DNA from: Candidatus Multivoradales bacterium
GTDB taxonomy: Bacteria > Acidobacteriota > Thermoanaerobaculia > Multivoradales > Multivoraceae
Assembly (NCBI GenBank): GCA_965223325.1
Contig: CBDCWI010000002.1
Span: 4,384,001-4,448,000, forward strand
Reading direction: 5' to 3'
DNA: 64,000 nt
Position numbers and translations under genes: made by a program. This document shows positions 1 to 64,000 of this stretch, piece after piece. The notes beneath the pieces were generated by a model that ran no database searches, had not been told where the DNA came from, and was given only the letters and a program-made list of their open reading frames with translations. How positions within the stretch are numbered: position 1 is the stretch's first letter; every line of letters starts with the position of its first letter.

Positions 1-193
1 CGAGGAACAGCACCTTGGCGCGGTGCAGGAAACGCGAGAACTCCTGCTGAGGCTCCGGGGCGGTCTCGTCGCGCGCCAGGACCCGGTAGGCCTCGGGCGC
101 GTCGGCGTGAAAGAGCCGGCGAACGTCCTGGGAACGGACGCCCCCCGCAAAGTCCCGGATGAACTTCTGTGACTCCTCGACACGACGGCGCAT
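1..193 (-). CDS. Partial CDS (N-terminus only), possibly a SpoIIE/PP2C-type phosphatase
   Basis: My translation from ATG at 193 runs open off the window edge: MRRRVEESQKFIRDFAGGVRSQDVRRLFHADAPEAYRVLARDE... The product is a weak guess from recalled similarity to acidobacterial SpoIIE N-termini. Confidence 0.4.
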   Translation of the reverse strand, partial: MRRRVEESQKFIRDFAGGVRSQDVRRLFHADAPEAYRVLARDETAPEPQQEFSRFLHRAKVLFL

Positions 194-272
194 GGTCTTA
201 GGTACGGCCCTCGTAGCGGGGAGTTTCGTCAGTCTGGCTTCATCCCCGCTTCGGGGCCGCCCGGCGAAGGCC

Positions 273-599
273 CTACTTGAACAGTGACTGCAGCTTCATG
301 GCGAGGCCCATATCGCCACCAATCCGGAGCTTGCCGCTCATGAAAGCCGCCATGCCGTCGAGGTTGCCGCCGATCAGGTCGACGAAGTCGGGAGCGTCCA
401 TGGTGACGGTCATGGTCGGGCTATCCGACTCACCCTCGACGACTTCGCATGCGCCGTCCTTGATGATGCAGTAGTACTTCCCGCCGTCATCACCGGTGAG
501 GTCGTACTGAATGGTCGAGTCCATGCCGGCGGCAGTCTCGGTGTTGAGACGACTCGGCATCGAGTCGAAGATTTCTTTGACAGCGGCTGCTGTGCTCAT
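273..599 (-). CDS. SCP2 sterol-binding domain protein
   Basis: 108 aa with IQYDLTGDDGG and AAFMSGKLRIGGDMGLAMKL, the typical SCP2 C-terminal signature; GAGGAG RBS upstream. Confidence 0.88.
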   Translation of the reverse strand: MSTAAAVKEIFDSMPSRLNTETAAGMDSTIQYDLTGDDGGKYYCIIKDGACEVVEGESDSPTMTVTMDAPDFVDLIGGNLDGMAAFMSGKLRIGGDMGLAMKLQSLFK

Positions 600-655
600 C
601 GGGTGATCTCCTCGGTTGGTTGTCGTTGTTCTGATTATAGATTCGTCGGCTCGAG

Positions 656-1480
656 TCAGGTTGGCGAACGCTCGAGCAGCTTGTCGAGCTCGGCACCGGC
701 GAGGAGCTCGGAAGTCCAGTCGAAGAGCCCCTCCTGCATCTCCAGCGCTGCTTGCAACCAGCCTCCGACGGCTGCGCGCGCCAGGGCCCCACCGACGCTC
801 AGGCGCCGCGCTCCCGCGGCTTCGAGTTGACCCAGGGATGCCCCGGGCACCATCGGGGCGAGCACGTTGATCGGCCGGCTCACTGCCTCGGCTAGAGCCT
901 GCACCTGCTCGGGGGTCGAGAGCCCCGGTGCATACAGCACGTCGGCCCCCACCTCTTCGAAGGCCTGCAGGCGCCGCAGGGTGTCGTCGAGATCAGGGCG
1001 GCCGTGCAGGAAGTTCTCGGAGCGGGCGGTGAGGGTGAATTGGAAGTCGAGCTCCCGGGCCGCTTCGACGGCGGCATGGACGCGCTCGACGGCGTGGTCG
1101 AAGTCGTAGATCGGGGAGTACCGGTCGCCGGAGAAGTCCTCGATCGACCCGCCGACAATGCCCGTCTCGGCCACCGCGCGGATCGCACCTGCCGCGTCGG
1201 CCGGTTCGGGTCCGAAGCCGTTTTCGAGGTCGGCGCTGACCGGCAGGTCGCTGGCCGCGACCAGGCTGCGGCAATGCTCGACTTTCTCAGCCAGCGTCAC
1301 CTGGCCATCGGTGCGACCCAGGGTGTTGGCAAAACCTGAGCTGGTGGTTGCCAACGCCTCGAAACCGAGAGCTTCGAGGATGCGTGCCGAGCCACCGTCC
1401 CAGGGATTGGGGATCACAAAAGCATGCGAGCGCTCATGGAGTTGCCTGAAGACCTGCGCCTTGGCTTTCTGGTTCATCAT
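656..1480 (-). CDS. Isocitrate lyase/PEP mutase family protein
   Basis: Motifs PNPWDGGSARIL, ATTSSG, SADLENGFG, GGSIED, GADVLYAPG. Confidence 0.9.
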   Translation of the reverse strand: MMNQKAKAQVFRQLHERSHAFVIPNPWDGGSARILEALGFEALATTSSGFANTLGRTDGQVTLAEKVEHCRSLVAASDLPVSADLENGFGPEPADAAGAIRAVAETGIVGGSIEDFSGDRYSPIYDFDHAVERVHAAVEAARELDFQFTLTARSENFLHGRPDLDDTLRRLQAFEEVGADVLYAPGLSTPEQVQALAEAVSRPINVLAPMVPGASLGQLEAAGARRLSVGGALARAAVGGWLQAALEMQEGLFDWTSELLAGAELDKLLERSPT

Positions 1481-3441
1481 GGGGGCCCTTCCGAAGGTGG
1501 CCCGCCCCGCATCTCGACAGGCTCGATTTCATCGGCGGCTTCGAAACCGAAGATCCGGGCGTAGAACCAGAGCTCTGCCTCGAGAGCCCGCACGATGTTT
1601 TCGGCCTTTCGGAAGCCGTGCTGCTCGCCCTCGAACGACACGTAGGCGACCGGTACCCCCTTCTCGGCCAAAGCGGCGACCATGGCCTCCGCCTGGTTGG
1701 GCGGCACGATCTTGTCTTCGGTGCCTTGAAAGAAGATCACTGGGCAGTCCAGGCCCTGGGCGGCATGAATCGGTGAGCGCTCACGATAGAGGTCGGAGCG
1801 TTCGGGATAGGGACCAATCAGGCCATCGAGGTAGCGCGCTTCGAACTTGTGTGTGTCGCGTGCCAGTGCCTCGAGGTCGGCGACGCCGTAGTGGCTGGCC
1901 CCGGCCGAGAAGACGTCGCGAAAGGCGAGTGCTGCGAGGGTCGTGTAGCCGCCGGCGCTGCCGCCCCGAATCGCCAGCCGCCTGCCGTCGACCTCACCAC
2001 GTTCTGCCAGCCAGGTGGCGGCGGCGACGCAGTCGTCAACGTCCTTGATGCCCCAGTTGCCGCGCAGGCTGTGCCGGTAGTCGCGACCGAAACCGGTGCT
2101 GCCGCGGTAGTTGACGTCGACCACCGCAAAGCCGCGGCTGGTCCAGAACTGGATGCCGGCGCTGTAGTCGTTGGTGGTCATGGCAGTGGGGCCGCCGTGG
2201 CTCTTGACGATCAAGAGCGGCTTCTCACCGGCGCGGCCTTCGAAGTCTTCGTTCCGGGGTGGATAGAAGAAGGCGTGCGCGGTGTCGCCGTCGGTGGTTG
2301 GAAAAGAAACCGGTTGACCGGCGGAGACATAGCGCGGGTCGGGCGCGGCCGAGAGGGCGTGGACCTTCTCGTGGGTTCTGCGATCGACATCGATGGTGAC
2401 GACCGCGGGCGGCTGCTCTGGCCCGGCAGCGATCAAGACAGCGTGGCCGGAAAGATCGGCCTCTACCCCGTCGAGAACCGTGAAGGGGAGCTCGAGCTCG
2501 CGCATCGTCCGGTCCCCGAGGTCGAGAATGCCAGCACTCCATTCCCCACCCTGGCACCAGATGGTGAGTAGCCGGTTCTCTGTTGTCGCGGCCCAGGTCG
2601 ACATGCGAAACACCCAGTGGGGAAGGCCAAACGATCGCTCCCCCGGAGCGAGCGCAATGGTGTCGCCGTTTGTCTCGCGGAGGTAGAGGTTCCAGAAGCC
2701 CGAGCGATCTGAAACGTAGACCGAGCGACCGTCGGGAAGGTAGCCGGGTGCGAAGATCGCCTCATGGCGACTGCCGGCGATGCAGCGCGGCTCCTCGAGC
2801 TGCCCCGACTCGTTCAGGGCGCCTTCCCAGAGCTCGGTTCCATCCCACGGCATGTCGGGATGATCCCAGCTGAGAAACAGGAGCGTTCCTTCGTCGGGCG
2901 AGAGGCGGGGCGTAGAGTAGAAGTCGTGCCCGCTCGCCAGCCTTTGAATGGCGTTCTCGTCGTCTGCGGCGCGGCCGTCGACCGGGATTGCCGCCAGGGT
3001 GGCCTCAGGCTCGTGGGCGGCGGCCGAAGGAGCTTCGCGGACTGCGATGAGGCGTTGGCGTCTGCGATCGAGTATCAGGTCGGCAAACGATCCGCTGTCT
3101 TCTGGCGTGAGGGGCGTGGGGTCGCCTTCCGTCAAAGACTGGCGATAGATGCGTTGATCGGCGAAGTTGCAGAAGTAGACCGTGCCACCAGCGACCAGGT
3201 AGCTGCCGCCACCGTACTCATGCACACGCGAACGTGCATTCCAGGGCGCTGGCAGGAGATCGCGCGTCTGACCATCTCGCCACTCGACGATTGCCGAGCG
3301 CCCGCCCTCGGCGGGACGGCCCTCGAGCCAGTAGAGGGCGCCGTCAACGCGCGACGGCTCGACCAACCGACCCGCAGCGCTGGCGGCGTGGGCAGCCGAA
3401 ACGGGAGATGTCCAACTACCGAACGGTGCTTGCTTTGGCAT
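1477..3441 (-). CDS. S9 family prolyl oligopeptidase / acylaminoacyl peptidase
   Basis: HGGPT, GGSAGG nucleophile, QGTEDKIV (Asp), GEQHGF (His); N-terminal propeller; 4-bp overlap with the downstream gene. Confidence 0.92.
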   Translation of the reverse strand: MPKQAPFGSWTSPVSAAHAASAAGRLVEPSRVDGALYWLEGRPAEGGRSAIVEWRDGQTRDLLPAPWNARSRVHEYGGGSYLVAGGTVYFCNFADQRIYRQSLTEGDPTPLTPEDSGSFADLILDRRRQRLIAVREAPSAAAHEPEATLAAIPVDGRAADDENAIQRLASGHDFYSTPRLSPDEGTLLFLSWDHPDMPWDGTELWEGALNESGQLEEPRCIAGSRHEAIFAPGYLPDGRSVYVSDRSGFWNLYLRETNGDTIALAPGERSFGLPHWVFRMSTWAATTENRLLTIWCQGGEWSAGILDLGDRTMRELELPFTVLDGVEADLSGHAVLIAAGPEQPPAVVTIDVDRRTHEKVHALSAAPDPRYVSAGQPVSFPTTDGDTAHAFFYPPRNEDFEGRAGEKPLLIVKSHGGPTAMTTNDYSAGIQFWTSRGFAVVDVNYRGSTGFGRDYRHSLRGNWGIKDVDDCVAAATWLAERGEVDGRRLAIRGGSAGGYTTLAALAFRDVFSAGASHYGVADLEALARDTHKFEARYLDGLIGPYPERSDLYRERSPIHAAQGLDCPVIFFQGTEDKIVPPNQAEAMVAALAEKGVPVAYVSFEGEQHGFRKAENIVRALEAELWFYARIFGFEAADEIEPVEMRGGPPSEGPP

Positions 3442-3551
3442 ACCCGGAGGCTACCCCGTGGTGGGGTCCTAGGGTATTCAGCCAGCCGCCGCCCTGACAC
3501 GCAACGACTGGGGACTAAGTAGCGAGCGTGATCATCATCACCCGATCGCTC

Positions 3552-3717
3552 CTAGTACCCCGTACCATTGAACCGCACAGCGTCTGCGCGGTCCTCGCGC
3601 TCGATCTCTGTGTTGTCACTCCTCGACAGATCACCAATATGCCTGCGTCGTGACGCCTTGATCTCGAGCACGATCATCCGCTCAGCCACTATCCGTTTCA
3701 ATGGTACGGGGTACTAG
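3552..3717. mobile_element. MITE-like element, 166 bp including the flanking CTAG copies
   Basis: Perfect 21-bp inverted repeat CTAGTACCCCGTACCATTGAA (3552-3572) / TTCAATGGTACGGGGTACTAG (3697-3717); no ORF inside; CTAG at both ends fits a target duplication. Confidence 0.7.
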
Positions 3718-4613
3718 AAACTCCAGGTGCCGTAGAGCTCGGTGACCGCGCCTTCGATTTCATGCCCCACGGTGTGCTGCAGGGCAATGCGGCTCACCCC
3801 GTCGTCCCACTGCAGGCGCAGATTGGTGGCACCGCTGTCGAAAGACTGGCGGGTCGAGAAGCTCATCTGTGACAACAGGCGTGACGGCGTGCCGGCGATG
3901 CGGAACTTGATGCCGACGTAGGTGTCATGGCCGAGGCTGGCGCGGGGAGAGACACGCAGGCGGGGGTGTTCGAGGTTGCGGTAGCGCGCGTTGCGTTTCT
4001 CGCGATGCTCCTCTTCGAGACGCGAGAAACCCACCCGGTGCTCGACCCAGTTGCGCACCAGCTTGCCGAGGTTGCTGCGGAAGGTGCTCGAGACTCGGTC
4101 GTAGCGATCGGTGCGGCCGTAGAGTTCGGAATTCCAGCCGTAGGTCGGGTCGAGCTCCATCAGGTCGAGGTCGAAGCGTGCGCGTTCGAGATCGCGCCAG
4201 CGGCTCTCGCCGAGGACCGAGCGGTAGTAGTCACGCTGGCGGTTTGCGGCGATCAAGTCGTCGATGGGAGGGGCGTAGAGGTCTGCCCTGGTGCCGCGGC
4301 CCCGCTGGATGCCGGGCAGACTCGAGGCTGCGCTGGGGAACATGCCGTTGCCGAGAAGCAGGCGATCGCGCACGCGCTGGTGGGTCTGAACCGCCTGAGT
4401 CTCTGTTTCCTGGGACCCTGTTTCTTGGGACTCTGTTTCTTGGGACGCGGACACCGCGTCGGCTGCGGGCTGAGCCTTCTCGGACTGAGCGCTCACCGGT
4501 CTGGTCGGGATCAGCAGTAGGGCCAGGAGCCCCAGCGCCAGGGCGGCCAAGCCACGACGGGCAAGAACCCGGGATGGGGCAGCGGAGGCTGGGTGTTTTG
4601 CTGGGGCGTTCAT
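3714..4613 (-). CDS. Hypothetical exported protein
   Basis: Signal-peptide-like N-terminus ending VSAQ; QETES/QETGS/QETET linker; amphipathic beta-strand-like C-terminus ending in Phe (possible outer-membrane protein). Confidence 0.65.
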   Translation of the reverse strand: MNAPAKHPASAAPSRVLARRGLAALALGLLALLLIPTRPVSAQSEKAQPAADAVSASQETESQETGSQETETQAVQTHQRVRDRLLLGNGMFPSAASSLPGIQRGRGTRADLYAPPIDDLIAANRQRDYYRSVLGESRWRDLERARFDLDLMELDPTYGWNSELYGRTDRYDRVSSTFRSNLGKLVRNWVEHRVGFSRLEEEHREKRNARYRNLEHPRLRVSPRASLGHDTYVGIKFRIAGTPSRLLSQMSFSTRQSFDSGATNLRLQWDDGVSRIALQHTVGHEIEGAVTELYGTWSF

Positions 4614-4793
4614 GGCATCGTCTACTAACGGAAGGAGTCCGACTTGTTACACACTGCCGGTTGGGGCAATGAACGGGAACTCTGGACGCCAGTGTGGGAT
4701 CGACGGACCCGTCCGTGGGGGAAGACCGTCATGCCGTTCTAGCATATCCGACTCACCGGTCAGTCCGCACCCACCACTTTCACCCACAATCTT

Positions 4794-4810
4794 TGCAACC
4801 CGGCTGCCAG
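4794..4810 (-). promoter_or_regulatory. Candidate sigma-54 (-24/-12) promoter for the 3714-4613 gene
   Basis: Minus strand CTGGCAGCCGGGTTGCA matches TGGCACG-N4-TTGC with exact spacing, ~180 nt upstream of the start. Confidence 0.35.
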
Positions 4811-4904
4811 GTCGCACAGCTCCGTGCCGATGGGCCTTTGCGCCCTATCTTCGCCCGCTCTGAGGCACTGGTTGGACAGCTCTGTTCCCATGGTGAACAA
4901 CTTT

Positions 4905-6593
<1,689 letters not shown>

Positions 6594-6721
6594 GGACGGT
6601 CTCCGGACCACGAGTCTCTGGTCCTCTCCAGAGTTGAAGGGGCGGTGCGGTCGCTAAGATGTCCGAAACTCCCTCCAGGAACGGAGTCCCTTAGAAACGA
6701 TCAGGCGTCGAGGAGTCTCGT

Positions 6722-8452
6722 ATGCGCGCACTCTATCTGTTGAATTCGGCTGTCGTGGTCCTCGCTCTGGCGCTTTTTCTGCCCGGTTGCAGCGAGGAAG
6801 CGGGTACGAGCGACGGGCGCTCGACTGCCGCTCCCGGTGACACTCGGGAGACGGCCTGGGAGACGGTTGTTACGGGTCGCCCCTACGGCGAGGGTTTCCA
6901 TGGGGTGCATGGGGTGACCTTTGCGCCAGACGGGCACCTGCTTGCGGGGAGCGTTGTCGGCCAGGCGATCTACCGTGTCGACGTTGATGCCGCGGGCGGC
7001 GACGTGGAGTTGTTCGTTCCGCCGCCGTTCGGTATGGCCGACGATCTCGAGTACAGCCCCGACGGGTCGAAACTGGCCTGGACGGCGTTCCTGCTCGGCA
7101 AGGTGTTCGTCCGCGAGGGCGAAGGAGGCGAGATCATGACCGTGGCGGAGAACCTTCCCGGCACCAACTCGACCGCCTGGAGTACCGACGGGCGCTTGTT
7201 TTTCACTCAGGTCTTCGCCGGTGACGCCATGTGGGAGGCTGATCCTTCGGGGGCCGAGCCGCCGCGCCTGGTCGCAGAGGACCTCGGGGGTTGGAATGGG
7301 TTCGACTTCGGCCCCGACGGCCTGATCTACGGGCCGATCTGGAACAAGGGCCAGGTGGCGCGCATCGACCCGGATGGCGACCCGGCGATCTCGACCGTCG
7401 AGGTCGTCGCCGACGGTTTCGAGATTCCGGCAGCCGTCAACTTCGATTCAGCCGGCAACCTCTGGGTCGTCGATACGGCGGCCGGCCATGTGGTGCGGGT
7501 CGACGTTGCAACCGGTGAGAAGACCGTTGTCGCCGAGGTCGCGTCTTCGATCGACAACCTGGCGATCGGTCCACAGGATCGCTTGGTGATCTCGAACATG
7601 GCCGACAACGGCCTCTACGAGATCGATACACAGAATGGCAGCGTGCGAACGATCGTCGAAGAAACGCTCTCCGTGCCGTCGGGAATCGCCGCCTGGGGCG
7701 GCACCCTGCACGTGGCCGATACCTTCGCCTACCGCACCGTGGACCTGGCGAGCGGCACGGTCACCGACGCGCGCCGCATGTGGGGCAACAGTCTCGAGGA
7801 GATCGACTACCCGATCGGCGCTTTCGCCGACGGGAACTCTGTTCTCCTGACGTCATGGACATCAGGAACGGTGCAGGTCATCGATCGGCGCACGGGCGAG
7901 ACCGAGGTCATGCTCCATGGTTTCCTCGGACCGGTCGGAAGTGTTCGACTCTCGAGCGGCACCCTGGTCGTCGCAGAGGCCGGAAGTGGCCGCCTTCTGA
8001 CCCTCGACCTCGAGGAGCCCGACGCGCGTCATGTCGTTCGCGACGACCTGGTGGGCCCAGCCGGGATTGCGGTGGCCGACGGGGGCTCGGTCTGGGTGAC
8101 CGAAACCGGAGCCGGGCCCGATGCCGGCACGTTGACGCGGATTGATATCGCGAGCGGCGAAGAGGAGGTCGCCTTGAGTGACCTCTCGGGCCCGGAGGGT
8201 CTGGCGCTCACCGATGACGGACGCGTCTTGCTGCTCGAGAGCGGCGGCCGTCGTCTGGTGGCGTTCGATCCTGTGACGTCTCAGAGGGTCATCCTCGCCG
8301 ATGACCTGCCCGTCGGCCTGGCCGGGCCGCCAGGAACGCCACCAGCCTTCATCGCCAGCGGTGTGGCCGTCTCCGACGGCCAGGTCTACTTCTCGTCCGA
8401 CCTCGAGAACGCCATCTACCGCGTGCCGCTGCCACCCGAGCCGGCGGGTTGA
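6722..8452 (+). CDS. Beta-propeller lipoprotein (SMP-30/gluconolactonase/NHL-like)
   Basis: Lipobox LPGC; repeated blades (FAPDGHL, FGPDGLIY, FDSAGNLWVVD, PAGIAV). Confidence 0.75.
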   Translation: MRALYLLNSAVVVLALALFLPGCSEEAGTSDGRSTAAPGDTRETAWETVVTGRPYGEGFHGVHGVTFAPDGHLLAGSVVGQAIYRVDVDAAGGDVELFVPPPFGMADDLEYSPDGSKLAWTAFLLGKVFVREGEGGEIMTVAENLPGTNSTAWSTDGRLFFTQVFAGDAMWEADPSGAEPPRLVAEDLGGWNGFDFGPDGLIYGPIWNKGQVARIDPDGDPAISTVEVVADGFEIPAAVNFDSAGNLWVVDTAAGHVVRVDVATGEKTVVAEVASSIDNLAIGPQDRLVISNMADNGLYEIDTQNGSVRTIVEETLSVPSGIAAWGGTLHVADTFAYRTVDLASGTVTDARRMWGNSLEEIDYPIGAFADGNSVLLTSWTSGTVQVIDRRTGETEVMLHGFLGPVGSVRLSSGTLVVAEAGSGRLLTLDLEEPDARHVVRDDLVGPAGIAVADGGSVWVTETGAGPDAGTLTRIDIASGEEEVALSDLSGPEGLALTDDGRVLLLESGGRRLVAFDPVTSQRVILADDLPVGLAGPPGTPPAFIASGVAVSDGQVYFSSDLENAIYRVPLPPEPAG

Positions 8453-9684
8453 ACGACCCGGGCCAGCCGCGGTCGTTGGTCTTCTTTGTCCTGCTCCTGG
8501 CCGTTACCCACGCGGGTTGCGGGGACTCTGCCAGCGAGGACGCACCGTTCGAAGCGGCCTGCCCAGAAGACTTCGATGCTGCCGAGTGGTTGGCTGCCAC
8601 GCCCGAGCTCGATTTCGCCACCAACCTGAGCTTCGAAGAACTCCCGTTCGGCAACCTGGTCACCGTAGGAGAACCGTGGCCGGGGGCGAGCGAAGCGCAG
8701 CGCTATCTGCTGCTGGTGTGTGGCAGCGACCCCGCCGACGCCGCGGCCTGGAAGGACGAAAGCGGCATCGAAGTCGACGCGACCGTCGAGGTGCCGGTGA
8801 GCCGGGTCGTGACCACTTCGACGCCACAGCTGGCGCACTTCGACGCTCTCGACGGTATCGAGCAGCTCGTCGGGCATGGCGAGCTCGACTGGATTTATAG
8901 TCCGCGCATTCGTCGCGCCGCCGAGGCCGGCGCGCTTCTCGAGGTTGGAGACAACGCGATGCTCGATCTCGAGCAGCTCGTGGGTCTAGCCCCAGACGTC
9001 TTCTTGGCCTACGACGCAGGTGAGCCACGTTTCCTGGCTGGCGACCGTTTGACTCGAGCCGGCATCAACGTCGTCTACTACGCCGACTACCTCGAGGAGA
9101 CGCCGCTGGGGCAGGCCGAGTGGTTGCGCCTGACGGCTCGCCTACTCGGGCGGGGCGAGGCAGCCGATGCTCTGATCAACAAGGTGGCGAAGGAGTATCG
9201 GCAACTAGAAGACCGCATCGAGGCGCTGCGCCGTCAACCGGGCTTTCGAGAACCTACGGTTCTTCTCGGTGCGCCCTGGCAGGGAACCTGGTGGGTGGCA
9301 GGCGGCGACAGCTTCATGGCGCAGCTGATTCGCGACGCGGGCGGCGAGTATGTCTTCAATGATCGCCGCTCGCGTACGGGAGTGCCGATGACCCTCGAGA
9401 GGGTCTTCGTTCGCGCTCACGACGCAGACGTCTGGCTCAACCCTTCCGACCACCGCTCGCTGGCCGCCCTGGCGCAAGCCGATCCTCGGTTTCAGAACCT
9501 GGCTGCGTTCAAGAGGGCTCTTGTGTGGAACAACGACCGCCGGCGAAACGATCTTGGTGGCAACGACTTCTGGGAGTCCGGGGCGATCAGGCCCGACCGG
9601 GTCCTCAGCGACCTGGCCGCGATTCTTCATCCGGGACTCGAAGCAAGGGAGAGCCTCGTCTACTTCCGCAAGCTCGACCCCTGA
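8449..9684 (+). CDS. ABC transporter substrate-binding lipoprotein (iron-siderophore/cobalamin class)
   Basis: Lipobox HAGC; VPVSRVVTTST, YLEETPLGQAEW, GGNDFWESGAIRPDRVLSDL. Confidence 0.85.
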   Translation: MNDPGQPRSLVFFVLLLAVTHAGCGDSASEDAPFEAACPEDFDAAEWLAATPELDFATNLSFEELPFGNLVTVGEPWPGASEAQRYLLLVCGSDPADAAAWKDESGIEVDATVEVPVSRVVTTSTPQLAHFDALDGIEQLVGHGELDWIYSPRIRRAAEAGALLEVGDNAMLDLEQLVGLAPDVFLAYDAGEPRFLAGDRLTRAGINVVYYADYLEETPLGQAEWLRLTARLLGRGEAADALINKVAKEYRQLEDRIEALRRQPGFREPTVLLGAPWQGTWWVAGGDSFMAQLIRDAGGEYVFNDRRSRTGVPMTLERVFVRAHDADVWLNPSDHRSLAALAQADPRFQNLAAFKRALVWNNDRRRNDLGGNDFWESGAIRPDRVLSDLAAILHPGLEARESLVYFRKLDP

Positions 9685-9746
9685 GGTCTCGTTGGTTTCC
9701 GACCGTTACGTCTTAGGGGCTATCCGTCCCTGCTATCGTTCGCCGC

Positions 9747-10346
9747 ATGCCTTTGACCGTCGTCGTCGTGTCTGCCTTTGCCGTCCTGCTGGCGGTCGCG
9801 GCGTACAACTTCATGCGCCCCGAGCCCGATCTGATCGGTTCGCGCATCGACGATCGTGTGCTTGGCCCGATGACCTATCTCGAGCGCGGCCAATGGGTCG
9901 GCGAGAAAAAGCTCAGCGGTCACCCGGTCCATGTCATAGCGCTGGCCAACGCCGACGGCATGCGTGACGGGCACCGAGAGGCCTGGGAGCGTCTCGATCG
10001 CGGCTACTCGAAGCTCAAGAGCGACATCGCCACGAAGGCGATGTCGGCCTACCGCAAGGCACGCAAGAACGAGAGCGACCTTGCCCGAGTGGAGAAGCCC
10101 AGCGCGCTCTGGAAGAAGATCTCGCTGGTAGAGGTTCATCTGCGCTCGCGCCCGGGCAACTACGGGCTGGTCTACACCATCGATGAGCTCTACGAGCAAG
10201 CGGGCGACGAGAATGCAGGGGACTCAGGTCGCCCCACGTCGACGGAGCGCCCGGGGTGGTCGGCGTTCATGGTGCCGGTGCAGGACTGGAAAGTCGCCGA
10301 ACCGGTTGCCTGGCTGTTCGAACCGCCCGAGAACGCCGCGAGCTGA
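9747..10346 (+). CDS. Hypothetical protein with N-terminal membrane anchor
   Basis: 199-aa ORF with GC3-biased codons and a hydrophobic N-terminus. Confidence 0.65.
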   Translation: MPLTVVVVSAFAVLLAVAAYNFMRPEPDLIGSRIDDRVLGPMTYLERGQWVGEKKLSGHPVHVIALANADGMRDGHREAWERLDRGYSKLKSDIATKAMSAYRKARKNESDLARVEKPSALWKKISLVEVHLRSRPGNYGLVYTIDELYEQAGDENAGDSGRPTSTERPGWSAFMVPVQDWKVAEPVAWLFEPPENAAS

Positions 10347-10359
10347 GGCCAGAGGCGTC

Positions 10360-11628
10360 GTGGAGCCCACTCTCAACGTCTACGGATGGGTCGTGCTGGT
10401 ATCCCTCTTGGGTTTCTGGGCACTCGGCCTGGTGATGCGGTGGCTCGATCGCCGCAACTTCGCACGCCAGCGTCCGCCGGGTCTCGAACGTGTCTATGAC
10501 GAGGAGCAGTACGCGCGTGCCCGTTCCTACACCGGCGTTCGGTCTCGCTTTGGCGCGCTGGTGGCGACCTTCGACCTCATCGTGCTCTTGGCCTTCTGGG
10601 GCCTCGGAGGTTTCGGTTGGTTGGACGAAACCGTGCGTTCGCTTGCCGACCGCTGGTTCGGGGGCCACCCCATCGCCATCGGCCTGGGGTTCGTGGGAGC
10701 GCTCGGCGTTGGGCAGGCACTGCTCGCGTTGCCGTTTCAGGTCTGGTCGACCTTCGTCATCGAGGAGCGCTTCGGCTTCAACCGAACGACCCTACGCACC
10801 TTCGTTGTTGACCTCATCAAGGGTGCTCTTGTCGGTGTCGTGCTCGGCACGCCGCTCCTCGCGGCTGTACTCGCTTTCTTCCACTACGGAGGCCCGCAGG
10901 CCTGGCTCTGGGCCTGGCTCTTCGTGACCGTTTTCGTGGTGGCGGTTCAGTACGTCGTCCCGACCTGGATCATGCCGCTGTTTAACAAGTTCGAGCCTCT
11001 CGAAGATGGCGAGCTCCGTGAGCGTCTTACCGAGTACGCCGAGGAGGTCGAGTTCCCGTTGCAGGAGGTCTTTGTCATTGATGGCTCGCGGCGATCGAAC
11101 AAGGCCAACGCGTTCTTTACCGGTTTTGGCAAGCGCAAGCGCATCGCTCTTTTCGACACCCTCGTCGAAAGCCACACAGTGCCCGAGCTGCTCGCGGTGT
11201 TGGCTCACGAGGTTGGTCACTACAAGAAGAAGCATCTCGTGATCGGCATGGCGCTTTCGATTGTGCAGACGGGCTTCATGTTGTGGCTCTTCGGCACCGC
11301 CATCCGCCAGGAGGGTCTCTTTCGTGCCTTCGGCGTCGGCCAGCCTTCCGTGTGGGCAGGCATGGTGTTCTTCGGCCTCTTGATGGCACCCCTCGGCCTG
11401 GTCCTCGGCCCCCTGGCCAGCTACATCTCGCGTCGCCACGAATTCCAGGCCGATCGCTGGGCCGTCGAAACCACCGGCCACGCCAAAGAACTCGTCTCAG
11501 CCCTCCTCAAACTCTCCACCGACAACCTCGCCCACCCAACCCCCCACCCCCTCCGCGTCGCGATGGAGTACTCGCACCCGCCGTTGTTGGTGCGGATAGG
11601 AGCGATCGAGGAGTTGGAGCCGTCGTAG
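10360..11628 (+). CDS. M48 family (Ste24-like) zinc metalloprotease
   Basis: DGSRRSNKANAFFTG, HEVGH zinc motif, EFQAD, YSHPP; multiple TM helices; GTG start at 10360 inferred. Confidence 0.92.
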   Translation: MEPTLNVYGWVVLVSLLGFWALGLVMRWLDRRNFARQRPPGLERVYDEEQYARARSYTGVRSRFGALVATFDLIVLLAFWGLGGFGWLDETVRSLADRWFGGHPIAIGLGFVGALGVGQALLALPFQVWSTFVIEERFGFNRTTLRTFVVDLIKGALVGVVLGTPLLAAVLAFFHYGGPQAWLWAWLFVTVFVVAVQYVVPTWIMPLFNKFEPLEDGELRERLTEYAEEVEFPLQEVFVIDGSRRSNKANAFFTGFGKRKRIALFDTLVESHTVPELLAVLAHEVGHYKKKHLVIGMALSIVQTGFMLWLFGTAIRQEGLFRAFGVGQPSVWAGMVFFGLLMAPLGLVLGPLASYISRRHEFQADRWAVETTGHAKELVSALLKLSTDNLAHPTPHPLRVAMEYSHPPLLVRIGAIEELEPS

Positions 11629-11987
11629 CGCTCTGCTTCGTCAACGGACTCTCGGGTGCGAGTACGAAGGCGCCGTAGGCGCCTATCAGGAGAGTTCGGC
11701 GGCGAGAGGACGTGCTACATGCACGTCCGTAGCCGCCTCGCACCCGCCGTTGTTGGTGCGGTTGCGGGCGATCGAGGAGCTGGGGTCGTCGTAGCTCTTG
11801 GCTTCGTGAACGGACTCTCGGGTGCGAGTACGAAGGCGCCGTAGGCGCCTATCAGGAGAGTTCGGCGGCGAGAGGACGTGCTACATGCACGTCCGTAGCC
11901 GCCTCGCACCCGCCGTTGTTGGTGCGGTTGCGGGCGATCGAGGAGTTGGAGCCGTCGTAGCTCTTGGCTTCGTCAACGGACTCTCGG
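11571..11987 (+). repeat. About 2.5 tandem copies of a 166-bp unit containing the M48 gene's 3' end plus REP-like hairpins
   Basis: Units start at 11571, 11737 and 11903 (CTCGCACCCGCCGTTGTTGGTGCGG); hairpins AGGCGCC-GTA-GGCGCCT and GGACGTGC-TACAT-GCACGTCC. Confidence 0.9.
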
Positions 11988-11995
11988 ATCCCATG

Positions 11996-12430
11996 CTAGG
12001 CGCGCACTGAACGTTTGACATACACGATCTCCGGGTCGCCCGGGTCAAGATTGTGAATGATCCCTGATCGTTCGTAGCCCAGTTTCTCCAGGACGTGCTG
12101 CATGTGCGCGTTGGACTGGTTGGTCGATGTGAAGAAGTCGTTGGATCGAGACCGACCTTCGAGGAACGCAATCAAGGCTGGACCGTATCCCTGTGAGCGC
12201 TGAGATTCCGCCACATAGATCAGTTCGAGGAACGATCGACCAAAGAACTCGTGGGAGATGATTCCGTACCCGACAACGCGGAAGGAAACCTCGAGGATCC
12301 ACATTCGGTGCCCGTCGATGGCATCTCTTATGAAATCCCTTCGGCCAGCTTCGATGCGTGCGATGTGGTCGACGTCGAGCAAGGCCAGCAAGTCCTTGCC
12401 AACCGCTTGCCGAATGACAGGGCCTGACAT
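11996..12430 (-). CDS. GNAT family N-acetyltransferase (probable terminal gene cassette)
   Basis: IYVAESQRSQGYG acetyl-CoA motif A, STNQSNAHMQHVLEKLGY. Confidence 0.85.
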   Translation of the reverse strand: MSGPVIRQAVGKDLLALLDVDHIARIEAGRRDFIRDAIDGHRMWILEVSFRVVGYGIISHEFFGRSFLELIYVAESQRSQGYGPALIAFLEGRSRSNDFFTSTNQSNAHMQHVLEKLGYERSGIIHNLDPGDPEIVYVKRSVRA

Positions 12431-12434
12431 GCGA

Positions 12435-12514
12435 GCGCCTAGAGGAACCGTGCCTCACCGGCGGCAACCGCCGTGAGCACAGGCTGACGTCCGCGTGAAT
12501 ACACCTTGTTAGCC
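12435..12514 (-). other. Degenerate attC site
   Basis: Minus strand GGCTAAC ... imperfect palindrome ... TCTAGGC (core mutated from GTTAGGC), directly upstream of the GNAT start. Confidence 0.55.
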
Positions 12515-12674
12515 GGCCGAGCCGGAACGGCTTGTAGCGGTCTTGGTTTAGTGGACAGTTGTTTGTGATGACGGCGATTCTGCCTCGTCGCCTTGGGAAT
12601 CGGATCGCGAGGTTGCCCTGTGTTGGGCTTCTCGCGGGTGTTGCATGGTGCAGGTACCGCCATCGTGGCGCTCC

Positions 12675-13595
12675 TCAGGCGGCCTTTGAGAGCTTCCACT
12701 CTGAACGGATCTGAGCGGGCGTCAGGTAGCCGTGCTTCTCGACCAGCCAGTTCTGGTTGTACTTCGCCTTGAAGTCGAGCAACGCGAGACGCAGGTCTTC
12801 GACGGTGTCGAATCTCTTCACCCAGAGCAGCTGCTCCTTCAGGGTTCGGATGAAGCGCTCGGCGACACCGTTGCCTTCCGGAGCCCGCACGAAGCTCGGC
12901 GACGAGCAGATGCCCAGAAAGTCGATCTCCTGCTGGAAGTCTCGGCTGGCGTACGCGCTGCCCCAGTCGTGGCGCAGGCCCAGGCCCAGCGCGACGCCCT
13001 GATCGGGCTCGCCGAAGTGCTCACGAACGCCCTGGCGCACAGGCTCGAGAGCCTCGAAGCGATTCCCCGACCTCGAGGCGTGGATCCCGATGCACTCGCT
13101 GGTGCAGTGATCCACGGCGACGAAGATCCAGGCCAGGCCTTCCTCTCTCGTCCAGGTCATCGTTGCGTCGGTGCCCCACATCAGATCGGGCTCTGGCATC
13201 GTGATCGTCCCGTCGTGGACCCGAGGGCCACGCTCGCGACCCACGCGAGTAGGTGCAAGAAGCGAGTTCTCGCGCATCAGGCGTAGCACTCGCTCTCGAC
13301 CCACGTGGACGTCGCGTGCCCTCAGGCGAGCCCTCACCTTGCGATGCCCTTCGCCACGCAAGCCGGTCTCCTGCTCGAGCTCGCGCACGACCTCTTGGAT
13401 CATGGCCACCAGCTCCTGATCCGAGACCGCCGTCTTCGGGCCGGTCTTGCGCTTCTCGATCCCGCAAGACTCGCGGCGCTTGCGCGCGGCGTAGAAGCCA
13501 GACCGGGCAACCTCCCAGAGACGACAGACCCGTGATATGCCGTAGCGGATTCCTGTGGAGGGAGAGGGTGCGGCACTCACTTCCTCGACCTCCAT
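12675..13595 (-). CDS. IS3-family transposase OrfB (DDE integrase core)
   Basis: WGTDAT (D), LRHDWGSAY (D), GNGVAERFIRTLKE (E); the start may instead be GTG at 13580 overlapping the orfA stop. Confidence 0.9.
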   Translation of the reverse strand: MEVEEVSAAPSPSTGIRYGISRVCRLWEVARSGFYAARKRRESCGIEKRKTGPKTAVSDQELVAMIQEVVRELEQETGLRGEGHRKVRARLRARDVHVGRERVLRLMRENSLLAPTRVGRERGPRVHDGTITMPEPDLMWGTDATMTWTREEGLAWIFVAVDHCTSECIGIHASRSGNRFEALEPVRQGVREHFGEPDQGVALGLGLRHDWGSAYASRDFQQEIDFLGICSSPSFVRAPEGNGVAERFIRTLKEQLLWVKRFDTVEDLRLALLDFKAKYNQNWLVEKHGYLTPAQIRSEWKLSKAA

Positions 13596-13924
13596 CCAAG
13601 AAAAGGCTTCTCGCCCTCCAAGCGATGGATCTTCTCGAACAGAAGCTCCTGATCCATCGTCAGTTCACCGATCTTCGCCTGCAGCCGCCGCTTGTCCTCG
13701 ACAAGAGACTCGACCACCGGATCCTCGGTACGGGCTTTCAAGCCCTCCTCACCTGCGCTCAGGAAGGACTCGCGCCACTCGCTCAGACGAGCCACCGTCA
13801 GGCCGGTCTCGCGCGACACCTCGTCAAGCGACTCGCCGCGAAGAAGACGCAGGACCACAGAGGCCTTGCGCTTTGCGGACCAACGGCCCTTCGTCTTCGG
13901 AGCTCTTCGTTTCGTCTTCGACAT
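13577..13924 (-). CDS. IS3-family transposase OrfA (HTH)
   Basis: RWSAKRKASVVLRLLRGESLDEVSRETG HTH followed by coiled coil LQAKIGELTMDQELL; GGAGG RBS. Confidence 0.88.
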   Translation of the reverse strand: MSKTKRRAPKTKGRWSAKRKASVVLRLLRGESLDEVSRETGLTVARLSEWRESFLSAGEEGLKARTEDPVVESLVEDKRRLQAKIGELTMDQELLFEKIHRLEGEKPFLGWRSRK

Positions 13925-13984
13925 TCGACACCTCCAACCCGAACTTAGCTCGGGTCATGTGTCCAACGAAAACCCAGGCCGACA

Positions 13985-14434
13985 GAGGCTCTCGCTGCCA
14001 AACAGCAGGCCAAAGGCCACACCCGATAGTAGATAGGGCAAGACGCCAAGGATGAATGCAGTGGGCACACGCTGCCAGAACTCTATGTAGCCCATAACGT
14101 TCTTTGGGTCGTCGCCGTCACGGGCCATCAAGATCCCTATGGCCATCGAGATCAAGGAAAAGAGAAGGCCGAGGAGGACTGAGCGATCCCAGCGAAGCGG
14201 ACGCTGGAAGACCAATCGACAAAGAACACCCAACAGAACGAGGCAAGCAAACACGGGAATCGCCAGGTAGACCGCGATGCCAACCAGAAGTGCCAATCGT
14301 CCCAAGGAGGGGAGCGCACCACCGCCAGCGATCGCGCCACCTACTCCGACCAAGGTGAAGGCAGCGACGAAAGACAGCGTCGCCGCGATTGAGGATCGCC
14401 AGATCTTGGCTCGCGACGGTTGTGGAGTATTCAT
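13985..14434 (-). CDS. Hypothetical membrane protein (cassette gene), 3' end interrupted by the IS3
   Basis: MNTPQPSRAKIWRSS... with about four TM segments; GTTGGAG core-like site 10 nt upstream; the frame runs into the IS end and stops at 13955. Confidence 0.6.
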
Positions 14435-14447
14435 TACGCACGACTCC

Positions 14448-14549
14448 AACGAGGAAGGCCTGCCCGAGCCCTTCTGCCTTGTCTTCGTAGTACTCCGAAG
14501 CGTCGGCGAGCTCGCGGTCGGCAAGCGGATCAACCCTTACGTTCTTCAA
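14448..14549 (-). pseudogene. Truncated RelE/ParE-family toxin
   Basis: MKNVRVDPLADRELADASEYYEDKAEGLGQAFL is a typical ParE/RelE N-terminus; the resemblance stops at the GTTGGAG site. Confidence 0.7.
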
Positions 14550-14781
14550 GCCTGCGGCGAAGATCGGCGAGGACCTTCTCGGCCGGGATCAGCTCGACTT
14601 CGCCGGCATCGATCTGCCTGATTCGCTCGCGAATCTCGGCGGCCCAGAGCCGTTCGATCTCTTCGGCGTCGATGCCGTGATCGTCCTCGAGGCTACGGAT
14701 CAACAGGGCTGCCAGCTCTGCGCGGAGGCGGGGCTCCAGCTCAAGTGCTGCTCTCTCGACATCGGGAGGTGCGACGGCCAT
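14530..14781 (-). CDS. Addiction-module antitoxin (TIGR02574-like)
   Basis: ALELEPRLRAELAALLIRSL...IERLWAAEIRERIRQIDAGEVELIPAEKV; overlaps the toxin start; TACAAT -10 box 7 nt upstream of the ATG. Confidence 0.85.
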   Translation of the reverse strand: MAVAPPDVERAALELEPRLRAELAALLIRSLEDDHGIDAEEIERLWAAEIRERIRQIDAGEVELIPAEKVLADLRRRLEERKG

Positions 14782-14810
14782 GCCCCGTATTGTAACGCGT
14801 CGCCCGCGCT

Positions 14811-14890
14811 GGCTAACGGACGAAGCTCACTCGCCGGAACCCGGAGGCCGCGAAGCGGCTGAGGGTTCCGGTCGATGTGCAGCTGTTTGA
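14811..14890 (-). other. attC site, larger part (remainder at ~16492-16500), split by the IS110 element
   Basis: Plus strand GGCTAAC-GGACGA-AGCTCAC...CCGGAACCC...GGGTTCCGG...GTGCAGCT; the missing GTTAGGC box lies just beyond the far IS end. Confidence 0.75.
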
Positions 14891-16491
14891 AGATCATTGA
14901 GGTCCCCTGGCGAGCTACCCACGCGGTAGCTTGCGAGCGGTAAAACAGAAACTCTTTTCAAGGAGACCTCGATGCGATTCTACAGCCGCCGCCACCGGCA
15001 CACCTGCGGTGTCGATCTACACGCCCGCAAGATGTACCTCTGCGTCCTCGACGGGAACTGCGAGAAGATCTACCACCGAAACATCCCCGCTCGGCCCGAC
15101 GCCTTCCTCGAGGCCATCGAACCCTTCCGAGACGATCTGGTCGTGGGTGTCGAGTGCATGTTCTCCTGGTACTGGCTCGCCGACCTCTGCGCCGAGGAGG
15201 GAATCGAATTCGTGCTTGGCCACGCCCTCTACATGAGCGCGATCCACGGCACCAAGGCCAAGAACGACAAGGTCGATTCCTACAAGCTCGCCGCCCTCCT
15301 ACGAGGCGGGACCTTTCCAATGGCCTACACCTATCCCAAGAAGATGAGAGCCGCGAGAGATCTCCTGCGCAGGCGCCAGTACTTCACACGCAAGCGCGCC
15401 GAGCTCTTCGTCCACATCCGCACCTCGAACACTCAGTACAACTGCGACGCCACCCTCGGCAGGATCGCCCGACCGTCGGACCACACGGATCTCCTCCATC
15501 ACTTCGATGATCCGTCAGCGAAGAAAAGTATCGACGCCAACCAGCGACTCATCGCTGCCTTCGACGAGGTCATCTCCGATGTCGAGAAGCACCTCCTCGA
15601 TCTGGCCAAGGACCACGAGCCCACCGTGCTCTCTCGCCTCACGTCGATCCCCGGCGTCGGTCCCATCCTCGGCATGACGATGCTGTACGAGATCGAAGAC
15701 ATCTCGCGATTTCCGACCGGTGCAGCACTTTGCTTCCTATGCCCGGCTGATCCGCCCACAGCACGAGTCCGCAGGCAAGCGAACCGGAAGCGGCCGCCAC
15801 AAGATCGGCAACCACCATCTCAAGTGGGCCTTCTCCGAAGCCGCCGTGCTCTTCGCCCAGCGCCAGGCTCACGGCAAGAAGCTCCTCGAGCGTCTCAAGC
15901 GCAAGCACGGCAAGACCAAGGCCTACGCTGTTCTGCGTCACAAACTCGGCCGTGCCGTTTACTTCATGCTCAAGAACAACGAAGCCTTCCACCTCCCGAC
16001 CTTCATGAACGCCTGACTCCGAGTCGGAAGCCTCGAGCCCTCCGCATAACTGGAACCACACGGCCCGATCTCATCCTTGGCGCTTCATTGGAGTCCCGGC
16101 TCCTGGTGCTTCGACACCCAACGCGCCCTGAGACCAACTGAGCCGGCAACCCGCGTGGTTGAATCGACGGGGCTTCCACTCACCTTCCAGCATTCGGTCG
16201 ATCTCGACCTCTGCCCCTCACCCGAGCCAGGCAACCAACTCCGGCGCGCTCCCGGGCGTGACCAGCACGGTTTGAATCGGACGGTACGAGGGCACCGATG
16301 TGTTTCTGGTCCGCTGGCCTAGGCCAGCAGTCGTCGCGATAGCGAGGACAGAGGCCCAATAGGTGTTTGGTGCAGAGGCTTCGCCTCGCACCCACTCTGA
16401 AACCAAAGTCAGAATTCGAGACTGATCGAAAACCGCCACGGACCTCGTCCGCTAGGAGACGTTTGCCTCTTGACGTCAGGGGACCTCATAG
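14891..16491 (+). mobile_element. IS110 family, IS1111-type element inserted in attC
   Basis: Sub-terminal 12-bp IR TGAGGTCCCCTG (14898-14909) / CAGGGGACCTCA (16477-16488); ~460-bp 3' non-coding region; no target duplication; ends are approximate. Confidence 0.82.
14972..16016 (+). pseudogene. IS110-family transposase with a +1 frameshift near 15720 (mutation or sequencing error)
   Basis: RuvC-like DEDD: GVDLH, VGVE, KNDKVD; SIPGVGPI; the frame continues as (V)QHFASYARL..HESAGK..GNHHLKWAFSEAA in ORF 15720-16016. Confidence 0.85.
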
Positions 16492-16494
16492 GTG

Positions 16495-17010
16495 TTAGGC
16501 GGTGTTCGGCGATGAGGCGACAGCATGGGTGACATCGCGTAACCGCCGCAGAAGCATGACTCCTAGGACTCCAACAACTGGCGAGGTTAGGAGGCCAGGG
16601 AAGTAGCCCTCAGTGAGAATCGACAACGCTGGGTGAGCGACGCCGTTCACGGCACACCCGATACCCAGGAACCATAGTGGAAACAAGGAGGCGCGACTGT
16701 GCGCGGCCAGACCCCAAGCGCTGATGCCCCAGATAGTGAGCCACGCGACATTGAACGACACGAAGAACTGAAGCGGCATAGGTGGAAGGCCGAACAGAGC
16801 CGGAAGCCGCTCGTGAAGGCCCGCTGAGAGCTCTTCGACGAAGTGTCCCGCCTGAAAGAGAATGGCGACCAGCACGGTCTGAACCGCACCCCGGATGTGC
16901 GTCCTGCTCTCATCGGCCCATCCTCGGGTGAGGGTTAGGTATAGAGCGATCACACCGGCGGCACCGAGAACCACCGCGCTTGGTACCATGCTGCGGAACT
17001 CGTCATTCAT
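16495..17010 (-). CDS. HXXEE-domain membrane protein (gene cassette)
   Basis: HFVEE motif, NGVAH, GYFPGLLTS; the stop TAA lies inside the GCCTAAC inverse core site. Confidence 0.75.
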   Translation of the reverse strand: MNDEFRSMVPSAVVLGAAGVIALYLTLTRGWADESRTHIRGAVQTVLVAILFQAGHFVEELSAGLHERLPALFGLPPMPLQFFVSFNVAWLTIWGISAWGLAAHSRASLFPLWFLGIGCAVNGVAHPALSILTEGYFPGLLTSPVVGVLGVMLLRRLRDVTHAVASSPNTA

Positions 17011-17461
17011 CTGAGTCAGTCTCGTGTCCGCCTAACGGACGAAGGTGAGCTGCGGGAACCCCGAGCGAGCAAAGCGAGCGCGGGTTCACGTCAGCTCGAC
17101 CTTTTCGTTGGGCTGCGCCCGTCTCGCTCCCAGAAGCGCCACCATGGTGGCGCGCAGGACGCCACTCTCGACCGAGTTCGGAGAGTCGCGGATGGTCTGG
17201 GAAGTGGGTCATGACGACCTGCGCCCATCGATCGAATTCATCCCGACGCATTCGGTACATCGGATGTGGCTGCTGGAAGAACGAGGGCGGAGACTTCTGC
17301 AGAACCCTAAAGCCCGGACCGTTCTTTCCGCATGCTGGGCAAGAGTAGGCCCGGACATCGTAAGGCTCGAACACACCGTCGATTCCGCGATAGTCGTGGT
17401 CAATCTCCCAGTGGGACGCACCGCAAGTACACTCTAGCTCGACGAGCAACGCAGGAGTCAT
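17003..17461 (-). CDS. Hypothetical protein with CxC and CxxC motifs (gene cassette)
   Basis: MTPALLVELECTCGASHWEID...YSCPACG; GAGGAGG RBS; the ORF reads through the downstream attC. Confidence 0.6.
   Translation of the reverse strand: MTPALLVELECTCGASHWEIDHDYRGIDGVFEPYDVRAYSCPACGKNGPGFRVLQKSPPSFFQQPHPMYRMRRDEFDRWAQVVMTHFPDHPRLSELGREWRPARHHGGASGSETGAAQRKGRADVNPRSLCSLGVPAAHLRPLGGHETDSDE
17030..17113 (-). other. attC site (84 bp)
   Basis: Plus strand GCCTAAC-GGACG-AAGGTGAGCTG...CAGCTCGACCTT-TTC-GTTGGGC; palindrome with an extrahelical base; lies between cassette genes. Confidence 0.88.
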
Positions 17462-17479
17462 GGTCCCTCCTCGTAGTCG

Positions 17480-17562
17480 GCCCAACGGACGAGGGTGAGC
17501 TGCGTGAACCCGAGCGAGCGAAGCGAGCGCGGGTTCACGTCTGCTCGACCCAGTTGTTGGGG
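17480..17562 (-). other. attC site (83 bp)
   Basis: Plus strand GCCCAAC...GGGTGAGCTGCGTGAACCCG...CGGGTTCACGTCTGCTCGACCC...GTTGGGG; nearly identical to the 17030 site. Confidence 0.88.
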
Positions 17563-18017
17563 GGCGTACCTCGGACCGCTGGCATCTCCGAGACCGCAGC
17601 GTGACTAAGATCGCCGTCTAGCACGGCCTCGATCTTCTCAACGAAGGCTACGAGATAGGTGACTTCGACGGGTTCGGTGATTCGCATCCCGCGAGTCTCG
17701 AAGCGAGCGTTCAACGATTCGGGTGGGATGCTGTCACCTAATGAGTGTAGCCAGGACACGTAGCCCGTGAGGAACTCGCGGAAGCAGTTGCGCTCCGTGT
17801 CGCTGAGAAGGTGACCGCTGAGGTCGATATCGCTACACCCGTTGCCATGGGCGACACGATGCTCCTGCCAGTACGACGACCACTCTACGAGCCATCGCTC
17901 CTGAGCGAACTTGGCGTCTTGGGCCAAGAACTCCGGAGCTAGATGCATGAACAGGATCTGCTCCCAGTCGTGTGCGTGAGCCCAGCACTTGCCGTAGTCG
18001 ATCGACGACCAGCTCAC
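17535..18017 (-). CDS. Hypothetical protein (first gene cassette)
   Basis: GTG start with GAGG RBS inferred inside track ORF 17535-18128; the stop falls within attC. Confidence 0.55.
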   Translation of the reverse strand: MSWSSIDYGKCWAHAHDWEQILFMHLAPEFLAQDAKFAQERWLVEWSSYWQEHRVAHGNGCSDIDLSGHLLSDTERNCFREFLTGYVSWLHSLGDSIPPESLNARFETRGMRITEPVEVTYLVAFVEKIEAVLDGDLSHAAVSEMPAVRGTPPNNWVEQT

Positions 18018-18070
18018 GACGACCTCGCGTCGAGCAAAGCGGATGAGTGCACGGACTTTCGCATCAAGCC

Positions 18071-18100
18071 CTCCAACAGTGTTATTCAATGGACCACAAA
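18071..18100 (-). other. attI-like site at the head of the cassette array
   Basis: Minus strand TGGTCCATTGAATAACACTGTTGGAG: a GTT core preceded by an AT-rich L-box-like stretch, with no attC palindrome; TACAAT at 18130-18135 may be a Pc -10. Confidence 0.45.
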
Positions 18101-18595
18101 CAGCGAACACCGCTGCTCTCGTCCACACAATTGTACCGCTGGCGTCTGGCGACGATCGCTCGGAAAGCCGGGCGGCATTGCACTTCGGGTCCTGGGTTCG
18201 AGATTCCGGCGGTTGGAAAGGCGGACCATCTCGTCGGCCTTTGCTGATCGGAGGTCTGAAAGGTGGAACCCTGACGCGGGGGAGTCCGAGCGCGTCCCCG
18301 TGCAGGCCACGGTGTTCTGGGCGTTCGTTGATTGGGTGGCCGGCAGAATGTGGAGCATGGGCTCCACATAACCCGACCCGGACTGCGCGGGGATCGGACG
18401 TAGAGGCTCCGTAATGGAGACCGCCGCGACTGAGGCCTAACGGCCCGGATGCGCCCGCCCGCTTCTCCGTGACGGGTGCGCACGCTCAGGGGCTCGGGAG
18501 CGCCGCGCGATCTACCGCTGAGCGCACACTGACTCGGGCGAACGCCTCATTCGAGTCCCTGCGCCGCGCCCGGGCAAGGTCCTCTCGCCTCTGAG

Positions 18596-19159
18596 CTACT
18601 TCGAGAGGGCGATGACCTTCTCTTCGAGTGCGTGATAGAGCAGACGGCCGTTCACCACCTCATCGATCTTGCCGTCACGACCAAAGAAGATCGTCGTGGG
18701 GAGAGCGCCCAGCCACTCGGGCTCGAAGGCGCCGATGAAGTCGGACGAGTCTTCGGTGGAGAGGTATGAGGTGAGGTCGGGCGCCTTCTCGGCGAAGAAC
18801 GGCTGCACGCGCTTCTCGAGCAGGTCGGGCTCGTCGACCGATACCGCCAGTACGACGACGCCTTTCTCGGCGTAGCGGGTTTGGAGAAGGTTGAACTCGG
18901 GCAGTTCTTGGATGCAGGGGATGCACCAGGTCGCCCAGAAGTTGACAACGACGACCTTGCCCTTGTGGTGTTCGAGGACGCGTTTGAAGTCGGCGGAGCT
19001 GATGGCTGCCACCTTCTCGGGCGCTAGCAGTTCCGGCGGGAGGGGCGCGCCGTCATCGGCGGCGGTTGGCCCGGCGATTGTGAAGAGGAGTGCGAGGGCG
19101 AGTAGGGGGAAGAGCCGGCCAGCACGGATCGCTGGAGACGTTCGAGTTCGATGATGCAT
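18596..19159 (-). CDS. TlpA-family thiol-disulfide oxidoreductase
   Basis: VVVNFWATWCIPCIQELP, GALPTT; signal peptide; the track ORF's longer N-terminus is antisense to the LytTR gene. Confidence 0.9.
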   Translation of the reverse strand: MHHRTRTSPAIRAGRLFPLLALALLFTIAGPTAADDGAPLPPELLAPEKVAAISSADFKRVLEHHKGKVVVVNFWATWCIPCIQELPEFNLLQTRYAEKGVVVLAVSVDEPDLLEKRVQPFFAEKAPDLTSYLSTEDSSDFIGAFEPEWLGALPTTIFFGRDGKIDEVVNGRLLYHALEEKVIALSK

Positions 19160-19573
19160 TGGAGTCAGAGGCCCTTTCGGAAGGCGGCGCTTGGGTGAGT
19201 GAGATTCGGGTGCGGTGAGCGTCGAGTCGGCCGCTTTCTCGCGGGCGCGAGTGGTGCTCCCGAGGCAGAATAACCGAGCGCCGCCGCGAGATCTTCCGAC
19301 CGTCGAGACTGCCCGCCGGGGCCGCGCTTCGGAGTGCCGCCTCTGAAGTGCCTGAAATTCGTCCCTGAATTGTGTTGATTCGTCCCAGCCAAGGCATGGA
19401 CGGTCCCCTGGCTGTTCGTCCCTCGGGGCGCGCTCCCTAGAATCTTCAGGCACGTCTTCCAGCCAGCGATTTCGTCCCCCGTTGCCCAGCTTCCCGGCAT
19501 CTTCTCGCAATGTCAGTGAATCCTTGGCGGCAGGGACACGTACAAAGGGCGCAATATGAGCCCGGAGGAGTAG

Positions 19574-20344
19574 ATGATGGAATCCATTCGCACGGTAGTC
19601 GTCGACGACGAACCGCTCGCCCGAGACAAGATCGTTGGCTTTCTTTCCGAGGAACCCGACATCGAGGTCGTTGGCCAGGCCGACAACGGCCTCACCGCTG
19701 TCGATGTCATCCGCCAGCACCACCCCGACCTGGTCTTTCTCGACGTGCAAATGCCGGAGCTGAATGGCTTCGGGGTGCTCAAGGAAGTCGGTTCTGAGGA
19801 AGCTCCGGCGGTCATCTTCGTCACCGCCTTCGACCAGTACGCCCTCCAGGCGTTCGAAGTCCACGCTCTCGACTTTCTGCTCAAGCCGTTCGATCGGGCG
19901 CGCTTTCGTTCCGCCGTCGAACGGGCGCGCTCGCAGATTGTCGGCGACCGCTCGGGGAGCTTGCGCGCCAGGCTGTCGGCCCTACTCGAAGACCTGGAAG
20001 ACAAGAAGTACCTCGATCGCATGGTCGTCAAACGCTCGGGTCGGGTGTACTTCATCAAGGTCGACGACGTCGACTACATCGAGGCGGCCGCCAATTACGT
20101 TCGGCTACACACCGGTGACGACGGTCACACGGTCCGCGAAACGATGACCCGCCTCGAAGAGCGGCTCGACCCCGAAAAGTTCATGCGCATCCATCGCTCG
20201 ACGATTGTCAATATCGATCGCATCGAGGAACTGCGGCAGCTCTTTCACGGCGACTACGCCGTCGTTCTGCGCGGCGGTAAGAATCTGGCCGTCAGCCGTA
20301 GCTACCGAGACCGCATCAACACCCTTCTGGGGAAGCCCTCTTAG
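19574..20344 (+). CDS. LytTR-family DNA-binding response regulator
   Basis: VVDDEPLAR, FLDVQMP, TAFDQYA, LLKPF; C-terminal FMRIHRSTIVN, VSRSY. Confidence 0.93.
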   Translation: MMESIRTVVVDDEPLARDKIVGFLSEEPDIEVVGQADNGLTAVDVIRQHHPDLVFLDVQMPELNGFGVLKEVGSEEAPAVIFVTAFDQYALQAFEVHALDFLLKPFDRARFRSAVERARSQIVGDRSGSLRARLSALLEDLEDKKYLDRMVVKRSGRVYFIKVDDVDYIEAAANYVRLHTGDDGHTVRETMTRLEERLDPEKFMRIHRSTIVNIDRIEELRQLFHGDYAVVLRGGKNLAVSRSYRDRINTLLGKPS

Positions 20345-20459
20345 CAGCCTGCCGCGCGCGTCCCGCGCCGCTCTGCGCGGCCCCCCCCGGCCTGGCCATC
20401 GGTCTTCCCCAGGGTCGAGGTGCGCCGGCTGAGCCCGGTGGGCCATATACTTTCCGTCT

Positions 20460-21500
20460 ATGTCACTCCCTGTGATCGGTTTGCCGGTCGACCGTCTCGG
20501 CCGCGGGCTCGATGACCTGCGTATTTCGGTCATCGATCGCTGCAATTTTCGCTGCACGTTCTGCATGCCGGCGGGGCACAAGTACGAGTTCCTGCGCCGC
20601 GAGCAGCTGCTCTCGTTCGAGGAGATCGAACGACTCGCGAGGCTCTTTGCGAGCCTCGGCGTTCGCAAGCTGCGCCTGACCGGCGGCGAGCCGCTCCTGC
20701 GTTCGGAGCTCGACAAGCTGGTGGCCATGCTGGCCGCAGTACCCGGCATCGAAGACCTGGCCCTGACCACCAACGGCCGGTTGCTCGAGGAGAAGGCGAG
20801 CGCCCTGGCGGCGGCCGGCCTTCAACGCGTCACGGTGTCGCTCGAGTCGCTCGACGACGCCACCTTCGCCAAGATCAACGGCGTCGGGCAGACGGTCGCA
20901 CCGATACTCGAGGGAATCGAAGCGGCCGCTGGTGCCGGTCTCGGGCCGATCAAGATCAACACGGTGGTCATGCAAGGCGTCAATGACCACGAGGTCGCTG
21001 ACATCGCTGGCTACTTCAAGGAGCGCGGCCACACCGTGCGCTTCATCGAGTTCATGGATGTCGGGACGGTCAACGAGTGGGACCTCGCCCGGGTCGTTAG
21101 TGCCCAGGAGATCGCAGAACGCTTGGCCGCCAGGTGGCCCCTCGAAGAGCTTCCACGCGAGCGCCCAGGCGCCACTGCGCTCCGCTACCGCTACACCGAC
21201 GACGGCACCGAGGTCGGCATCGTCGCGTCGGTCACCCAGCCGTTCTGCGGCTCCTGCGCCCGCGCGCGTTTGACCTCGGAAGGCAAGCTGTACAGCTGTC
21301 TCTTCGCCACCGAAGGGCTCGATCTCCGCGCTCCTCTGCGGAAAGGGGCAAGCGATGGGGAGATCCTGGCGCTGGTCCGCGAACGCTGGGCCGCTCGTCA
21401 GGACCGCTACTCCGAGCAGCGCGCAGCGTTGCTCGAGGGTGCCGGCGGGCGCGTCGCCGCGCCGCCACAGCGGGTCGAGATGTTCAGGATCGGCGGCTGA
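20460..21500 (+). CDS. moaA: GTP 3',8-cyclase
   Basis: DRCNFRCTFCMP radical-SAM motif, LTGGEPL, PFCGSCARARL..C, C-terminal IGG. Confidence 0.95.
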   Translation: MSLPVIGLPVDRLGRGLDDLRISVIDRCNFRCTFCMPAGHKYEFLRREQLLSFEEIERLARLFASLGVRKLRLTGGEPLLRSELDKLVAMLAAVPGIEDLALTTNGRLLEEKASALAAAGLQRVTVSLESLDDATFAKINGVGQTVAPILEGIEAAAGAGLGPIKINTVVMQGVNDHEVADIAGYFKERGHTVRFIEFMDVGTVNEWDLARVVSAQEIAERLAARWPLEELPRERPGATALRYRYTDDGTEVGIVASVTQPFCGSCARARLTSEGKLYSCLFATEGLDLRAPLRKGASDGEILALVRERWAARQDRYSEQRAALLEGAGGRVAAPPQRVEMFRIGG

Positions 21501-21556
21501 TCCGCCGGGGTTCCGGGCCAGGCGCTCGGGCCCCGTTCGTTCGATAGGGTCGCCCG

Positions 21557-23557
21557 ATGTACGCCGAGTCGAACTCCACCGCACCTCCGGCGGACCCCCC
21601 AGCAGACCCTGAAACGCTGGCTGGGCTCGACGAGAGCGTCGAACGCGCCCAGCAGTTTCTCCTCGCCCAGCAGCGGCGCGACGGTCACTGGTGCGCGCAA
21701 CTCGAAGGCGACAACATCCTCGAGTCGGAGTACGCACTGCTCCTCTACTTTCTCGGGCGTGGTGACGAAGTCAAGATGCGGCGCCTGTGTGCCCAGCTTC
21801 GCGAGGCGCAGCTCGGGACCGGTGGATGGGCGATCTACCACGGCGGTCCGCCGGATCCGAACCCATCGGTCAAGTCATACTTCGCGCTCAAGCTCGCCGG
21901 TGACGACCCCGAAGCAGCGCACATGAAGAAGGCGCGCGACGCGATTCGCGGTTGCGGAGGGGTCGAGGCTTGTAACTCGTTCACCAAGCTCTACCTGGCT
22001 GTCTTCGGTCAATACAGTTGGAACAAGGCACCGGCCGTGCCGCCCGAACTGATCCGGCTCCCGCTGTGGTTCCCGATCAACATCTGGGAGATGTCGTCGT
22101 GGTCGCGGGCGATCGTCGTTCCGCTCTCGATCGTGTGGGCGCTGAAACCGCACTGCCCGGTGCCTCCGGGTCGTGGCATCGATGAGCTGCATACTCACCA
22201 GCGCGCCGCGGAACCTCTGTACCTCCGCCGCAACCGTCGTGTGTCAACTGCGTTCTGGGCAGGCTTCTTCAGGGTCGCAGACCGAGTCGTCAAGGCGGTG
22301 GAAGCGCTCGGCCTGCTGCGACCTCTCCGGGCAGGTTCGATCGCTCGTTGCCGTTCGTTCATCGAGCCGCGACTCGAGAAGAGCGCCGGCCTCGGGGCGA
22401 TCTTCCCTTCGATCCTGAATGTCGTACTGGCGTATCGAGCGCTTGGCTTCGAGCTCGATCACCCGGTCATCGCCAGCCAACTCAAAGAGCTCGAAGAGCT
22501 CGAGGTCTCGAACGGAGATGCTCTCAAGGTGCAGCCCTGCTGCTCTCCGGTCTGGGATACGTCGCTCACCCTCGCTGCCCTCCTCGACAGCGGCTTGCCG
22601 GCCGACCACCCGTCGTTCGTTCACGCGACGCGCTGGCTCTTGCGGCGTGAGGTCACTGAGGCCGGCGATTGGCGGATGAAGAACCCCGATGGCTCGGTGG
22701 GGGGCTGGTATTTCGAATACGCCAACGAGTTCTACCCCGACTGTGACGACACGGCAGAGATCCTCGCGGTGCTCGCGCGGGTGCACATCGAAGATCCCGA
22801 GCTCGAGGAGCGAGTGCGTGCTGCCGTTCAGCGAGCGCTCGACTGGCAGCTCTCGATGCAGAACGACGATGGCGGCTGGGGAGCCTTCGACAAGAACTGC
22901 GACCGGCAGCTCTTGACCCTGATCCCTTTCGCCGATCACAACGCCATGATCGACCCGAGCACTGCCGACATCACCGCGCGCACGATCGAGGCCCTTCGCG
23001 CCCAGGCTCTGCCCGCCGATCATCCGGCGATCGAGCGTGCTCTCAGGTTTCTGCGCCGCGCGCAGGAAAGTGATGGCGCCTGGTACGGGAGATGGGGTGC
23101 GAACTACATCTACGGAACCTGGTTGGCGCTTTCAGCTTTGTCGGCGGTGGGGAAGCGGGCGTTTGGCCCGGGGGCTTCGGTCGCTGCCCATCGCGGCGTC
23201 GGCTGGCTGCGCGGCTGTCAGAACGACGACGGTGGCTGGGGCGAGAGCCTGGCCAGCTACGATCGCCCCGAGGAACGCGGAGTCGGCGAGTCGACGGCGA
23301 CCCAGACCGCCTGGGCGATCATGGGGCTGGTGGCCGCTGGAGCCGCCGAACCAGAGAGCGACGCCGCGGCATCGGCCGACGCCGTTCGAAGAGGAGTCGC
23401 GTACTTGCTGCAAACGCAAGCGGCTGATGGCTCCTGGTGCGATCTTCATTGGACCGGCACCGGTTTCCCTGGAGTGTTCTATCTTCGCTACCACGCCTAC
23501 TCACACTATTTTCCCTTGCAGGCGCTCTCGATCTACCGCCGACTCGCGCGCGAGTAG
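21557..23557 (+). CDS. shc: Squalene-hopene cyclase
   Basis: YPDCDDTAE (DxDD) catalytic motif; QW repeats (QNDDGGWG, QESDGAWYGRWG); SPVWDT; TGTGFP..FYLRY. Confidence 0.95.
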   Translation: MYAESNSTAPPADPPADPETLAGLDESVERAQQFLLAQQRRDGHWCAQLEGDNILESEYALLLYFLGRGDEVKMRRLCAQLREAQLGTGGWAIYHGGPPDPNPSVKSYFALKLAGDDPEAAHMKKARDAIRGCGGVEACNSFTKLYLAVFGQYSWNKAPAVPPELIRLPLWFPINIWEMSSWSRAIVVPLSIVWALKPHCPVPPGRGIDELHTHQRAAEPLYLRRNRRVSTAFWAGFFRVADRVVKAVEALGLLRPLRAGSIARCRSFIEPRLEKSAGLGAIFPSILNVVLAYRALGFELDHPVIASQLKELEELEVSNGDALKVQPCCSPVWDTSLTLAALLDSGLPADHPSFVHATRWLLRREVTEAGDWRMKNPDGSVGGWYFEYANEFYPDCDDTAEILAVLARVHIEDPELEERVRAAVQRALDWQLSMQNDDGGWGAFDKNCDRQLLTLIPFADHNAMIDPSTADITARTIEALRAQALPADHPAIERALRFLRRAQESDGAWYGRWGANYIYGTWLALSALSAVGKRAFGPGASVAAHRGVGWLRGCQNDDGGWGESLASYDRPEERGVGESTATQTAWAIMGLVAAGAAEPESDAAASADAVRRGVAYLLQTQAADGSWCDLHWTGTGFPGVFYLRYHAYSHYFPLQALSIYRRLARE

Positions 23558-23606
23558 TCGAGTGGTTCAGCCACTGCCCTAGGTCCAGAAGACACAGGAG
23601 AGTTCG

Positions 23607-24608
23607 ATGCGTCTGCCGATGCACATCGCAACCGATCAGATCAAGAACCAGGTGCGCCAGCGCCTGCAGGGAAAGGAACGCTTTCCTTTTGTGTTGATGC
23701 TCGAGCCGCTCTACACCTGCAACCTCGCCTGTCTCGGCTGTTCGGTTGAGCGCCATACCGGCAAGCTGCGCGACCGCATGTCGCTAGAAGACTGTCTTGA
23801 AGCGGTCGATGTGAGCGGCGCTCCCACGGTGTCGATCTGCGGCGGCGAGCCCACCATCTACCCGGAGCTGCCGGAGTTGATCGCTGGCATCATCGAGCGC
23901 AACCGTCATATCTACCTGTGCACCAACGCGCTCCTTCTCGACACCAAGCTGTTCGGTGTGATTCCGCCGCACAAGCGGCTGACGGTCAATGTGCATCTGG
24001 ACGGCATGCGCGCCACCCACGATCTGGTCACGAACCGCGACGGTGTTTTCGACAAAGCGGTCGAGATGCTGGAGAAAGCGATCGCCCTCGGCTACCACAC
24101 GGCCATCAACATGACGATCTACCGCGAGACCTCAGTCGAAGAGGTCGAAGAGGTGTGCAACTTCGTTTCGAAGCTCGGGGTGCACAGCATTCTGATCTCG
24201 CCGGGCTACGAGTACGAGTCTGTCGGCCGTGACATCTTCTTGAAGCGTCGCGACACGGAAGTGAAGTTCGAGCGCATCCTCGAGATCGCCAAGCGCTACC
24301 GCCTGACGTCGACGCCAATGTTCTTGGAGTTCGCAGCCGGGCAGCGCGACTACGACTGTTCGCCCTGGAGCACAGTCACGCGCACTCCGCTCGGCTGGAA
24401 GGGGCCGTGCTATCTGATCGGCAAGAAGTTCTATGACACCTTCGAAGAGTTCTGGAACGAGACCGACTGGGAGTACTGGGAGTCGCGAGAAGACGACCTG
24501 TGCAAGAACTGCGCGATGCATTCGGGCTTCGAGGCCTCGGTGGTGCGAAACCTCCACAAGAGTCCTCGGGACATGATGAGGATTGCCGCCTGGCACATGT
24601 TCGGGTGA
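23607..24608 (+). CDS. hpnH: Adenosyl-hopene transferase (radical SAM)
   Basis: FPFVLMLEPLYTCNLACLGC, CGGEP, LCTNAL, CKNCAMHSGFE; adjacent to shc. Confidence 0.9.
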   Translation: MRLPMHIATDQIKNQVRQRLQGKERFPFVLMLEPLYTCNLACLGCSVERHTGKLRDRMSLEDCLEAVDVSGAPTVSICGGEPTIYPELPELIAGIIERNRHIYLCTNALLLDTKLFGVIPPHKRLTVNVHLDGMRATHDLVTNRDGVFDKAVEMLEKAIALGYHTAINMTIYRETSVEEVEEVCNFVSKLGVHSILISPGYEYESVGRDIFLKRRDTEVKFERILEIAKRYRLTSTPMFLEFAAGQRDYDCSPWSTVTRTPLGWKGPCYLIGKKFYDTFEEFWNETDWEYWESREDDLCKNCAMHSGFEASVVRNLHKSPRDMMRIAAWHMFG

Positions 24609-24621
24609 GCACCGTGGTGGC

Positions 24622-25638
24622 ATGACCGCACTGGTCACCGGCGGCACCGGGTTCGTGGGTGCACACATTGTGCGGGCGTTGCTCGCCGATGGGCAGGCGG
24701 TGCGCTGTCTGGTGCGTGCCGGGAGTGCGTGGGAGAACCTCGCGGGGCTCGACGTTGAGAAGTGTGAGGGCGATCTGGGTGATCTGGGTTCTCTCGCGCG
24801 CGCACTTTCAGATGTGCGGACTTTGTTTCACTGTGCCGCCGACTACCGTCTGTTCGCTCTTGATCCCACCGAGCTCTACCGCACCAACGTTCTGGGGACG
24901 CGCCAACTGCTCGAGTTGGCAGGGCGTCTGGGGGTCGAGCGGGTGGTCTACACGAGCTCTGTGGGTGCTCTCGCCGCGAGTGCCGATTCAGCGATCGCTA
25001 ACGAGGACACCCCGGTCGACCTGCACGACATGGTGGGTCACTACAAGCGCAGCAAGTACCTCGCCGCGCGAGTCGTCGACCATCTCGCGGCGCGCGGCCT
25101 GCCTGTGGTGACCGTTAGCCCCTCGACGCCAGTCGGTGCTCTCGACCGTCGCCCCACGCCGACCGGCCAGATTGTGGTCGACTTTTTGAATCGCCGCCTA
25201 CCGGCCTACGTCGACACCGGCCTGAACCTGGTCGATGTGCGCGATGTCGCGCGGGGTCATCTGCAGGCCGCCGAGCAGGGAACCGTTGGGCGCAACTACA
25301 TTCTCGGCTGCCTCAACCTGAGCCTGCGCGAGATGCTCGAGCGTCTTGGTCGAGTCACCGGCCTGCGGCCACCTCGAGTGCGCCTTCCGCACGTCCTCCC
25401 CATTGCCTTGGCCCGCTTCGATACCTGGCAGGCACAGAAGCGCGGCCTGAAGCCGCGAGTGAGTCTCGAGAGTGCCTTGATGGCCAAGAAGAAAATGTAC
25501 TTCGACTCAGAGCGGGCGATCTCTGAACTCGGCTTCAGGCAGACCCCGATCGACGATGCGCTCGAACAGGCCGCCACCTGGTATCGGCAGAACGGCTATG
25601 TCGAGCGTGGACCGCTTGCGCAGCGAGTTGCGCGATGA
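24622..25638 (+). CDS. hpnA: Hopanoid-associated NAD-dependent epimerase/dehydratase
   Basis: VTGGTGFVG, HCAADYR, GHYKRSK (YxxxK), PTPTG, YVDTGLNLV. Confidence 0.88.
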   Translation: MTALVTGGTGFVGAHIVRALLADGQAVRCLVRAGSAWENLAGLDVEKCEGDLGDLGSLARALSDVRTLFHCAADYRLFALDPTELYRTNVLGTRQLLELAGRLGVERVVYTSSVGALAASADSAIANEDTPVDLHDMVGHYKRSKYLAARVVDHLAARGLPVVTVSPSTPVGALDRRPTPTGQIVVDFLNRRLPAYVDTGLNLVDVRDVARGHLQAAEQGTVGRNYILGCLNLSLREMLERLGRVTGLRPPRVRLPHVLPIALARFDTWQAQKRGLKPRVSLESALMAKKKMYFDSERAISELGFRQTPIDDALEQAATWYRQNGYVERGPLAQRVAR

Positions 25639-26519
25639 CTGCGGAAGGAGAAGCCTGGGCGGAGGGAACGAGCGTCCTCCTGGGCGCCGTCCCGGAAGAG
25701 ATTGCCGGCCTGCGCGCCCTTCTGATCGAAGAGGATCGGCACGTTGGCCCGCGCGGGATGAAGCTTCGCCGGGGCACCATTCTCGGGCACCCCGTCGCCC
25801 TCCTCGCGACCGGAGAGGGAAGCCAGCGCGCGCATCGTGCCATGGAGTGGTTGGACGAAATCCTGCCCGAGGCTCCGATCCTGTTTCTCGGCGTGGCGGG
25901 AGGCCTCAGCGCGGCGCTCGCGCCGGGTGACCTGGTGGTCGGCGAGATGGCGCTCGAGTTTGGCGGAGATGCAACGTTTGAGAGTTTCGACCTCGCCAGT
26001 CGAGAGACCGCGGCCGCGCTTGGCCTTGGGGTCAGAAACCACGCGGCAGATGCGCTCGCTTCCGATTCCGGCCTGGCCGCTCCGGTCGGCCCGGCGGTTC
26101 TGGTGACTGTCGACTGGATCGTGACCGACTCGGTCGAGAAGACGCGCCTCTGGCAACGGGTCAGGAGATCCTTGGAGGAGACGGGAACCGAGGCTGGGGG
26201 CGAGCCCTACTGCACAGTCGACATGGAATCGGCCGCGGTCGCGCGTTGTGCGGCAGAGAGTAGCCGCCGGTTGCTCATCGTGCGTGCGGTCAGCGACTCC
26301 GCGGCCGAGAGTCTGCCGAGCTTTCTCAACCGCACGCGGCGCGCCGACGGCTCGATCAGCCGCTGGCGGGTTGCCGGCTACATGCTTTTGCTCTGGCCGT
26401 GGACCCTCTTTCGGGTACTGCACCTGCGGCAGCGCATGCGCCTTTGTTCGAGGCGGCTCACCGAGTTCGGTGTGTCCTGGCTTCAACATCGGGCGAAGTC
26501 CTCTCGCGGAGGCCTTTGA
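25635..26519 (+). CDS. Nucleoside phosphorylase/nucleosidase family protein (HpnG-like)
   Basis: GVAGGL..LAPGDLVV, VDMESAAVA, VRAVSD; context next to hpnH. Confidence 0.78.
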   Translation: MTAEGEAWAEGTSVLLGAVPEEIAGLRALLIEEDRHVGPRGMKLRRGTILGHPVALLATGEGSQRAHRAMEWLDEILPEAPILFLGVAGGLSAALAPGDLVVGEMALEFGGDATFESFDLASRETAAALGLGVRNHAADALASDSGLAAPVGPAVLVTVDWIVTDSVEKTRLWQRVRRSLEETGTEAGGEPYCTVDMESAAVARCAAESSRRLLIVRAVSDSAAESLPSFLNRTRRADGSISRWRVAGYMLLLWPWTLFRVLHLRQRMRLCSRRLTEFGVSWLQHRAKSSRGGL

Positions 26520-26598
26520 CCCCAGCTCGATTCGTGCCCTGGTCAGGGCCCTTTGGTGCCACGAGGAGGGCACCGGCGACTGTTAAGGTGCCAGGGCC

Positions 26599-27630
26599 AT
26601 GAACCCTGAAATCGCGGTCCGAGATCGCAAGGCCGAGCACATCGAACTGGCCCTGGATCCGCGCATGCAGGCCGAGGCCAACGCCTTTGCCCGCTATCGC
26701 TTCGAGCACAACGCTCTACCCGAACTCGACTTCGACGAGATCGATCTCGGCTGCACGATGTTCGGCCGTCAACTCACCGCGCCCCTGCTGATTTCGTGCA
26801 TGACGGGGGGGACCGAACAGGCCGCGGAGATCAACCGCAACCTGGCCGAGGCGGCGGAACGCGCGGGCGTCGCTCTGGGTGTCGGCTCACAACGCCTGGC
26901 GATCGAAGACGAAGCGCGCGTGGCGACGTTCGACGTGCGTGACATTGCCCCCTCCGTTCCGCTGATCGCCAACCTCGGTGCAGTGCAACTGAACTACGGC
27001 TACGGCCCGCAGGAGTGCCAGCGTGTGGTCGACATGATCAGCGCCGATGCGTTGGCACTTCATCTCAACCCGCTTCAAGAGGCCATCCAGCCCGAGGGTG
27101 ACCGCCGCTTTCGCGGGTTGCTGCACCAGATTGGCGACGTCGTCGAAGCGCTCGATGTGCCGGTGATCGTTAAAGAGGTCGGGTGCGGAATCTCTGCGGC
27201 GGTGGCACGTCGTCTGGCTCGAGTTGGTGTTACCTGGATCGATACCGCCGGCGTCGGTGGGACGAGCTGGGCTCGCATTGAAGCTGCGCGTGCTGCCGAT
27301 CGTGGGCTCGGCGAGACGTTTGCCCGGTGGGGGATTCCAACGCCCGAAGCAATACGGCAGGTGAGTGGGGTCGCGGGTGTCGGGGTTATCGGTAGCGGTG
27401 GCCTGCGTTCCGGTCTCGATGCCGCGATCGCGCTGGCGCTAGGAGCAGACTACGTCGGTCTTGCCTATCCTTTCCTCGGGCCGGCACAGCAGTCGGCGGC
27501 GGCGGTCGAAGAGGCGATCGAGCGACTGAAGGTGGAGCTTCGCATCGCGATGTTCTGTGTTGGTGCTCGTTCGCTGAGCCAGCTGCGAAGAGCGATTCTG
27601 TTTCACGATGGTGCTGAGGTTGCGAGATGA
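26599..27630 (+). CDS. fni: Type 2 isopentenyl-diphosphate delta-isomerase
   Basis: RKAEHI, MTGG, GVGSQR, IANLG, HLNPLQE.IQPEGD, KEVGCG, GGTSW. Confidence 0.93.
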   Translation: MNPEIAVRDRKAEHIELALDPRMQAEANAFARYRFEHNALPELDFDEIDLGCTMFGRQLTAPLLISCMTGGTEQAAEINRNLAEAAERAGVALGVGSQRLAIEDEARVATFDVRDIAPSVPLIANLGAVQLNYGYGPQECQRVVDMISADALALHLNPLQEAIQPEGDRRFRGLLHQIGDVVEALDVPVIVKEVGCGISAAVARRLARVGVTWIDTAGVGGTSWARIEAARAADRGLGETFARWGIPTPEAIRQVSGVAGVGVIGSGGLRSGLDAAIALALGADYVGLAYPFLGPAQQSAAAVEEAIERLKVELRIAMFCVGARSLSQLRRAILFHDGAEVAR

Positions 27631-28898
27631 GCACTTCGGAAGAGTCCCGTACGAACAAGACACAAGCCACCCGTCAAGAAAAGGGCGAGGCGGAGACGGT
27701 CGACGAGATCAAGTCTGGATCAAGGGGCCTTCATCAACTGCCGCGTGGCCTGGCCGCGGCCGAAGCGGCGGCGCTCAGGCGTCGAGTCGCCGAGAGCTCG
27801 GGAGCGTCAGAGCTTCGGCACATCGCTTCCTACTCTCTCGACGACGAGCGGGCGTCAACGCGTAACTGCGAGAACTTCATCGGTGCTGCCCAGGTGCCGA
27901 TGGGGCTGGTGGGCCCGCTCCACGTCCGTGGTCGCGAGATCGACGGCGAGACCTTCGTCCCCCTGGCGACCACCGAGGGAGCGCTGCTCGCCAGCGTCAA
28001 CCGGGGTTGCCGGGCCATCGCCCGATCGGGCGGGGCGGCGGTCGACGTGGTGGACGTTGGTATGACGCGTGCGCCAGCCTTTCGGGTTCATGACCTGACG
28101 GCAGCTCGCCGCCTCACCAACTGGCTCGAAGAGAACTACGCCCGCATCAAGGAACACGCCGAAGCGACGAGCCGGTTTCTGGAACTCGTCGAGCTACGCC
28201 CGATCATCATTGGCACAACGGTCCTCATTCGTTTCCGATTCACCACCGGCGACGCGATGGGCATGAACATGGCGACCATCGCGTGCGACCGGGTCGTCAC
28301 CGAAATCATCGAGCCCGAAACCGGTGCCGAATGTGTCGCCCTCTCCGGCAACTACTGCGTCGACAAGAAACCCTCGGCGGTCAATTTTCAACTCGGACGC
28401 GGCAAGAGCATTCGCGCGGAAGCAGAGATTCCTGCCGATGTACTCGAGAAGACGCTCAAGACCACTGCTTCGTCGCTGGTCGAAGTTCAGGTGCGCAAGA
28501 ACTTCGTGGGCTCGATCGCCGCGGGGGCGATGGGCTACAACGCGCAGTTCGCCAACGTGCTTGCCGGTCTGTTTCTCGCCTGTGGGCAGGACCTGGCGCA
28601 TGTCGTAGAAGGTTCGATGGGGATAACGACCTTCGAAGAACGAGAGGCCGGTGCAGTGCACGCGGCCGTCTACCTGCCCGACTGTCCAGTGGCGGCTATC
28701 GGTGGTGGCACTTCGCTCGCGACCCAACGCGAGGCACTGTCGATTCTGGGTATCGCGGTCGATGAAGAGCGGCCCGGGACGGCGGCGATTCGGCTCGCTG
28801 AGATCACCGGTGCGGTCGTTCTGGCCGGCGAGCTTTCTCTCATGGCGGCGTTCACCTCGCGCGACCTGGCTCGTGCCCACGAGCGCCTGGGTCGCTGA
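27627..28898 (+). CDS. hmgA: Class I (NADPH) HMG-CoA reductase
   Basis: CENFIG, PLATTEGALLAS, TGDAMGMNM, LSGNYCVDKK cis-loop, GRGK, VLAGELSL, C-terminal AHERLGR. Confidence 0.93.
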   Translation: MSTSEESRTNKTQATRQEKGEAETVDEIKSGSRGLHQLPRGLAAAEAAALRRRVAESSGASELRHIASYSLDDERASTRNCENFIGAAQVPMGLVGPLHVRGREIDGETFVPLATTEGALLASVNRGCRAIARSGGAAVDVVDVGMTRAPAFRVHDLTAARRLTNWLEENYARIKEHAEATSRFLELVELRPIIIGTTVLIRFRFTTGDAMGMNMATIACDRVVTEIIEPETGAECVALSGNYCVDKKPSAVNFQLGRGKSIRAEAEIPADVLEKTLKTTASSLVEVQVRKNFVGSIAAGAMGYNAQFANVLAGLFLACGQDLAHVVEGSMGITTFEEREAGAVHAAVYLPDCPVAAIGGGTSLATQREALSILGIAVDEERPGTAAIRLAEITGAVVLAGELSLMAAFTSRDLARAHERLGR

Positions 28899-28904
28899 CG
28901 GCTG

Positions 28905-30074
28905 GTGACGAACGGCGCTGGGAAACGAAGCGTCCGCTGGTCGGCTCCCGGCAAGGCGATATTGATTGGCGAGCACGCAGCTGTCTATGGACGACCCGCA
29001 TTGGTGGTCGCCGTCGGGCTGCGGACCGAGGTTACGGCTCGAACGACGGGTGACGGCAAGGGGATCGTGACGCTCGAAGTGCCGCAGCTCGAGGCGCGAT
29101 CGGATAGTTCGCCATCAGATAGCCAGCGCGAACCGGTCCGTTGGGCCGAGCTGGCCGCCATGGGAGCCGAAGTGTCTTCACGTTGGCAGCTCTACAATCG
29201 AAGCGAAGTGCCGATCTCTGCAATCCTCGGCGAGACCTTGTTGCCCCAAGCGATCCTGGGTGTTGTCGCCCACTGGTTGGGAGAATTGCCCAGTGTCTCT
29301 CTGCGGCTTCGGGTGGCTTCCGAACTTCCCATCGGTGCCGGACTGGGCAGTTCGGCTTCAGTGGCTGCAGCAATGGTTGCCGCGACGCTCGACGCAATCG
29401 ACGTGACGGTGCCCGCGGCGGAGGTCGAGGCACTCATTCTCGAGTGTGAGCGTCTACAGCACGGCCACCCTTCCGGAATCGATGCCGCCGCCGTCCTGCG
29501 CGGCGGAGCTTTGGTCATTCGACGGGAAACGCCGGCGCAGGCCGATCAACCTCTGGAGCTGGAAGTCGAGGTCCTCGATGTAGACGAGGCGGCGTTTCGT
29601 GGGTTTCGGTTGTTCGACACCGGTCGCCCACCCGAGAGCACCGGCGAGGTCGTGACCGCAGTGCGCGAGCTTCGGTCGCGAGACGTTGAGGCGTTCGATG
29701 ATGAACTGCGGCGGGCAGAAGACGCGGCGCTGGCGATGCTCGATGGGTTGCGGCGCGCTGAGTCGTCAGACGGCGGGGCTGTCATCGCCACCGCGATGCG
29801 CGTCTTCCAGAGGTGGCTCGAGGGCATCGGCGTGGTTCCGGCCGAGATTGCTACGCTCATCGCGAAGCTCGAGGCACGAGGCCTGGCGGCCAAGATCTCG
29901 GGAGCCGGATCCCTGGTAGGCCCTGGCGCTGGCTTGGCTCTGGTCTACGACGCGGGTCGGTCTCCGAGGTCCGCTTCGGGCAGTCGCTGGTGGCATGAGT
30001 CCTGGACAGAGATCGAGGCGCCCCTCGGCGCCCCTGGTCTTTGCCGCCACCCAGCCGACATTGCCGAGGCATGA
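28905..30074 (+). CDS. mvk: Mevalonate kinase
   Basis: APGKAILIGEHAAVYG, PIGAGLGSSAS, HGHPSGID, AKISGAG. Confidence 0.88.
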   Translation: MTNGAGKRSVRWSAPGKAILIGEHAAVYGRPALVVAVGLRTEVTARTTGDGKGIVTLEVPQLEARSDSSPSDSQREPVRWAELAAMGAEVSSRWQLYNRSEVPISAILGETLLPQAILGVVAHWLGELPSVSLRLRVASELPIGAGLGSSASVAAAMVAATLDAIDVTVPAAEVEALILECERLQHGHPSGIDAAAVLRGGALVIRRETPAQADQPLELEVEVLDVDEAAFRGFRLFDTGRPPESTGEVVTAVRELRSRDVEAFDDELRRAEDAALAMLDGLRRAESSDGGAVIATAMRVFQRWLEGIGVVPAEIATLIAKLEARGLAAKISGAGSLVGPGAGLALVYDAGRSPRSASGSRWWHESWTEIEAPLGAPGLCRHPADIAEA

Positions 30075-30075
30075 G

Positions 30076-31119
30076 ATGAAGAAAGACACCGAACGCGCGA
30101 CGGTCGAAGCGCCGTCGAACATCGCTTTCGTCAAGTACTGGGGAGCCAAGAATCTGGAACGGGTGGTTCCCTACAACCCTTCGATCTCGATGACGCTCGA
30201 AGAAGCGGTGACTCGCACGACAGCGGTCTTCCACCGCGGCGAGGACGGCGAGGACGTCGTCTCGGTACGCCAGGGCAACGACGTCGTGGACCCGGGGAGT
30301 GGGTTCACCGAGCGGGTTACGAATCACATCACCCGTCTGCGCGAGGTGTTTGGCGTGCGCGGCTGGTTCGAGATCGAGACCCGGAACACCTTCCCGTCGG
30401 CTGCTGGTGTGGCGTCTTCAGCATCGGGCTTCGCGGCGCTGACCCTGGCGGTCGCGAGTGCCACAGGGCAAACGCTCGATCGCGTCCAGTTTTCTCGGCT
30501 GGCGCGTGCGAGCGGTTCGGGATCGGCGTCGCGCTCGGTCATGGGTGGCTACGTGCAGTGGCCGGGCGACGGCCAGGACGATGACGCAACGTATGCAGTA
30601 CAGCTCTTTGACGGTGACTACTGGTCGCTGTGTGACTTGATTGCCATCGTCGACACCGATCCCAAGGACGTCTCGTCTCGCGACGGTCACCTGCGTGCCG
30701 CTTCGAGTCCCTACTTCAAGGAGCGTCTGCGCAGTTTGCCGGCGCGTCAGGCAACGGTTCGACAGGCGATCGCGGATCGTGCGATCGAGAACCTCGGCCC
30801 GGTGGTCGAAAAAGAAGCAATCGACATGCACCTGATCGCGATGTCGTCAGCGCCTCCGATCTTCTACTGGTCTCCGGCGACCCTCGCAGTGCTCGCGGCA
30901 CTGCGAGATCTGCGGGCTTCGGGTCTCGAAGCGTGGGCAACGATGGATGCCGGTGCCAACGTGCACGTCATCTGTGAGCCGTCGGAAGCCGATCGCATCC
31001 AGGAGGAGTTGCGCGGGGTTCAGGGTGTTCTCCGTGTGCTGCGCGATCGAACCGGCAAGGGGCCGCGGGTGCTCGAAAGCAGCGCTCCAGAAGAGCCAGA
31101 CACGGAAGAACTCGGGTGA
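30076..31119 (+). CDS. mvaD: MVD-family decarboxylase (probably mevalonate-5-phosphate decarboxylase)
   Basis: APSNIAFVKYWG, SISMTL, GVASSASGFAAL, GSGSASRS, TMDAGANVH; substrate specificity inferred from context. Confidence 0.88.
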   Translation: MKKDTERATVEAPSNIAFVKYWGAKNLERVVPYNPSISMTLEEAVTRTTAVFHRGEDGEDVVSVRQGNDVVDPGSGFTERVTNHITRLREVFGVRGWFEIETRNTFPSAAGVASSASGFAALTLAVASATGQTLDRVQFSRLARASGSGSASRSVMGGYVQWPGDGQDDDATYAVQLFDGDYWSLCDLIAIVDTDPKDVSSRDGHLRAASSPYFKERLRSLPARQATVRQAIADRAIENLGPVVEKEAIDMHLIAMSSAPPIFYWSPATLAVLAALRDLRASGLEAWATMDAGANVHVICEPSEADRIQEELRGVQGVLRVLRDRTGKGPRVLESSAPEEPDTEELG

Positions 31120-31126
31120 TTTCGGC

Positions 31127-31951
31127 ATGAGCAGATCTGCTTCGAAGGTCACAGTGGTCAAGCTCGGCGGCAGCTTGATCACCGACAAGGCCACCCGGCG
31201 GTCGGTGCGCGAAGAAACCCTGGCGCGACTTGCCGGTGAGGTCGCCGAAGCGCTCCCGGAGCTTCGTCGTCGCGGGACGCAGGTTCTCCTCAGCCATGGC
31301 AGCGGTTCTTACGGTCATATGGCAGCGCATTCGGTTGGTTACGAGAAGGGGCGGGTGATGACTGGCGGTGCGGGTGTCGTTCAGCGCGCCGCGGCAGAGC
31401 TCCATGGCCGCGTTCTCGATGCGTTGCTCTCGAGAGACGTGCCGTGTTTCAGCTTTGCGCCTTCGAGTGCCTTCGTTGCCGAGGGTGGAACCGCCCGTTC
31501 CATCGAACTGCGCCCACTACTCATGGCGCTAGAGGCGCAGCAGGTCCCGGTCACCTATGGCGATGTTGTGCTCGACGAGCACTCGGGCTGGACGATTCTG
31601 TCGACTGAAGAAGTGGTCACGGCGCTGGTCTCGGCAATCACCTCCGAGAGGGCGACGCCCGTCGAGGTTCTGTGGATGGGTGATGTCGACGGCATCCTCG
31701 ATGGGGGTGGAGAAGCGGTGCCGGTTGTTGACGACCGCAACGCGGAGGCCGTCGCTGCTGGCCTCGGTAGCGCGAGCGGCACCGATGTTACCGGTGGCAT
31801 CAAGCTGCGCTTCGAGACAGCACGCCGGCTGGCCGCCCGCGGTGTTCCTTCTCATCTCCTCGATGGCACACGCCCGGGCCTTCTGCGTGAGGCGCTTCAT
31901 GGCGCGGCAGTCGGCGGCACCAGATTCGTGAATGCAAAGGGCGCATCTTGA
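31127..31951 (+). CDS. Isopentenyl phosphate kinase (amino-acid kinase fold)
   Basis: KLGGSLITDK, HGSGSYGH (IPK-type His), PVTYGDVV, DVDG, DVTGG. Confidence 0.88.
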   Translation: MSRSASKVTVVKLGGSLITDKATRRSVREETLARLAGEVAEALPELRRRGTQVLLSHGSGSYGHMAAHSVGYEKGRVMTGGAGVVQRAAAELHGRVLDALLSRDVPCFSFAPSSAFVAEGGTARSIELRPLLMALEAQQVPVTYGDVVLDEHSGWTILSTEEVVTALVSAITSERATPVEVLWMGDVDGILDGGGEAVPVVDDRNAEAVAAGLGSASGTDVTGGIKLRFETARRLAARGVPSHLLDGTRPGLLREALHGAAVGGTRFVNAKGAS

Positions 31952-32853
31952 GCGCTGATCTCCATGACCTCTTGGTCAAGACGAGTCGCACTTTCGCCCT
32001 CTCGATTCCTCGTCTCGGCGGGTCGCTGCTGGACGAGGTGCGCGTGGCCTACTTACTCCTTCGTATTGCCGACACGTTCGAAGACGCTTACCGCTGGTCG
32101 AAGGCGCGGCGTGTCGATGCCCTCTCTGAGTTCTCGGGTCTGTTCGAGAAGCCGGATCGGTCGAGGGCGGAGGCGGCCTCTAGTCGGTGGCTGGCCGATC
32201 CCGAGCCGACCGACCACGAGGGCTACACCGAGCTGCTCGCCGCCGCACCAGATGTGTTGTCTGCGCTCGACGCGCTCCCCGAGCCGAACCGTCGTGCCAT
32301 ATGCGCCCATGTACGGCGCACCGTCGCGGGAATGGTGGAGTTCGTCGATCGCACCGACGACGCCGGCAACCTGACTCTCCGCGACGTCGAGGACCTGCGC
32401 GCCTACTGCTACGTCGTAGCGGGGATCGTCGGCGAAATGCTCACCGACCTCTTCGTTCTTCATGATGATGCCCTCCTCGTGGTGGCCGACGAGCTCCGCG
32501 CTCGGGCGCCGACCTTCGGCGAGGCTCTGCAGTTGGTCAACATCACCAAAGACGCCCTGGCCGATGCCGGCGAGGGGCGCACCTTCCTGCCGCCTCAGAT
32601 CGATCGCAAGGAGATCTTCGAGATCGCACGCTCTGACCTCGAGACGGCGGCAGAGTACGTTCGCCTGCTCGAAGGCGCGGGAGTTCTGCGTGGCCCAGTC
32701 GAGTTCTGCGCCCTACCGGTGCTGCTCGCGCGCGCTACCCTCGACGAGGTCGAGCGACACGGCCCGGGCGCCAAGGTAGCGCGTGATCGCGTGCTGCGAG
32801 AAGTCGCCGCGCTCGATCGCCGGCTCGAGCACGGCGAGCCGGCCCTGGCGTAG
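31948..32853 (+). CDS. Squalene synthase (squalene/phytoene synthase family)
   Basis: KTSRTFALSI, RIADTFED, YCYVVAGIVGEMLT, LQLVNITKD; TTG start overlapping the IPK stop. Confidence 0.85.
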   Translation: MSADLHDLLVKTSRTFALSIPRLGGSLLDEVRVAYLLLRIADTFEDAYRWSKARRVDALSEFSGLFEKPDRSRAEAASSRWLADPEPTDHEGYTELLAAAPDVLSALDALPEPNRRAICAHVRRTVAGMVEFVDRTDDAGNLTLRDVEDLRAYCYVVAGIVGEMLTDLFVLHDDALLVVADELRARAPTFGEALQLVNITKDALADAGEGRTFLPPQIDRKEIFEIARSDLETAAEYVRLLEGAGVLRGPVEFCALPVLLARATLDEVERHGPGAKVARDRVLREVAALDRRLEHGEPALA

Positions 32854-32862
32854 GATCTGGCG

Positions 32863-33513
32863 ATGGCGACAAGTACCGTCGAGGACTACCTCAAGTGCAT
32901 TCTGCAGCAGGCCGGCGATGATCAACTCGTCGGCATGGGCGCGATCGCCAGTGCCCTCGATGTGGCGCCGGGAACAGTCACGGCGATGATGAAGACACTT
33001 TCAGACTCCGGCCTTGTGCACTACGAGCCCTACAGCGGCGTACGCCTCACCGAGCCGGGCCGAAAGCTCGCGGTGCATGTTCTGCGTCGCCATCGCCTGC
33101 TCGAGCAGTTCCTCGTCCAGATCGTCGGGCTCGACTGGGCGTACGTGCACGAGGAAGCAGAGCATCTCGAACATGCCGTATCGGAGCGTCTCATCGAGCG
33201 GATTGACGAGATGCTGGGCTATCCCTCGGTCGACCCACACGGCGACCCCATTCCGGATGCTCGCGGGCGCGTCGAGAACGTCGACCTACCGAATCTGGTC
33301 GACTGCGACATCGGCGTTCCGCATACCGTCGTGCGCGTATCTGAACAGAGCGCTGCGTTTCTCGGCCTGCTCGACAGTGGTGGCCTGCGGCCGGGCGTTC
33401 TGGTTGAGGTGGCCAAGCGCGACTCCGAAAGAGTCGACCTGCGTGTGCGTGACGGCGAGCCGTTCGTCCTGGCGGCCGACGCCGCCCGCCAGGTCCTGGT
33501 TCGAGCCTGCTAG
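32863..33513 (+). CDS. DtxR/MntR-family metal-dependent regulator with FeoA domain
   Basis: VEDYLK, GTVTAMMKTL, RRHRLLE, HEEAEHLEHAVS, DPHGDPIP. Confidence 0.92.
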   Translation: MATSTVEDYLKCILQQAGDDQLVGMGAIASALDVAPGTVTAMMKTLSDSGLVHYEPYSGVRLTEPGRKLAVHVLRRHRLLEQFLVQIVGLDWAYVHEEAEHLEHAVSERLIERIDEMLGYPSVDPHGDPIPDARGRVENVDLPNLVDCDIGVPHTVVRVSEQSAAFLGLLDSGGLRPGVLVEVAKRDSERVDLRVRDGEPFVLAADAARQVLVRAC

Positions 33514-33528
33514 CGCCCTCAATCGAAG

Positions 33529-33834
33529 TCAGCGCCGCCGTCTACTGCGACGGTTCCGCGACTGATGATCGATCGGCCGTTTCGCGATCCAGGCGATGAA
33601 GCGTCGAATCTCGGGATGCTCACGGAGCTTCGCAATGGTGTCGTAGTGCTGGGCGATCTCTGCCTCGCTGAGTGAAGTATGGATCTTGGTGTGACAAATC
33701 CGATGCAGGATGGCGACCGGCCCATGCGCGCCCCCTTTCAGCTTCGGAACCAGGTGATGGCGACTCTCGAGCGCAGGAGGAATCTCGCGCTCGCAGAGCG
33801 GGCAGACGAGCAGCTCATCCGCCTCGGATCCCAT
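33529..33834 (-). CDS. Small HNH-like protein
   Basis: CPLCER, SRHHLVPKLKGG, LHRICHTKIH. Confidence 0.8.
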   Translation of the reverse strand: MGSEADELLVCPLCEREIPPALESRHHLVPKLKGGAHGPVAILHRICHTKIHTSLSEAEIAQHYDTIAKLREHPEIRRFIAWIAKRPIDHQSRNRRSRRRR

Positions 33835-33857
33835 CGCGCTTGCGGCTCCCAGATCTT

Positions 33858-34586
33858 CTACCGAGCCGGCACGGTGCCGCTCCAGAAGCCCGTGTCCTCG
33901 GATTCGAACCCGTCGACGAAGAGTGCACAGCGAAACTCGAAGGTGCCCAGGGGCGGTGTCCCCCCGAGTGGGCCGGTTGTGATGAGGTGGATGATGTCTT
34001 GCGGCATGGTCTCTTGATTGCCCGAGGTGAAACTTTCCCCGCTGTCTGTTCCGGCGTCCCAGGCGACCAGAGAGACGGTTGGCGAGAGCCAGCCCGTGGC
34101 GTCGCGAAGCGCCAGGGCGGTCACGCCGACGAACCAGTCGGGGCTCGGAGCAATCATCGACACGAGGGTGACGTAGGGGTGTGACACCTCGAGGTCGAAG
34201 CTCATGGTGACTTCGCCGGGCGACGTGCCGATGCCGCCTCCCGAGAGAACGGCCAGGGCCGTGCCGCTGGTAATCGCACTTTCGACCTCGTCCTGGAGGT
34301 CTCCTTTGGCGCCCTGCTCCGCCATTCTCTGTGTGCCCAGTGAGGCGAAGCCACCGGGCTCCCAGAACGACACTTGATCGTTATGGCTGCCGCCGATCAA
34401 GCCGGAGAAGTGTGGGTTGGGCGGGAACTCCTCGGGGTGGGTGGCTGCGCTCCAGGTGGCCGCGAAACGCACCGAGCACTCAGTGCCGGATTGTGCCCCA
34501 GCGGCAACAGGGAGTACGAACAACAAGATGGCGGCAACGAGCGTGGTGAGGAAGACCCCTCGTGCGATGGTTCTGATGTAGCTCAT
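33858..34586 (-). CDS. Secreted spondin-N domain protein with C-terminal FxDGFE motif
   Basis: HFSGLIGGSH, SMIAPSPDWFVG, WDAGTDSG; signal peptide; tail LFVDGFESEDTGFWS. Confidence 0.85.
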   Translation of the reverse strand: MSYIRTIARGVFLTTLVAAILLFVLPVAAGAQSGTECSVRFAATWSAATHPEEFPPNPHFSGLIGGSHNDQVSFWEPGGFASLGTQRMAEQGAKGDLQDEVESAITSGTALAVLSGGGIGTSPGEVTMSFDLEVSHPYVTLVSMIAPSPDWFVGVTALALRDATGWLSPTVSLVAWDAGTDSGESFTSGNQETMPQDIIHLITTGPLGGTPPLGTFEFRCALFVDGFESEDTGFWSGTVPAR

Positions 34587-34669
34587 CGCCCTATGGTGGC
34601 ATGAAGCTCCGCTCGTTGGCATGGAGAGTCCGAGCCTGAGGTCTTTGGCTGCTGGAGCGGGGTAGTCTG

Positions 34670-36730
34670 ATGCCCTCATGGAAGGTTCCAATCGACGGCC
34701 CGCCAGCGATCTTCCTCGCTCCGTCAGGAGGGTGTGACGTGCCAGCCCGAAAGCGCACTCGGAAGCGCCGGCCTCGGGATGAGGCCGCAGGACCGGGCGT
34801 TTCTGTCTGGCCACGACGGACGGCTTTTCTTGTGCTGCTCGTGCTGGTGGTGTTTGGAGATGATCGCTTTGCCGGCATGGTGGCCGACGGGCGGCAGATG
34901 ATCCGTACCGCCATTGCCCTGGTTGAAACCGGCGAGATCGGCCAGGCCAACGACCGTGACTTTGTCGTTCCGCGCGCGGCTGGCGACTCGGTTTCACGAT
35001 TCGGAATGGCCGCCAGTTTTCTTCAGCTTCCGGCCGCTGTTCTTGCGCCACACGCGGAGCGCTCAGGCCGGCGCGGTGCGTCGCAGCCGCTCTTTCTGCT
35101 GGTGCCGTGGTTGTGCATCGGCCTCGCCGGCTGGGCCGCGGGAAGAATCGTGCTTCGACTGGGCGAAGGAGAGGAGGAAGCGGCGTCGCGCGGACTGGTG
35201 ATCGCAACCGTTCTCCTGGCCACTCTCGCTTCGCCCTTGGGTTCCTACGCCAGCATGGAGTTCTCAGAACCGGTACAGGCAGCCGCCCTGGTTCTCTGCC
35301 TTCTGGCAGCGCTACGCGCCGCGCAAGACGACTTACTCGATCTTCGGATGGCTTTCCTTGCCGGCTTCGCGGCCGGAGTGGCAGTGCTGACCAAGAGCAG
35401 CTTGATTGTCGCTGCTCCGGCCGCTCTCTTGCCCCTGCTGGACTGGCGCGACCGGCAGCGCGCCATTCGGGGTCTCTTGAGTGCGGCTGGAGCGGCACTT
35501 CTTCCGCTTGCCGTCTGGCTGGTGTTTGAGTTCGTTCGCTTCGGTGAGGTCTTCGGTGGCTATCCTGATGACCGTTTCACCAACCCCTGGTTCGATGGCG
35601 CTTGGCGTCTCCTGTTTGGTTTCAATCGCGGGTTCCTATGGTTCTGGCCAGCCCTTCTGTTCTTTGCCTGGGCGGGCAGAAGGGCGATCGCAGAGAAGTT
35701 CAAGACTCCTGTGAGCCGCGCCTGGTTGGGCGCCGCTCTGGTCGGAGCGTCGTTGTTGGTGGTTGCCGCCGGCTACTGGGGGTGGCACGGCATGGAGGGG
35801 TGGGGTCCTCGCCTGGTGATCGCAGCGATTCCGCTGATGGCTCCGTTCGCGGCGCTGGCTGCGAACCGGTTGGGGACGCGCTGGTTGTGGACGTTGGTTA
35901 CGTTTTGCCTGGTCTCGAATCTTCCACCGCTGCTACAGCACCCGACGCCGGTCGCCACCTACATCGTCAACCTGCCGTGGCCGGAGATTCCACCCGAGAG
36001 TGCAGAGCGCTATCCCTTCTATGCGCGCGGAACATCGGCCGACGGCAAGCCGACGGTGGTCCCATTCGAGGTGCTGGAACGCCAAGCGGCAGCCAACCCC
36101 TGGCGGCTTTACCTCTGGATGTGGAACGCCAGCAAGACGTCGGACTCGCAGTTGGCCCGCGCGCTTGCTGACCCGCCCTGGGCGACGGCACTCCCCGAGC
36201 TGGTCCCGACGCGGCCCTGGCCGGGCTCGGTCGCCCGTCAGGTGGCGCCACGACCAGACGGTGCCTGGTTAGGCCATAGCCTGCTCGGCGGCGCTAGTCC
36301 GAAGCCAGCGACAGCGGTCTACCTCGACGGCTTGCTCGATCAGGTCATTCGAGCTCTGCAACTCGGTCGCGTCGATGAGGCGGTGCGGTTGGCGAGAAAG
36401 CGCCGAGCGCTTTCGGAAGATCCAGAGGCCGATGCCTGGTTTCTCGAAAGTCTCCGTTTGGCGGGTCGTATCGATGAACTGAAAGGCGCGGTCGATGACA
36501 TGACCGCGGAGCGCCGCGGCGCCCCTATCGTGCACCTGGTTCTGGCACTGACGGATCGCGACCTGGGGGACAACCAGCGCGCCCGCGAGACCCTCGCTCC
36601 AGCGGGCAGACTCTTCCCGGGTACTCCGGCCGAACGGGCAGCATCGCAATCACCCTCGGAGTGGCCGGCCGATCTCGATGGTCTCTTGCACTTCGAACGA
36701 CGCGACGCCGCCGTCCTCGGCGAGCGCTAG
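34670..36730 (+). CDS. Polytopic membrane protein, probable GT-C glycosyltransferase with TPR-like C-terminus
   Basis: Many TM helices; FSEP, AVLTK, RGFLWFWP, WGPRL motifs; start codon uncertain. Confidence 0.6.
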   Translation: MPSWKVPIDGPPAIFLAPSGGCDVPARKRTRKRRPRDEAAGPGVSVWPRRTAFLVLLVLVVFGDDRFAGMVADGRQMIRTAIALVETGEIGQANDRDFVVPRAAGDSVSRFGMAASFLQLPAAVLAPHAERSGRRGASQPLFLLVPWLCIGLAGWAAGRIVLRLGEGEEEAASRGLVIATVLLATLASPLGSYASMEFSEPVQAAALVLCLLAALRAAQDDLLDLRMAFLAGFAAGVAVLTKSSLIVAAPAALLPLLDWRDRQRAIRGLLSAAGAALLPLAVWLVFEFVRFGEVFGGYPDDRFTNPWFDGAWRLLFGFNRGFLWFWPALLFFAWAGRRAIAEKFKTPVSRAWLGAALVGASLLVVAAGYWGWHGMEGWGPRLVIAAIPLMAPFAALAANRLGTRWLWTLVTFCLVSNLPPLLQHPTPVATYIVNLPWPEIPPESAERYPFYARGTSADGKPTVVPFEVLERQAAANPWRLYLWMWNASKTSDSQLARALADPPWATALPELVPTRPWPGSVARQVAPRPDGAWLGHSLLGGASPKPATAVYLDGLLDQVIRALQLGRVDEAVRLARKRRALSEDPEADAWFLESLRLAGRIDELKGAVDDMTAERRGAPIVHLVLALTDRDLGDNQRARETLAPAGRLFPGTPAERAASQSPSEWPADLDGLLHFERRDAAVLGER

Positions 36731-36777
36731 GCTCGTTTCCGCGTTGCGTGGGCCAAGCAGAGTTGCGTGGGCCAAGA

Positions 36778-36802
36778 AAAGGGGGCCCGGTGGGCCCCCT
36801 TT
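36778..36802 (-). terminator. Intrinsic terminator, probably bidirectional
   Basis: AAAGGGGGCCC-GGT-GGGCCCCCTTT between convergent genes; preceded by two copies of GTTGCGTGGGCCAAG. Confidence 0.8.
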
Positions 36803-36859
36803 CATGATCGCTACGGTCTGATTGGACCGCTAGCGGTTCTCTAGCGAAACTACGTTCGC

Positions 36860-39838
36860 CTAGAACTCCACGCGAACCGAGAAGCGCACGGTGCGAGCCG
36901 GCTGCCACTGGTTCGGCTGGTTGAACAACGTGTTCACGATGCTCGGGTTGGCTGCGAGGATGCCCTCGTAGTCCCAACCACCAGCGAAGAACTCTTCAGA
37001 GGTGAGCGGCAGGGAACCAACCGTGCGCTCGTTGACGCGACGGGTGACGGCTTCCTGATCGAACAGGTTCAGCACCGTCACACCGAAGCGCAGCTTGGTG
37101 GCCGACAGGTCGAGGTCGTAGAACAGGCTGAGGTCAGTCTGCGTGACGTCGTCTGTGCGTGACAGGTTGTCGCGACCGTTGGGGAAGAACGGAACGTTCG
37201 AACCCACGAAGGCCTCTTCCGACACCGGGATGCCACTGCTGTAGAACTGGTTCAACGCCGCGGTGACGCCGACCGGGAAGCGGTAGACGAACTGCGCCTT
37301 GGCCACGTGCGGGCGATCGGTGCCAAGAGGACCGAAGACCAGCTGACCGTTGCGGTCGTAGGTGTTCTCGATGTGGTCGAAGAAACGGTTGACATTCGGT
37401 GATGTACGGCCGTCCTCATCCGAGGAAGCCAGACCCGAATAGTTCCCCTCGAGCTCACTGTAGGTGTAGCTCGCCCACAAGGCCCAGTTGTCGGCCATGC
37501 GGCGGGTGAACTTGAACTCGAGACCGTTGTACTCGCGTGTTGCCTTGGGGAAGGCTGGGATCGACGGATCGTTGAGGGAGAGCGAGATGCCTTCGCCAGG
37601 ATTGGCGATGTAGAACACTTCGCCGATTCCGGGAACGACGATGCCGACGTCCTCGATGGTCCGCACGAGATCCTTGTAGATGTAGCGCGCACCGAGCACG
37701 ACCCGCGGGGTCAGCTGATGCTCGAGACCGAGTTGGTACTCGTCCTCTTCCATCGGCTTGAGGTTGGGGTCAACTGTGCTGTCCAGGTCTTCGGCCGAGT
37801 TGAAACGACGATCGAGAGCTTCGATGAAGCCACCTGCGGGGCAGCTGGGCGATTCGAAGATCGTGTTCGACCCGGTTGCGCAGCCGGACGTGCTGTTGGT
37901 GGACCAGTCGGGGTTGTCCCAGGTGAAGAAGTAGTCGACCCACTTGTCACCACCGAAGGACCCGCGCGGCAGCTCGTACTTCATGACGTCGAAGTACTTG
38001 CCGTAGGAGCCGTAGAGCTTCCACTCGGAGTCGCCGTTGATGTCCCAGGCGAAACCGAGACGCGGCGCAGTCTTGTCGTCGTAGTCGAACTCGATCGGCG
38101 AGGATGGTCCTGCGCTACCGAAGTTCGGAATCCGCTCATGCTCGGCACGCAGGCCGACGTTGAAGGTCCAGTTGCCGGTCTGGTAGGTGTCCTGCAGGAA
38201 TATGGCTTCGTTGCGGCTTGCGACCTGGCCCAACGTCGAGATGTTGAGCAGGCGGAAGTAGCCGTACTGACCGGAGATGGTCTGGCCAGTCGACGAGCGG
38301 TACGGACGGCCGGCGTAGTAGAGGATGCGATCAGCGTTGTAGCCGCTCTGGACGTCGTTGGTGATCTCCTCCGTCTGATAGCCGAGCTTGAGCGAGTGGT
38401 CGCCGCCACCCTGGACGTAGTAGGTGCCATCGAGCGACACCGACTCACGCTCGTACTCATCGCGAGCAGTTGCACCACCAACCAGGATGTCGCTGAAGAA
38501 TCCCGGACTGCGTTGGAACTGCGACGGCAGATTGGCGATACCCGCGGCAGTGCTGGTGGTCGAGAAGTTGTGAACGAGACCCGGGAACTGGATGCCGGTG
38601 TCCATCACATCTGTGTGGTAGAGCCCACCGCGGAGTGAGGCGACGAAGTTGGCGGTCGGCAGGTAGTCGACATAGCCAGAGATCGTGCGCCGTTCACCCT
38701 CTTCGCCCCGGAGGTAGTCTTCCGGGTCGGTCAAGCTGGTGCGACCACTGCGCACCGGGAGGCGACCGTCGACGGTGTAGTCGGAGTTGGCCACGCCGAG
38801 CTTGTAGAGCACCTGCGAACCGGCGTTGCCGTTGAAGTTGAGCAGACCGTACTGGACGTCGACTTCTTGTGGGAAGCGGTTGGTGGTGCCGTCGGTGAAG
38901 GTGGTCTGACGACTGTTGTCGGTCAGGCCGGGCTGGTAGGAGCCGAATACGAACAGGCGGTCGCGCACGATCGGGCCGCTGAAGAACGCGCCGGGATCGA
39001 TGCGCTCGTCGCTGTCGTCGGTGTTGCGCAGGTACTGCGGCGAATCATCGTCGAGGTTGCGTACCAGGACGGGCCGCTCGGAACCGCCGCCGATGTCGTT
39101 GTCTTCGTACTGGGCGAGAACGCCGAAGCGCCAGTCCTGCGTACCACCCTTGGTGACCGCGTTGATCACGCCACCGGTGGAACCGCCGAACTCGGCGGCG
39201 TAGCCGGCTGACTTGACCTGGACTTCTTCCATGAAGTCGGTGCGCATCGGAACGCTCGAGGTGCCTTCCTGCGGCGAAGTCGTGTCGATGCCGTCGATGA
39301 TGAAGCGGTTCTCAGCGCCCGACGAACCGTCGATCGAGAGACCGCCGGCCTGTGACTCGTCCTGCGCACCGCTGGCGAGGGCGACGACGTCTGAGAAGTC
39401 GCGACCGGCCGGAACCATCTCGATGCGTTCGCGGGCGATACTCGTTGTCGTAGCGTTCGACGAAACGTCGATCGCGAGACCTTCACTGGTCACAGTGATC
39501 ACTTCGTCGACCGAGGCCAGCGCGAGCTCAAAGACCACCCGGGTGACGTTGCCGATCGAGACGTCGGCTTCCTGGGACTGGCTGGCGAACCCTTCGAGGC
39601 CTGCCTCGACGGTGTAGATGCCAGACGCCAGGCGGGGCAGACGGAACTGGCCGTTGGCGTCGGTGGTGGTCGAGACGCGGCCCACCGGGCCGATGGCTTC
39701 AATGGTGACGCCGGGGAGTGCCCCGCCGTCGCCGTCGGTGACGGTTCCTGCGAGTGAACCTGCCTGTTCCTGTGCCCCTGCAGGCCAGGCCAGGAGGGCC
39801 ACGACGAGAATCGTCGTGAGAATTCCAAATGCGCGCAT
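36860..39838 (-). CDS. Oar-like TonB-dependent receptor with carboxypeptidase-regulatory N-domain
   Basis: Signal peptide, GTVTD..GGALPGVT, plug ENRFIIDG / GGSTGGVINAVTKGG, C-terminal VRVEF; GAGGAG RBS. Confidence 0.92.
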   Translation of the reverse strand: MRAFGILTTILVVALLAWPAGAQEQAGSLAGTVTDGDGGALPGVTIEAIGPVGRVSTTTDANGQFRLPRLASGIYTVEAGLEGFASQSQEADVSIGNVTRVVFELALASVDEVITVTSEGLAIDVSSNATTTSIARERIEMVPAGRDFSDVVALASGAQDESQAGGLSIDGSSGAENRFIIDGIDTTSPQEGTSSVPMRTDFMEEVQVKSAGYAAEFGGSTGGVINAVTKGGTQDWRFGVLAQYEDNDIGGGSERPVLVRNLDDDSPQYLRNTDDSDERIDPGAFFSGPIVRDRLFVFGSYQPGLTDNSRQTTFTDGTTNRFPQEVDVQYGLLNFNGNAGSQVLYKLGVANSDYTVDGRLPVRSGRTSLTDPEDYLRGEEGERRTISGYVDYLPTANFVASLRGGLYHTDVMDTGIQFPGLVHNFSTTSTAAGIANLPSQFQRSPGFFSDILVGGATARDEYERESVSLDGTYYVQGGGDHSLKLGYQTEEITNDVQSGYNADRILYYAGRPYRSSTGQTISGQYGYFRLLNISTLGQVASRNEAIFLQDTYQTGNWTFNVGLRAEHERIPNFGSAGPSSPIEFDYDDKTAPRLGFAWDINGDSEWKLYGSYGKYFDVMKYELPRGSFGGDKWVDYFFTWDNPDWSTNSTSGCATGSNTIFESPSCPAGGFIEALDRRFNSAEDLDSTVDPNLKPMEEDEYQLGLEHQLTPRVVLGARYIYKDLVRTIEDVGIVVPGIGEVFYIANPGEGISLSLNDPSIPAFPKATREYNGLEFKFTRRMADNWALWASYTYSELEGNYSGLASSDEDGRTSPNVNRFFDHIENTYDRNGQLVFGPLGTDRPHVAKAQFVYRFPVGVTAALNQFYSSGIPVSEEAFVGSNVPFFPNGRDNLSRTDDVTQTDLSLFYDLDLSATKLRFGVTVLNLFDQEAVTRRVNERTVGSLPLTSEEFFAGGWDYEGILAANPSIVNTLFNQPNQWQPARTVRFSVRVEF

Positions 39839-40279
39839 AGCTTTCTCCTCTTTTGCTAGTCGCTGTGAAGGACTCAGGTGATCTTGAAACTGAATACAAA
39901 GATGGCCAGACACCCGTTTATCCTCTTGAGATCTTCTGGGCCGGGGAGGTGCAACAACGCTGCCGGGATGAATCACCAAGAATAGGGATAAACCACAGGC
40001 TTCAGGTGAGGAACGGCGTTAGAACTGTTATCGACGCCACTGCCCGGATTCCAGCGGTCCTGGTCGTCTGGCCGCCGATCACGTCGCCTTCGGGACCAGG
40101 CGGGCGACGTTCTTGTCAGCCTGCCTGGGACGAACCGTTCAAACGGTTGGAGTCGGCTCCAGAATTATGGTGAGCGCGCTCACCAGGGAGGCGGCTTGAA
40201 GGCGCCGAGAGACCCTTGTTGGAGTGCTCATCCCGAACGAGTAACTTGGAAGCCGGTACGACTCGGATAGCCTCTGCCG

Positions 40280-41467
40280 ATGAGTGAGCCCCCGACTGAG
40301 CCCAGCTCTCCGCCGCTCCTTCGGGGCCGCAAGGGCGGGCTCTATCAGGCGCCCGGCGTTCGCCGCCCGCAGCGCGACATGGCCGCGCCCGAGCAGCTCT
40401 ATACCTGGGAGGTCGGGGGCCCCTCGCATGGCGAACGGCTCGATCGATTCCTCGAGCGTGAGTGTTCGTTCGCCAGCCGGAGCGTGGTGCGCCAATGGCT
40501 CGAGCAAGGCCTCCTTCGCATCGCTGCCTGGAAGGATCCGCAGGCTTCACCGGTCGGTCGGCTGCGGCCGGCGACCCGGTTGCGTCGCGGCCAGAAGGTC
40601 GAGTTGCGCCTCGTAGCGCCCGCTGTACGCATCGCTTCGCGGAACGAGGCGCCACCTCTCGAGGTGCTCTTCGAAGACGAACAACTCCTCGCGTTCTCGA
40701 AGCCTTCTGGGGTCAACATGTATCCGAGTCCGCGCCATCCGGGGGCTTCACTCATTGAACGGGTTCACCGGCGTCACCGCGAGCTCGGCCTAGGCACCCA
40801 ACCTCCGCCTTCGCCTTGCCACCGCCTCGATCGAGACACCTCGGGGGTCGTGCTCTTTGCGAGAGATCGGCGGAGCCGCGCAACCATCGCACGGGCCTTC
40901 GAACTACGACAGCTCGAGAAGGTCTACCTGGCGCTGGTGGCCGGAGTTGTCGAAGCCGACCGCCAGCGGCTCACCGGACATCTAGGACCGGACCCGAGCT
41001 CTACGATTCCCGCCCGGCAGGCGGTCGTCGCAGACACGACGCCAGGTTCGCAGACTGCCGAAACCGAGGTCAGGGTGAAAAAGCGCGGTGCCGACCGTAC
41101 GCTCCTCGAGCTGCGACCGAAGACCGGGCGCCAGCACCAGCTTCGGGTTCACCTGGCCGATGCCGGCCACCCGATCCTCGGCGATCGTCTCTACCTGGGC
41201 GGCGACGATCTCTTCCTCCGATCGCTCGACGCCGAAGGGCTCGAGTCGCTCACCAGCGCCGATCGCCAGCGACTGGTTCTTCCCCGGCTCGCCCTGCACG
41301 CCTGGAGACTCGCCCTCCGGCACCCAGCAACCGGCGCCTGGATCCTGATCGAGGCACCGCCAGCGACCGGAACCTTCGGGGGCACCGAACTCGGCGGAGG
41401 CACTGAACTCTTCGGAGGCACTGAACTCTTCGGAGGCACTGAACTCTTCGGAGGGTTCGATGACTGA
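40280..41467 (+). CDS. RluA-family pseudouridine synthase
   Basis: S4-like RLDRFL, KPSG, HRLDRDTSG, TGRQHQLRVH, HPILGDRLY, LHAWRL. Confidence 0.92.
   Translation: MSEPPTEPSSPPLLRGRKGGLYQAPGVRRPQRDMAAPEQLYTWEVGGPSHGERLDRFLERECSFASRSVVRQWLEQGLLRIAAWKDPQASPVGRLRPATRLRRGQKVELRLVAPAVRIASRNEAPPLEVLFEDEQLLAFSKPSGVNMYPSPRHPGASLIERVHRRHRELGLGTQPPPSPCHRLDRDTSGVVLFARDRRSRATIARAFELRQLEKVYLALVAGVVEADRQRLTGHLGPDPSSTIPARQAVVADTTPGSQTAETEVRVKKRGADRTLLELRPKTGRQHQLRVHLADAGHPILGDRLYLGGDDLFLRSLDAEGLESLTSADRQRLVLPRLALHAWRLALRHPATGAWILIEAPPATGTFGGTELGGGTELFGGTELFGGTELFGGFDD
41375..41454 (+). repeat. 18-bp VNTR (about 4.5 units) encoding (F/G)GGTEL
   Basis: TTCGGAGGCACTGAACTC tandem repeats within the 3' end of the RluA gene. 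Confidence 0.9.
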
Positions 41468-41541
41468 AGCCCGCGCGTCGGGCCGGCGGCTCCGCGAAGG
41501 CGATCCATCCAGTGGTCCAGCAGGCGGCGTACACTCGGTCG

Positions 41542-41904
41542 ATGAGCACCGTCAAGAAGATCTCGTTGGGCCTCATGGCCCTGTTCTATGTCGCTGCGGG
41601 CATCAACCACTTCATCAACCCCGACTTCTACATCCGGCTCATGCCGCCGTGGATTCCAGCCCATGCCGCGATGGTCGCGCTCTCGGGCGTCGCCGAGATC
41701 GCTCTCGGTTGCCTGGTCCTGCTACCTGCTACCCGCAAGCTCGCTGCCTGGGGCATCATCGCGATGCTGGTCGGATTCCTGCCGGTACACGTTCACATGC
41801 TGGTCAATGCGGAGCTCTACCCCGAGGCGCCGGTTCCCTTTCTGTGGCTTCGCTTCCCGATGCAGGTGGTATTCGGATTGTGGGCCTGGTGGCATCGCGA
41901 GTAG
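41542..41904 (+). CDS. DoxX-like membrane protein
   Basis: AGINHF.NP.FY..MPPW, SGVAEI, WLRFPMQ. Confidence 0.8.
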   Translation: MSTVKKISLGLMALFYVAAGINHFINPDFYIRLMPPWIPAHAAMVALSGVAEIALGCLVLLPATRKLAAWGIIAMLVGFLPVHVHMLVNAELYPEAPVPFLWLRFPMQVVFGLWAWWHRE

Positions 41905-42000
41905 CTGAACCTGCGAGGCGGCGCGCTCCCACGGGTCGCTCCCCTGAGCAGGCGATAGACTGAGGGCTCCAACCCCACTCTGCCAACCAGGAGTTACGCC

Positions 42001-43362
42001 ATGTCTGACCGCGCTCGCGAGTCGTCGCTGTCCGTCTCCCTCACCCGGTCGCGCATTGCCGGCCTGACGCTCCTGCTCGCCGCGGGCCTCACCGCAAACG
42101 CCTGCGCCAACGAGACGCGCGCCGACCGTCCACCCGGTTCGAACCAACTGATTCTCGGCGCCACACCCGAGGCCGCCGGAATGTCGAGTGAGCGCCTCGA
42201 ACGACTCGACGAGGCCATGCAACAACTCGTCGACGACGGCAAACTCGCTGGGATCGTCACCATGATTTCCCGCCACGACCGCATCGTGCACGAGAAGGCC
42301 TTCGGCCACCGCGACATCGCCGCCGACGACCCCCTCGAGACGACCGACATCTTCCGCATCTATTCGATGACCAAGCCGATCACCGGCGTCGCTTTGATGA
42401 TGCTCTACGAAGAGGGCAAGTTCCGGCTCTCGGATCCAGTCGAGAAGTACATCCCTGAGTTCAAAGGAATGCAGGTAGTGGCGGAAGAAAGACCCACCGG
42501 CCCGGTGCTGGTCGACCAGGACCACCCGATGACGATTCGAGAACTGATGAGCCATACCGCCGGCCTCACCTACGGCCTGTTCTCGCGCTCCTATGTCGAC
42601 ACCCTCTACACCGAAGCCAACATGCTCGACTCCAACTCGACGCTTGCCGACATGATCACCAAGCTCTCGCAGACACCACTGCGCTTCCAGCCCGGCACCC
42701 GCTGGCACTACAGCGTCGCGGTTGACGTGCAGGGCTACCTCGTCGAGGTCCTTTCCGGCCTGCCCTTCGATCGCTACCTGGAAGAGCGGATCTTCGAGCC
42801 TCTCGGTATGAAAGACACCGGCTTTCACGTCCCCGCCGAAAGCGCCGAGCGCTTCGCCCAGGTCTACGCCTACGACGAAGACGGCAAGCTCTTCGCCCAG
42901 GAGGGCTTTGGCGGCAGCCGCAGCTATCTCGAGCCGGCCACTTTCTTCTCGGGGGGTGGCGGTCTCGTATCCACCGCGCAGGACTACATGCGTTTCTCGC
43001 AGATGCTCCTGAACGGTGGCGAGCTCGACGGCGTGCGCATCCTGGCGCCGCTTACCGTAGAGCTCATGCACCGCAACCAACTCCCCGAAGAACTCGAAGA
43101 GATGTCTCCCGGCACCGGCTTCGGCCTCGACTTCGCAGTGATCGAGGACCCCGTCGAAGCAGACGGTGTGTCAGAAGGCGAGTACTACTGGGGCGGCGCA
43201 GCCGGCACCTGGTTCTGGATCGACCCGGTTGAGGATCTGGCCTTCGTCGGCATGATCCAGCAGTTCGGCCAAAGCCGGCCCGACGTGCGCTCCTTGTCGC
43301 GTCGCTTGACGTATCAGGCGATTCTCGACGCCGAAGGCGATGAGCACCCGCATGTGAACTGA
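42001..43362 (+). CDS. Serine hydrolase, beta-lactamase class C-like
   Basis: IYSMTKP (SxxK), LMSHTAG, WHYS, PLGMKDT, WGGAAGT. Confidence 0.9.
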   Translation: MSDRARESSLSVSLTRSRIAGLTLLLAAGLTANACANETRADRPPGSNQLILGATPEAAGMSSERLERLDEAMQQLVDDGKLAGIVTMISRHDRIVHEKAFGHRDIAADDPLETTDIFRIYSMTKPITGVALMMLYEEGKFRLSDPVEKYIPEFKGMQVVAEERPTGPVLVDQDHPMTIRELMSHTAGLTYGLFSRSYVDTLYTEANMLDSNSTLADMITKLSQTPLRFQPGTRWHYSVAVDVQGYLVEVLSGLPFDRYLEERIFEPLGMKDTGFHVPAESAERFAQVYAYDEDGKLFAQEGFGGSRSYLEPATFFSGGGGLVSTAQDYMRFSQMLLNGGELDGVRILAPLTVELMHRNQLPEELEEMSPGTGFGLDFAVIEDPVEADGVSEGEYYWGGAAGTWFWIDPVEDLAFVGMIQQFGQSRPDVRSLSRRLTYQAILDAEGDEHPHVN

Positions 43363-43392
43363 TTCGAGTCCGCTGGCCGCGGAGGGCCCCTG

Positions 43393-44463
43393 CTAGCGCA
43401 GGCTAACTCGAACTCGCTCGCCCGGCGAAAGCTCGGCGGCCTCCAGCTCGATCCGCACCAGGTAGCCCCACTCGCGTATGTCGGAGCGGTACCAGAGTTC
43501 TTCGGGCAACGGCAGGCTCTCAGCAGCGATGCTCACAACGGTTCCCGCCAGGCGCTCACCGGACGAGCGCCGCACGACGGCCGCGCTGCCAGGATCCGAG
43601 GTTTGAGCGGTGCGCAGGTCGGTCCAGACGTGGACCTCGCGAGTGGTCAGAGGACTGATTCGCGCAATCGGTTGGCCACTCTCGACCCACTCGCCGGGAG
43701 CACTCATGATCTGTGTCACCTGACCTTCGCGAGGACTCACCAGGTCGAGCTGCCCCAGGCGCCTGGCGATCTCCTCGAGGCGGCGCTCGGCCGCGACGAT
43801 CAGCCACTCGTTGGGTCCATCGGGAACCGCGGCGCGGGAAGTCGCGGTATCGACGACGTCTGACGCGAGCCGTAGCCTTTGACGCTCGGCCTGTAGCCGC
43901 GCCTGGATGACCTCGACTTCTTTCCTGAGATCTTCGGCACGCGCGGGTGCGGTGAGCCCGCGCTCCGCCAGCACCTCGACCCGCGCAAGCTCGGTTTGAC
44001 CGGCGACCAGCTGGGCCTCGGCCTCCGCAACGGAGGCGCGCAGCCGCGCCTGTTCGAGGCGCGCCTCTTCCCGATCTCCTTCGTAGCGCCGCAGGCGCAC
44101 CAGCGCCTCGGTGGACTCGTTTGTGCCGAGCGCCTCGAGCTCAGCTTGCAGAATGTCTCTTCGAAGCAGCAGCTCGGCCGGGTCGAGTTGTGCGATGACC
44201 TGCTCGGCCGTGACCTGATCGTGGAGGCCGATCGAGAAAGTGAGCAGCATGCCGTCTTCTGGAGTCGAAACCACCACCGGCGTCGCCCAGGCGATTCCTT
44301 GAGCGTCACCTGCCGGTCGGCCCAGAAGCAGGAAGACGGCGAAGGCGACGCCACCAAGCCACAACCCAACGGTCGCCAGTTTCTTGAAGCGTAGTGACGC
44401 AACCGGTAGACGCCATCGGCCGGCTCCGGAAGAGCCTCCCGTCCTGGATGCGGTGGCGGTCAT
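43393..44463 (-). CDS. HlyD-family membrane fusion protein
   Basis: N-terminal TM, biotinyl/lipoyl halves (STPEDG; SPREGQV..GEWV), long coiled coil, LSPGERVRV. Confidence 0.78.
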   Translation of the reverse strand: MTATASRTGGSSGAGRWRLPVASLRFKKLATVGLWLGGVAFAVFLLLGRPAGDAQGIAWATPVVVSTPEDGMLLTFSIGLHDQVTAEQVIAQLDPAELLLRRDILQAELEALGTNESTEALVRLRRYEGDREEARLEQARLRASVAEAEAQLVAGQTELARVEVLAERGLTAPARAEDLRKEVEVIQARLQAERQRLRLASDVVDTATSRAAVPDGPNEWLIVAAERRLEEIARRLGQLDLVSPREGQVTQIMSAPGEWVESGQPIARISPLTTREVHVWTDLRTAQTSDPGSAAVVRRSSGERLAGTVVSIAAESLPLPEELWYRSDIREWGYLVRIELEAAELSPGERVRVSLR

Positions 44464-45149
44464 CCCGCCTGCACTCGCGCCGCGGGTAGGAGGGAGATCG
44501 AGTGAACCCCAAGACCTCTCAGCTCGCGCACGATCCGCTCGGAGACGTCGTGACTCCGTAGGTCAACGTCATAGACCAGTTCGTATTCATCGTCGGACAC
44601 CGAACGGATTCCACTGAGCTGGAAGTTCGAACAGTGCCGCGCGAGCACCTCGGTGATCCGGTCGCGCTCCTCGTCGCTGTTCGAAGCGCGCATTCGTAGT
44701 AGCCCTTCGGCCTGGTTGGGTGCACCAAACGATGCCCAGGAGAGAAACAGGGCGGCCGCACCGCACGTCAGAGCAGCCGCCAACGCCAGTTTGGGTGTTC
44801 CAGAGCCTGAAGCCATGCCGACGGCGACGGCCAGAAACAGGAATGCGGTATCGAGGGCGTCTTTGATCGGGGTGCGAAAGCGGACGATCGCAAGCGCCGC
44901 GCCCAGGCCGAAGGCGCGCGCCAAGCTGTCACCCACGACGCACATGATCACCGCAACCACCATGCTCAACAAGACGAGCGACTGGACGAAGTTCTGGCTG
45001 TAGTTGAGAGCGCCATGCACGGCGCCGTAGACCCACGACACCGCGATTCCACCTAGAAAGGCAACCAGGAGGCGCACGAAGAAGTCTTCGAGAGTCATGG
45101 CTCCCGAAACTGTGCTCCCCGCCATGAAGGCGTTTAGAAGCTCGTCCAT
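44460..45149 (-). CDS. DUF4956 membrane protein
   Basis: SQNFVQSL, SLARAFGLGAALAIVRFRTPIKD, AVGMASG. Confidence 0.88.
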   Translation of the reverse strand: MDELLNAFMAGSTVSGAMTLEDFFVRLLVAFLGGIAVSWVYGAVHGALNYSQNFVQSLVLLSMVVAVIMCVVGDSLARAFGLGAALAIVRFRTPIKDALDTAFLFLAVAVGMASGSGTPKLALAAALTCGAAALFLSWASFGAPNQAEGLLRMRASNSDEERDRITEVLARHCSNFQLSGIRSVSDDEYELVYDVDLRSHDVSERIVRELRGLGVHSISLLPAARVQAG

Positions 45150-46024
45150 GATCCGGGTACCGCGACCGCCGAACCAACGGGGGAGAGGGCGCTCAGACCG
45201 TACTTCGATACCGAGACCCGGTCGAGTTCCAGCTGCCGAGCAGCGCGCTGCATCCAGGCCGGGGCTGCACCCAGGAACTTCATCTCGAGGACCGTCCGAT
45301 CATCCACCTCGGGAAACAGCCAGCCGCCTCGCGAGAGGCGGAAGGGATGGGCAGGGTCGAAAGACTGAGCCTCGATGGCACGATCGAAAGTGATTCTCAC
45401 GCCGTCGCCCCACTCGCTCACGTAGGCGTGCCGGTTATAGCGAACCCAGACGTGTGGAGCCATCCCGCGACTGTCGATCACTTCACGAATCGCATCGAGC
45501 TCGTGGTGGGTGCTGCGTCCTCGATAGGCATCCAACGGTGCGACCCCTGTTGCAAGACGTAGGGCATCGTCTGGACTCAGCGCGGCTCGCGTCTTTTGGA
45601 TCGTGGTGCCGAAGCGCTGCTTGAGCTCGAGAAAGAAGGGTGGTTGCGGCGTCCGGTAGTAGGTCCGAATGCGAACCTTGGAGCGCAAGGCGATGCCTTC
45701 GTCCATTTCGTGCAGGTCGTCGAGACCTGGAGTGTCGAAGTACAGGCTATTGACGGGATAGGCGCCATCCGAGGAGTGCGCATCCGGCACGAGGTAGACG
45801 AGCGCCCGTTCCCGAACCGCTTCGGCCTGGGCGAAACTCAGGCGATACTTGAATTCAAACCGAGGAGAAAAGATGGCCTGAGGATCCTCAATCGGAAGTT
45901 TGGGCTTCAAAAGCAGACGGTGACAAGAAGGATGAAGATCGGTAAAGATCCTTCGACCATTATATTCGAGGATGGCTATCGGCAGGGTTGAGTGCCCCCC
46001 GTGGCCCCCCGACGCCTCGGCCAA
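45134..46024 (-). CDS. VTC-domain (polyphosphate polymerase-like) protein
   Basis: RFEFKY, VNSLYFDT, KVRIRTY, FLELK, RITFD, VLEMKF, SKY; the true start may lie further downstream. Confidence 0.85.
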   Translation of the reverse strand: MAEASGGHGGHSTLPIAILEYNGRRIFTDLHPSCHRLLLKPKLPIEDPQAIFSPRFEFKYRLSFAQAEAVRERALVYLVPDAHSSDGAYPVNSLYFDTPGLDDLHEMDEGIALRSKVRIRTYYRTPQPPFFLELKQRFGTTIQKTRAALSPDDALRLATGVAPLDAYRGRSTHHELDAIREVIDSRGMAPHVWVRYNRHAYVSEWGDGVRITFDRAIEAQSFDPAHPFRLSRGGWLFPEVDDRTVLEMKFLGAAPAWMQRAARQLELDRVSVSKYGLSALSPVGSAVAVPGSWTSF

Positions 46025-46216
46025 TCACGCACGAAGAGCAGAAGCTACCAGCAGATCGCCAGAGGACGACTCGCCTGCGGCAGAGTGGAGAAGAGCTTCC
46101 ACTCCGGTCGGCCTCGCAGGCCCAACAGCGGCCCAACCTCCAGGGTCGTTGGGTCAGTCATCGCGGCGCGACAGTTTCCCACGACGGCGAGAAGCTGGAG
46201 AGTTCGTTTAGAACCC

Positions 46217-47641
46217 CTACTCACGTCGCACAACGACAAACTCACCACGCTCGACATTTGACCAACCGGTGGCGTCTCTGAACCCGCTCGTGCGAAGCCG
46301 CGCGAGGTTGTCGCTTTCGACGACGATGCGCTCGAACTGCTCGAGCCACGTCGCGAGAGGCTCAGACTCCGGACCGCGCTTTGGGAAGCCCGCCTCGCCA
46401 AAGATGCTGTTGAAGTGGAAAGCGTGCTCGAAGTCGGCGAACGTCTGGCAGGTCGCGCGATCGCACAGGACCCTGGTGCGCAACGGGTCGAGACGCTCCC
46501 GTTCCAGGAAGACGAGCGCGGCGCTCCGACTCCGCTCCTCGAGAGCTCCGGCACGACGAAGGGGCGCCGCCGGCGACAGCCCATGCACGAGCAGGGAGAA
46601 CACGATCGTCGAACCCAGTCCTGCCCTTGCTAGCCGTGGCCGCTCTCGACTGAGCCAGAGGAGCACCACGACGGCAACGGGAATCACGATGAACGGCCGC
46701 GGGTGAAGAGCGAAGTAGAGCCATCCAAGATCGTGGAGCCAGCGACTGCGCACGAGCGCTGCCGTTACTACGGCTGCAGGCCCCAGGATGGCGGCCAACT
46801 CGGCCCACCGGTGAAGACGGTTCTCCGTCGCAGGGAGGCGTGCGAGGACCAGCGGCCCGAGGATCGACCCCAGGTAGGCAAGCGCCAGGACCAGGTTGCC
46901 CACGGCGCTTCGCGAAACCTCGTAGCCGGTCCAGGCCATGTAACCGAGCACCAGGAGCAACCAAGTACCGATCAGGGTCGCGGCAGCTCGAAACAGCCCG
47001 CGCCGTTCGGGCGACCAGAGGCGAAGGAAGACCACCGCAAAGCTCGAGAGCCACACAGCCTCTTCGCGCGCCAGAAGAGCCACCAACAGGCAAGCCATCA
47101 CCACCGCGGCGGAGAGGCGTTGATGGATCGCGACATAGAGCGCGAAGAGAGCAGGGCCGACGAACTGGTAGGGACGGAGATCGAACGTTGCGTGGTAGAG
47201 AAACGACGGAAAGGTGATGTAGGCCAGGCCAGCGAGCAACAGAAGAACCGGGCGCTCGCTTCGCCGCGCAGCGAGCGCCAGCACCAGGAGCGGTACGGCA
47301 TGAACCAGCGCGCGCCACAGGAACATCAACGCGACACCTCCACCCAACCGCAGGGCCAGAACGTCGAGGTACTTGATGGGCTCGAAGTGCATCGCCTGGT
47401 GAAGCCCGTCCTCGCCTTCACGACCGATGATGCCGAACATGTTGTCGCCAGCCACATTGAAGCTCTGCCGATCGGCGAGCTCAGGGTTGGCGGCGCGGGC
47501 CGCGAACTGATGGTAGAAGCCAAAGTCTGGCCGGTAGGAGAGCGCCTGGTATTGAAGCTCTGCAAACCACCACGACCCGAGAGCGGCCAGTGCGGCGAGA
47601 ACCAGGAGCGCGCCGGTGCACCTCTGTTGGGGTGGCTTCAC
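46217..47641 (-). CDS. DUF2079-like polytopic membrane protein (possible GT-C)
   Basis: DFGFYHQ, HFEPI, LLAREE motifs; many TM helices. Confidence 0.55.
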   Translation of the reverse strand: MKPPQQRCTGALLVLAALAALGSWWFAELQYQALSYRPDFGFYHQFAARAANPELADRQSFNVAGDNMFGIIGREGEDGLHQAMHFEPIKYLDVLALRLGGGVALMFLWRALVHAVPLLVLALAARRSERPVLLLLAGLAYITFPSFLYHATFDLRPYQFVGPALFALYVAIHQRLSAAVVMACLLVALLAREEAVWLSSFAVVFLRLWSPERRGLFRAAATLIGTWLLLVLGYMAWTGYEVSRSAVGNLVLALAYLGSILGPLVLARLPATENRLHRWAELAAILGPAAVVTAALVRSRWLHDLGWLYFALHPRPFIVIPVAVVVLLWLSRERPRLARAGLGSTIVFSLLVHGLSPAAPLRRAGALEERSRSAALVFLERERLDPLRTRVLCDRATCQTFADFEHAFHFNSIFGEAGFPKRGPESEPLATWLEQFERIVVESDNLARLRTSGFRDATGWSNVERGEFVVVRRE

Positions 47642-49275
47642 GAGAGAAGGTTCTCCCGGCTACAACCGTCGACCAGAGCGAGTGCAACCGCCTCGGCTAC
47701 TTTGATGCCGTCGATTCCGGCCGAGAGAATGCCGCCGGCATAGCCGGCTCCTTCTCCCGCCGGGAAGAGGCCGCGGGTGCTGAGGCTCTGGAAGTTCTCG
47801 CCGCGCGGAATGCGCACTGGCGACGATGTTCGGGTCTCCACTCCGGTCAAGAGGGCGTCGGGAAGTAGGTAACCCGGCAGCTTGCGATCAAAGACCGGCA
47901 GCGCTTCTCGAATGGCTGCGGTGGCGAAATCTGGCAGAAGGTCCGCCATGTCTGCCGGCACGACACCAGGTTGATACGACGGCTCGACCGAGCCGACTGC
48001 GGTCGAGGGGCGGCCGGCGAGGAAATCCTCCAAACGCTGGACCGGTGCGTTGTAGTTCGAGCCACCCGCTCGGAAGGCGCGCTCCTCGAGCGAGCGCTGA
48101 AGGTCGACTCCCAGGAGCGGTCCGCCCGGGAAGTCGCCTTCCGGCGTAATGCCGACCACGATGCCACTGTTGGCGTTACGTTCACTGCGGTCGTACTGGC
48201 TCATGCCGTTGGTCACCACGCCACCGAGCTCTGAAGCCGCAGCGACCACCGTGCCGCCCGGACACATGCAGAAGCTGTAGACGGAGCGCCCGTTGCTGGC
48301 GTGATGAACGAGGCGATACTCCGCCGCCCCCAGAACGGGGTGGCCTGCGAAACGACCGAATCGACTCTTGTCGACCAGCGTCTGCGGATGCTCGACGCGG
48401 ATACCGATCGAGAACGGTTTCGCTTCGATGCGCACACCGCGTTCTCTGAGCTTCTTGAAGGTGTCACGAGCACTGTGCCCGATGGCGAGCACGACGTGGG
48501 CGCATTCGAGCTCGGTGCCATCTCTGAGTACCAGCCCACGCAAGTGGTTGTTCTCGATCACGAAGTCGTCGACCCGGGTTTCGAAGCGGATCTCGCCACC
48601 GAGCTCGAGAATCCTGGCACGCATCGCCTCGACCATCTTGACCAACCTGAAGGTGCCGATGTGCGGCTTGGCGTCGACCAGGATCTCTGCTGGTGCCCCA
48701 GCACGAACGAACTCGGTGAGCACTCTGCGGCCGCGATGACCCGGGTCCTTGACCTGGCTGTAGAGCTTTCCGTCGGAAAACGTGCCGGCGCCACCTTCGC
48801 CGAACTGCACGTTCGACTCGGGGTTGAGGGTGCCCTTGCGCCAGAAGGCAAAGGTGTCGACGGTCCGCTCGCGCACCGCCTTGCCACGCTCGAGGAGAAT
48901 CGGCCGGAATCCCATCTCGGCGAGCGTGAGCCCAGCGAACAGCCCACACGGCCCCATGCCAATGACCACCGGTCTCTCTTGCTCTCGACCAGTCGCCGTG
49001 GCTACGAAACGGTAGCGAACGTCGGGAGACGGCGTGACCTGAGAATCCCCTTCAAAGCGCGAAAGAATCTCGGCTTCTTCGACAGCGCCGGCGAGCTCGA
49101 CGTCGGCGATGTAGACCAGCTTGATCGCCTTGCGGTTGCGCGCATCGTGACTGCGCTTCCACACCGAGACGTTGCGAACGTCGTCCTGGGAGATCTCGAG
49201 CCGGCGAGCGATGGCCCGTTCGAGAGCGTTCTCGTCGTGGTCGAGAGGAAGGACAAGCGAACGAACTCGGATCAT
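47638..49275 (-). CDS. FAD-dependent oxidoreductase (COG2509-like)
   Basis: IGMGPCG, QFGEGGAGTFSDGKL, SFCMCPGG, GVETRTSSP, GEGAGYAGGI. Confidence 0.9.
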   Translation of the reverse strand: MIRVRSLVLPLDHDENALERAIARRLEISQDDVRNVSVWKRSHDARNRKAIKLVYIADVELAGAVEEAEILSRFEGDSQVTPSPDVRYRFVATATGREQERPVVIGMGPCGLFAGLTLAEMGFRPILLERGKAVRERTVDTFAFWRKGTLNPESNVQFGEGGAGTFSDGKLYSQVKDPGHRGRRVLTEFVRAGAPAEILVDAKPHIGTFRLVKMVEAMRARILELGGEIRFETRVDDFVIENNHLRGLVLRDGTELECAHVVLAIGHSARDTFKKLRERGVRIEAKPFSIGIRVEHPQTLVDKSRFGRFAGHPVLGAAEYRLVHHASNGRSVYSFCMCPGGTVVAAASELGGVVTNGMSQYDRSERNANSGIVVGITPEGDFPGGPLLGVDLQRSLEERAFRAGGSNYNAPVQRLEDFLAGRPSTAVGSVEPSYQPGVVPADMADLLPDFATAAIREALPVFDRKLPGYLLPDALLTGVETRTSSPVRIPRGENFQSLSTRGLFPAGEGAGYAGGILSAGIDGIKVAEAVALALVDGCSRENLLS

Positions 49276-49298
49276 CGGGGGTTCGGTTCTTTCCCCGA

Positions 49299-51095
49299 TC
49301 AGGCGTTTTGCTGCTGGTCAATCCACCAATCGACGTGCTTCTCGAGAACCACCATCGGCATCGCACCGCTCCCGATCACCGCAGCGTGGAAAGCCTTGAG
49401 ATCGAACGCGTCACCGAGCGCCTCTTCCGCCTTCTTGCGCAGGCGAGCAATCTCGAGGTAGCCAATCCGGTAGCCCAGCGCCTGGCCATGAATGTCGGCC
49501 GAGTAGCGCAGCAGCTCGGTGGCGATCTCGACGTCCGAATACACCACCCTCGGCGTCATGAAGTCGCGTGCCTCTTCGAGAGTCCAGCCGAGATGGTTCA
49601 TGCCGGTATCCAGCACTAGACGGCAGGAGATGAACATCTCCATCACCAGCCGACCGTAGCGGTCGTAGGGATCGGAGTAGAGCCCCATCTCCTTTCCGAG
49701 GTTGGCGGCATACTCCGCCCAGCCCTCGGTGAAAGCGGTGTAGAGCGCCTGCTGGCGATAGGGATGCAGCGTCTTGTTCTCGTTCTGCAGCGCGATCTGG
49801 AAGTGGTGTCCCGGGATCAACTCGTGGTAGATCAAACCCTGGGCCGAGAACAAGGAGCGATTCGGGAGGTCGGAGCCGTTGTAGCGATACTCGCCGCGCG
49901 GATTCGCTGTCGTCGGCGGCTGGTAGACGCCAAACGTCATCGTCGCCTCGACGGTCTCATCGAGTCGACGCACACCGTAGGGAGCCGCTGGCAAGACATC
50001 GAAGTAGTCGTCGACCAGTGGCTCGATGCGCGTGATGTAGCCCATGTAGCGCTCTTCGACCTCCTCGGGGCTTTGAGCGATGAAGCGCGCGTCGCGGCGC
50101 ACTGCGTTCAGGAACTCGTGCCCCGAGCCTTCGAAACCGATCTCGCGCCGTATCTCCGCCATCTCGGCCTCGAGGCGTGCCACTTCGGCCTGGCCGATCG
50201 CGTGGATCTCCTCCGGCGAGAGGTTGGTGGTGGTGTTGGCGCGCACCCGATAGAGGTAGAGCTCGCGACCACCAGGGACAACGCCCAGACCGACCTGTTC
50301 GGGAGCCGCCTCGAGATAGGCGTCGCCGAGCGCCGCCAGCAAGCGGTCGAAAGCCGGGAGGATCGCCCTCTCGACTGCGTCTTCGATGGCGACACGAAGC
50401 TCGGCCGGTTCGCTACCGTCGACGCCTTCGAGGCGTTCAGCTGATGGAACGAAGAGCTCGGTACTGCGGGCACGGTAACCCTCGAACATCTGTCGCACCG
50501 GAGGGACCTGCGCCTTCGGCAGATAGATGCCGCGCTCGCTCTGCCCCTCGACCTTCTCGGCAAGCTGGCCGATGATGCGCCCGTACTCGTCGAGCAGGTG
50601 GAGGTAGCGCGCATGGTCTTCCTGGTCAGCATGCGGTGCCGCGCCGATCACCTGGTGAACGATGTCGAGGGCGAAGCCCCCTGCCGCATAAGGCGTGACG
50701 TTGAAGTCTGCCCAGTAGTGCGACGCTGCCTCTGCGGCGAGACCGAGGTCCCAACGCAGTGTTTCGAGCGTCAGCCATTCGTCGTGCGTGAGGTGGTCTT
50801 CGTCAACGGTTGCCAACCGCTCGAGTTGTTGGCGGGCGAAGGCAGCGTTCTCCTCCGCCGCCTCGAGGCTCCAGTCGGGTAGATCGGTGACCAGCTCACC
50901 GCGGCGGAACTTGACGTAGGGGTTCTGCTCGGCCGTGCGCGCCATGATGGCGTCGGCAACCTCGGTGATGGTTGCTGATGATGTCGCGGCCGAGGACTGC
51001 GTCGTCGTCGCAACGTCTTGCCGGCAGCCGGCGACTCCCAGGACCGCAAACGCCATGAGACAAGACAGCGCCGGCGCATTTCGATTTCGGTTCAT
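49299..51095 (-). CDS. DUF885 family lipoprotein
   Basis: Lipobox VAGC; HELIPGHHFQ, TAFTEGWAEY, LVLDTGMNH, GQALGY. Confidence 0.9.
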   Translation of the reverse strand: MNRNRNAPALSCLMAFAVLGVAGCRQDVATTTQSSAATSSATITEVADAIMARTAEQNPYVKFRRGELVTDLPDWSLEAAEENAAFARQQLERLATVDEDHLTHDEWLTLETLRWDLGLAAEAASHYWADFNVTPYAAGGFALDIVHQVIGAAPHADQEDHARYLHLLDEYGRIIGQLAEKVEGQSERGIYLPKAQVPPVRQMFEGYRARSTELFVPSAERLEGVDGSEPAELRVAIEDAVERAILPAFDRLLAALGDAYLEAAPEQVGLGVVPGGRELYLYRVRANTTTNLSPEEIHAIGQAEVARLEAEMAEIRREIGFEGSGHEFLNAVRRDARFIAQSPEEVEERYMGYITRIEPLVDDYFDVLPAAPYGVRRLDETVEATMTFGVYQPPTTANPRGEYRYNGSDLPNRSLFSAQGLIYHELIPGHHFQIALQNENKTLHPYRQQALYTAFTEGWAEYAANLGKEMGLYSDPYDRYGRLVMEMFISCRLVLDTGMNHLGWTLEEARDFMTPRVVYSDVEIATELLRYSADIHGQALGYRIGYLEIARLRKKAEEALGDAFDLKAFHAAVIGSGAMPMVVLEKHVDWWIDQQQNA

Positions 51096-52240
51096 GGTTG
51101 GTCCTCAGGTTCATCGACATGGAGCAGGGCAGCAACCACCGCCTCCGTGATTGAGGAAACCAGAAGGCCCCCCCGGTTGGTCAGGGCCGCGATCGTCGCG
51201 CCCTCTGTCGGCATGTGCCAGGCTTCCGCGCTAAAGCTCGAACTGTTGCCGCGGTGCCCCAGAAACACGCGTCCGTCACTGCTTTCGATTCGTAGTAAGC
51301 CTATTCCGTAGCGATGACCGTCGGGCCGGTCGACCCACGTTTTCATCTCGGCCAGCTCCTCAGGCGTCATGACCTCGCCACCCACGATCGCGTGCAGAGC
51401 CCGGGCCAGGGCCGGAGCGGTCGCGAGCATCGACCCTGCGCCAATCGTCGCTGCGCGGAAAGTGCGCGAATCGGTCATGGCACTGAAGTCGGTGAACGTG
51501 CCGTTGCCAGCCAGATCGATGAACCCGTGCGCTAAAGGCCGATCGGGAGACTCTGGCCAGTCGATCGAATAGACATGAGGCGCCTCGGAAGGTTGGGCCA
51601 GCTGGGTCTGAATCAAGTCGCCGAAGCTCTGGTCGTAGAGCTGTTCGAGAAGGAGCGCCATCGCCACGAAGCCGGTGTTCGAATACTTCCAGGACGTGCC
51701 GGGCTCGAAATCGAGGGCCTCGGCTGCCGCGACCAGACCCGCGGCGTCGGGTGCGGTCTTGGGGCTCATGAAGTAGCGCATGATGAAAGGCCGCTCGAGC
51801 AGCGGGTCCTCGAGTCCCGAAGTGTGCTGCAGCAGCTGCCGCAGCGTGATGCGGTCAGAAGCGGTGACATCGGGCAGCCAGCGCGCCAGAGAATCGTCGA
51901 GCGAGAGCAGGCCGGCGCTTTGGGCTTTGAGGGCCAATGCACCGGTAAAGACCTTGGAGATACTCCCGACCTCGAAGCCCGTGTCGGCAGTTACGGGAAC
52001 GCCAGGCTCGCGCTCACCGGCGACCGCCACCAGGCTCTCGCCCTCTGGCGTGACCCACGCCACCGCAACGCCCTCGACTCCAGACTCTCTCCAGGCCGCT
52101 TCAACCGCCGCTTGAAGCCTGGTCTCGAGCTGGTCCGCTGCGCCAGTGATGGCAGGGGAGGGCTGGCCTACCGACCAGCTCGGGTGGAGGAAAGCCAAGA
52201 GCGCCAGGCCCACGCGAGTCTTCGATGAAAGAGAACTCAT
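51092..52240 (-). CDS. Serine hydrolase / D-Ala-D-Ala peptidase-like
   Basis: GSISKVF (SxxK), LLQHTSG, YSN, GHRG; signal peptide. Confidence 0.88.
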   Translation of the reverse strand: MSSLSSKTRVGLALLAFLHPSWSVGQPSPAITGAADQLETRLQAAVEAAWRESGVEGVAVAWVTPEGESLVAVAGEREPGVPVTADTGFEVGSISKVFTGALALKAQSAGLLSLDDSLARWLPDVTASDRITLRQLLQHTSGLEDPLLERPFIMRYFMSPKTAPDAAGLVAAAEALDFEPGTSWKYSNTGFVAMALLLEQLYDQSFGDLIQTQLAQPSEAPHVYSIDWPESPDRPLAHGFIDLAGNGTFTDFSAMTDSRTFRAATIGAGSMLATAPALARALHAIVGGEVMTPEELAEMKTWVDRPDGHRYGIGLLRIESSDGRVFLGHRGNSSSFSAEAWHMPTEGATIAALTNRGGLLVSSITEAVVAALLHVDEPEDQP

Positions 52241-52376
52241 AGTCCTCAATCTAGCGTGTTCCGCTGTCGCTTCGAGAACTCGAGCAGACGCTCCTCTGTT
52301 TCTTTTCGTAGAGAACCATATGCACCGATCTCGTCGACCTCGCGGCCACGCGACATCCGGCTGATCCATAGTATCC

Positions 52377-52405
52377 TTGAAAAATGAGCGTTGATCGCTC
52401 ATAAT
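52377..52405 (+). promoter_or_regulatory. Sigma-70 promoter with a palindrome in the spacer
   Basis: TTGAAA-N17-CATAAT; ATGAGCG-TTGAT-CGCTCAT at 52384-52402. Confidence 0.6.
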
Positions 52406-52414
52406 ACAAGGACA

Positions 52415-53575
52415 ATGATCGCTCGCCAGGACCACATTCGACTCGTTCGACGTGCTCTTCGAGAGAACCCTGTTGTGGCGCTGCTCGGTGCCAGGCAAGT
52501 TGGCAAAACGACTCTCGCTGCCGCCGTCGCGAAGGCTCACGGTCAACGCACGACGACGTTCGACCTCGAGGATCCCCGCCAGCTGGCATTTCTCGAAGAA
52601 CCGACCCTCGCGCTCGAGTCGCTCAGGGGACTCGTCGTTCTCGATGAGATTCAGCGCCGCCCCGAACTCTTCCCGGTTCTCCGGGTACTGGCCGATCGCA
52701 AGCCGCGGCCCGCGAGGTTTCTGGTTCTAGGCAGCGCGTCGCCTGATCTCTTGAAACAGAGCTCCGAATCCCTGGCCGGCCGCATCAGCTATTACGAGTT
52801 GCGAGGCTTTGACCTGACCGAGGTCGGAGAGAAACCATGGGAGAGGCTCTGGTTTCGCGGCGGATTTCCGCGCTCCTTCCTGGCGAGAAGTCATCGCGAG
52901 AGTGTGGAGTGGCGTGAAGCGTTCATCAGAACGTTCTTGCAACGCGATCTGCCCCAGCTTGGCATCACCATCCCTTCGGGAACCTTGCGGGACTTCTGGA
53001 CCATGCTGGCCCACTACCACGCCCAGACCTGGAATGGCGCTGAGCTCGCGCGAGCCTTCGGCGTCGCTCACACAACTGTGCGCCGCTATCTCAACCTGTT
53101 GAGCGACACCTTCGTCGTTCGTCAGCTCCGTCCCTTTCTCCTGAATGTAGGCAAGCGTGTCGTACGCTCACCAAAGATCTATATCGCCGATCCCGGGTTG
53201 TTCCACGCTCTGATGGGAATTCGTACACCATCCGACCTGAAGCGCCACCCCAAGGTGGGCGCGAGCTTTGAGGGGTTCGGGCTCGAGCAGGTGCTCGTTC
53301 AACTGCGAGCGAAGCAGAACGAGGCGTTCTTCTGGGGCACCCATGCCGGGGCTGAACTCGACCTGCTTGTAGTCCACGGCCGCAGACGACTTGGATTCGA
53401 ATTCAAGCGAACCGACGCGCCACGGGTAACGCGCTCCATGCGTTCGGCGCTCGAGACCCTGAAGCTCGATTCGTTGACCGTCGTTCACGTGGGTGAGCAC
53501 ACCTTTCCGCTCCAAGATGGAGTCCAAGCACTTTCCATCAGCAATCTCACGGCCCTGAAGCCGCTACGGAGATAG
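52415..53575 (+). CDS. AAA_14 ATPase with DUF4143
   Basis: GARQVGKT Walker A, VVLDEIQ Walker B, LGSAS, ESLAGR, GGFP, SPKIYIADPG, ELDL..FEFK PD-(D/E)xK-like tail. Confidence 0.92.
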   Translation: MIARQDHIRLVRRALRENPVVALLGARQVGKTTLAAAVAKAHGQRTTTFDLEDPRQLAFLEEPTLALESLRGLVVLDEIQRRPELFPVLRVLADRKPRPARFLVLGSASPDLLKQSSESLAGRISYYELRGFDLTEVGEKPWERLWFRGGFPRSFLARSHRESVEWREAFIRTFLQRDLPQLGITIPSGTLRDFWTMLAHYHAQTWNGAELARAFGVAHTTVRRYLNLLSDTFVVRQLRPFLLNVGKRVVRSPKIYIADPGLFHALMGIRTPSDLKRHPKVGASFEGFGLEQVLVQLRAKQNEAFFWGTHAGAELDLLVVHGRRRLGFEFKRTDAPRVTRSMRSALETLKLDSLTVVHVGEHTFPLQDGVQALSISNLTALKPLRR

Positions 53576-53642
53576 CCAGGCCTTGATGACGGGTCCCCGA
53601 CCCCTGTCACGCCAGGGTAGAGGTTGCTGCTGGTGACGCTAC

Positions 53643-54521
53643 CTATCGCCGTCCTCGCGGTGCGCGATGAGATCGGAGAAACTCGCTACGCTCGAGAAAC
53701 GCGAAGACCAGAGGGAGGAACTGAACCTGCGACAGATCGTGGCCCATCCCGGGCAGCTCGACGAGTTCATGAACCATCTCGAGCTCCTCCATGCGGCGCG
53801 CCCATCGACGCACCGAACGAAGGGAGACCGCCTTATCCTGATCACCGATGATCACCAGGACGGGGAGGTCGCGCATGCGGTCCAGCGGTGTCGAATCGCC
53901 CGGCGTTGCTGGTGAGATCGGGACCAAGCCGGTCCAAAGTTCAGGGTGGCTTGAACCGAGGCTCCAAACCCCGCCACCACCTCGCGAGAAGCCGATCAGG
54001 AAGATCCGTTCAGGATCGACTCGAAAGTGACGCTTCGTGTCGGCCACGACTTCGAGCACGTAGCGCTGGGCTAGATCACCGACGCCACTCGAGAATGGGC
54101 AAACCACGAGGTAGCCGAATCGCTCAGCAAACTCCAGCAAGCGCGGAAAACCCATGACCTGCTCAGGTTTGCCTGCGGTGCCATGCAGACCCACGATCAA
54201 GGGCCAGCGACGCTGCTCGTCGCTGGCGACGTAGGCCGAAGGCGTGAAGACCAGGTGGCGCACCCGCTTTCGCACTTCCGGCACATGCAGCCTCCTCGCT
54301 TCCACGCGGCCCACGGATGCCACGGTGGCTTCACCTGCTGATGCGAAGGCCAGTGAGTCGCCAGGCAAGTCTTGCGACTGTGCGTTGGTCGGCAGCGCGA
54401 AGCACGCAGCAAACAGTACGAGCCAGGAGACGGCTGGTGCGAAGGTTCGATCCGTTAGTCGTCTGGCACGCATACTGTGTTGGACCGGCGGCGCCGCATG
54501 AAGGTTCCCGGCCCCTGGCAA
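53643..54521 (-). CDS. Secreted alpha/beta hydrolase (esterase/peptidase-like)
   Basis: PLIVGLHG, VDPERIFLIGFSRGG (GxSxG), GDQD, GMGH; start uncertain (possibly 54473). Confidence 0.8.
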   Translation of the reverse strand: MPGAGNLHAAPPVQHSMRARRLTDRTFAPAVSWLVLFAACFALPTNAQSQDLPGDSLAFASAGEATVASVGRVEARRLHVPEVRKRVRHLVFTPSAYVASDEQRRWPLIVGLHGTAGKPEQVMGFPRLLEFAERFGYLVVCPFSSGVGDLAQRYVLEVVADTKRHFRVDPERIFLIGFSRGGGGVWSLGSSHPELWTGLVPISPATPGDSTPLDRMRDLPVLVIIGDQDKAVSLRSVRRWARRMEELEMVHELVELPGMGHDLSQVQFLPLVFAFLERSEFLRSHRAPRGRR

Positions 54522-54600
54522 GCTGATCTATCGAGTAGTACCTGGCCTTCATCGGCGCCGCCGGGGGCGCCGCAACAACAGCTGGCCGCCAAGCCCGCCT

Positions 54601-55548
54601 CTAGACCTGTGTCGGCCAGTCAGTGTTGCTCTCAGGCGCACCCAAACGGCCCTTGGTCAGCACCAGCACCAGGACCGCGGCCGCCACCACCACCAGGGTG
54701 CGCACATCCTGCTCGGTAACCTCGAACATGGGCCGAGATAGGGCTTTGCTCCAGACGTTGGTAAAGCCATGGATCAAGATCGCCGGCAACACACTGCCGC
54801 CGGTCTTGAACCAGGCGAGGGTGGTCACGATCGAGAGACACAAACACAGCACCAGGAACACTCCCTGGTAAAACGCCCAACGTCCCAGGTTCTCGCTGGC
54901 CATGATGTTGGGAATCTCACGTGGGAAGTGCCATAGCCACCACAGAAACCCGAGGGCAAGCGTCGCAAAGAGTGGCGAACGCAGGCGGTCGAGCAGGAGG
55001 GGCAGGCCATAGCCGTGCCAACCGAGCTCCTCCCACAGGCCCCCTTCGTCGATGAAAGGGCCCACGATCAGCCACAGCAAGGCAGTTCCGACGCCGCCAC
55101 CCATTCCCGCCAGGATCTTCTCGCTGATCGCGCCTTCTCCGCCATAGCGAGCCGCGACCCAGAAGTAGCCCAGGCAGCCAGCGCCGTAGATCAACGCGAG
55201 CCAGAGATAAACACGAATCGCACTGCGCCGATAACCGCCCAGCCAGGGCTTGAAGCGTGACAACAGACGACGCAGTCCACCGCCACCGAGGTAGCCACTG
55301 ACGATCAGAGCCGAGAATGACGGCGCACCGGCGAAGACGAAAATCAGGAGCGCACGCCAGTCGTCGAGTCCGAACAGACCGATCGAGACAGTGTTGGCAT
55401 ACATACCGCGCTGCTGTAGGAATTCGAACAGCGCCGGCAGAAGCTCTGCCGAACTCGTCACCGCACGTACGAGCATCACTGCAATCACAATCGCAACGGC
55501 GAGCAGGTAGAACGCTGCAAAGCGGTGGGCTTGGATCCAGGATCTCAT
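54601..55548 (-). CDS. CPBP (CAAX/Abi) family intramembrane metalloprotease
   Basis: EELGWHG, WWLWHFP, SVLPAILIHG..N. Confidence 0.85.
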   Translation of the reverse strand: MRSWIQAHRFAAFYLLAVAIVIAVMLVRAVTSSAELLPALFEFLQQRGMYANTVSIGLFGLDDWRALLIFVFAGAPSFSALIVSGYLGGGGLRRLLSRFKPWLGGYRRSAIRVYLWLALIYGAGCLGYFWVAARYGGEGAISEKILAGMGGGVGTALLWLIVGPFIDEGGLWEELGWHGYGLPLLLDRLRSPLFATLALGFLWWLWHFPREIPNIMASENLGRWAFYQGVFLVLCLCLSIVTTLAWFKTGGSVLPAILIHGFTNVWSKALSRPMFEVTEQDVRTLVVVAAAVLVLVLTKGRLGAPESNTDWPTQV

Positions 55549-55752
55549 TGAGGTGGGCTTTCTTGGCGGCACGTCGAGGCACAGACTCGAGGTCAGGTTC
55601 GGGACTCAGTGTTCCATGAGGCCTGCGCGGGGTGCATCCATCACGAGTGCGCCGCCGCGCCACCACACCCGGGAACAACGCGTCGCGTTGAGGAGGTGTT
55701 TGGAGCGGATCTGCTTACGCATGTTCAGTGTGGCCGCGGACTTTGCTCGGGA

Positions 55753-55843
55753 ATCCGACTCGTGAACCTCGGCATGCGCGTGAACCGCGCATGGCTATGA
55801 AACATAGTTGCCTGGAACGTCTCCGGAGGCGAAGCCTCGGGAG
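55753..55843 (+). repeat. Dispersed intergenic element, copy 1
   Basis: 91 bp; 81 of 91 positions identical to 60599-60689 by manual alignment. Confidence 0.85.
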
Positions 55844-56156
55844 GGTCGCACCGTGGGTCCGGGTGTCGTCGTGGATCTGAACTGACAACTGAGCGCGAGG
55901 GTGGGCGATCACGCCCTCTCTCGCGCTCTTCTTTCGGCTCTCGCGGAGTGGTAAAGGAGTCCTGCCCAGTCACTCTGCCGCGGCAATCGCGCCTACCGCG
56001 AGCCCAGACCTCAAGGATCGAGAAAGTGAGAATCCATGATCCTTCCCAATCTCGACGAGCTTCTGCACATTCGACAGTCCGCCCTTTGGGGCATCGAAGC
56101 GGGATGGGTTGCCGAGTTGTTGCGCGAGTCCGCTGCGCGCAAGCCTTTGTTGTGGT

Positions 56157-59000
56157 TTAGCCCTCGAGCGCCTTCCGGACTTGTGAGCTCCAATTGAAGA
56201 TGATGCGAAGGTTCGGAATGAAGTCGGCTTCGTGGCCGTCGGTCAGCAGAAACCGACCATCGGGATGTACGCGGTAGAGGGGCCAGTGCGCGAGAGTGTC
56301 GAAGGGAACATCGAAGAGCCTCTCTGGCTCGCTATGGTTGCCACTGTCGTCGAGGATGCGGGTGCGATGCATACCGCCCTCGGGTCCGACAAAGTAAAGC
56401 TCGTTGGTTCCGCCTCGCCACCTTGGCTGCCTTCCGCCTTCTCGGGAAACTCGAATGCGTTTGGATGGCTGGTCGACCCTGACCAGATAGATCTCATGGT
56501 CTCCTGACTCAGGAGATGAGAAAGCGAGCCACTCGCCCGATGGGTGCAGCGCGGGTCCTCGTTCGTCGAATCGAGACTCCACGAGGGCCAAGGCGTCTTC
56601 TCGGCCGACGAGAAAGTCTCGGCCGCCGATCCTCCCGGCAACGCTGAAGAGAAAATCTCCGTTCGGCAGCCAGCTCTCGAGATCGCGAAACTGGTCGCTC
56701 TGGTAGATGAGTTGAGGTGGGTTGTCCCCGTCCGGGTCGTACGAGACGATCTGTGGCGTTCCCCAACTGGTGACCGCGAGGCGCCTGCCATCGGCCCGCC
56801 AATGCGAGGTCATGCCCTCGCCCACGAAGGTGTCGACACCCCGAGAGAGGTCCCGCACCCAAACCTCAAAGTTGGTGTCGTCCTCCCTCGATGCTCCGGC
56901 TCGACTGAAAGCGAGTCTCTCTCCGTTTGGCGAGATTGAGAATCGCGATGCAGAGATGGGCAGGTTCTCTAGCCTGACTCCCTTCGAGGAGTACCAAGAC
57001 AGGGGAATCTCGGCCGAGTAGTCGGGCAGGTAGATCAGCGTGCCGTCGTTCGATATGTCGTAGAACGCGCCGCAGCAATCACTGACGAACACGTCGTCGA
57101 GAACCGACACTGGTGTGCCGGTGAATCGCGCCGTGTCGGCATCGAAAGGGCGCGCCCACAACACGCCGTCGAGCTCGTAGAGCAGAGTGCGTGGCCCCAA
57201 GAAGCTGACACTTTGGGCGTCTTCGAGCAGAGGGCGTTCCTCGCCGGTCGAGAGATCTTTGACCACTACCGTGGAGTCGCCCTCGAAGCCGAAGCCTCTT
57301 TGAAAGAGAAGAAGCTCAGTCCCCGGCAAGAGGAGCGGCCTTTGGTGGCCGCGATCCAGCCCGATCTCGGTGAGAGGTTCGATCTCCAGCGAGTCGAGAT
57401 GGAGACGCTCGATCGGGGTTTGCCAACCCGATATCAGCAATCGATCGTCGTGGTCCCAGCTGGCCCACATGTGGTGCCGATCTTCCAGAAGCGTGATCGG
57501 CGGGCTACCGTCGAAGGGAACTTTGATCCAGGTATCGGTCGGCACACTTGTGACAAATAGGAACTCCCCGTCGGGAGAAAAGACCGGCGCGCCGAATGTG
57601 CTCTCGGGAGTGCGCAGCGTGCGCCAGTCTCTCTCATCGAGTTGACGAACTCGCAGCTCTGCCAGCTGGTGGCCGATCCATCTCTGTGCAGCGACTCGGC
57701 GTCCGTCGGGTGAGATGGCAAAGTTGACGAATCGGCCGTCGAGGTAGCCTCCAAAGTCGGTCTCCAGCTCGGCTATGGTCACGAACTGTTCGTTTGTGGG
57801 TCGTACGAGGAGCCAAGTGGCCGCAGCCCCCAAGAGCGCCGCGAAGAGAATCCAGGCGGGGAAGGAGCGGATCGCCGGTCGCCTCCTGGTCGTGGCTAGT
57901 CGACGGCTTCGCGGCTCGATTCCTGAGTCGTCGGCTGCCTTCGCCAAGAGATCGAGATGTTTTCCGAGATCAGTGGCCGAGCGCCAACGTTGCTCCGGCT
58001 TCTTGCGCAAGCACGTTTGCACGAGTCGATCGAGCTCGTGGGGAGCCAGGACTGCACGCTCTTCGAAAGTCTTCGGGGTTTCAGTCAGGAGTGCCGAGAT
58101 GAGGCTCGCTTGCGACTCTCCCGTAAAGGCCTTCTCGCCAGTCACCATCTCATAGAGAAGCGCGCCGAAGGAGAAGATGTCGGACCGCTGGTCGGTCTCT
58201 TTGCCCTCGAGCTGCTCAGGTGACATGTACTGCAGTGTTCCGAGGATGACTCCTTCGGCGGTTAGGGAACGCCGGCGAGTCGGTGCCGCCGTGTCGCTGC
58301 TTGCGAAGAGCGAGGGTTCGAGTCCGGCGAGTCCGAAATCGAGCAGCTTGGCTCCGTCGGGTGTTAGAAAGATGTTGGCCGGTTTCAAGTCGCGATGGTA
58401 GATGCCGTGCTCATGGGCTCTGCCAAGCGCCCCCGCGATTTGACTGGCCAGCTCGAGCGTTTCGACCAGTGGCAGGGGTCCTCTACCGAGCCGTTGGTGC
58501 AGGGTCTCGCCCTCGAGCAGCTCCATCACCAGGTACTCGATGCCGTTGGCGACACCGACATCGAAGAGAGAGCAGATATGTGGATGTTGCAGCTGGGCGA
58601 CGACCTGGGCCTCGCGCTCGAAGCGTTCGCGAAGCGAGGAGCGGTCGCCTCCTCGGCTCCCAAGCACCTTCAGCGCAACGTCGCGACCGAGTCGGGTGTC
58701 GCGCGCACGATAGACCTCACCCATGCCCCCGGCGCCAATCGGCGCGATGACTTCATATGAGTCGAGTTTGAACCCGTTCGGCAGAGTGGCAATGTGGGCC
58801 GCGATCTCCGATCTGCTCGAGTCCGGTAGCCGCGCCAGAGCAGACTTCGAACGTTCGGCGAGCAGATCGGCCACGATCGCTCGGAGCTCGGCATCATCCG
58901 CGCAGGCTCGATCGATGTAGGCCTTTCGCTCGCGCCCATCGAGCTCAATCGCCCTAGCGAGAACGGCGTCTGCTTCCCGAAACCGGTCGAAGGGATTCAC
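56157..59000 (-). CDS. Hanks-type Ser/Thr kinase with TM helix and TolB-like beta-propellers
   Basis: IGAGGMGEVY, VALK, HRDLKPAN, DFG, GTLQYMSPE; C-terminal SPDG repeats. Confidence 0.93.
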   Translation of the reverse strand: MNPFDRFREADAVLARAIELDGRERKAYIDRACADDAELRAIVADLLAERSKSALARLPDSSRSEIAAHIATLPNGFKLDSYEVIAPIGAGGMGEVYRARDTRLGRDVALKVLGSRGGDRSSLRERFEREAQVVAQLQHPHICSLFDVGVANGIEYLVMELLEGETLHQRLGRGPLPLVETLELASQIAGALGRAHEHGIYHRDLKPANIFLTPDGAKLLDFGLAGLEPSLFASSDTAAPTRRRSLTAEGVILGTLQYMSPEQLEGKETDQRSDIFSFGALLYEMVTGEKAFTGESQASLISALLTETPKTFEERAVLAPHELDRLVQTCLRKKPEQRWRSATDLGKHLDLLAKAADDSGIEPRSRRLATTRRRPAIRSFPAWILFAALLGAAATWLLVRPTNEQFVTIAELETDFGGYLDGRFVNFAISPDGRRVAAQRWIGHQLAELRVRQLDERDWRTLRTPESTFGAPVFSPDGEFLFVTSVPTDTWIKVPFDGSPPITLLEDRHHMWASWDHDDRLLISGWQTPIERLHLDSLEIEPLTEIGLDRGHQRPLLLPGTELLLFQRGFGFEGDSTVVVKDLSTGEERPLLEDAQSVSFLGPRTLLYELDGVLWARPFDADTARFTGTPVSVLDDVFVSDCCGAFYDISNDGTLIYLPDYSAEIPLSWYSSKGVRLENLPISASRFSISPNGERLAFSRAGASREDDTNFEVWVRDLSRGVDTFVGEGMTSHWRADGRRLAVTSWGTPQIVSYDPDGDNPPQLIYQSDQFRDLESWLPNGDFLFSVAGRIGGRDFLVGREDALALVESRFDERGPALHPSGEWLAFSSPESGDHEIYLVRVDQPSKRIRVSREGGRQPRWRGGTNELYFVGPEGGMHRTRILDDSGNHSEPERLFDVPFDTLAHWPLYRVHPDGRFLLTDGHEADFIPNLRIIFNWSSQVRKALEG

Positions 59001-59408
59001 GACCGCAGTTTAGCGTGGCTTCCTCTCGAGAGATTTCGTGAAAGGAGTTGCAGTTGCTGCAGCTCAGATCGAGCTGCCGGAAGATCGCGCGGCGATGCCG
59101 CGCTCAGTCGGGAGTAGGTTTCGAGCCCAAGTGGTGGCGCAGAGCCAGGCCCAACGGGTAGCCGATTCACGACTGACAGTTGGTCAATGGCGAGGGTCGT
59201 CCGATAGGGTTAAGGCCCCTTGCAGGACAGTCGGTGGTTCCGTGCGAAGGTCATGGCCCATCAATTGCGGTATGTCCCCACTGACGCGAGTGGTTGGGGA
59301 GCCGTCGAAGTCATCGATCGGATGCCGACGTCGGAGCTTCCATGGCGATCGACATGGGAGCGGTTCGCACTGCCGGAACTACCCGGTATACGGCTCTCTA
59401 CATGGCTC

Positions 59409-60434
59409 TCATTCAGCCTTCGGTCGCCGCGTGTGCTTCGTCGCTGCGTATTCCTTTACGGCATTGCGTGAGCTGCGCCATAGACCGTCTGCGCCTTGAA
59501 CCGCGTCGAGTCGACCGCGTTGCGCGGCTTGCCGGAGCGCTGGCACCGAGAAGTCGTCGTCGGCGAGCGCCGCCAACGGGACCAGCCGAGCGGGTCCGGC
59601 CACGTTCGGTACGACGAAGCGATTGAGGTTGTCGAGCATCGCCCTTGCGATGATCTCACCGAGTGCTCCGTGATCGCCGTCGTCGGCACGCTGAAGAGCC
59701 CGAATGTACGCGTCGCGCTCCTTCTTGTAGATGACGACTGGGGGATAGCCGAGACGCACCAGTGTCAGGTTCAGCGCGAGGCGACCGACTCGCCCGTTGC
59801 CGTCGATGAACGGGTGAATGCACTCGAACTGATGGTGGACTCGAGCCAATTCCTCGGGCAGCGGAGCGGCGAGTTTGGCGCCCGACACCACGGTGTCACC
59901 GAGTTCGACTGCCTCGGCGACCCAGTCGGTGAGCAGGGCAGGTACTTCTGGCCACGGTGGTGGGGTCATGCCGCCGCCGAATTCGGCGATCTCGTGTTGG
60001 CGGAAGTTCCCTGGTGACTCGGCATCAGTCGCTTCCGGATGAGGGGCGACACTCCACACTGGCGTCATGGCCATGTGATGGATCCTACGAACTTCGTTCA
60101 AGCTGATTAACCCGCCGTCACTCCAGCCGTCGGGGTCCAGGGCTTGGCCGTACACCCACCGAGCAGCCTCGCTGTAGCCCTCAACTTCCATGTACTCCTT
60201 GATTGGCTTCGCGCCGACCGCGCGGCGCTGGTCAAGAAGCTGCGCGACCTCTCGCAGCGCGAGCGTGTTGCCCTCCAGCGCTGTCGAATGGTGGGCTTCG
60301 AGGTGCCAGATGTCAGACCAGACCGTCTCCGACTCCTTCGGCGAGGGCAATCCGCCGAACCGTTGGTTCAACGCTCGGAGCGCGCCGTCGAGCCGCAGGT
60401 AGATCGTGGCCCTGCTGGGTCGTCCTCGTGCCAT
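59409..60434 (-). CDS. Fic family protein (class II) with C-terminal HTH-like domain
   Basis: HPFIDGNGRVGR catalytic motif; N-terminal STALEGN autoinhibitory motif. Confidence 0.92.
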   Translation of the reverse strand: MARGRPSRATIYLRLDGALRALNQRFGGLPSPKESETVWSDIWHLEAHHSTALEGNTLALREVAQLLDQRRAVGAKPIKEYMEVEGYSEAARWVYGQALDPDGWSDGGLISLNEVRRIHHMAMTPVWSVAPHPEATDAESPGNFRQHEIAEFGGGMTPPPWPEVPALLTDWVAEAVELGDTVVSGAKLAAPLPEELARVHHQFECIHPFIDGNGRVGRLALNLTLVRLGYPPVVIYKKERDAYIRALQRADDGDHGALGEIIARAMLDNLNRFVVPNVAGPARLVPLAALADDDFSVPALRQAAQRGRLDAVQGADGLWRSSRNAVKEYAATKHTRRPKAE

Positions 60435-60490
60435 GTGCGCGTTTTCGTCCCTTCGGTTCGAGAGTTGAGTAGCTGGTGTCTCGGCGAAAT

Positions 60491-60552
60491 GAACTTATCA
60501 AGTATAATCGTATTTGATACGCCTGCTCGGTACTGGAGCGAACTTATCAAGT
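60491..60552. promoter_or_regulatory. Paired operator-like boxes upstream of fic
   Basis: GAACTTATCAAGT at 60491-60503 and 60540-60552, each containing the palindrome ACTT-N3-AAGT. Confidence 0.55.
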
Positions 60553-60598
60553 CTTGCGGGCACGTACGGGGACCGTGAAGGCGCATCGCGCCGCCGGG

Positions 60599-60689
60599 AT
60601 CCGACTCGTGAATCCCGGCCTGCGCGTGAACCTCGCATGGCTATGAAACATCGGTGCCTGGAACGTCTCCCGAGGCGAAGCTCCGGGGG
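60599..60689 (+). repeat. Dispersed intergenic element, copy 2
   Basis: ATCCGACTCGTGAA...GCGCGTGAA...GCTATGAAACAT...GCCTGGAACGTC followed by a GCGAAGC-capped hairpin. Confidence 0.85.
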
Positions 60690-60783
60690 GCTCTTGAGCG
60701 AAAAGAAGTCCCTATCCCTTATCCCTCCACGGCGCTGGACCTTCGACGAGAGAACCCCTCGCGACCTCCTCGTTTCGTTGAAG

Positions 60784-60819
60784 CACGTTTTTCGTGCCAC
60801 ACGATTTTCGTGCTATAGT
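60784..60819 (+). promoter_or_regulatory. vapBC promoter with tandem palindromic operators
   Basis: CACG-N5-CGTG twice (60784-60796, 60800-60812) abutting an extended -10 TGCTATAGT. Confidence 0.65.
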
Positions 60820-60836
60820 TCGGGCGGAGAGCTCAA

Positions 60837-61067
60837 ATGACCAACATCACCCTGAAGCTGGACGAACCCATCCTCCGAGAGGCGCGCATTCTGGCCGCGA
60901 AGCGAGGCACCTCCGTCAGTCGGCTCGTCGCAGAGCAGCTCGAAGAGCTCGTCCGTCGTGAGCGCCGCTACGGCTCAGCGAGGAAGCGCGCCCTGAAGAG
61001 AATGCGGTCTGCCAGATCGCTCGGCTGGACGCCTCCTGCCTCGCGAGATGAACTGCATGAGCGTTAG
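60837..61067 (+). CDS. RHH-type antitoxin (VapB-like)
   Basis: MTNITLKLDEPILREARILAAKRGTSVSRLV...SRDELHER; overlaps the PIN gene. Confidence 0.88.
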   Translation: MTNITLKLDEPILREARILAAKRGTSVSRLVAEQLEELVRRERRYGSARKRALKRMRSARSLGWTPPASRDELHER

Positions 61068-61476
61068 GGCGTTTGTCGACACGAACATCCTCGTGTACGC
61101 ACACGACTCTGGTGCTGGCGAACGACACTCGGCGGCGTTGACTCTGCTCGCCGGGCTGTGGGAAAGCCGAACTGGAATCCTGAGCACTCAGGTGCTCCAG
61201 GAGTTCTACGTCAACGTCCACAAGCGTGCCCGGCATCCCATGACTCGGGACGAGGTCAGGCACACTCTCGACGACTACATGGCATGGGAGATCGTTGTCA
61301 ATGACGAGCAGTCGATTCGCGAAGCCATCGTCCTGGAGGAGCGCTACAAGCTCTCGTTCTGGGATGCGTTGATTGTTCAGGCGGCAAACTCTTCTGGCGC
61401 CGATGTTCTCTACTCCGAGGACCTCAGCCACGGCCATGTCTACGGGGCTGTCGAACTCGTGAATCCCTTCGCGTAG
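61057..61476 (+). CDS. PIN-domain toxin (VapC-like)
   Basis: FVDTNILVYA, STQVLQEF, SFWDALIV, LYSED, VNPF. Confidence 0.92.
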   Translation: MSVRAFVDTNILVYAHDSGAGERHSAALTLLAGLWESRTGILSTQVLQEFYVNVHKRARHPMTRDEVRHTLDDYMAWEIVVNDEQSIREAIVLEERYKLSFWDALIVQAANSSGADVLYSEDLSHGHVYGAVELVNPFA

Positions 61477-61588
61477 CGGTTCGTGCAGGAGGAGCTGGTC
61501 GCGGATCGGTGGAGCCCAGGCGGTCACAGGAAGGTTGGGCTCGTGATCTGACTGAGAACGTACGGCAACCTCATCCCGGCCGAGAGGC

Positions 61589-61651
61589 GACGTTCCAGGC
61601 ACCTATGTTTCACAGCCATTCGGGGTTCACGCGCCTGCCGAGATTCACGAG
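61589..61651 (-). repeat. Dispersed intergenic element, copy 3 (inverted, 63-bp core)
   Basis: Reverse complement CTCGTGAATCTCGGCAGGCGCGTGAACCCCGAATGGCTGTGAAACATAGGTGCCTGGAACGTC aligns without gaps to copies 1 and 2. Confidence 0.82.
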
Positions 61652-61898
61652 CGTCAGCGTCCATCAGGAAAGTGATGTCAACGCCGCGCGATCTCGCCAA
61701 CCTTCTGCTCGCCTCCAGGACCAGGCGTACGGGTGCGTGCCGTAGTTCGACGGTCATGGGCACCCAGCTTCACGGTTCGCGACCGCCCACTCGTGAGAAA
61801 GATCGGACGAACCGGTACCTGAATTGTTAAAAGATCATCCATCGTGGCAGGATTCACCCATTAACGTGTGAGCTCCTAAAAGGGTGGCCGAAGGCGCA

Positions 61899-64000
61899 AT
61901 GAGAAAAGGCACAAGACGTAATGTCAGGCGTCCACGGGTCAAAGCAAGTGTGGTCCTGCTCGCGCACGCGCTGGCGATTTGGCCCACGGTGGCAATCGGT
62001 TCTCTAGCAGCTGAAGAAGAACGGCTCCTCCCGGAGCGGGCTGTCGTGGCAAGCGCACGAGCGAACCTGAGATTTCTCGAGGCGCCTCAGGCGTCCACGT
62101 CCGAGAAGTCAGCCGTCGCCGAGATGGTGCGGAGGTCCCTGCGCTCCCAGTTGCTCATCCTTCGGTCCAAGCTTCAGCGGTCGCACTCGCCAAAAGAAGC
62201 CTCCGGTGTCCTGCGTGAGGTGGAAGAGCTGCTACGTCGAATCCGGGTGCCGCGAGACGGCACCTTGGCCCAAGACGTGGTTTGGAGAGGCGCCACAAGC
62301 GGTTCGATTTCTGGAACGGTCAGGAGGGAGGATGACGGGACGCCGATCGCAGGCGTTGGGATTGTGCTCCGCGAACGGGATCCGGAGGGCCTGATTTTCG
62401 ACGCAGTGGTTACTTCTCCGACCGGATCGTACGGCTTCACGAACGTGCCCGACGGCGTGTATACCCTTCGCACCTTCAACGAGATTGGCCTCGTCGATGA
62501 GCGATGGGAAGACGTCCCTTGCGTCCCCTCCTGCTACTTCTACGAGGGTGATTCGATTGAGGTGGCTGCAGGAGCAGCTATCGGTGCAGTCGACCTATCT
62601 CTTGCCCAGGGCGGCGGCTTCAGTGGCCTAATAGCAGGCGAGGCAGACGGCGAACTCCTCAGGTACTTCCAGGTCGACATTTTCGATCGTGAGGGAGCAG
62701 AGGTGCTGTCCCTGTCGTCTTCCGTTTTCGACTGGGAGTATCCGCTGGGCTTCTACACCATCGGAGGCCTTCCTGCGGGGGACTACTACGCCCGGGCCAC
62801 CGGGTCCGAGGAGTACACCCAGCTCTACAACGGAAGGGACTGCAGGGCTGGCTGTTCGGTTACCGACGGCGATGTCATTCCTGTGGCTCCTGGGGAGATC
62901 ACCGATGGGATCGACTTCTCTCTCTCTAAGGGTGGGGTTGTCAGCGGCACGGTGACGGACGGCCGGACGGGCCTTGTAGTCGAGGGCATTACGGTCGACA
63001 TTCGGGCGATCGGCGACCGCGACCTGGCGACGACGTCGGCAGACGGCCGGTTCGAATCGCGCGCGCTCACGCCCGGCACCTACACAGCGCTCGCTGCGCA
63101 GTATGAAACGGACTACTCCGCGGAGTATTGGGACGACGTTCCATGCTCTGGAGACTGTTCTCCGGGTGGCGCGACGCCGATCGTCGTGGATCTCGATGCG
63201 AGTGTTTCCGATATCGACTTTGTGCTCGCGCCCTTGGCGGCTTTCTCTGGTGCTTTCCGAGCTGGCGACGCCCCTGCTCCGGGTACGGTCCACGTGTTCG
63301 ACGAGGCCGGGGTCTTCGTCAGCGCGTACGGTACGAGCCAAGACGGCACGTATCGCGTGCCAGGGCTCGAACCAGGGACGTATTTCGCCATCAGTCAGTC
63401 TCGCTGGATCGACGCACTCTACGACGGGCTAACGTGCGAGGACTTTGAGTGCGATCCAACGGCCGGAACACCCATCGTCCTCGAGAGGTCCGAGGAGGTG
63501 CCCGGAATCGACTTCGACCTCGGCTTCGGTGGGAGTATCTCGGGCCGGGTTATCGACGAGATGACAGGGGAGCCGGTCTCCGATGCCCTCGTGGAGGTGT
63601 TTCACACGGACATCTTCCTGGTAGATGGAATGCGTACCGACTTCCTTGGGCGCTACCGGACCAGCGAGCCAGGCCTTCTGGGTTCCTACCTGGTTCGTGC
63701 GAACCACTCCCAATACGAAGCTGAGGAATTCGACGGTCTCGATTGCGGCGGCTACGATTGCGCTGACCCTGCAGGTGCGCTGGTCGAAGTCGCGGCCGGA
63801 GAAGAGATCGCCGATATCGACTTCACCCTTCGCCCTCTGGCAACCATCAGTGGCACGATTCGGTCCAACTCGGCTCGACGTCCATCGGTTCACGTCTACG
63901 ACCAGGATGGGATCCCGTTTATCGGCGGAGACGTCTATGCCCTCTCGTGGCAGACGGTCGTTCCTGCGGGGGACTACTTCGCCGGCGCAGGGACCAGTCC
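61899..64000 (+). CDS. Large secreted protein with tandem carboxypeptidase-regulatory-like (beta-sandwich) repeats, partial
   Basis: Absent from the ORF track, consistent with running off the window. My partial translation: MRKGTRRNVRRPRVKASVVLL...GSISGTVRREDDGTPIAGV...GSYGFTNVPDGVY; ~95-aa repeats, each with a Cys pair. Confidence 0.82.
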   Translation, partial: MRKGTRRNVRRPRVKASVVLLAHALAIWPTVAIGSLAAEEERLLPERAVVASARANLRFLEAPQASTSEKSAVAEMVRRSLRSQLLILRSKLQRSHSPKEASGVLREVEELLRRIRVPRDGTLAQDVVWRGATSGSISGTVRREDDGTPIAGVGIVLRERDPEGLIFDAVVTSPTGSYGFTNVPDGVYTLRTFNEIGLVDERWEDVPCVPSCYFYEGDSIEVAAGAAIGAVDLSLAQGGGFSGLIAGEADGELLRYFQVDIFDREGAEVLSLSSSVFDWEYPLGFYTIGGLPAGDYYARATGSEEYTQLYNGRDCRAGCSVTDGDVIPVAPGEITDGIDFSLSKGGVVSGTVTDGRTGLVVEGITVDIRAIGDRDLATTSADGRFESRALTPGTYTALAAQYETDYSAEYWDDVPCSGDCSPGGATPIVVDLDASVSDIDFVLAPLAAFSGAFRAGDAPAPGTVHVFDEAGVFVSAYGTSQDGTYRVPGLEPGTYFAISQSRWIDALYDGLTCEDFECDPTAGTPIVLERSEEVPGIDFDLGFGGSISGRVIDEMTGEPVSDALVEVFHTDIFLVDGMRTDFLGRYRTSEPGLLGSYLVRANHSQYEAEEFDGLDCGGYDCADPAGALVEVAAGEEIADIDFTLRPLATISGTIRSNSARRPSVHVYDQDGIPFIGGDVYALSWQTVVPAGDYFAGAGTS

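Follow-up and report, generated by a model that had tools for sequence, protein, structure and literature searches.

A decayed IS1111-family insertion sequence in an integron attC site and the probable guide RNA encoded downstream of its transposase gene

Insertion sequences (IS) of the IS1111 family that target integron attC sites are said to have been known from 2008–2009, through Tetu and Holmes in 2008 and Post and Hall in 2009; the former reportedly noted decay and right-end footprints in cassette arrays. In the published IS1111 family, which belongs to the IS110 family of ISfinder, sub-terminal inverted repeats of about 11–13 bp are accompanied by terminal extensions of 7 and 3 bp. The guide RNAs of the attC-targeting members have been known since 2024 (Siddiquee et al., PMC11187229), and in two of them, ISKpn4 and ISPst6 (the latter cited as EF648212.1, 1889–3601), the seekRNA was recovered together with the transposase on purification (PMC11187229). 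For IS1111 elements, the predicted bridge RNAs lie in the right end and often contain multi-loops (Durrant et al. 2024, PMC11208160), and in IS621, of the IS110 group, the RTG–core–HSG segment pairs with the LD–core–RT junction (Hiraizumi et al. 2024, PMC11208158). According to Table 1 of a review (PMC13604230), published attC targets are split at AA*CG or AG*CG, 6–7 bp before GTT. Insertions of the IS1111-attC group, and also group IIC-attC introns, lie near the attC 5′ end and antisense to the cassettes (PMC3001079). As attC-targeting IS1111 elements and their seekRNAs are already published, the element described here adds no new principle.

The element occupies positions 14888..16492 (1,605 bp, + strand) of the analyzed window, i.e., the whole 64,000-nt stretch of a Candidatus Multivoradales genome. 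It is very probably a decayed copy of an RNA-guided, integron-attC-specific IS1111-family insertion sequence, which is the best explanation of the data. Its limits were set by four full copies with their flanks and two uninterrupted sister attCs, the latter reading ...AGCTGGTTGTTGTG... through the insertion site. The dinucleotide TG was present at both junctions (14888–14889 and 16493–16494), only one copy of it belonging to the IS, so the limits may be written equally well as 14888–16492 or 14890–16494. Relatives with equal end architecture were found.

The sub-terminal inverted repeats, 14898..14912 and 16474–16488 (both +), were 15 nt long and 93% complementary with 1 mismatch; the outer 12 nt were perfect and correspond to the 12-bp repeats of the initial annotation. 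The left terminal extension (14890–14897, +) lies directly before the left repeat and the right one (16489–16492, +) follows the right repeat; with the ends set by the empty sites, they measure 8–10 and 4–6 nt, longer than the 7 and 3 nt of published IS1111 members. The start codon of the transposase gene was preceded by 82 nt, and its stop at 16016 was followed by a non-coding stretch of about 476 nt (from 16017 to the IS end), so the long downstream region seen at first was found as well. In transposase type, sub-terminal inverted repeats, and long 3′ non-coding region, the element resembles the IS1111-attC group (ISPst6, ISPa21, ISKpn4, and the more distant ISPa25).

The host site was an attC in a small cassette array without an integrase. 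The larger part of the interrupted attC (14812..14887, − strand) was recognized as a palindrome, which in canonical orientation runs from the spacer and L″ to L′ and R′, with R′ being the reverse complement of 14812–14818; left arms 90–96% identical were present in one other interrupted and two uninterrupted attCs. The remainder of the R″ core site (16495..16500, −) together with G16494 reads GCCTAAC on the minus strand. Both the sequence and the sister attCs agree with the earlier description of an IS that separates GTTAGGC (16494–16500) from the rest of the palindrome. The attC was oriented by the cassette ORFs, located on the minus strand, and by the bulge positions, following the rule for the position of extrahelical attC bases; the bulged bases were on the 3′ arm of the + strand. 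As the + strand is the attC bottom strand, ‘GTTAGGC’ is complementary to the R″ (5′) core site. The TAA stop of the cassette ORF 16495–17010 lies within the box 16494–16500. The insertion is near the attC 5′ end and antisense to cassette transcription, as in the IS1111-attC group.

GC3 was uninformative on the strand of the cassette ORFs, and Pfam gave no match for the four neighboring ones. A crude attC finder returned 39 candidates, mostly false in G+C-rich DNA, of which only 17030–17113 and 17480–17562 resemble the attC family. Contigs of four sequencing runs aligned over 14500–16900 were broken at the repeat, none of them crossing the IS as an empty site, and their joints (e.g., 14889 to 15060) match other IS copies.

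Copies of the element in unrelated, non-attC targets had been named at the outset as evidence against attC programming; in the genome, 7/7 copies or right-end remnants (four long copies and three remnants) adjoin a GTTRRRY-type attC box and share ...CATAGG-TG followed by TTNGNNGG flanks. Among 41 distinct right flanks, positions +1 and +2 were T in 41/41, followed by A/G, G, G, and C/T; these flanks and the seven own copies abut TTRGG. The crossover, T-TG-TTRGG, is unlike that of ISKpn4, ISPst6, and ISPa25, placed by the points of the review table between TTGAA/TTGAG and CGNNTTGTTAG: it lies about 6–7 bp nearer the box, and the core TG here includes the G of GTT. The site of one relative (L083), ACTTGAGCGACT-TG-TTATGAG, is almost the ISPa25 target as listed there, but it was cut 6–7 bp further on.

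The transposase gene (14972..16016, +) is a pseudogene with a DEDD RuvC-like domain and a PF02371 domain, as recognized by domain matches and the sister copies. It was split into two DEDD/IS110-type ORF halves, 14972–15721 and 15720–16016, on which PF01548 (E 1.4e-12) and PF02371 were matched; NF033542 scored 179.2 bits (cut-off 140) on the sister copy P0001. These matches, the inverted repeats, and one extra nucleotide near 15720, seen on comparison with three sister copies, confirm an IS1111-type element with a frameshifted transposase. In the sequencing-run contigs aligned over 14500–16900, 1 nt was also left out at 15719. No intact transposase paralogue was found in the genome, where every copy of the gene was broken. 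Among natural relatives, the transposase-coding match was unbroken in tblastn in, e.g., the 72%-identical element of L011 and the L066 type. The present copy is inactive, given its frameshift and the lack of an intact transposase of the same kind in the genome. Because this copy and all its genome paralogues are dead, the element was programmed for attC rather than being an active recombinase: in the initial annotation of an RNA-guided recombinase programmed for this attC family, attC specificity and a conserved candidate guide RNA are supported, while activity is not.

Four dead copies and three orphan right ends were present in the genome, with the RNA module retained. Decay and right-end footprints in cassette arrays are also what Tetu and Holmes reportedly described for their IS1111-attC elements. 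The genome illustrates how such an IS invaded a chromosomal integron with its satellite cassette arrays, spread there, and died out.

A conserved structured RNA module, a candidate long seekRNA or bridge RNA, was delimited at 16266..16427 (+) by blocks conserved in relatives. Its covariance-model core (16340–16427) was the sole match of model R1 in the window (60.6 bits, E 1.4e-11), and in the genome (6.69 Mb) the model had exactly 7 matches, all at the seven IS copies. Matches were also obtained in 61/80 relatives and one Vibrio plasmid element; 74 were located in independent genomes. The module occurred on a single strand, in the orientation of the transposase gene wherever there was one, and its folding energy corresponded to z = −3.75. 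No Rfam family reached its gathering score anywhere in the window.

Three alignments were used: A1 and A3 were produced with MAFFT, and A2 was fitted to the covariance model. Since RNAalifold predicted no pairs in a consensus structure on A1 and A2, the helices were treated as named structures and scored by pair counts. The RNA is modeled as a three-way junction of helices P2, H1, and P_in. Helix P2 (16302–16306 with 16399–16403, +) was 75.7% paired; in an alignment-free test, the sequence’s own 5-mer was fully paired in 13/24 sequences vs. 6/334 cross pairs. Helix H1 (16308–16311 with 16353–16356, +), with 94.8% of cells paired and changes on both sides in 4/4 pairs, encloses two variable hairpins (16312–16352). 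On A3, H1 and P2 together were 84.4% paired vs. ≤60.2% when slid, with a covariation score of 0.322 against 0.147 and 0/500 shuffles as high. Helix P_in (16369–16373 with 16388–16392, +), capped by a hairpin (16375–16387) and containing GTGCAG, was 79.5% paired on A1 (≤51.7% slid) and 82.4% on A2 (≤40.5% slid, 0/500 shuffles as high); on A2, 8/8 of its pairs were changed on both sides. The conserved structure anticipated for the 3′ non-coding region was therefore recovered in the collected and aligned homologues as three helices with compensatory changes. An outer stem, CUGA/UCAG, around the guide loop paired in about half of the sequences by eye on A1 and was dropped.

The junction strand at 16357..16372 (+) was assigned as the guide strand by its covariation with the right end and by the logo of the 41 right flanks. 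It is composed of ATAGG (16359–16363, +), which repeats the final 5 nt of the IS and forms the handshake/donor part; the core TG (16364–16365, +); and TTTGG(TG) (16366–16370(72), +), which has the same sense as the attC box TTRGG(YG). The sequence ATAGGTGTT is located at 16359–16367 and again at 16488–16496, the two belonging to repeat family D18 (11/12 identical). We calculate a probability of ~0.002 for finding a particular 9-mer again within 460 nt on a single strand; this recurrence by itself is suggestive only, and it is the comparison of relatives that makes the guide match solid. The guide pentamer was identical to the right-end pentamer in 32/42 elements and agreed at 4 of 5 positions in 6 more; the remaining 4/42, with ≤2 of 5 positions matching, appear to stem from miscalled inverted repeats or from a rearranged locus. 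With 30 distinct element types, 23 exact pentamers were counted; shuffling gave 5.1 on average and 12 at most, and 0/10,000 shuffles reached 23. Covariation extends over eight pentamer classes and, in L044 and L068, also includes the core, with GG in the guide and at both junctions. The identity of guide and right end was kept across elements with transposases only ~50% identical to the query copy. The ATAGGTGTT match put forward earlier as a possible guide is thus supported by its position, since it falls within the strand at the junction of three conserved RNA helices, and by its covariation with the right end.

When covariation of the loop sequence with target and donor was examined, as proposed at the outset, the 5′ half covaried with the right end and the 3′ half spelled the attC box; no segment that covaries with the left flank or the left end was found. 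A guide for the left end or left flank was sought by fixed-offset 5-mers and exact matches of at least 6 nt, and nothing consistent was found. The motif yTTGA (16271–16275) was conserved and matches T-TG-A of the left junction, without covariation. A conserved single-stranded motif, CAAAGTCAGA (CCAAGTCAGA in relatives), at 16404..16413 (+) is complementary to yT-TG and a candidate short left-target guide; it did not covary with the left flanks. No convincing target match of the opposite strand, of the kind reported for ISKpn4-type seekRNAs, was found, CCAAG (16404–16408) being only a candidate, and the clear target match has the same sense as the IS top strand and spans the core and right flank. 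Because helix P_in includes the GG(UG) of the proposed right-target guide, it would have to open for target pairing past UG-UUU. Recognition of about 7–8 nt of target hardly seems enough to account for insertion exclusively in attC.

The hexamer GTGCAG (16370–16375), initially read as a second guide match to the attC (14877–14882), is a chance match. GGTGCAG was conserved in relatives whatever their attC and lies within the covarying helix P_in, and the sister copies sit in attCs without GTGCAG.

An alternative that we consider improbable is that the internal ATAGG-TG-TTTGG acts as DNA, being a second, internal right-end/target junction that the transposase would use as an alternative end or binding site, and that recombination or conversion between two DNA sites produced the right-end covariation. 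In L012, L052, and L088 a right end was fused, precisely at the core, to what usually comes after the internal site; the DNA there is thus capable of recombining with an end of the IS. However, the compensatory changes in the three flanking helices indicate a constraint on RNA, the module keeps to one strand in the orientation of the transposase gene, and published seekRNAs of the IS1111 family come from the same place (PMC11187229). Moreover, guide and right end remained identical at ~50% transposase identity, which occasional conversion is unlikely to maintain. Even less credible, in our estimation, is a structured RNA that acts on transposase expression as an element of the 3′ UTR or by antisense regulation, such as a stabilizer or an attenuator of read-through from the cassette, with no role in target choice. 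An RNA downstream of the transposase gene would be co-transcribed with it, and the failure to find an opposite-strand target match also suits a regulator; such a function, however, gives the RNA no reason to repeat 12 nt of the right junction in covariation with the element’s own end and the attC box, and the precedent in the family is opposite. Chance matches in the decaying non-coding DNA of a dead IS can practically be dismissed: a single 9-nt repeat in 1.9 kb is unremarkable, many repeats of 11–22 nt were listed, and all transposase gene copies in the genome are broken, but the model matches in independent genomes, their restriction to IS copies in 6.69 Mb, and the covariation statistics argue against it.

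Under the preferred reading, that of a guide RNA, an active copy would be excised as a circle, and its DEDD transposase would take up an RNA that is cut out of the 3′ non-coding region transcript and folded into the junction of P2, H1, and P_in. The 12–16-nt strand between H1 and P_in has the sequence of the product right junction (the terminal 5 nt of the IS, the core TG, and the attC-box TTNGG), so that its partner at the R″ core site would be the other (attC top) strand; after strand exchange, it would pair with the incoming IS right end in a long ‘handshake’, as in IS621. Recombination at the TG core would leave the IS antisense to the cassettes, with the attC spacer on one side and R″ on the other. 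Production of the RNA, its binding by the transposase, and its pairing in this manner are proposed by analogy with the ISKpn4/ISPst6 seekRNAs and the IS621 bridge RNA.

Like the ISKpn4 and ISPst6 seekRNAs, the candidate RNA is encoded downstream of the transposase gene and has a segment spelling ...TTGTTAG... of the site; the published order, with the top-strand match 5′ of the bottom-strand match, was not reproduced. With IS621 the element shares a single RNA that has a segment contiguous with LD–core–RT (RTG, core, and handshake guide), a dinucleotide core, and a DEDD/Tnp recombinase. Unlike in IS621, the RNA is at the right end instead of the left, its segment would pair with the other DNA strand, the handshake is 5 nt instead of 2, and the guide is in a three-way junction instead of a simple internal loop. 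No separate donor-binding loop, as in IS621, was recognized here; the long sub-terminal inverted repeats may take this role.

We tentatively suggest, as a possibility short of even odds, that these elements form a separate and phylogenetically very broad IS1111 lineage with its own way of attC targeting, which would dock on the R″ core and not on the L″/spacer edge used by ISKpn4, ISPst6, and ISPa25, using a single long guide for the product junction, which has a handshake of 5 nt and sits in a three-way junction, and little or no left pairing. With little or no left-target pairing, the shape or single-strandedness of attC would have to supply the missing specificity. A crossover against the R″ core, unlike that of the three published attC-seekers, raises the question of how ~7–8 nt of pairing gives strict attC specificity. 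The relatives constitute a natural data set of about 60 elements, with eight covarying pentamer classes and one covarying core, in which the guide reads the product right junction with a 5-nt handshake; this bears on how directionality might be engineered into bridge and seek recombinases.

A −35-like TTGACG (16470–16475, +) overlaps the right sub-terminal inverted repeat, and TTGAC was present at equal distance from the IS end in 21/21 aligned relatives. The junction promoter TTGACG-N17-GATCAT of the initial annotation was not retained: with the ends fixed by the two uninterrupted sister attCs, the circle junction reads TTGACG-N21-GATCAT, and the hexamer at N18 is GAAGAT, with 3/6 identity to TATAAT; it is weaker than its counterpart in relatives, TTGAC-N18-GATACT. 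A promoter and terminator scan of 14700–16700 found none.

Group IIC-attC introns are likewise mobile and lie near the attC 5′ end, antisense to the cassettes (PMC3001079); they differ in being retroelements (ribozyme and reverse transcriptase), unlike the IS in sequence and mechanism. Relatives of the element were found in MAGs labeled Acidobacteriota, Desulfobacterota-type, Planctomycetota, Nitrospirota, Gammaproteobacteria, and others. The best plasmid relatives, with transposases 45–51% identical, were marine or environmental; the plasmid matches H15 and H3 were labeled only ‘IS110 family transposase’.

An IS1111-family insertion sequence was present on the plus strand inside the attC (stretch 14811–16500), as the initial annotation had proposed. 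Its transposase gene was split into two overlapping plus-strand ORFs, 14972–15721, encoding the N-terminal DEDD domain (PF01548), and 15720–16016, with the PF02371 match divided in two halves across them; a sister copy scored 179 bits with NF033542 of NCBIfam, "IS110 family RNA-guided transposase". The frame break consisted of one extra base near 15720, which was absent from the three sister copies; an identical one-letter difference at 15719 occurred in sequencing-run contigs of other copies. The inverted-repeat arms (14898–14912 and 16474–16488; 15 nt, 93% complementary) were perfect over their outer 12 positions, in agreement with the 12-bp sub-terminal repeats described initially, and the non-coding region after the stop codon, first given as ~460 nt, measured about 476 nt.

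A search of the source genome (6.69 Mb, two contigs) yielded ten matches to the element. Besides the window copy, these were three other long copies (94, 93, and 92% nucleotide identity), three right-end-only fragments (485, 292, and 190 nt), and three small remnants. At each of the seven right ends, ...CTCAT(A/C)GG(T/G)G runs into TTNGNNGG; at each of the four left ends, ...T precedes TGAAGATCA, one of these ends being cut short just past TGAAGATCA by a 170-bp deletion. Used as a blastn query, the attC arm left of the element gave five matches: itself, the attC of the long copy c2, two sister attCs that carry no insertion, and an unrelated 22-nt stretch. Because the uninterrupted sister attCs read through the site (...AGCTGGTTGTTGTG...), the element is bounded at 14888–16492 or 14890–16494. 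The dinucleotide TG was found at both junctions, a shared core resembling that of other IS110-family elements. No sequencing-run contig over the region bridged an empty site. The N17 spacing of the proposed junction promoter TTGACG-N17-GATCAT was not confirmed, since the circle junction built from the fixed ends has 21 nt between TTGACG and GATCAT; the hexamer at the usual promoter spacing was GAAGAT in the window copy and GATACT in most relatives.

The cassette ORF 16495–17010 was encoded on the minus strand with its TAA stop within the box 16494–16500, and the next minus-strand ORF (14530–14781, PF09720 antitoxin family) started 31 nt past the other attC end. In a folded sister attC, the strand corresponding to the window plus strand carried its single-base bulges in the 3′ arm; by the rule for extrahelical bases, we take this strand to be the attC bottom strand. 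Two more attCs of the same family were located at 17030–17113 and 17480–17562. Cassette strands, the stop in the box, bulge positions, and the further attCs thus show that the initially reported GTTAGGC is complementary to the R″ (5′) core site and place the element between R″ and the attC spacer, in antisense orientation relative to the cassettes. This is the position and orientation given for ISPa21 and ISPst6 in PMC3001079: insertion "near the 5'-end ... into the antisense strand" of attC.

The only integron integrase of the genome above the TIGR02249 cut-off was encoded about 590 kb away (C2:3807261–3808190), and three of the other copies lay within its array; the window cassette cluster is integrase-less. 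This small cluster (14812–18441) has one attC family (14812–16500, interrupted; 17030–17113; 17480–17562) and an R″-like box at 18435–18441; its ORFs are on the minus strand, mostly without a Pfam match. The PF09720 "addiction module" antitoxin-like cassette (14530–14781, minus strand) is overlapped by an ORF without a family match (14118–14549, minus strand), which could be its partner. At the edge of the cluster, about 0.9 kb from the interrupted attC, lies an IS3-type ORF pair (12675–13924, minus strand; HTH_Tnp_1/HTH_28, then the rve integrase core).

The 320-residue open frame of the long copy c4 (P0001), searched against a species-representative genome set, retrieved 133 relatives, 80 of which were kept (48–72% identity), almost all from metagenome-assembled genomes of many phyla. 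In a plasmid collection, the best matches (45–51% identical) came from Manganitrophus, Vibrio, Alteromonas, and Pseudoalteromonas; identity was about 22% for the abundant plasmid elements of Klebsiella and E. coli. Where both ends were callable, the architecture was uniform: T, TG-ATACT..., left repeat, ..., right repeat, ATAAG-TG, TTRGG. Right flanks at 41 distinct sites had T, T in 41/41, followed by A23/G10, G26/T11, G26, and C20/T15, and this consensus is the attC box. Left flanks were variable save for T at −1 (34/40) and A at −7 (31/40), the latter being part of a CTTGA-like motif. A (G/C)T(T/G)GA motif lies about 7–12 nt left of the insertion point in relatives, e.g., at loci L066, L083, and L045; it is the attC L″ box, the insertion place of published ISKpn4-type elements.

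The motif xATAxG-TG-TTTGGTGCAG, surrounding the 9-mer that had been found to match the right junction, was present 3′ of the transposase gene in 55/80 relatives at ≤2 mismatches. Thirty-three distinct examples were aligned (A1), one hairpin was named, and the covariance model R1 was built. Across 463 kb of sequence, 74 R1 matches had an E value of at most 0.01. The window contributed one (16340–16427, 60.6 bits), as did each of the six other copies in the genome and an element on a Vibrio campbellii plasmid; 61/80 relative loci were positive, 33 of which match by construction. Exactly the seven copies were detected in the whole genome. R1 did not match a Pseudomonas plasmid element of 33% identity, and at least 7 of the 19 negative relative loci were almost without sequence past the gene.

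Three predicted helices were supported in this region. P_in pairs 16369–16373 with 16388–16392 and has a capping hairpin; its cells were 79.5% paired in the MAFFT alignment (≤51.7% when slid; both sides changed in 4/8 pairs) and 82.4% in the model-fitted alignment (≤40.5% when slid; both sides changed in 8/8 pairs; 0/500 shuffles as high). H1 (16308–16311 with 16353–16356) and P2 (16302–16306 with 16399–16403) were evaluated on a MAFFT alignment (A3) of 24 sequences drawn from 33 having both blocks; L023, L033, L074, L088, L024, L062, L046, L040, and L089 were left out as mis-anchored, truncated, atypical, or duplicate. H1 was 94.8% paired, with both sides changed in 4/4 pairs, and P2 75.7% despite a one-column register problem; jointly they were 84.4% paired versus ≤60.2% when slid (0/500 shuffles as high), with a covariation score of 0.322 versus 0.147. 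Independently of alignment, the P2 5-mer was fully Watson–Crick with its own partner in 13/24 sequences versus 6/334 cross pairs. RNAalifold predicted no consensus structure on A1 or on the model-fitted A2, which counts against the helices. The single-sequence fold of 16266–16427 was stabler than 200/200 shuffles (z = −3.75). The alignment and folding of homologues suggested at the outset thus yielded a conserved predicted structure, three helices with pair changes on both sides, which would make a three-way junction; a multi-loop is described for many bridge RNAs of IS1111 elements by Durrant et al. (PMC11208160).

The strand between H1 and P_in (16357–16368, CAAUAGGUGUUU), continuing into the GG of P_in, is the putative guide. 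When the non-coding region was compared with both junctions at fixed offsets, exact shared 5-mers emerged for the right junction only, in the same sense, in 14/17 non-redundant elements. Right ends were called independently, requiring an inverted repeat, the left-end motif, and a following GTT: of 61 R1-positive relative loci, 41 were called, 15 lacked such a repeat, and 5 lacked flanks, giving 42 elements with the window. The 5 guide nucleotides before the core, the crossover dinucleotide, equaled the last 5 nt of the element in 32/42; 4/5 positions were alike in 6 further elements and at most 2 in 4 (L016, L046, L062, L070). Alternative inverted-repeat calls restored an exact match in L016 and L070, and the L062 locus is rearranged. 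The closest relative (L011), removed by the left-end filter, matched exactly in a separate comparison. Among distinct element types, 23/30 were exact (shuffled mean 5.1, maximum 12; 0/10,000 shuffles reach 23), so the guide pentamer covaries with the right end. Seven of its classes, ATAGG, ATAAG, ATATG, ATAGA, ATATA, ACATG, and AGGAG, recurred unchanged at the right end; the eighth, GTAAG, stood opposite CTAAG. L044 and L068 had GG as guide core and at both junction cores, and the guide 3′ half UUUGG(UG) has the sense of the box TTRGG(YG). Since pentamer, core, and 3′ half all match, the guide equals the product right junction in its top strand (element end, core, right target). Core variants were also noted in L053, L022, L083, and L011; several combine a TG guide with a single GG junction, which would fit a target core of GG.

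The 9-mer offered initially as a possible guide is therefore part of the covarying predicted guide strand. The accompanying GTGCAG belongs to P_in and shows conservation among relatives, and the attCs of the long copies c2–c4 lack it; its identity with attC is due to chance. The initial observation was largely right: insertion sequence, attC, repeats, and 9-mer stood, and the N17 spacing and the GTGCAG match fell. Fixed-offset 5-mers and exact matches in the non-coding region revealed neither a segment pairing with the other target strand nor a donor-binding loop for the left end. Past P2, a conserved CCAAG is a candidate for pairing with yT-TG, and a conserved yTTGA (16271–16275) resembles the left junction; neither covaries. 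At L012 (3958–4036, 1583–1661), L052 (2266–2331), and L088 (about 4204), a right end ...ATAAG-TG is followed by the usual post-guide-core sequence and a second right end, representing either tandem duplication of the guide-to-end segment or insertion into target-mimicking guide-coding DNA; two L012 copies carry this arrangement, which therefore transposes as a unit.

Seven right ends at the attC box, the conserved predicted RNA, and a guide covarying with the right end support the initial interpretation of an RNA-guided element programmed for attC. The kind of element is already known. In IS621, as described in PMC11208158, the RTG, core, and 2-nt handshake guide are contiguous with the LD-core-RT junction and complementary to its top strand; the present guide is also contiguous across the junction, but in the opposite sense and with a 5-nt handshake (the part matching the element end). 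SeekRNAs of ISKpn4, ISPst6, and ISPa25 have two target matches, of which the one to the top strand lies 5′ of the one to the bottom strand (Siddiquee et al.), with targets CGGCTTGAA*CGAATTGTTAG, CGATTTGAA*CGCATTGTTAG, and GACCTTGAG*CGACTTGTTAG, respectively (review PMC13604230, Table 1). The present lineage cuts a like site 6–7 bp further on, T-TG-TTAG, and the L083 site ACTTGAGCGACT-TG-TTATGAG nearly equals the ISPa25 target. Terminal extensions beyond the inverted repeats exceed the 7 and 3 bp stated for the family. The shifted crossover point and long handshake deserve specialist attention.

All four long copies were broken: the window copy by the frameshift, c3 by one in-frame stop, c2 by stops and small deletions, and c4 by a 170-bp 5′ deletion. 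Beyond them, the search for further transposase homologues in the genome found only a remnant; the three orphan right ends kept the RNA module. The broken copies and orphan right ends fit a cycle in which IS1111-attC elements invade, expand, and go extinct in Pseudomonas integrons, as Tetu & Holmes reportedly described in 2008. The orphan right ends (C2:4171115–4171599, C1:2124996–2125287, and C2:3829797–3829986; L005–L007) are without a transposase gene, score 47.8–59.6 bits with R1, and adjoin attC-type boxes. From copy c4 (C2:3825921–3827356, L004), the 170 bp that lie between the left extension and about codon 30 of the transposase gene are missing; c4 nevertheless retains the longest open frame of the copies (320 aa), and its joint (14889 to 15060) recurs in contigs of sequencing run X4.

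Follow-up and report, generated by a model that had tools for sequence, protein, structure and literature searches.

A lineage-typical acidobacterial gene row joining hopanoid genes to a probable decarboxylate-first mevalonate route

Introduction

The decarboxylate-first mevalonate (MVA) route, in which mevalonate kinase (MVK) is followed by a phosphomevalonate decarboxylase (PMD or MPD) and isopentenyl phosphate kinase (IPK), has so far been shown only in haloarchaea and Chloroflexi, the latter being the only bacteria with this route in the literature that we searched. The described enzymes are MPD and IPK of Roseiflexus castenholzii (Dellas et al. 2013, PMC3857490), PMD of Anaerolinea thermophila with structures 6n0x/6n0y (PMC9254496), and PMD and IPK of Haloferax volcanii (VanNice et al. 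2014, as cited in PMC9254496 and PMC6107057). HMG-CoA reductase (HMGR) of Chloroflexi is described as class II by Hoshino & Gaucher (2018, PMC6107057). IPK is also found beside a full classical enzyme set in plants and CPR bacteria, and a role in salvage or regulation has been proposed for it there (PMC3857490, PMC6107057). For a Subdivision-22 (SD22) acidobacterial MAG, Sinninghe Damsté et al. (2017, PMC5462960) reported shc, hpnH, a squalene synthase (SQS)-like gene and "most" MVA genes; genes of the MVA pathway are also named in the Figure 7 legend with the other mapped cluster genes, and the authors' conclusion was that BHPs are made by this MAG 'in a rather different way'.

Results

The window analysed here is a stretch of 64,000 nucleotides from the genome of Candidatus Multivoradales bacterium (GCA_965223325.1). 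ORF calls and HMMs place ten co-oriented genes for hopanoid enzymes and the mevalonate pathway in a single row on the + strand (21557-32853), in the order shc, hpnH, hpnA, HpnG-like nucleosidase, type-2 IDI, class-I HMGR, MVK, MVD-family decarboxylase, IPK and SQS-like. Gene identities were graded by bit scores versus the curated cut-offs of the HMMs; three genes (hpnG-like, mvk and sqs) stay under them. All ten genes listed in an earlier note on this DNA were recovered on the + strand, at most a few codons from where it had placed them. Spacing is tight (-4 to 79 bp) and G+C is even (0.64-0.66). The "many" 4-bp overlaps of that note are slightly generous: they exist at three of the nine junctions (hpnA/hpnG-like, fni/hmgA and ipk/sqs), the other six being gaps of 1-79 bp. 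The cluster is predicted to be transcribed as one unit.

The row in fact continues past both of the ends initially given to it. The moaA gene (GTP 3',8-cyclase; 20460..21500, +; TIGR02666, 379.1 bits versus a cut-off of 284) is co-oriented, 56 bp upstream of shc. As related loci L085, L023, L056, L230-L233, L235 and L236 have it in synteny before shc or fni, moaA is a conserved upstream flank, outside isoprenoid chemistry. The conserved downstream flank is a co-oriented gene for an mntR/dtxR-like metal-dependent repressor (32863..33513, +; PF02742, PF01325 and PF04023; NF047407, 181.5, under the cut-off), located 9 bp after the SQS-like gene and syntenic in L230, L231, L233, L235 and L236.

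The first four genes would form a hopanoid module. The shc gene (21557..23557, +) encodes squalene-hopene cyclase (SHC; TIGR01507, 639.6 versus 431.1; PF13243 and PF13249) with DCDDTA, which we take to be the catalytic motif, at residue 395. The hpnH product (23607..24608, +) is the radical-SAM adenosyl-hopene transferase of the C35 side chain (TIGR03470, 365.3 versus 225; Radical_SAM and DUF3463), with CNLACLGC (CxxxCxxC) at residue 38. For hpnA (24622..25638, +), a hopanoid-associated SDR/sugar epimerase (TIGR03466, 436 versus 367.65), the ORF opens at 24583 and the TIGR03466 match starts from residue 14, the ATG at 24622. The next gene (25635..26519, +) encodes an HpnG-like purine nucleosidase/phosphorylase (PF01048, PNP_UDP_1, 84 bits; TIGR03468 HpnG, 84.5, under the cut-off of 187.1) that presumably releases adenine from adenosylhopane; such a gene is found directly 3' of hpnA also in L230-L234, at 31-37% identity. 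With these enzymes, squalene would be cyclised to hopene/diplopterol, and addition of a C5 ribosyl-derived side chain would give C35 bacteriohopanepolyols. Judging from this gene set, the organism probably produces hopanoids.

The second module, fni-hmgA-mvk-mvd-ipk-sqs, would lead from HMG-CoA to IPP/DMAPP, and from FPP to squalene. Its first gene, fni (26599..27630, +), encodes a type-2 (FMN) IPP isomerase (TIGR02151, 394.4 versus 281.3). The hmgA gene (27627..28898, +) encodes an NADPH-dependent HMGR that is of class I, as had been proposed: it exceeds the cut-off of TIGR00533 (447.4 versus 441.8) and reaches only 40.2 with the class-II (degradative) model TIGR00532. The mvk product (28905..30074, +; 389 aa; PF00288) has mevalonate kinase as its best family match, just under the cut-off (TIGR00549, 154.9 versus 163.05). 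In the proposed scheme, HMGR would provide mevalonate and MVK mevalonate 5-phosphate, which an ATP-dependent phosphomevalonate decarboxylase would turn into isopentenyl phosphate. IPK would then form IPP and the type-2 isomerase DMAPP; chains would be elongated by synthases whose genes lie elsewhere, and the SQS-like enzyme would finally yield squalene.

The MVD-family decarboxylase (30076..31119, +) is central to this scheme. It passes the diphosphomevalonate decarboxylase (MDD) model TIGR01240 (217.1 versus 171.35) and stays under NF040704, the haloarchaeal PMD model (146.7 versus a cut-off of 475), and so does an Anaerolinea-type PMD homologue; public annotations of its clade all read diphosphomevalonate decarboxylase. 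Its best solved relative is A. thermophila PMD (6n0x/6n0y, 239.9 bits), versus 175.9 bits for the best classical MDD match, that of Enterococcus faecalis. The position of Lys21 in Staphylococcus epidermidis MDD, the residue that acts on the second phosphate in classical enzymes, is occupied by Ala24; none of 80 related loci has Lys there, and all 80, like the window enzyme, retain the catalytic Asp291 and Arg153. According to Table 4 of Dellas et al. (PMC3857490), this lysine is conserved in all MDDs, and over the six phosphate-site positions of that table the window enzyme clearly departs from the MDD pattern at one only, Lys to Ala. Val30 is present where PMDs have Arg, with Arg29 adjoining. 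His205 was dropped as a mark of PMDs; 41 of 184 family rows combine it with Lys. In the tree, the enzyme falls in a separate clade (99% SH-aLRT support) that is not resolved as sister to the characterised PMDs, and a joint clade was not rejected by the test. We read it as a putative PMD, with mevalonate 5-phosphate as the predicted substrate.

The ipk product (31127..31951, +; NF040647, 146.9 versus 120) has M. jannaschii IPK (3k4o, 105.6 bits) as best solved relative, and its motifs KLGGS, GH, DVDG and DVTGG are aligned and kept; isopentenyl phosphate is its candidate substrate. In 75 of the 80 related loci, an IPK gene follows the decarboxylase at a distance of no more than 600 bp. No IPK was found within 10 kb of the decarboxylase in L084 or in L009, where the row is otherwise whole. 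In contrast, among 17 comparison loci retrieved by a Lys-containing motif, the ORF next to the decarboxylase is best matched by phosphomevalonate kinase (PMK) in 15, over the cut-off in 12 of these. A natural AA_kinase-MVD fusion (P0132) likewise has no MDD lysine. The order MVK, PMD, IPK is likely because of the lost lysine (Ala24), the Anaerolinea PMD as best solved relative and this contrast between IPK and PMK as neighbours.

The last gene (31948..32853, +) encodes a head-to-head prenyl synthase that we read as squalene synthase (PF00494, SQS_PSY, 113 versus 26). Its best NCBIfam match is TIGR01559 (90.9 versus a cut-off of 286.75), human SQS scores best among solved structures (56.4 bits, versus 26 for CrtM), and it has the motifs DTFED and DALAD; no solved SQS aligns with the final 80 residues. 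No other PF00494 gene is present in the genome, which therefore lacks hpnC/hpnD or crtB as another way to squalene, the presumed product of this enzyme.

The whole genome (98.2% complete, 2 contigs) was also searched, as the earlier note had suggested, for PMK, HMG-CoA synthase (HMGS) and MEP genes. Dxr, IspG and IspH have no match genome-wide. Only four GHMP genes (PF00288) are present, thrB, galK, mvk and mvd, and therefore neither IspE nor a GHMP-type PMK; the claim of a single GHMP kinase and no PMK thus holds for window and genome alike. No PMK match was found genome-wide: TIGR01220 gave 0 matches, its control being over the cut-off in 0 of 14 control genomes, and the PF04275 part of the search had no positive control. 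An HMGS-like gene (C2:2997734-2998807) and two polyprenyl synthases are located elsewhere in the genome, in agreement with the statement that HMGS, thiolase and FPP synthase lie outside the window. Since Dxr, IspG, IspH, IspE and PMK are unmatched in such a complete genome, the cluster is most likely the only IPP source of the organism. If true, the MVA route would supply all its isoprenoids, hopanoids included, as no MEP pathway was found.

The closest relatives of the cassette are Acidobacteriota, mostly Thermoanaerobaculia, which bears out the host initially guessed from the DNA. The MVA cassette occurs widely among Acidobacteriota, and the hopanoid and MVA modules are adjacent in at least five other, related genomes (G001, G007, G009, G018 and G028), at 31-73% protein identity. 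Among 41 relatives, IPK is over the cut-off in 34 and PMK in none, and Dxr occurs in the same genome as the cassette in 15. Such an arrangement typifies the lineage and is neither unique nor special to this genome.

Discussion

Taken together, it is quite probable that this two-module acidobacterial row feeds hopanoids through MVK, phosphomevalonate decarboxylase and IPK. All parts of this alternative-route reading that can be judged from sequence (no MEP, no PMK, IPK motifs kept, MDD lysine lost) are in its favour. The AA-kinase-family 'IPK' could instead phosphorylate mevalonate 5-phosphate to the diphosphate, leaving the MVD-family enzyme as an ordinary diphosphomevalonate decarboxylase. 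Gene content would then be identical, and the decarboxylase, besides passing TIGR01240, retains, of the MDD diphosphate site, Tyr21 and all three serines. However, we know of no PMK activity in the AA-kinase family, the kinase is over the IPK equivalog cut-off with its GH histidine in place, and the MDD lysine is lost throughout the clade, so that we regard this as very unlikely. That the pathway is classical, with an unrecognised PMK elsewhere and IPK for isopentenyl phosphate salvage or regulation only, appears highly improbable. Other organisms do combine IPK with classical enzymes (Dellas et al. 2013, PMC3857490; Hoshino & Gaucher 2018, PMC6107057), and the uncontrolled PF04275 search leaves some room for such a PMK, a non-homologous one included. 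Against this stand the four GHMP genes of the genome, none of them a PMK, the 0 of 41 relatives with PMK, the 75 of 80 loci with IPK immediately after the decarboxylase, and again the lost lysine.

It could also be that the row is not one functional unit, with dehydrosqualene or presqualene diphosphate as product of the SQS-like enzyme, or with silent hopanoid genes, the link between MVA and hopanoids being positional only. The SQS-like gene is far under the SQS equivalog cut-off, with an unmatched C-terminal part, and 11 of the 16 relatives without an SHC match carry its orthologue; its role is therefore not tied to hopanoids. Nevertheless, it is the sole PF00494 gene of a genome in which SHC is intact and retains the catalytic motif, it matches squalene synthases best, both by family and among solved structures, and not CrtM, CrtB or HpnD, and the two modules remain adjacent in at least five other genomes at 31-73% protein identity. 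We see little chance that this explanation is correct, and retain the reading of a row in which the MVA module feeds hopanoid synthesis.

The classical mvk-mvd-pmk(-fni) operon of Firmicutes shares the GHMP enzymes of the first two steps with the window, and type-2 IDI often adjoins. The Firmicutes-type decarboxylase differs in having Lys and Met at two marker positions, in being followed by PMK (15 of 17 loci), and in scoring 405-415 bits with TIGR01240 versus 217 for the window enzyme. In Streptomyces, precursor-supply MVA cassettes lie beside terpenoid biosynthetic genes and use PMK and classical MDD. The window resembles them in that an MVA cassette is physically joined to genes of one terpenoid end product, and the coexistence of cassette and Dxr in some relatives is a further likeness. 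Unlike in Streptomyces, the MEP pathway was not found in the window genome, and therefore the cassette is not accessory there.

The earlier note knew of no characterised case of the arrangement. It was in fact sketched in 2017 for the SD22 MAG, a likeness by description, yet the PMD/IPK route was not recognised there: that paper (PMC5462960) identifies neither IPK nor the decarboxylate-first order, nor does it explain the missing PMK. The pathway had also been called archaeal/Chloroflexi-type, which stands for the reaction order. With the haloarchaeal PMD and IPK, the proposed order is the same, and in both decarboxylases the lysine is lost and the two GSGS-loop serines are retained (Table 4, PMC3857490); the window enzyme differs by its low NF040704 score and bacterial host, the comparison being by model and published table only. 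With the Chloroflexi pathway (PMC3857490; 6N0X/6N0Y), the window shares MVK, IPK, an MVD-family decarboxylase that has lost the MDD lysine, and the lack of PMK and MEP; in several Chloroflexota loci, IPK and MVK adjoin the decarboxylase as they do here. The label fails for HMGR, class I in the window versus class II reported for Chloroflexi (PMC6107057), and for the decarboxylase, which is in its own clade, only 37-45% identical to Chloroflexota homologues, with Ala24 versus Asn or Leu and no Arg at the Ile27 position, the three serines being kept. In contrast to Chloroflexi, the window genes form one tight putative operon, joined to the hopanoid genes.

Identity and layout of the gene row

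The ten co-oriented genes that an earlier note had read at 21557–32853 were all found on the plus strand, from ORFs, start codons, and Pfam and NCBIfam matches. The many 4-bp overlaps claimed for them are present at three of the nine junctions; the remaining six are gaps of 1–79 bp. Six genes score above the curated cut-off of a specific NCBIfam model, namely squalene-hopene cyclase (shc; TIGR01507, 639.6 versus 431.1), the adenosyl-hopene transferase HpnH (TIGR03470, 365.3 versus 225), HpnA (436 versus 367.7), type-2 IPP isomerase (fni, IDI-2; 394.4 versus 281.3), class-I NADPH-dependent HMGR (hmgA; TIGR00533, 447.4 versus 441.8, the class-II model TIGR00532 being failed at 40.2 versus 259.95) and isopentenyl phosphate kinase (ipk, 31127–31951; NF040647, 146.9 versus 120). 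Mevalonate kinase (mvk) is marginally below its cut-off (TIGR00549, 154.9 versus 163.05), with this model as its best match by far. The HpnG-like nucleosidase matches the HpnG model in two stretches, below cut-off (84.5 versus 187.1); the label is kept because of the PNP_UDP_1 fold and the conserved place after hpnA. The MVD-family gene (30076–31119), with the folds PF22700 and PF18376, passes the model for classical diphosphomevalonate decarboxylase (MDD; 217.1 versus 171.35).

The cyclase carries DCDDTA at residue 395, in agreement with the DXDDTA protonation motif, and HpnH has the radical-SAM CxxxCxxC motif as CNLACLGC at residue 38. The kinase was aligned with 3k4o, the M. jannaschii IPK, and at motif level KLGGS..DK, HGSGSYGH and DVTGG are in register. 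The catalytic residues tabled for the M. jannaschii enzyme are K6, G8, G9, K15, G54, H60, D213, T215 and G216 (Table 2, PMC3857490). The row is flanked by two co-oriented genes, moaA 56 bp upstream and an mntR/dtxR-like repressor gene 9 bp downstream, and the G+C content is even over the cluster region. Scans for promoter-like sites (0 versus 1.3 ± 1.2 in shuffled sequences) and terminator-like sites (11 versus 8.4 ± 2.5) were of no use for setting operon limits. The mevalonate (MVA) genes are physically joined to those for a putative squalene synthase (SQS), SHC, HpnH, HpnA and the HpnG-like enzyme, which would serve C35 hopanoid synthesis, and the two groups are probably joined transcriptionally as well.

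Several other features were observed in the window. An IS3-type integrase gene (12678–13595, minus strand) and an IS110-type transposase gene (14972–16138, plus strand) are located 5–9 kb upstream of the cluster, in a stretch with a G+C of 0.61 versus 0.64–0.66, where several ORFs also lack family matches. Two long ORFs at 33858–35498 (minus) and 34670–36730 (plus) overlap by about 830 bp on opposite strands, and at most one of them can be translated over its whole annotated length; one (546 aa) matches Spondin_N (138.9 bits) and the other (686 aa) has weak glycosyltransferase-like matches only. Homologs of CAAX-type proteases, one Ste24-like (Peptidase_M48_N plus M48; 10183–11625, plus) and one Rce1-like of the CPBP family (54604–55572, minus), are also present. 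Their proximity to an isoprenoid cluster is probably a coincidence, because both families are common in bacteria. At the window's edge, a PEP_mutase-family gene (659–1480, minus; 236 bits) may be of the phosphonate-metabolism or the methylisocitrate-lyase type.

The decarboxylase and its neighbor

The best solved relative of the MVD-family protein is 6n0x/6n0y (239.9 bits), described in PMC9254496 as the phosphomevalonate decarboxylase (PMD) of Anaerolinea thermophila, versus 175.9 for the top-scoring classical enzyme, that of E. faecalis. At the six phosphate-site positions tabled by Dellas et al. 2013 (Table 4, PMC3857490), the window enzyme has Tyr21, Ala24, Val30 (with Arg29 adjoining), Ser148, Ser150 and Ser201. 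The terminal-phosphate contact of MDDs is a lysine in that table (Lys21 in S. epidermidis). This lysine is lost here: the position is Ala24 in the window enzyme and, in 80 related loci, Ala (73), Val (3), Thr (2), Gly (1) or Ile (1), never Lys. According to the same source, PMDs have an arginine (Arg83 in R. castenholzii; also haloarchaea) where the S. epidermidis enzyme has Ile27. Sequence alignment places Val30 there, with Arg29 one residue before; in the 80 loci, position 29 holds Arg 48 times and Lys 6 times. The Chloroflexi-type replacements of Ser139 and Ser192 by Ala and Thr are absent, Ser148, Ser150 and Ser201 being kept; haloarchaeal PMDs likewise keep the first two serines (Table 4, PMC3857490). 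The catalytic Asp291 and Arg153 are conserved in the window enzyme and in 80/80 clade members, which makes it a decarboxylase rather than an enzyme of the mevalonate-3-kinase type.

All public annotations name the key enzyme diphosphomevalonate decarboxylase, and it fails the PMD model NF040704 (146.7 versus 475). This model is not discriminating for bacteria, because the Anaerolinea-type protein of locus L141, which reaches 438.5 bits with the crystal-structure PMD of A. thermophila, also fails it (207.4 versus 475) and passes the MDD model (262.7). NCBIfam names were accordingly rejected for telling PMD from MDD. On the MDD model, Firmicutes MDDs score 405–415 and the acidobacterial set 209–224. 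The only differences between the variant 6n0z and 6n0x are at the Lys and His positions, which gave the idea of His205 as a second PMD marker; it was dropped because both residues are present in 41 of the 184 family rows.

The gene next to the decarboxylase gene was then counted in two sets of loci, both picked by residue. The first comprises the 80 closest decarboxylase relatives (48–58% identity), from 75 Acidobacteriota (mostly Thermoanaerobaculia, plus Holophagales and Ca. Multivorans), three Rhodothermota (Longimonas and a relative), one Ca. Schekmanbacteria and one Streptomyces; the contrast loci were fetched by a lysine-containing motif, 17 of them with a downstream ORF. An IPK gene starts at most 600 bp downstream of the decarboxylase gene in 75/80 loci. 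Among the five exceptions, L049 and L057 end too soon, L043 has the IPK gene 5 kb off, and L009 and L084 have none within 10 kb. The next ORF in the Lys-motif loci has phosphomevalonate kinase (PMK) as its best match in 15/17 cases, 12 of these over the cut-off, and the remaining two are UppS and MVK. Natural fusions were seen too: the 608-residue P0132, present in only two contigs, combines an IPK-like AA-kinase with an MVD-family domain, with Phe in place of the MDD Tyr and Arg in place of the MDD Lys, and three MVK–MVD fusions keep the lysine.

The rest of the genome

The earlier note had pointed to the remainder of the genome for PMK, HMGS and the MEP genes. In this assembly (6.69 Mb in two contigs, 98.2% complete), Dxr, IspG and IspH have no match, and each has one in 9/14 control genomes. 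PF00288 finds only four GHMP kinases, by NCBIfam name homoserine kinase, galactokinase, mvk and mvd; there is therefore no IspE and no GHMP-type PMK. The Gram-positive PMK model has no match either. The animal-type PMK (PF04275) has none in this genome or in the controls and is thus uninformative. The genome accordingly has an IPK with no PMK found, the gene complement expected beside a PMD. An HMGS-like gene stands alone elsewhere in the genome, as do two polyprenyl synthase genes.

The alternative MVA route proposed in the earlier note holds as far as sequence reaches. Most likely, class-I HMGR would be followed by MVK, phosphomevalonate decarboxylase, IPK and IDI-2, and this decarboxylate-first route would be the only source of IPP in the cell.

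Distribution of the cassette and of the full row

The 80 loci were searched by tblastn at ≥50% query coverage; with many loci cut by contig ends, mvd is found in 80/80, ipk in 76, mvk in 73, hmgA in 64, sqs in 59, fni in 57, the hpnG-like gene in 7, hpnA in 4, hpnH in 3 and shc in 2. The common unit is therefore the MVA cassette plus the SQS-like gene. The full row, moaA-shc-hpnH-hpnA-hpnG-like-fni-hmgA-mvk-mvd-ipk-(sqs)-mntR, is present in five relatives at 31–73% protein identity: G001 of the same genus, G007, G009 and G018 of the same family, and G028 of another family (locus L085 shares the gene order of G009 and is counted once with it). In G018 sqs is missing from the row, and both G018 and G028 have Dxr in the genome. 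This arrangement is typical of the window's family. The Thermoanaerobaculia MAG locus L009 has the hopanoid–MVA row without ipk: sqs directly follows mvd, leaving no room for it, and the search of the 21-kb locus gave no copy. G011 and G024 have moaA-fni-hmgA-mvk-mvd-ipk-mntR, with SHC elsewhere. Most simply, these gene orders would mean that the hopanoid module lies between moaA and an MVA cassette that was already there, either through insertion in this group or through loss elsewhere.

We also sampled 41 genomes, the window's own and 40 others that share its genus, family or order. IPK is over the cut-off in 34, Dxr in 17, PMK in none, and SHC in 24, including 21/24 of the window's own family. 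IPK over the cut-off without Dxr is seen in 19 genomes, the window's own included. Both are over the cut-off in 15 (G004, G005, G011, G016–G024, G028, G033 and G035), in which the MEP and IPK routes seem, from gene content, to coexist.

The squalene synthase-like gene

The last gene of the row (SQS_PSY family, 31948–32853) is below the cut-off of its best NCBIfam match (TIGR01559, 90.9 versus 286.75, over residues 6–221 only), followed by HpnD (48), CrtB (40.2) and HpnC (32.5). Against solved relatives it scores 56.4 bits with SQS and 26.1 with CrtM. Its Asp-rich motifs, DTFED at 42 and DALAD at 202, align to those of human SQS, and the 80 residues at its C-terminal end have no aligned counterpart in any solved SQS. 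It is the sole PF00494 member genome-wide, and thus there is no hpnC/hpnD or crtB to feed the cyclase. An orthologue is found in 36/41 sampled genomes, usually directly after ipk. It is thus more widespread than SHC, and of the 16 genomes without an SHC match, 11 have it. Hopanoid synthesis may not be the sole function of its product, or that product may be a compound other than squalene.

Phylogeny and origin of the decarboxylase

In a FastTree tree of 184 rows, the acidobacterial clade comprises 22 rows (support 98), all without the lysine, and the Lys state changes at least eight times on well-supported branches. An IQ-TREE mixture-model tree of 85 rows splits a classical Lys/Met clade (Firmicutes and others) from all else (SH-aLRT 99), and places both the acidobacterial clade (99) and the Anaerolineae clade (98) on the non-classical side. 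Comparison with Chloroflexi, suggested in the earlier note, thus gives the acidobacterial enzymes a well-supported clade of their own, and leaves the order among this clade, the Anaerolineae clade and several Lys/His clades unresolved. A tree holding the acidobacterial and Anaerolineae clades together was 19.46 log-likelihood units better than the free (short) search (p-AU 0.782), so a common origin with Chloroflexi PMDs is neither shown nor rejected. The FastTree topology, with Anaerolineae beside the classical K/M clade, was not reproduced by the IQ-TREE mixture model, and we therefore draw no conclusion on deep order. In addition to the Asn/His type that is typical of Anaerolineae, some Anaerolineaceae MAGs encode a Lys/His MVD-family protein (P0130 and its cluster), so that two or more kinds of MVD-family enzyme may be present in Chloroflexota.

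Sequences from Longimonas, Schekmanbacteria and Streptomyces are nested within the acidobacterial clade in both trees, which points to transfer between phyla. The three Rhodothermota loci (L067, L076 and L081) have hmgA-mvk-mvd-ipk and the Schekmanbacteria locus (L077) mvk-mvd-ipk, gene sets that suggest a transferred cassette. The Streptomyces locus (L084) has hmgA-mvk-mvd with a non-Lys enzyme (Ile); its flanking ORFs have no family matches and are probably wrong frames in high-G+C DNA.

A broader scenario can be put forward tentatively, and we consider it possible but rather unlikely as a whole. The acidobacterial decarboxylases would be a third PMD lineage, derived separately by replacement of Lys by Ala with the serine triad kept. 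With IPK, class-I HMGR, IDI-2 and the SQS-like gene, they would form a transferable cassette that displaces MEP across a whole acidobacterial order and is joined to hopanoid genes in the window's family; in that case a substantial fraction of the hopanoids in soils and sediments would bear the isotope signature of mevalonate. As regards the displacement of MEP, 15 of the 41 sampled genomes still hold both pathways.

Relation to known pathways

It was reported by Sinninghe Damsté et al. 2017 that MEP genes occur in all 31 cultured acidobacterial genomes (PMC5462960), and by Hoshino & Gaucher 2018 that MEP and MVA are usually exclusive in bacteria (PMC6107057). The former authors remarked that BHPs may be made ‘in a rather different way’ by the acidobacterium described there, and the gene arrangement, for which the earlier note knew of no characterisation, was already glimpsed in 2017; the available text of that account holds no mention of IPK or of the reaction order. 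Our search for IPK or PMD in Acidobacteria, Acidobacteriota or Thermoanaerobaculia found no paper describing the route in this phylum, although subscription papers and supplements may hold more. Mevalonate is absent from a 2025–26 preprint on the origins of hopanoids.

If the proposed route is correct, decarboxylate-first MVA would be the standard isoprenoid pathway in a large branch of Acidobacteriota, a phylum among the most abundant in soils and sediments, and not a haloarchaeal and Chloroflexi curiosity. This would contradict the working rule of MEP use by Acidobacteria (PMC5462960). The hopanoids of these bacteria would be built from acetyl-CoA via mevalonate, and not from pyruvate and glyceraldehyde 3-phosphate, which would affect how compound-specific 13C and 2H values of hopanes are interpreted. 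Sensitivity to statins is predicted from the class-I HMGR, and insensitivity to fosmidomycin from the absence of Dxr. The dual-pathway relatives would offer a natural series for the study of one essential pathway replacing another. In 2022 the haloarchaea-type pathway was still placed in halophilic archaea and ‘some Chloroflexi bacteria’ (PMC9254496). As proteins, the enzymes belong to known folds and are ordinary within them; what we describe is a known pathway in a new host lineage and in a new genomic setting.
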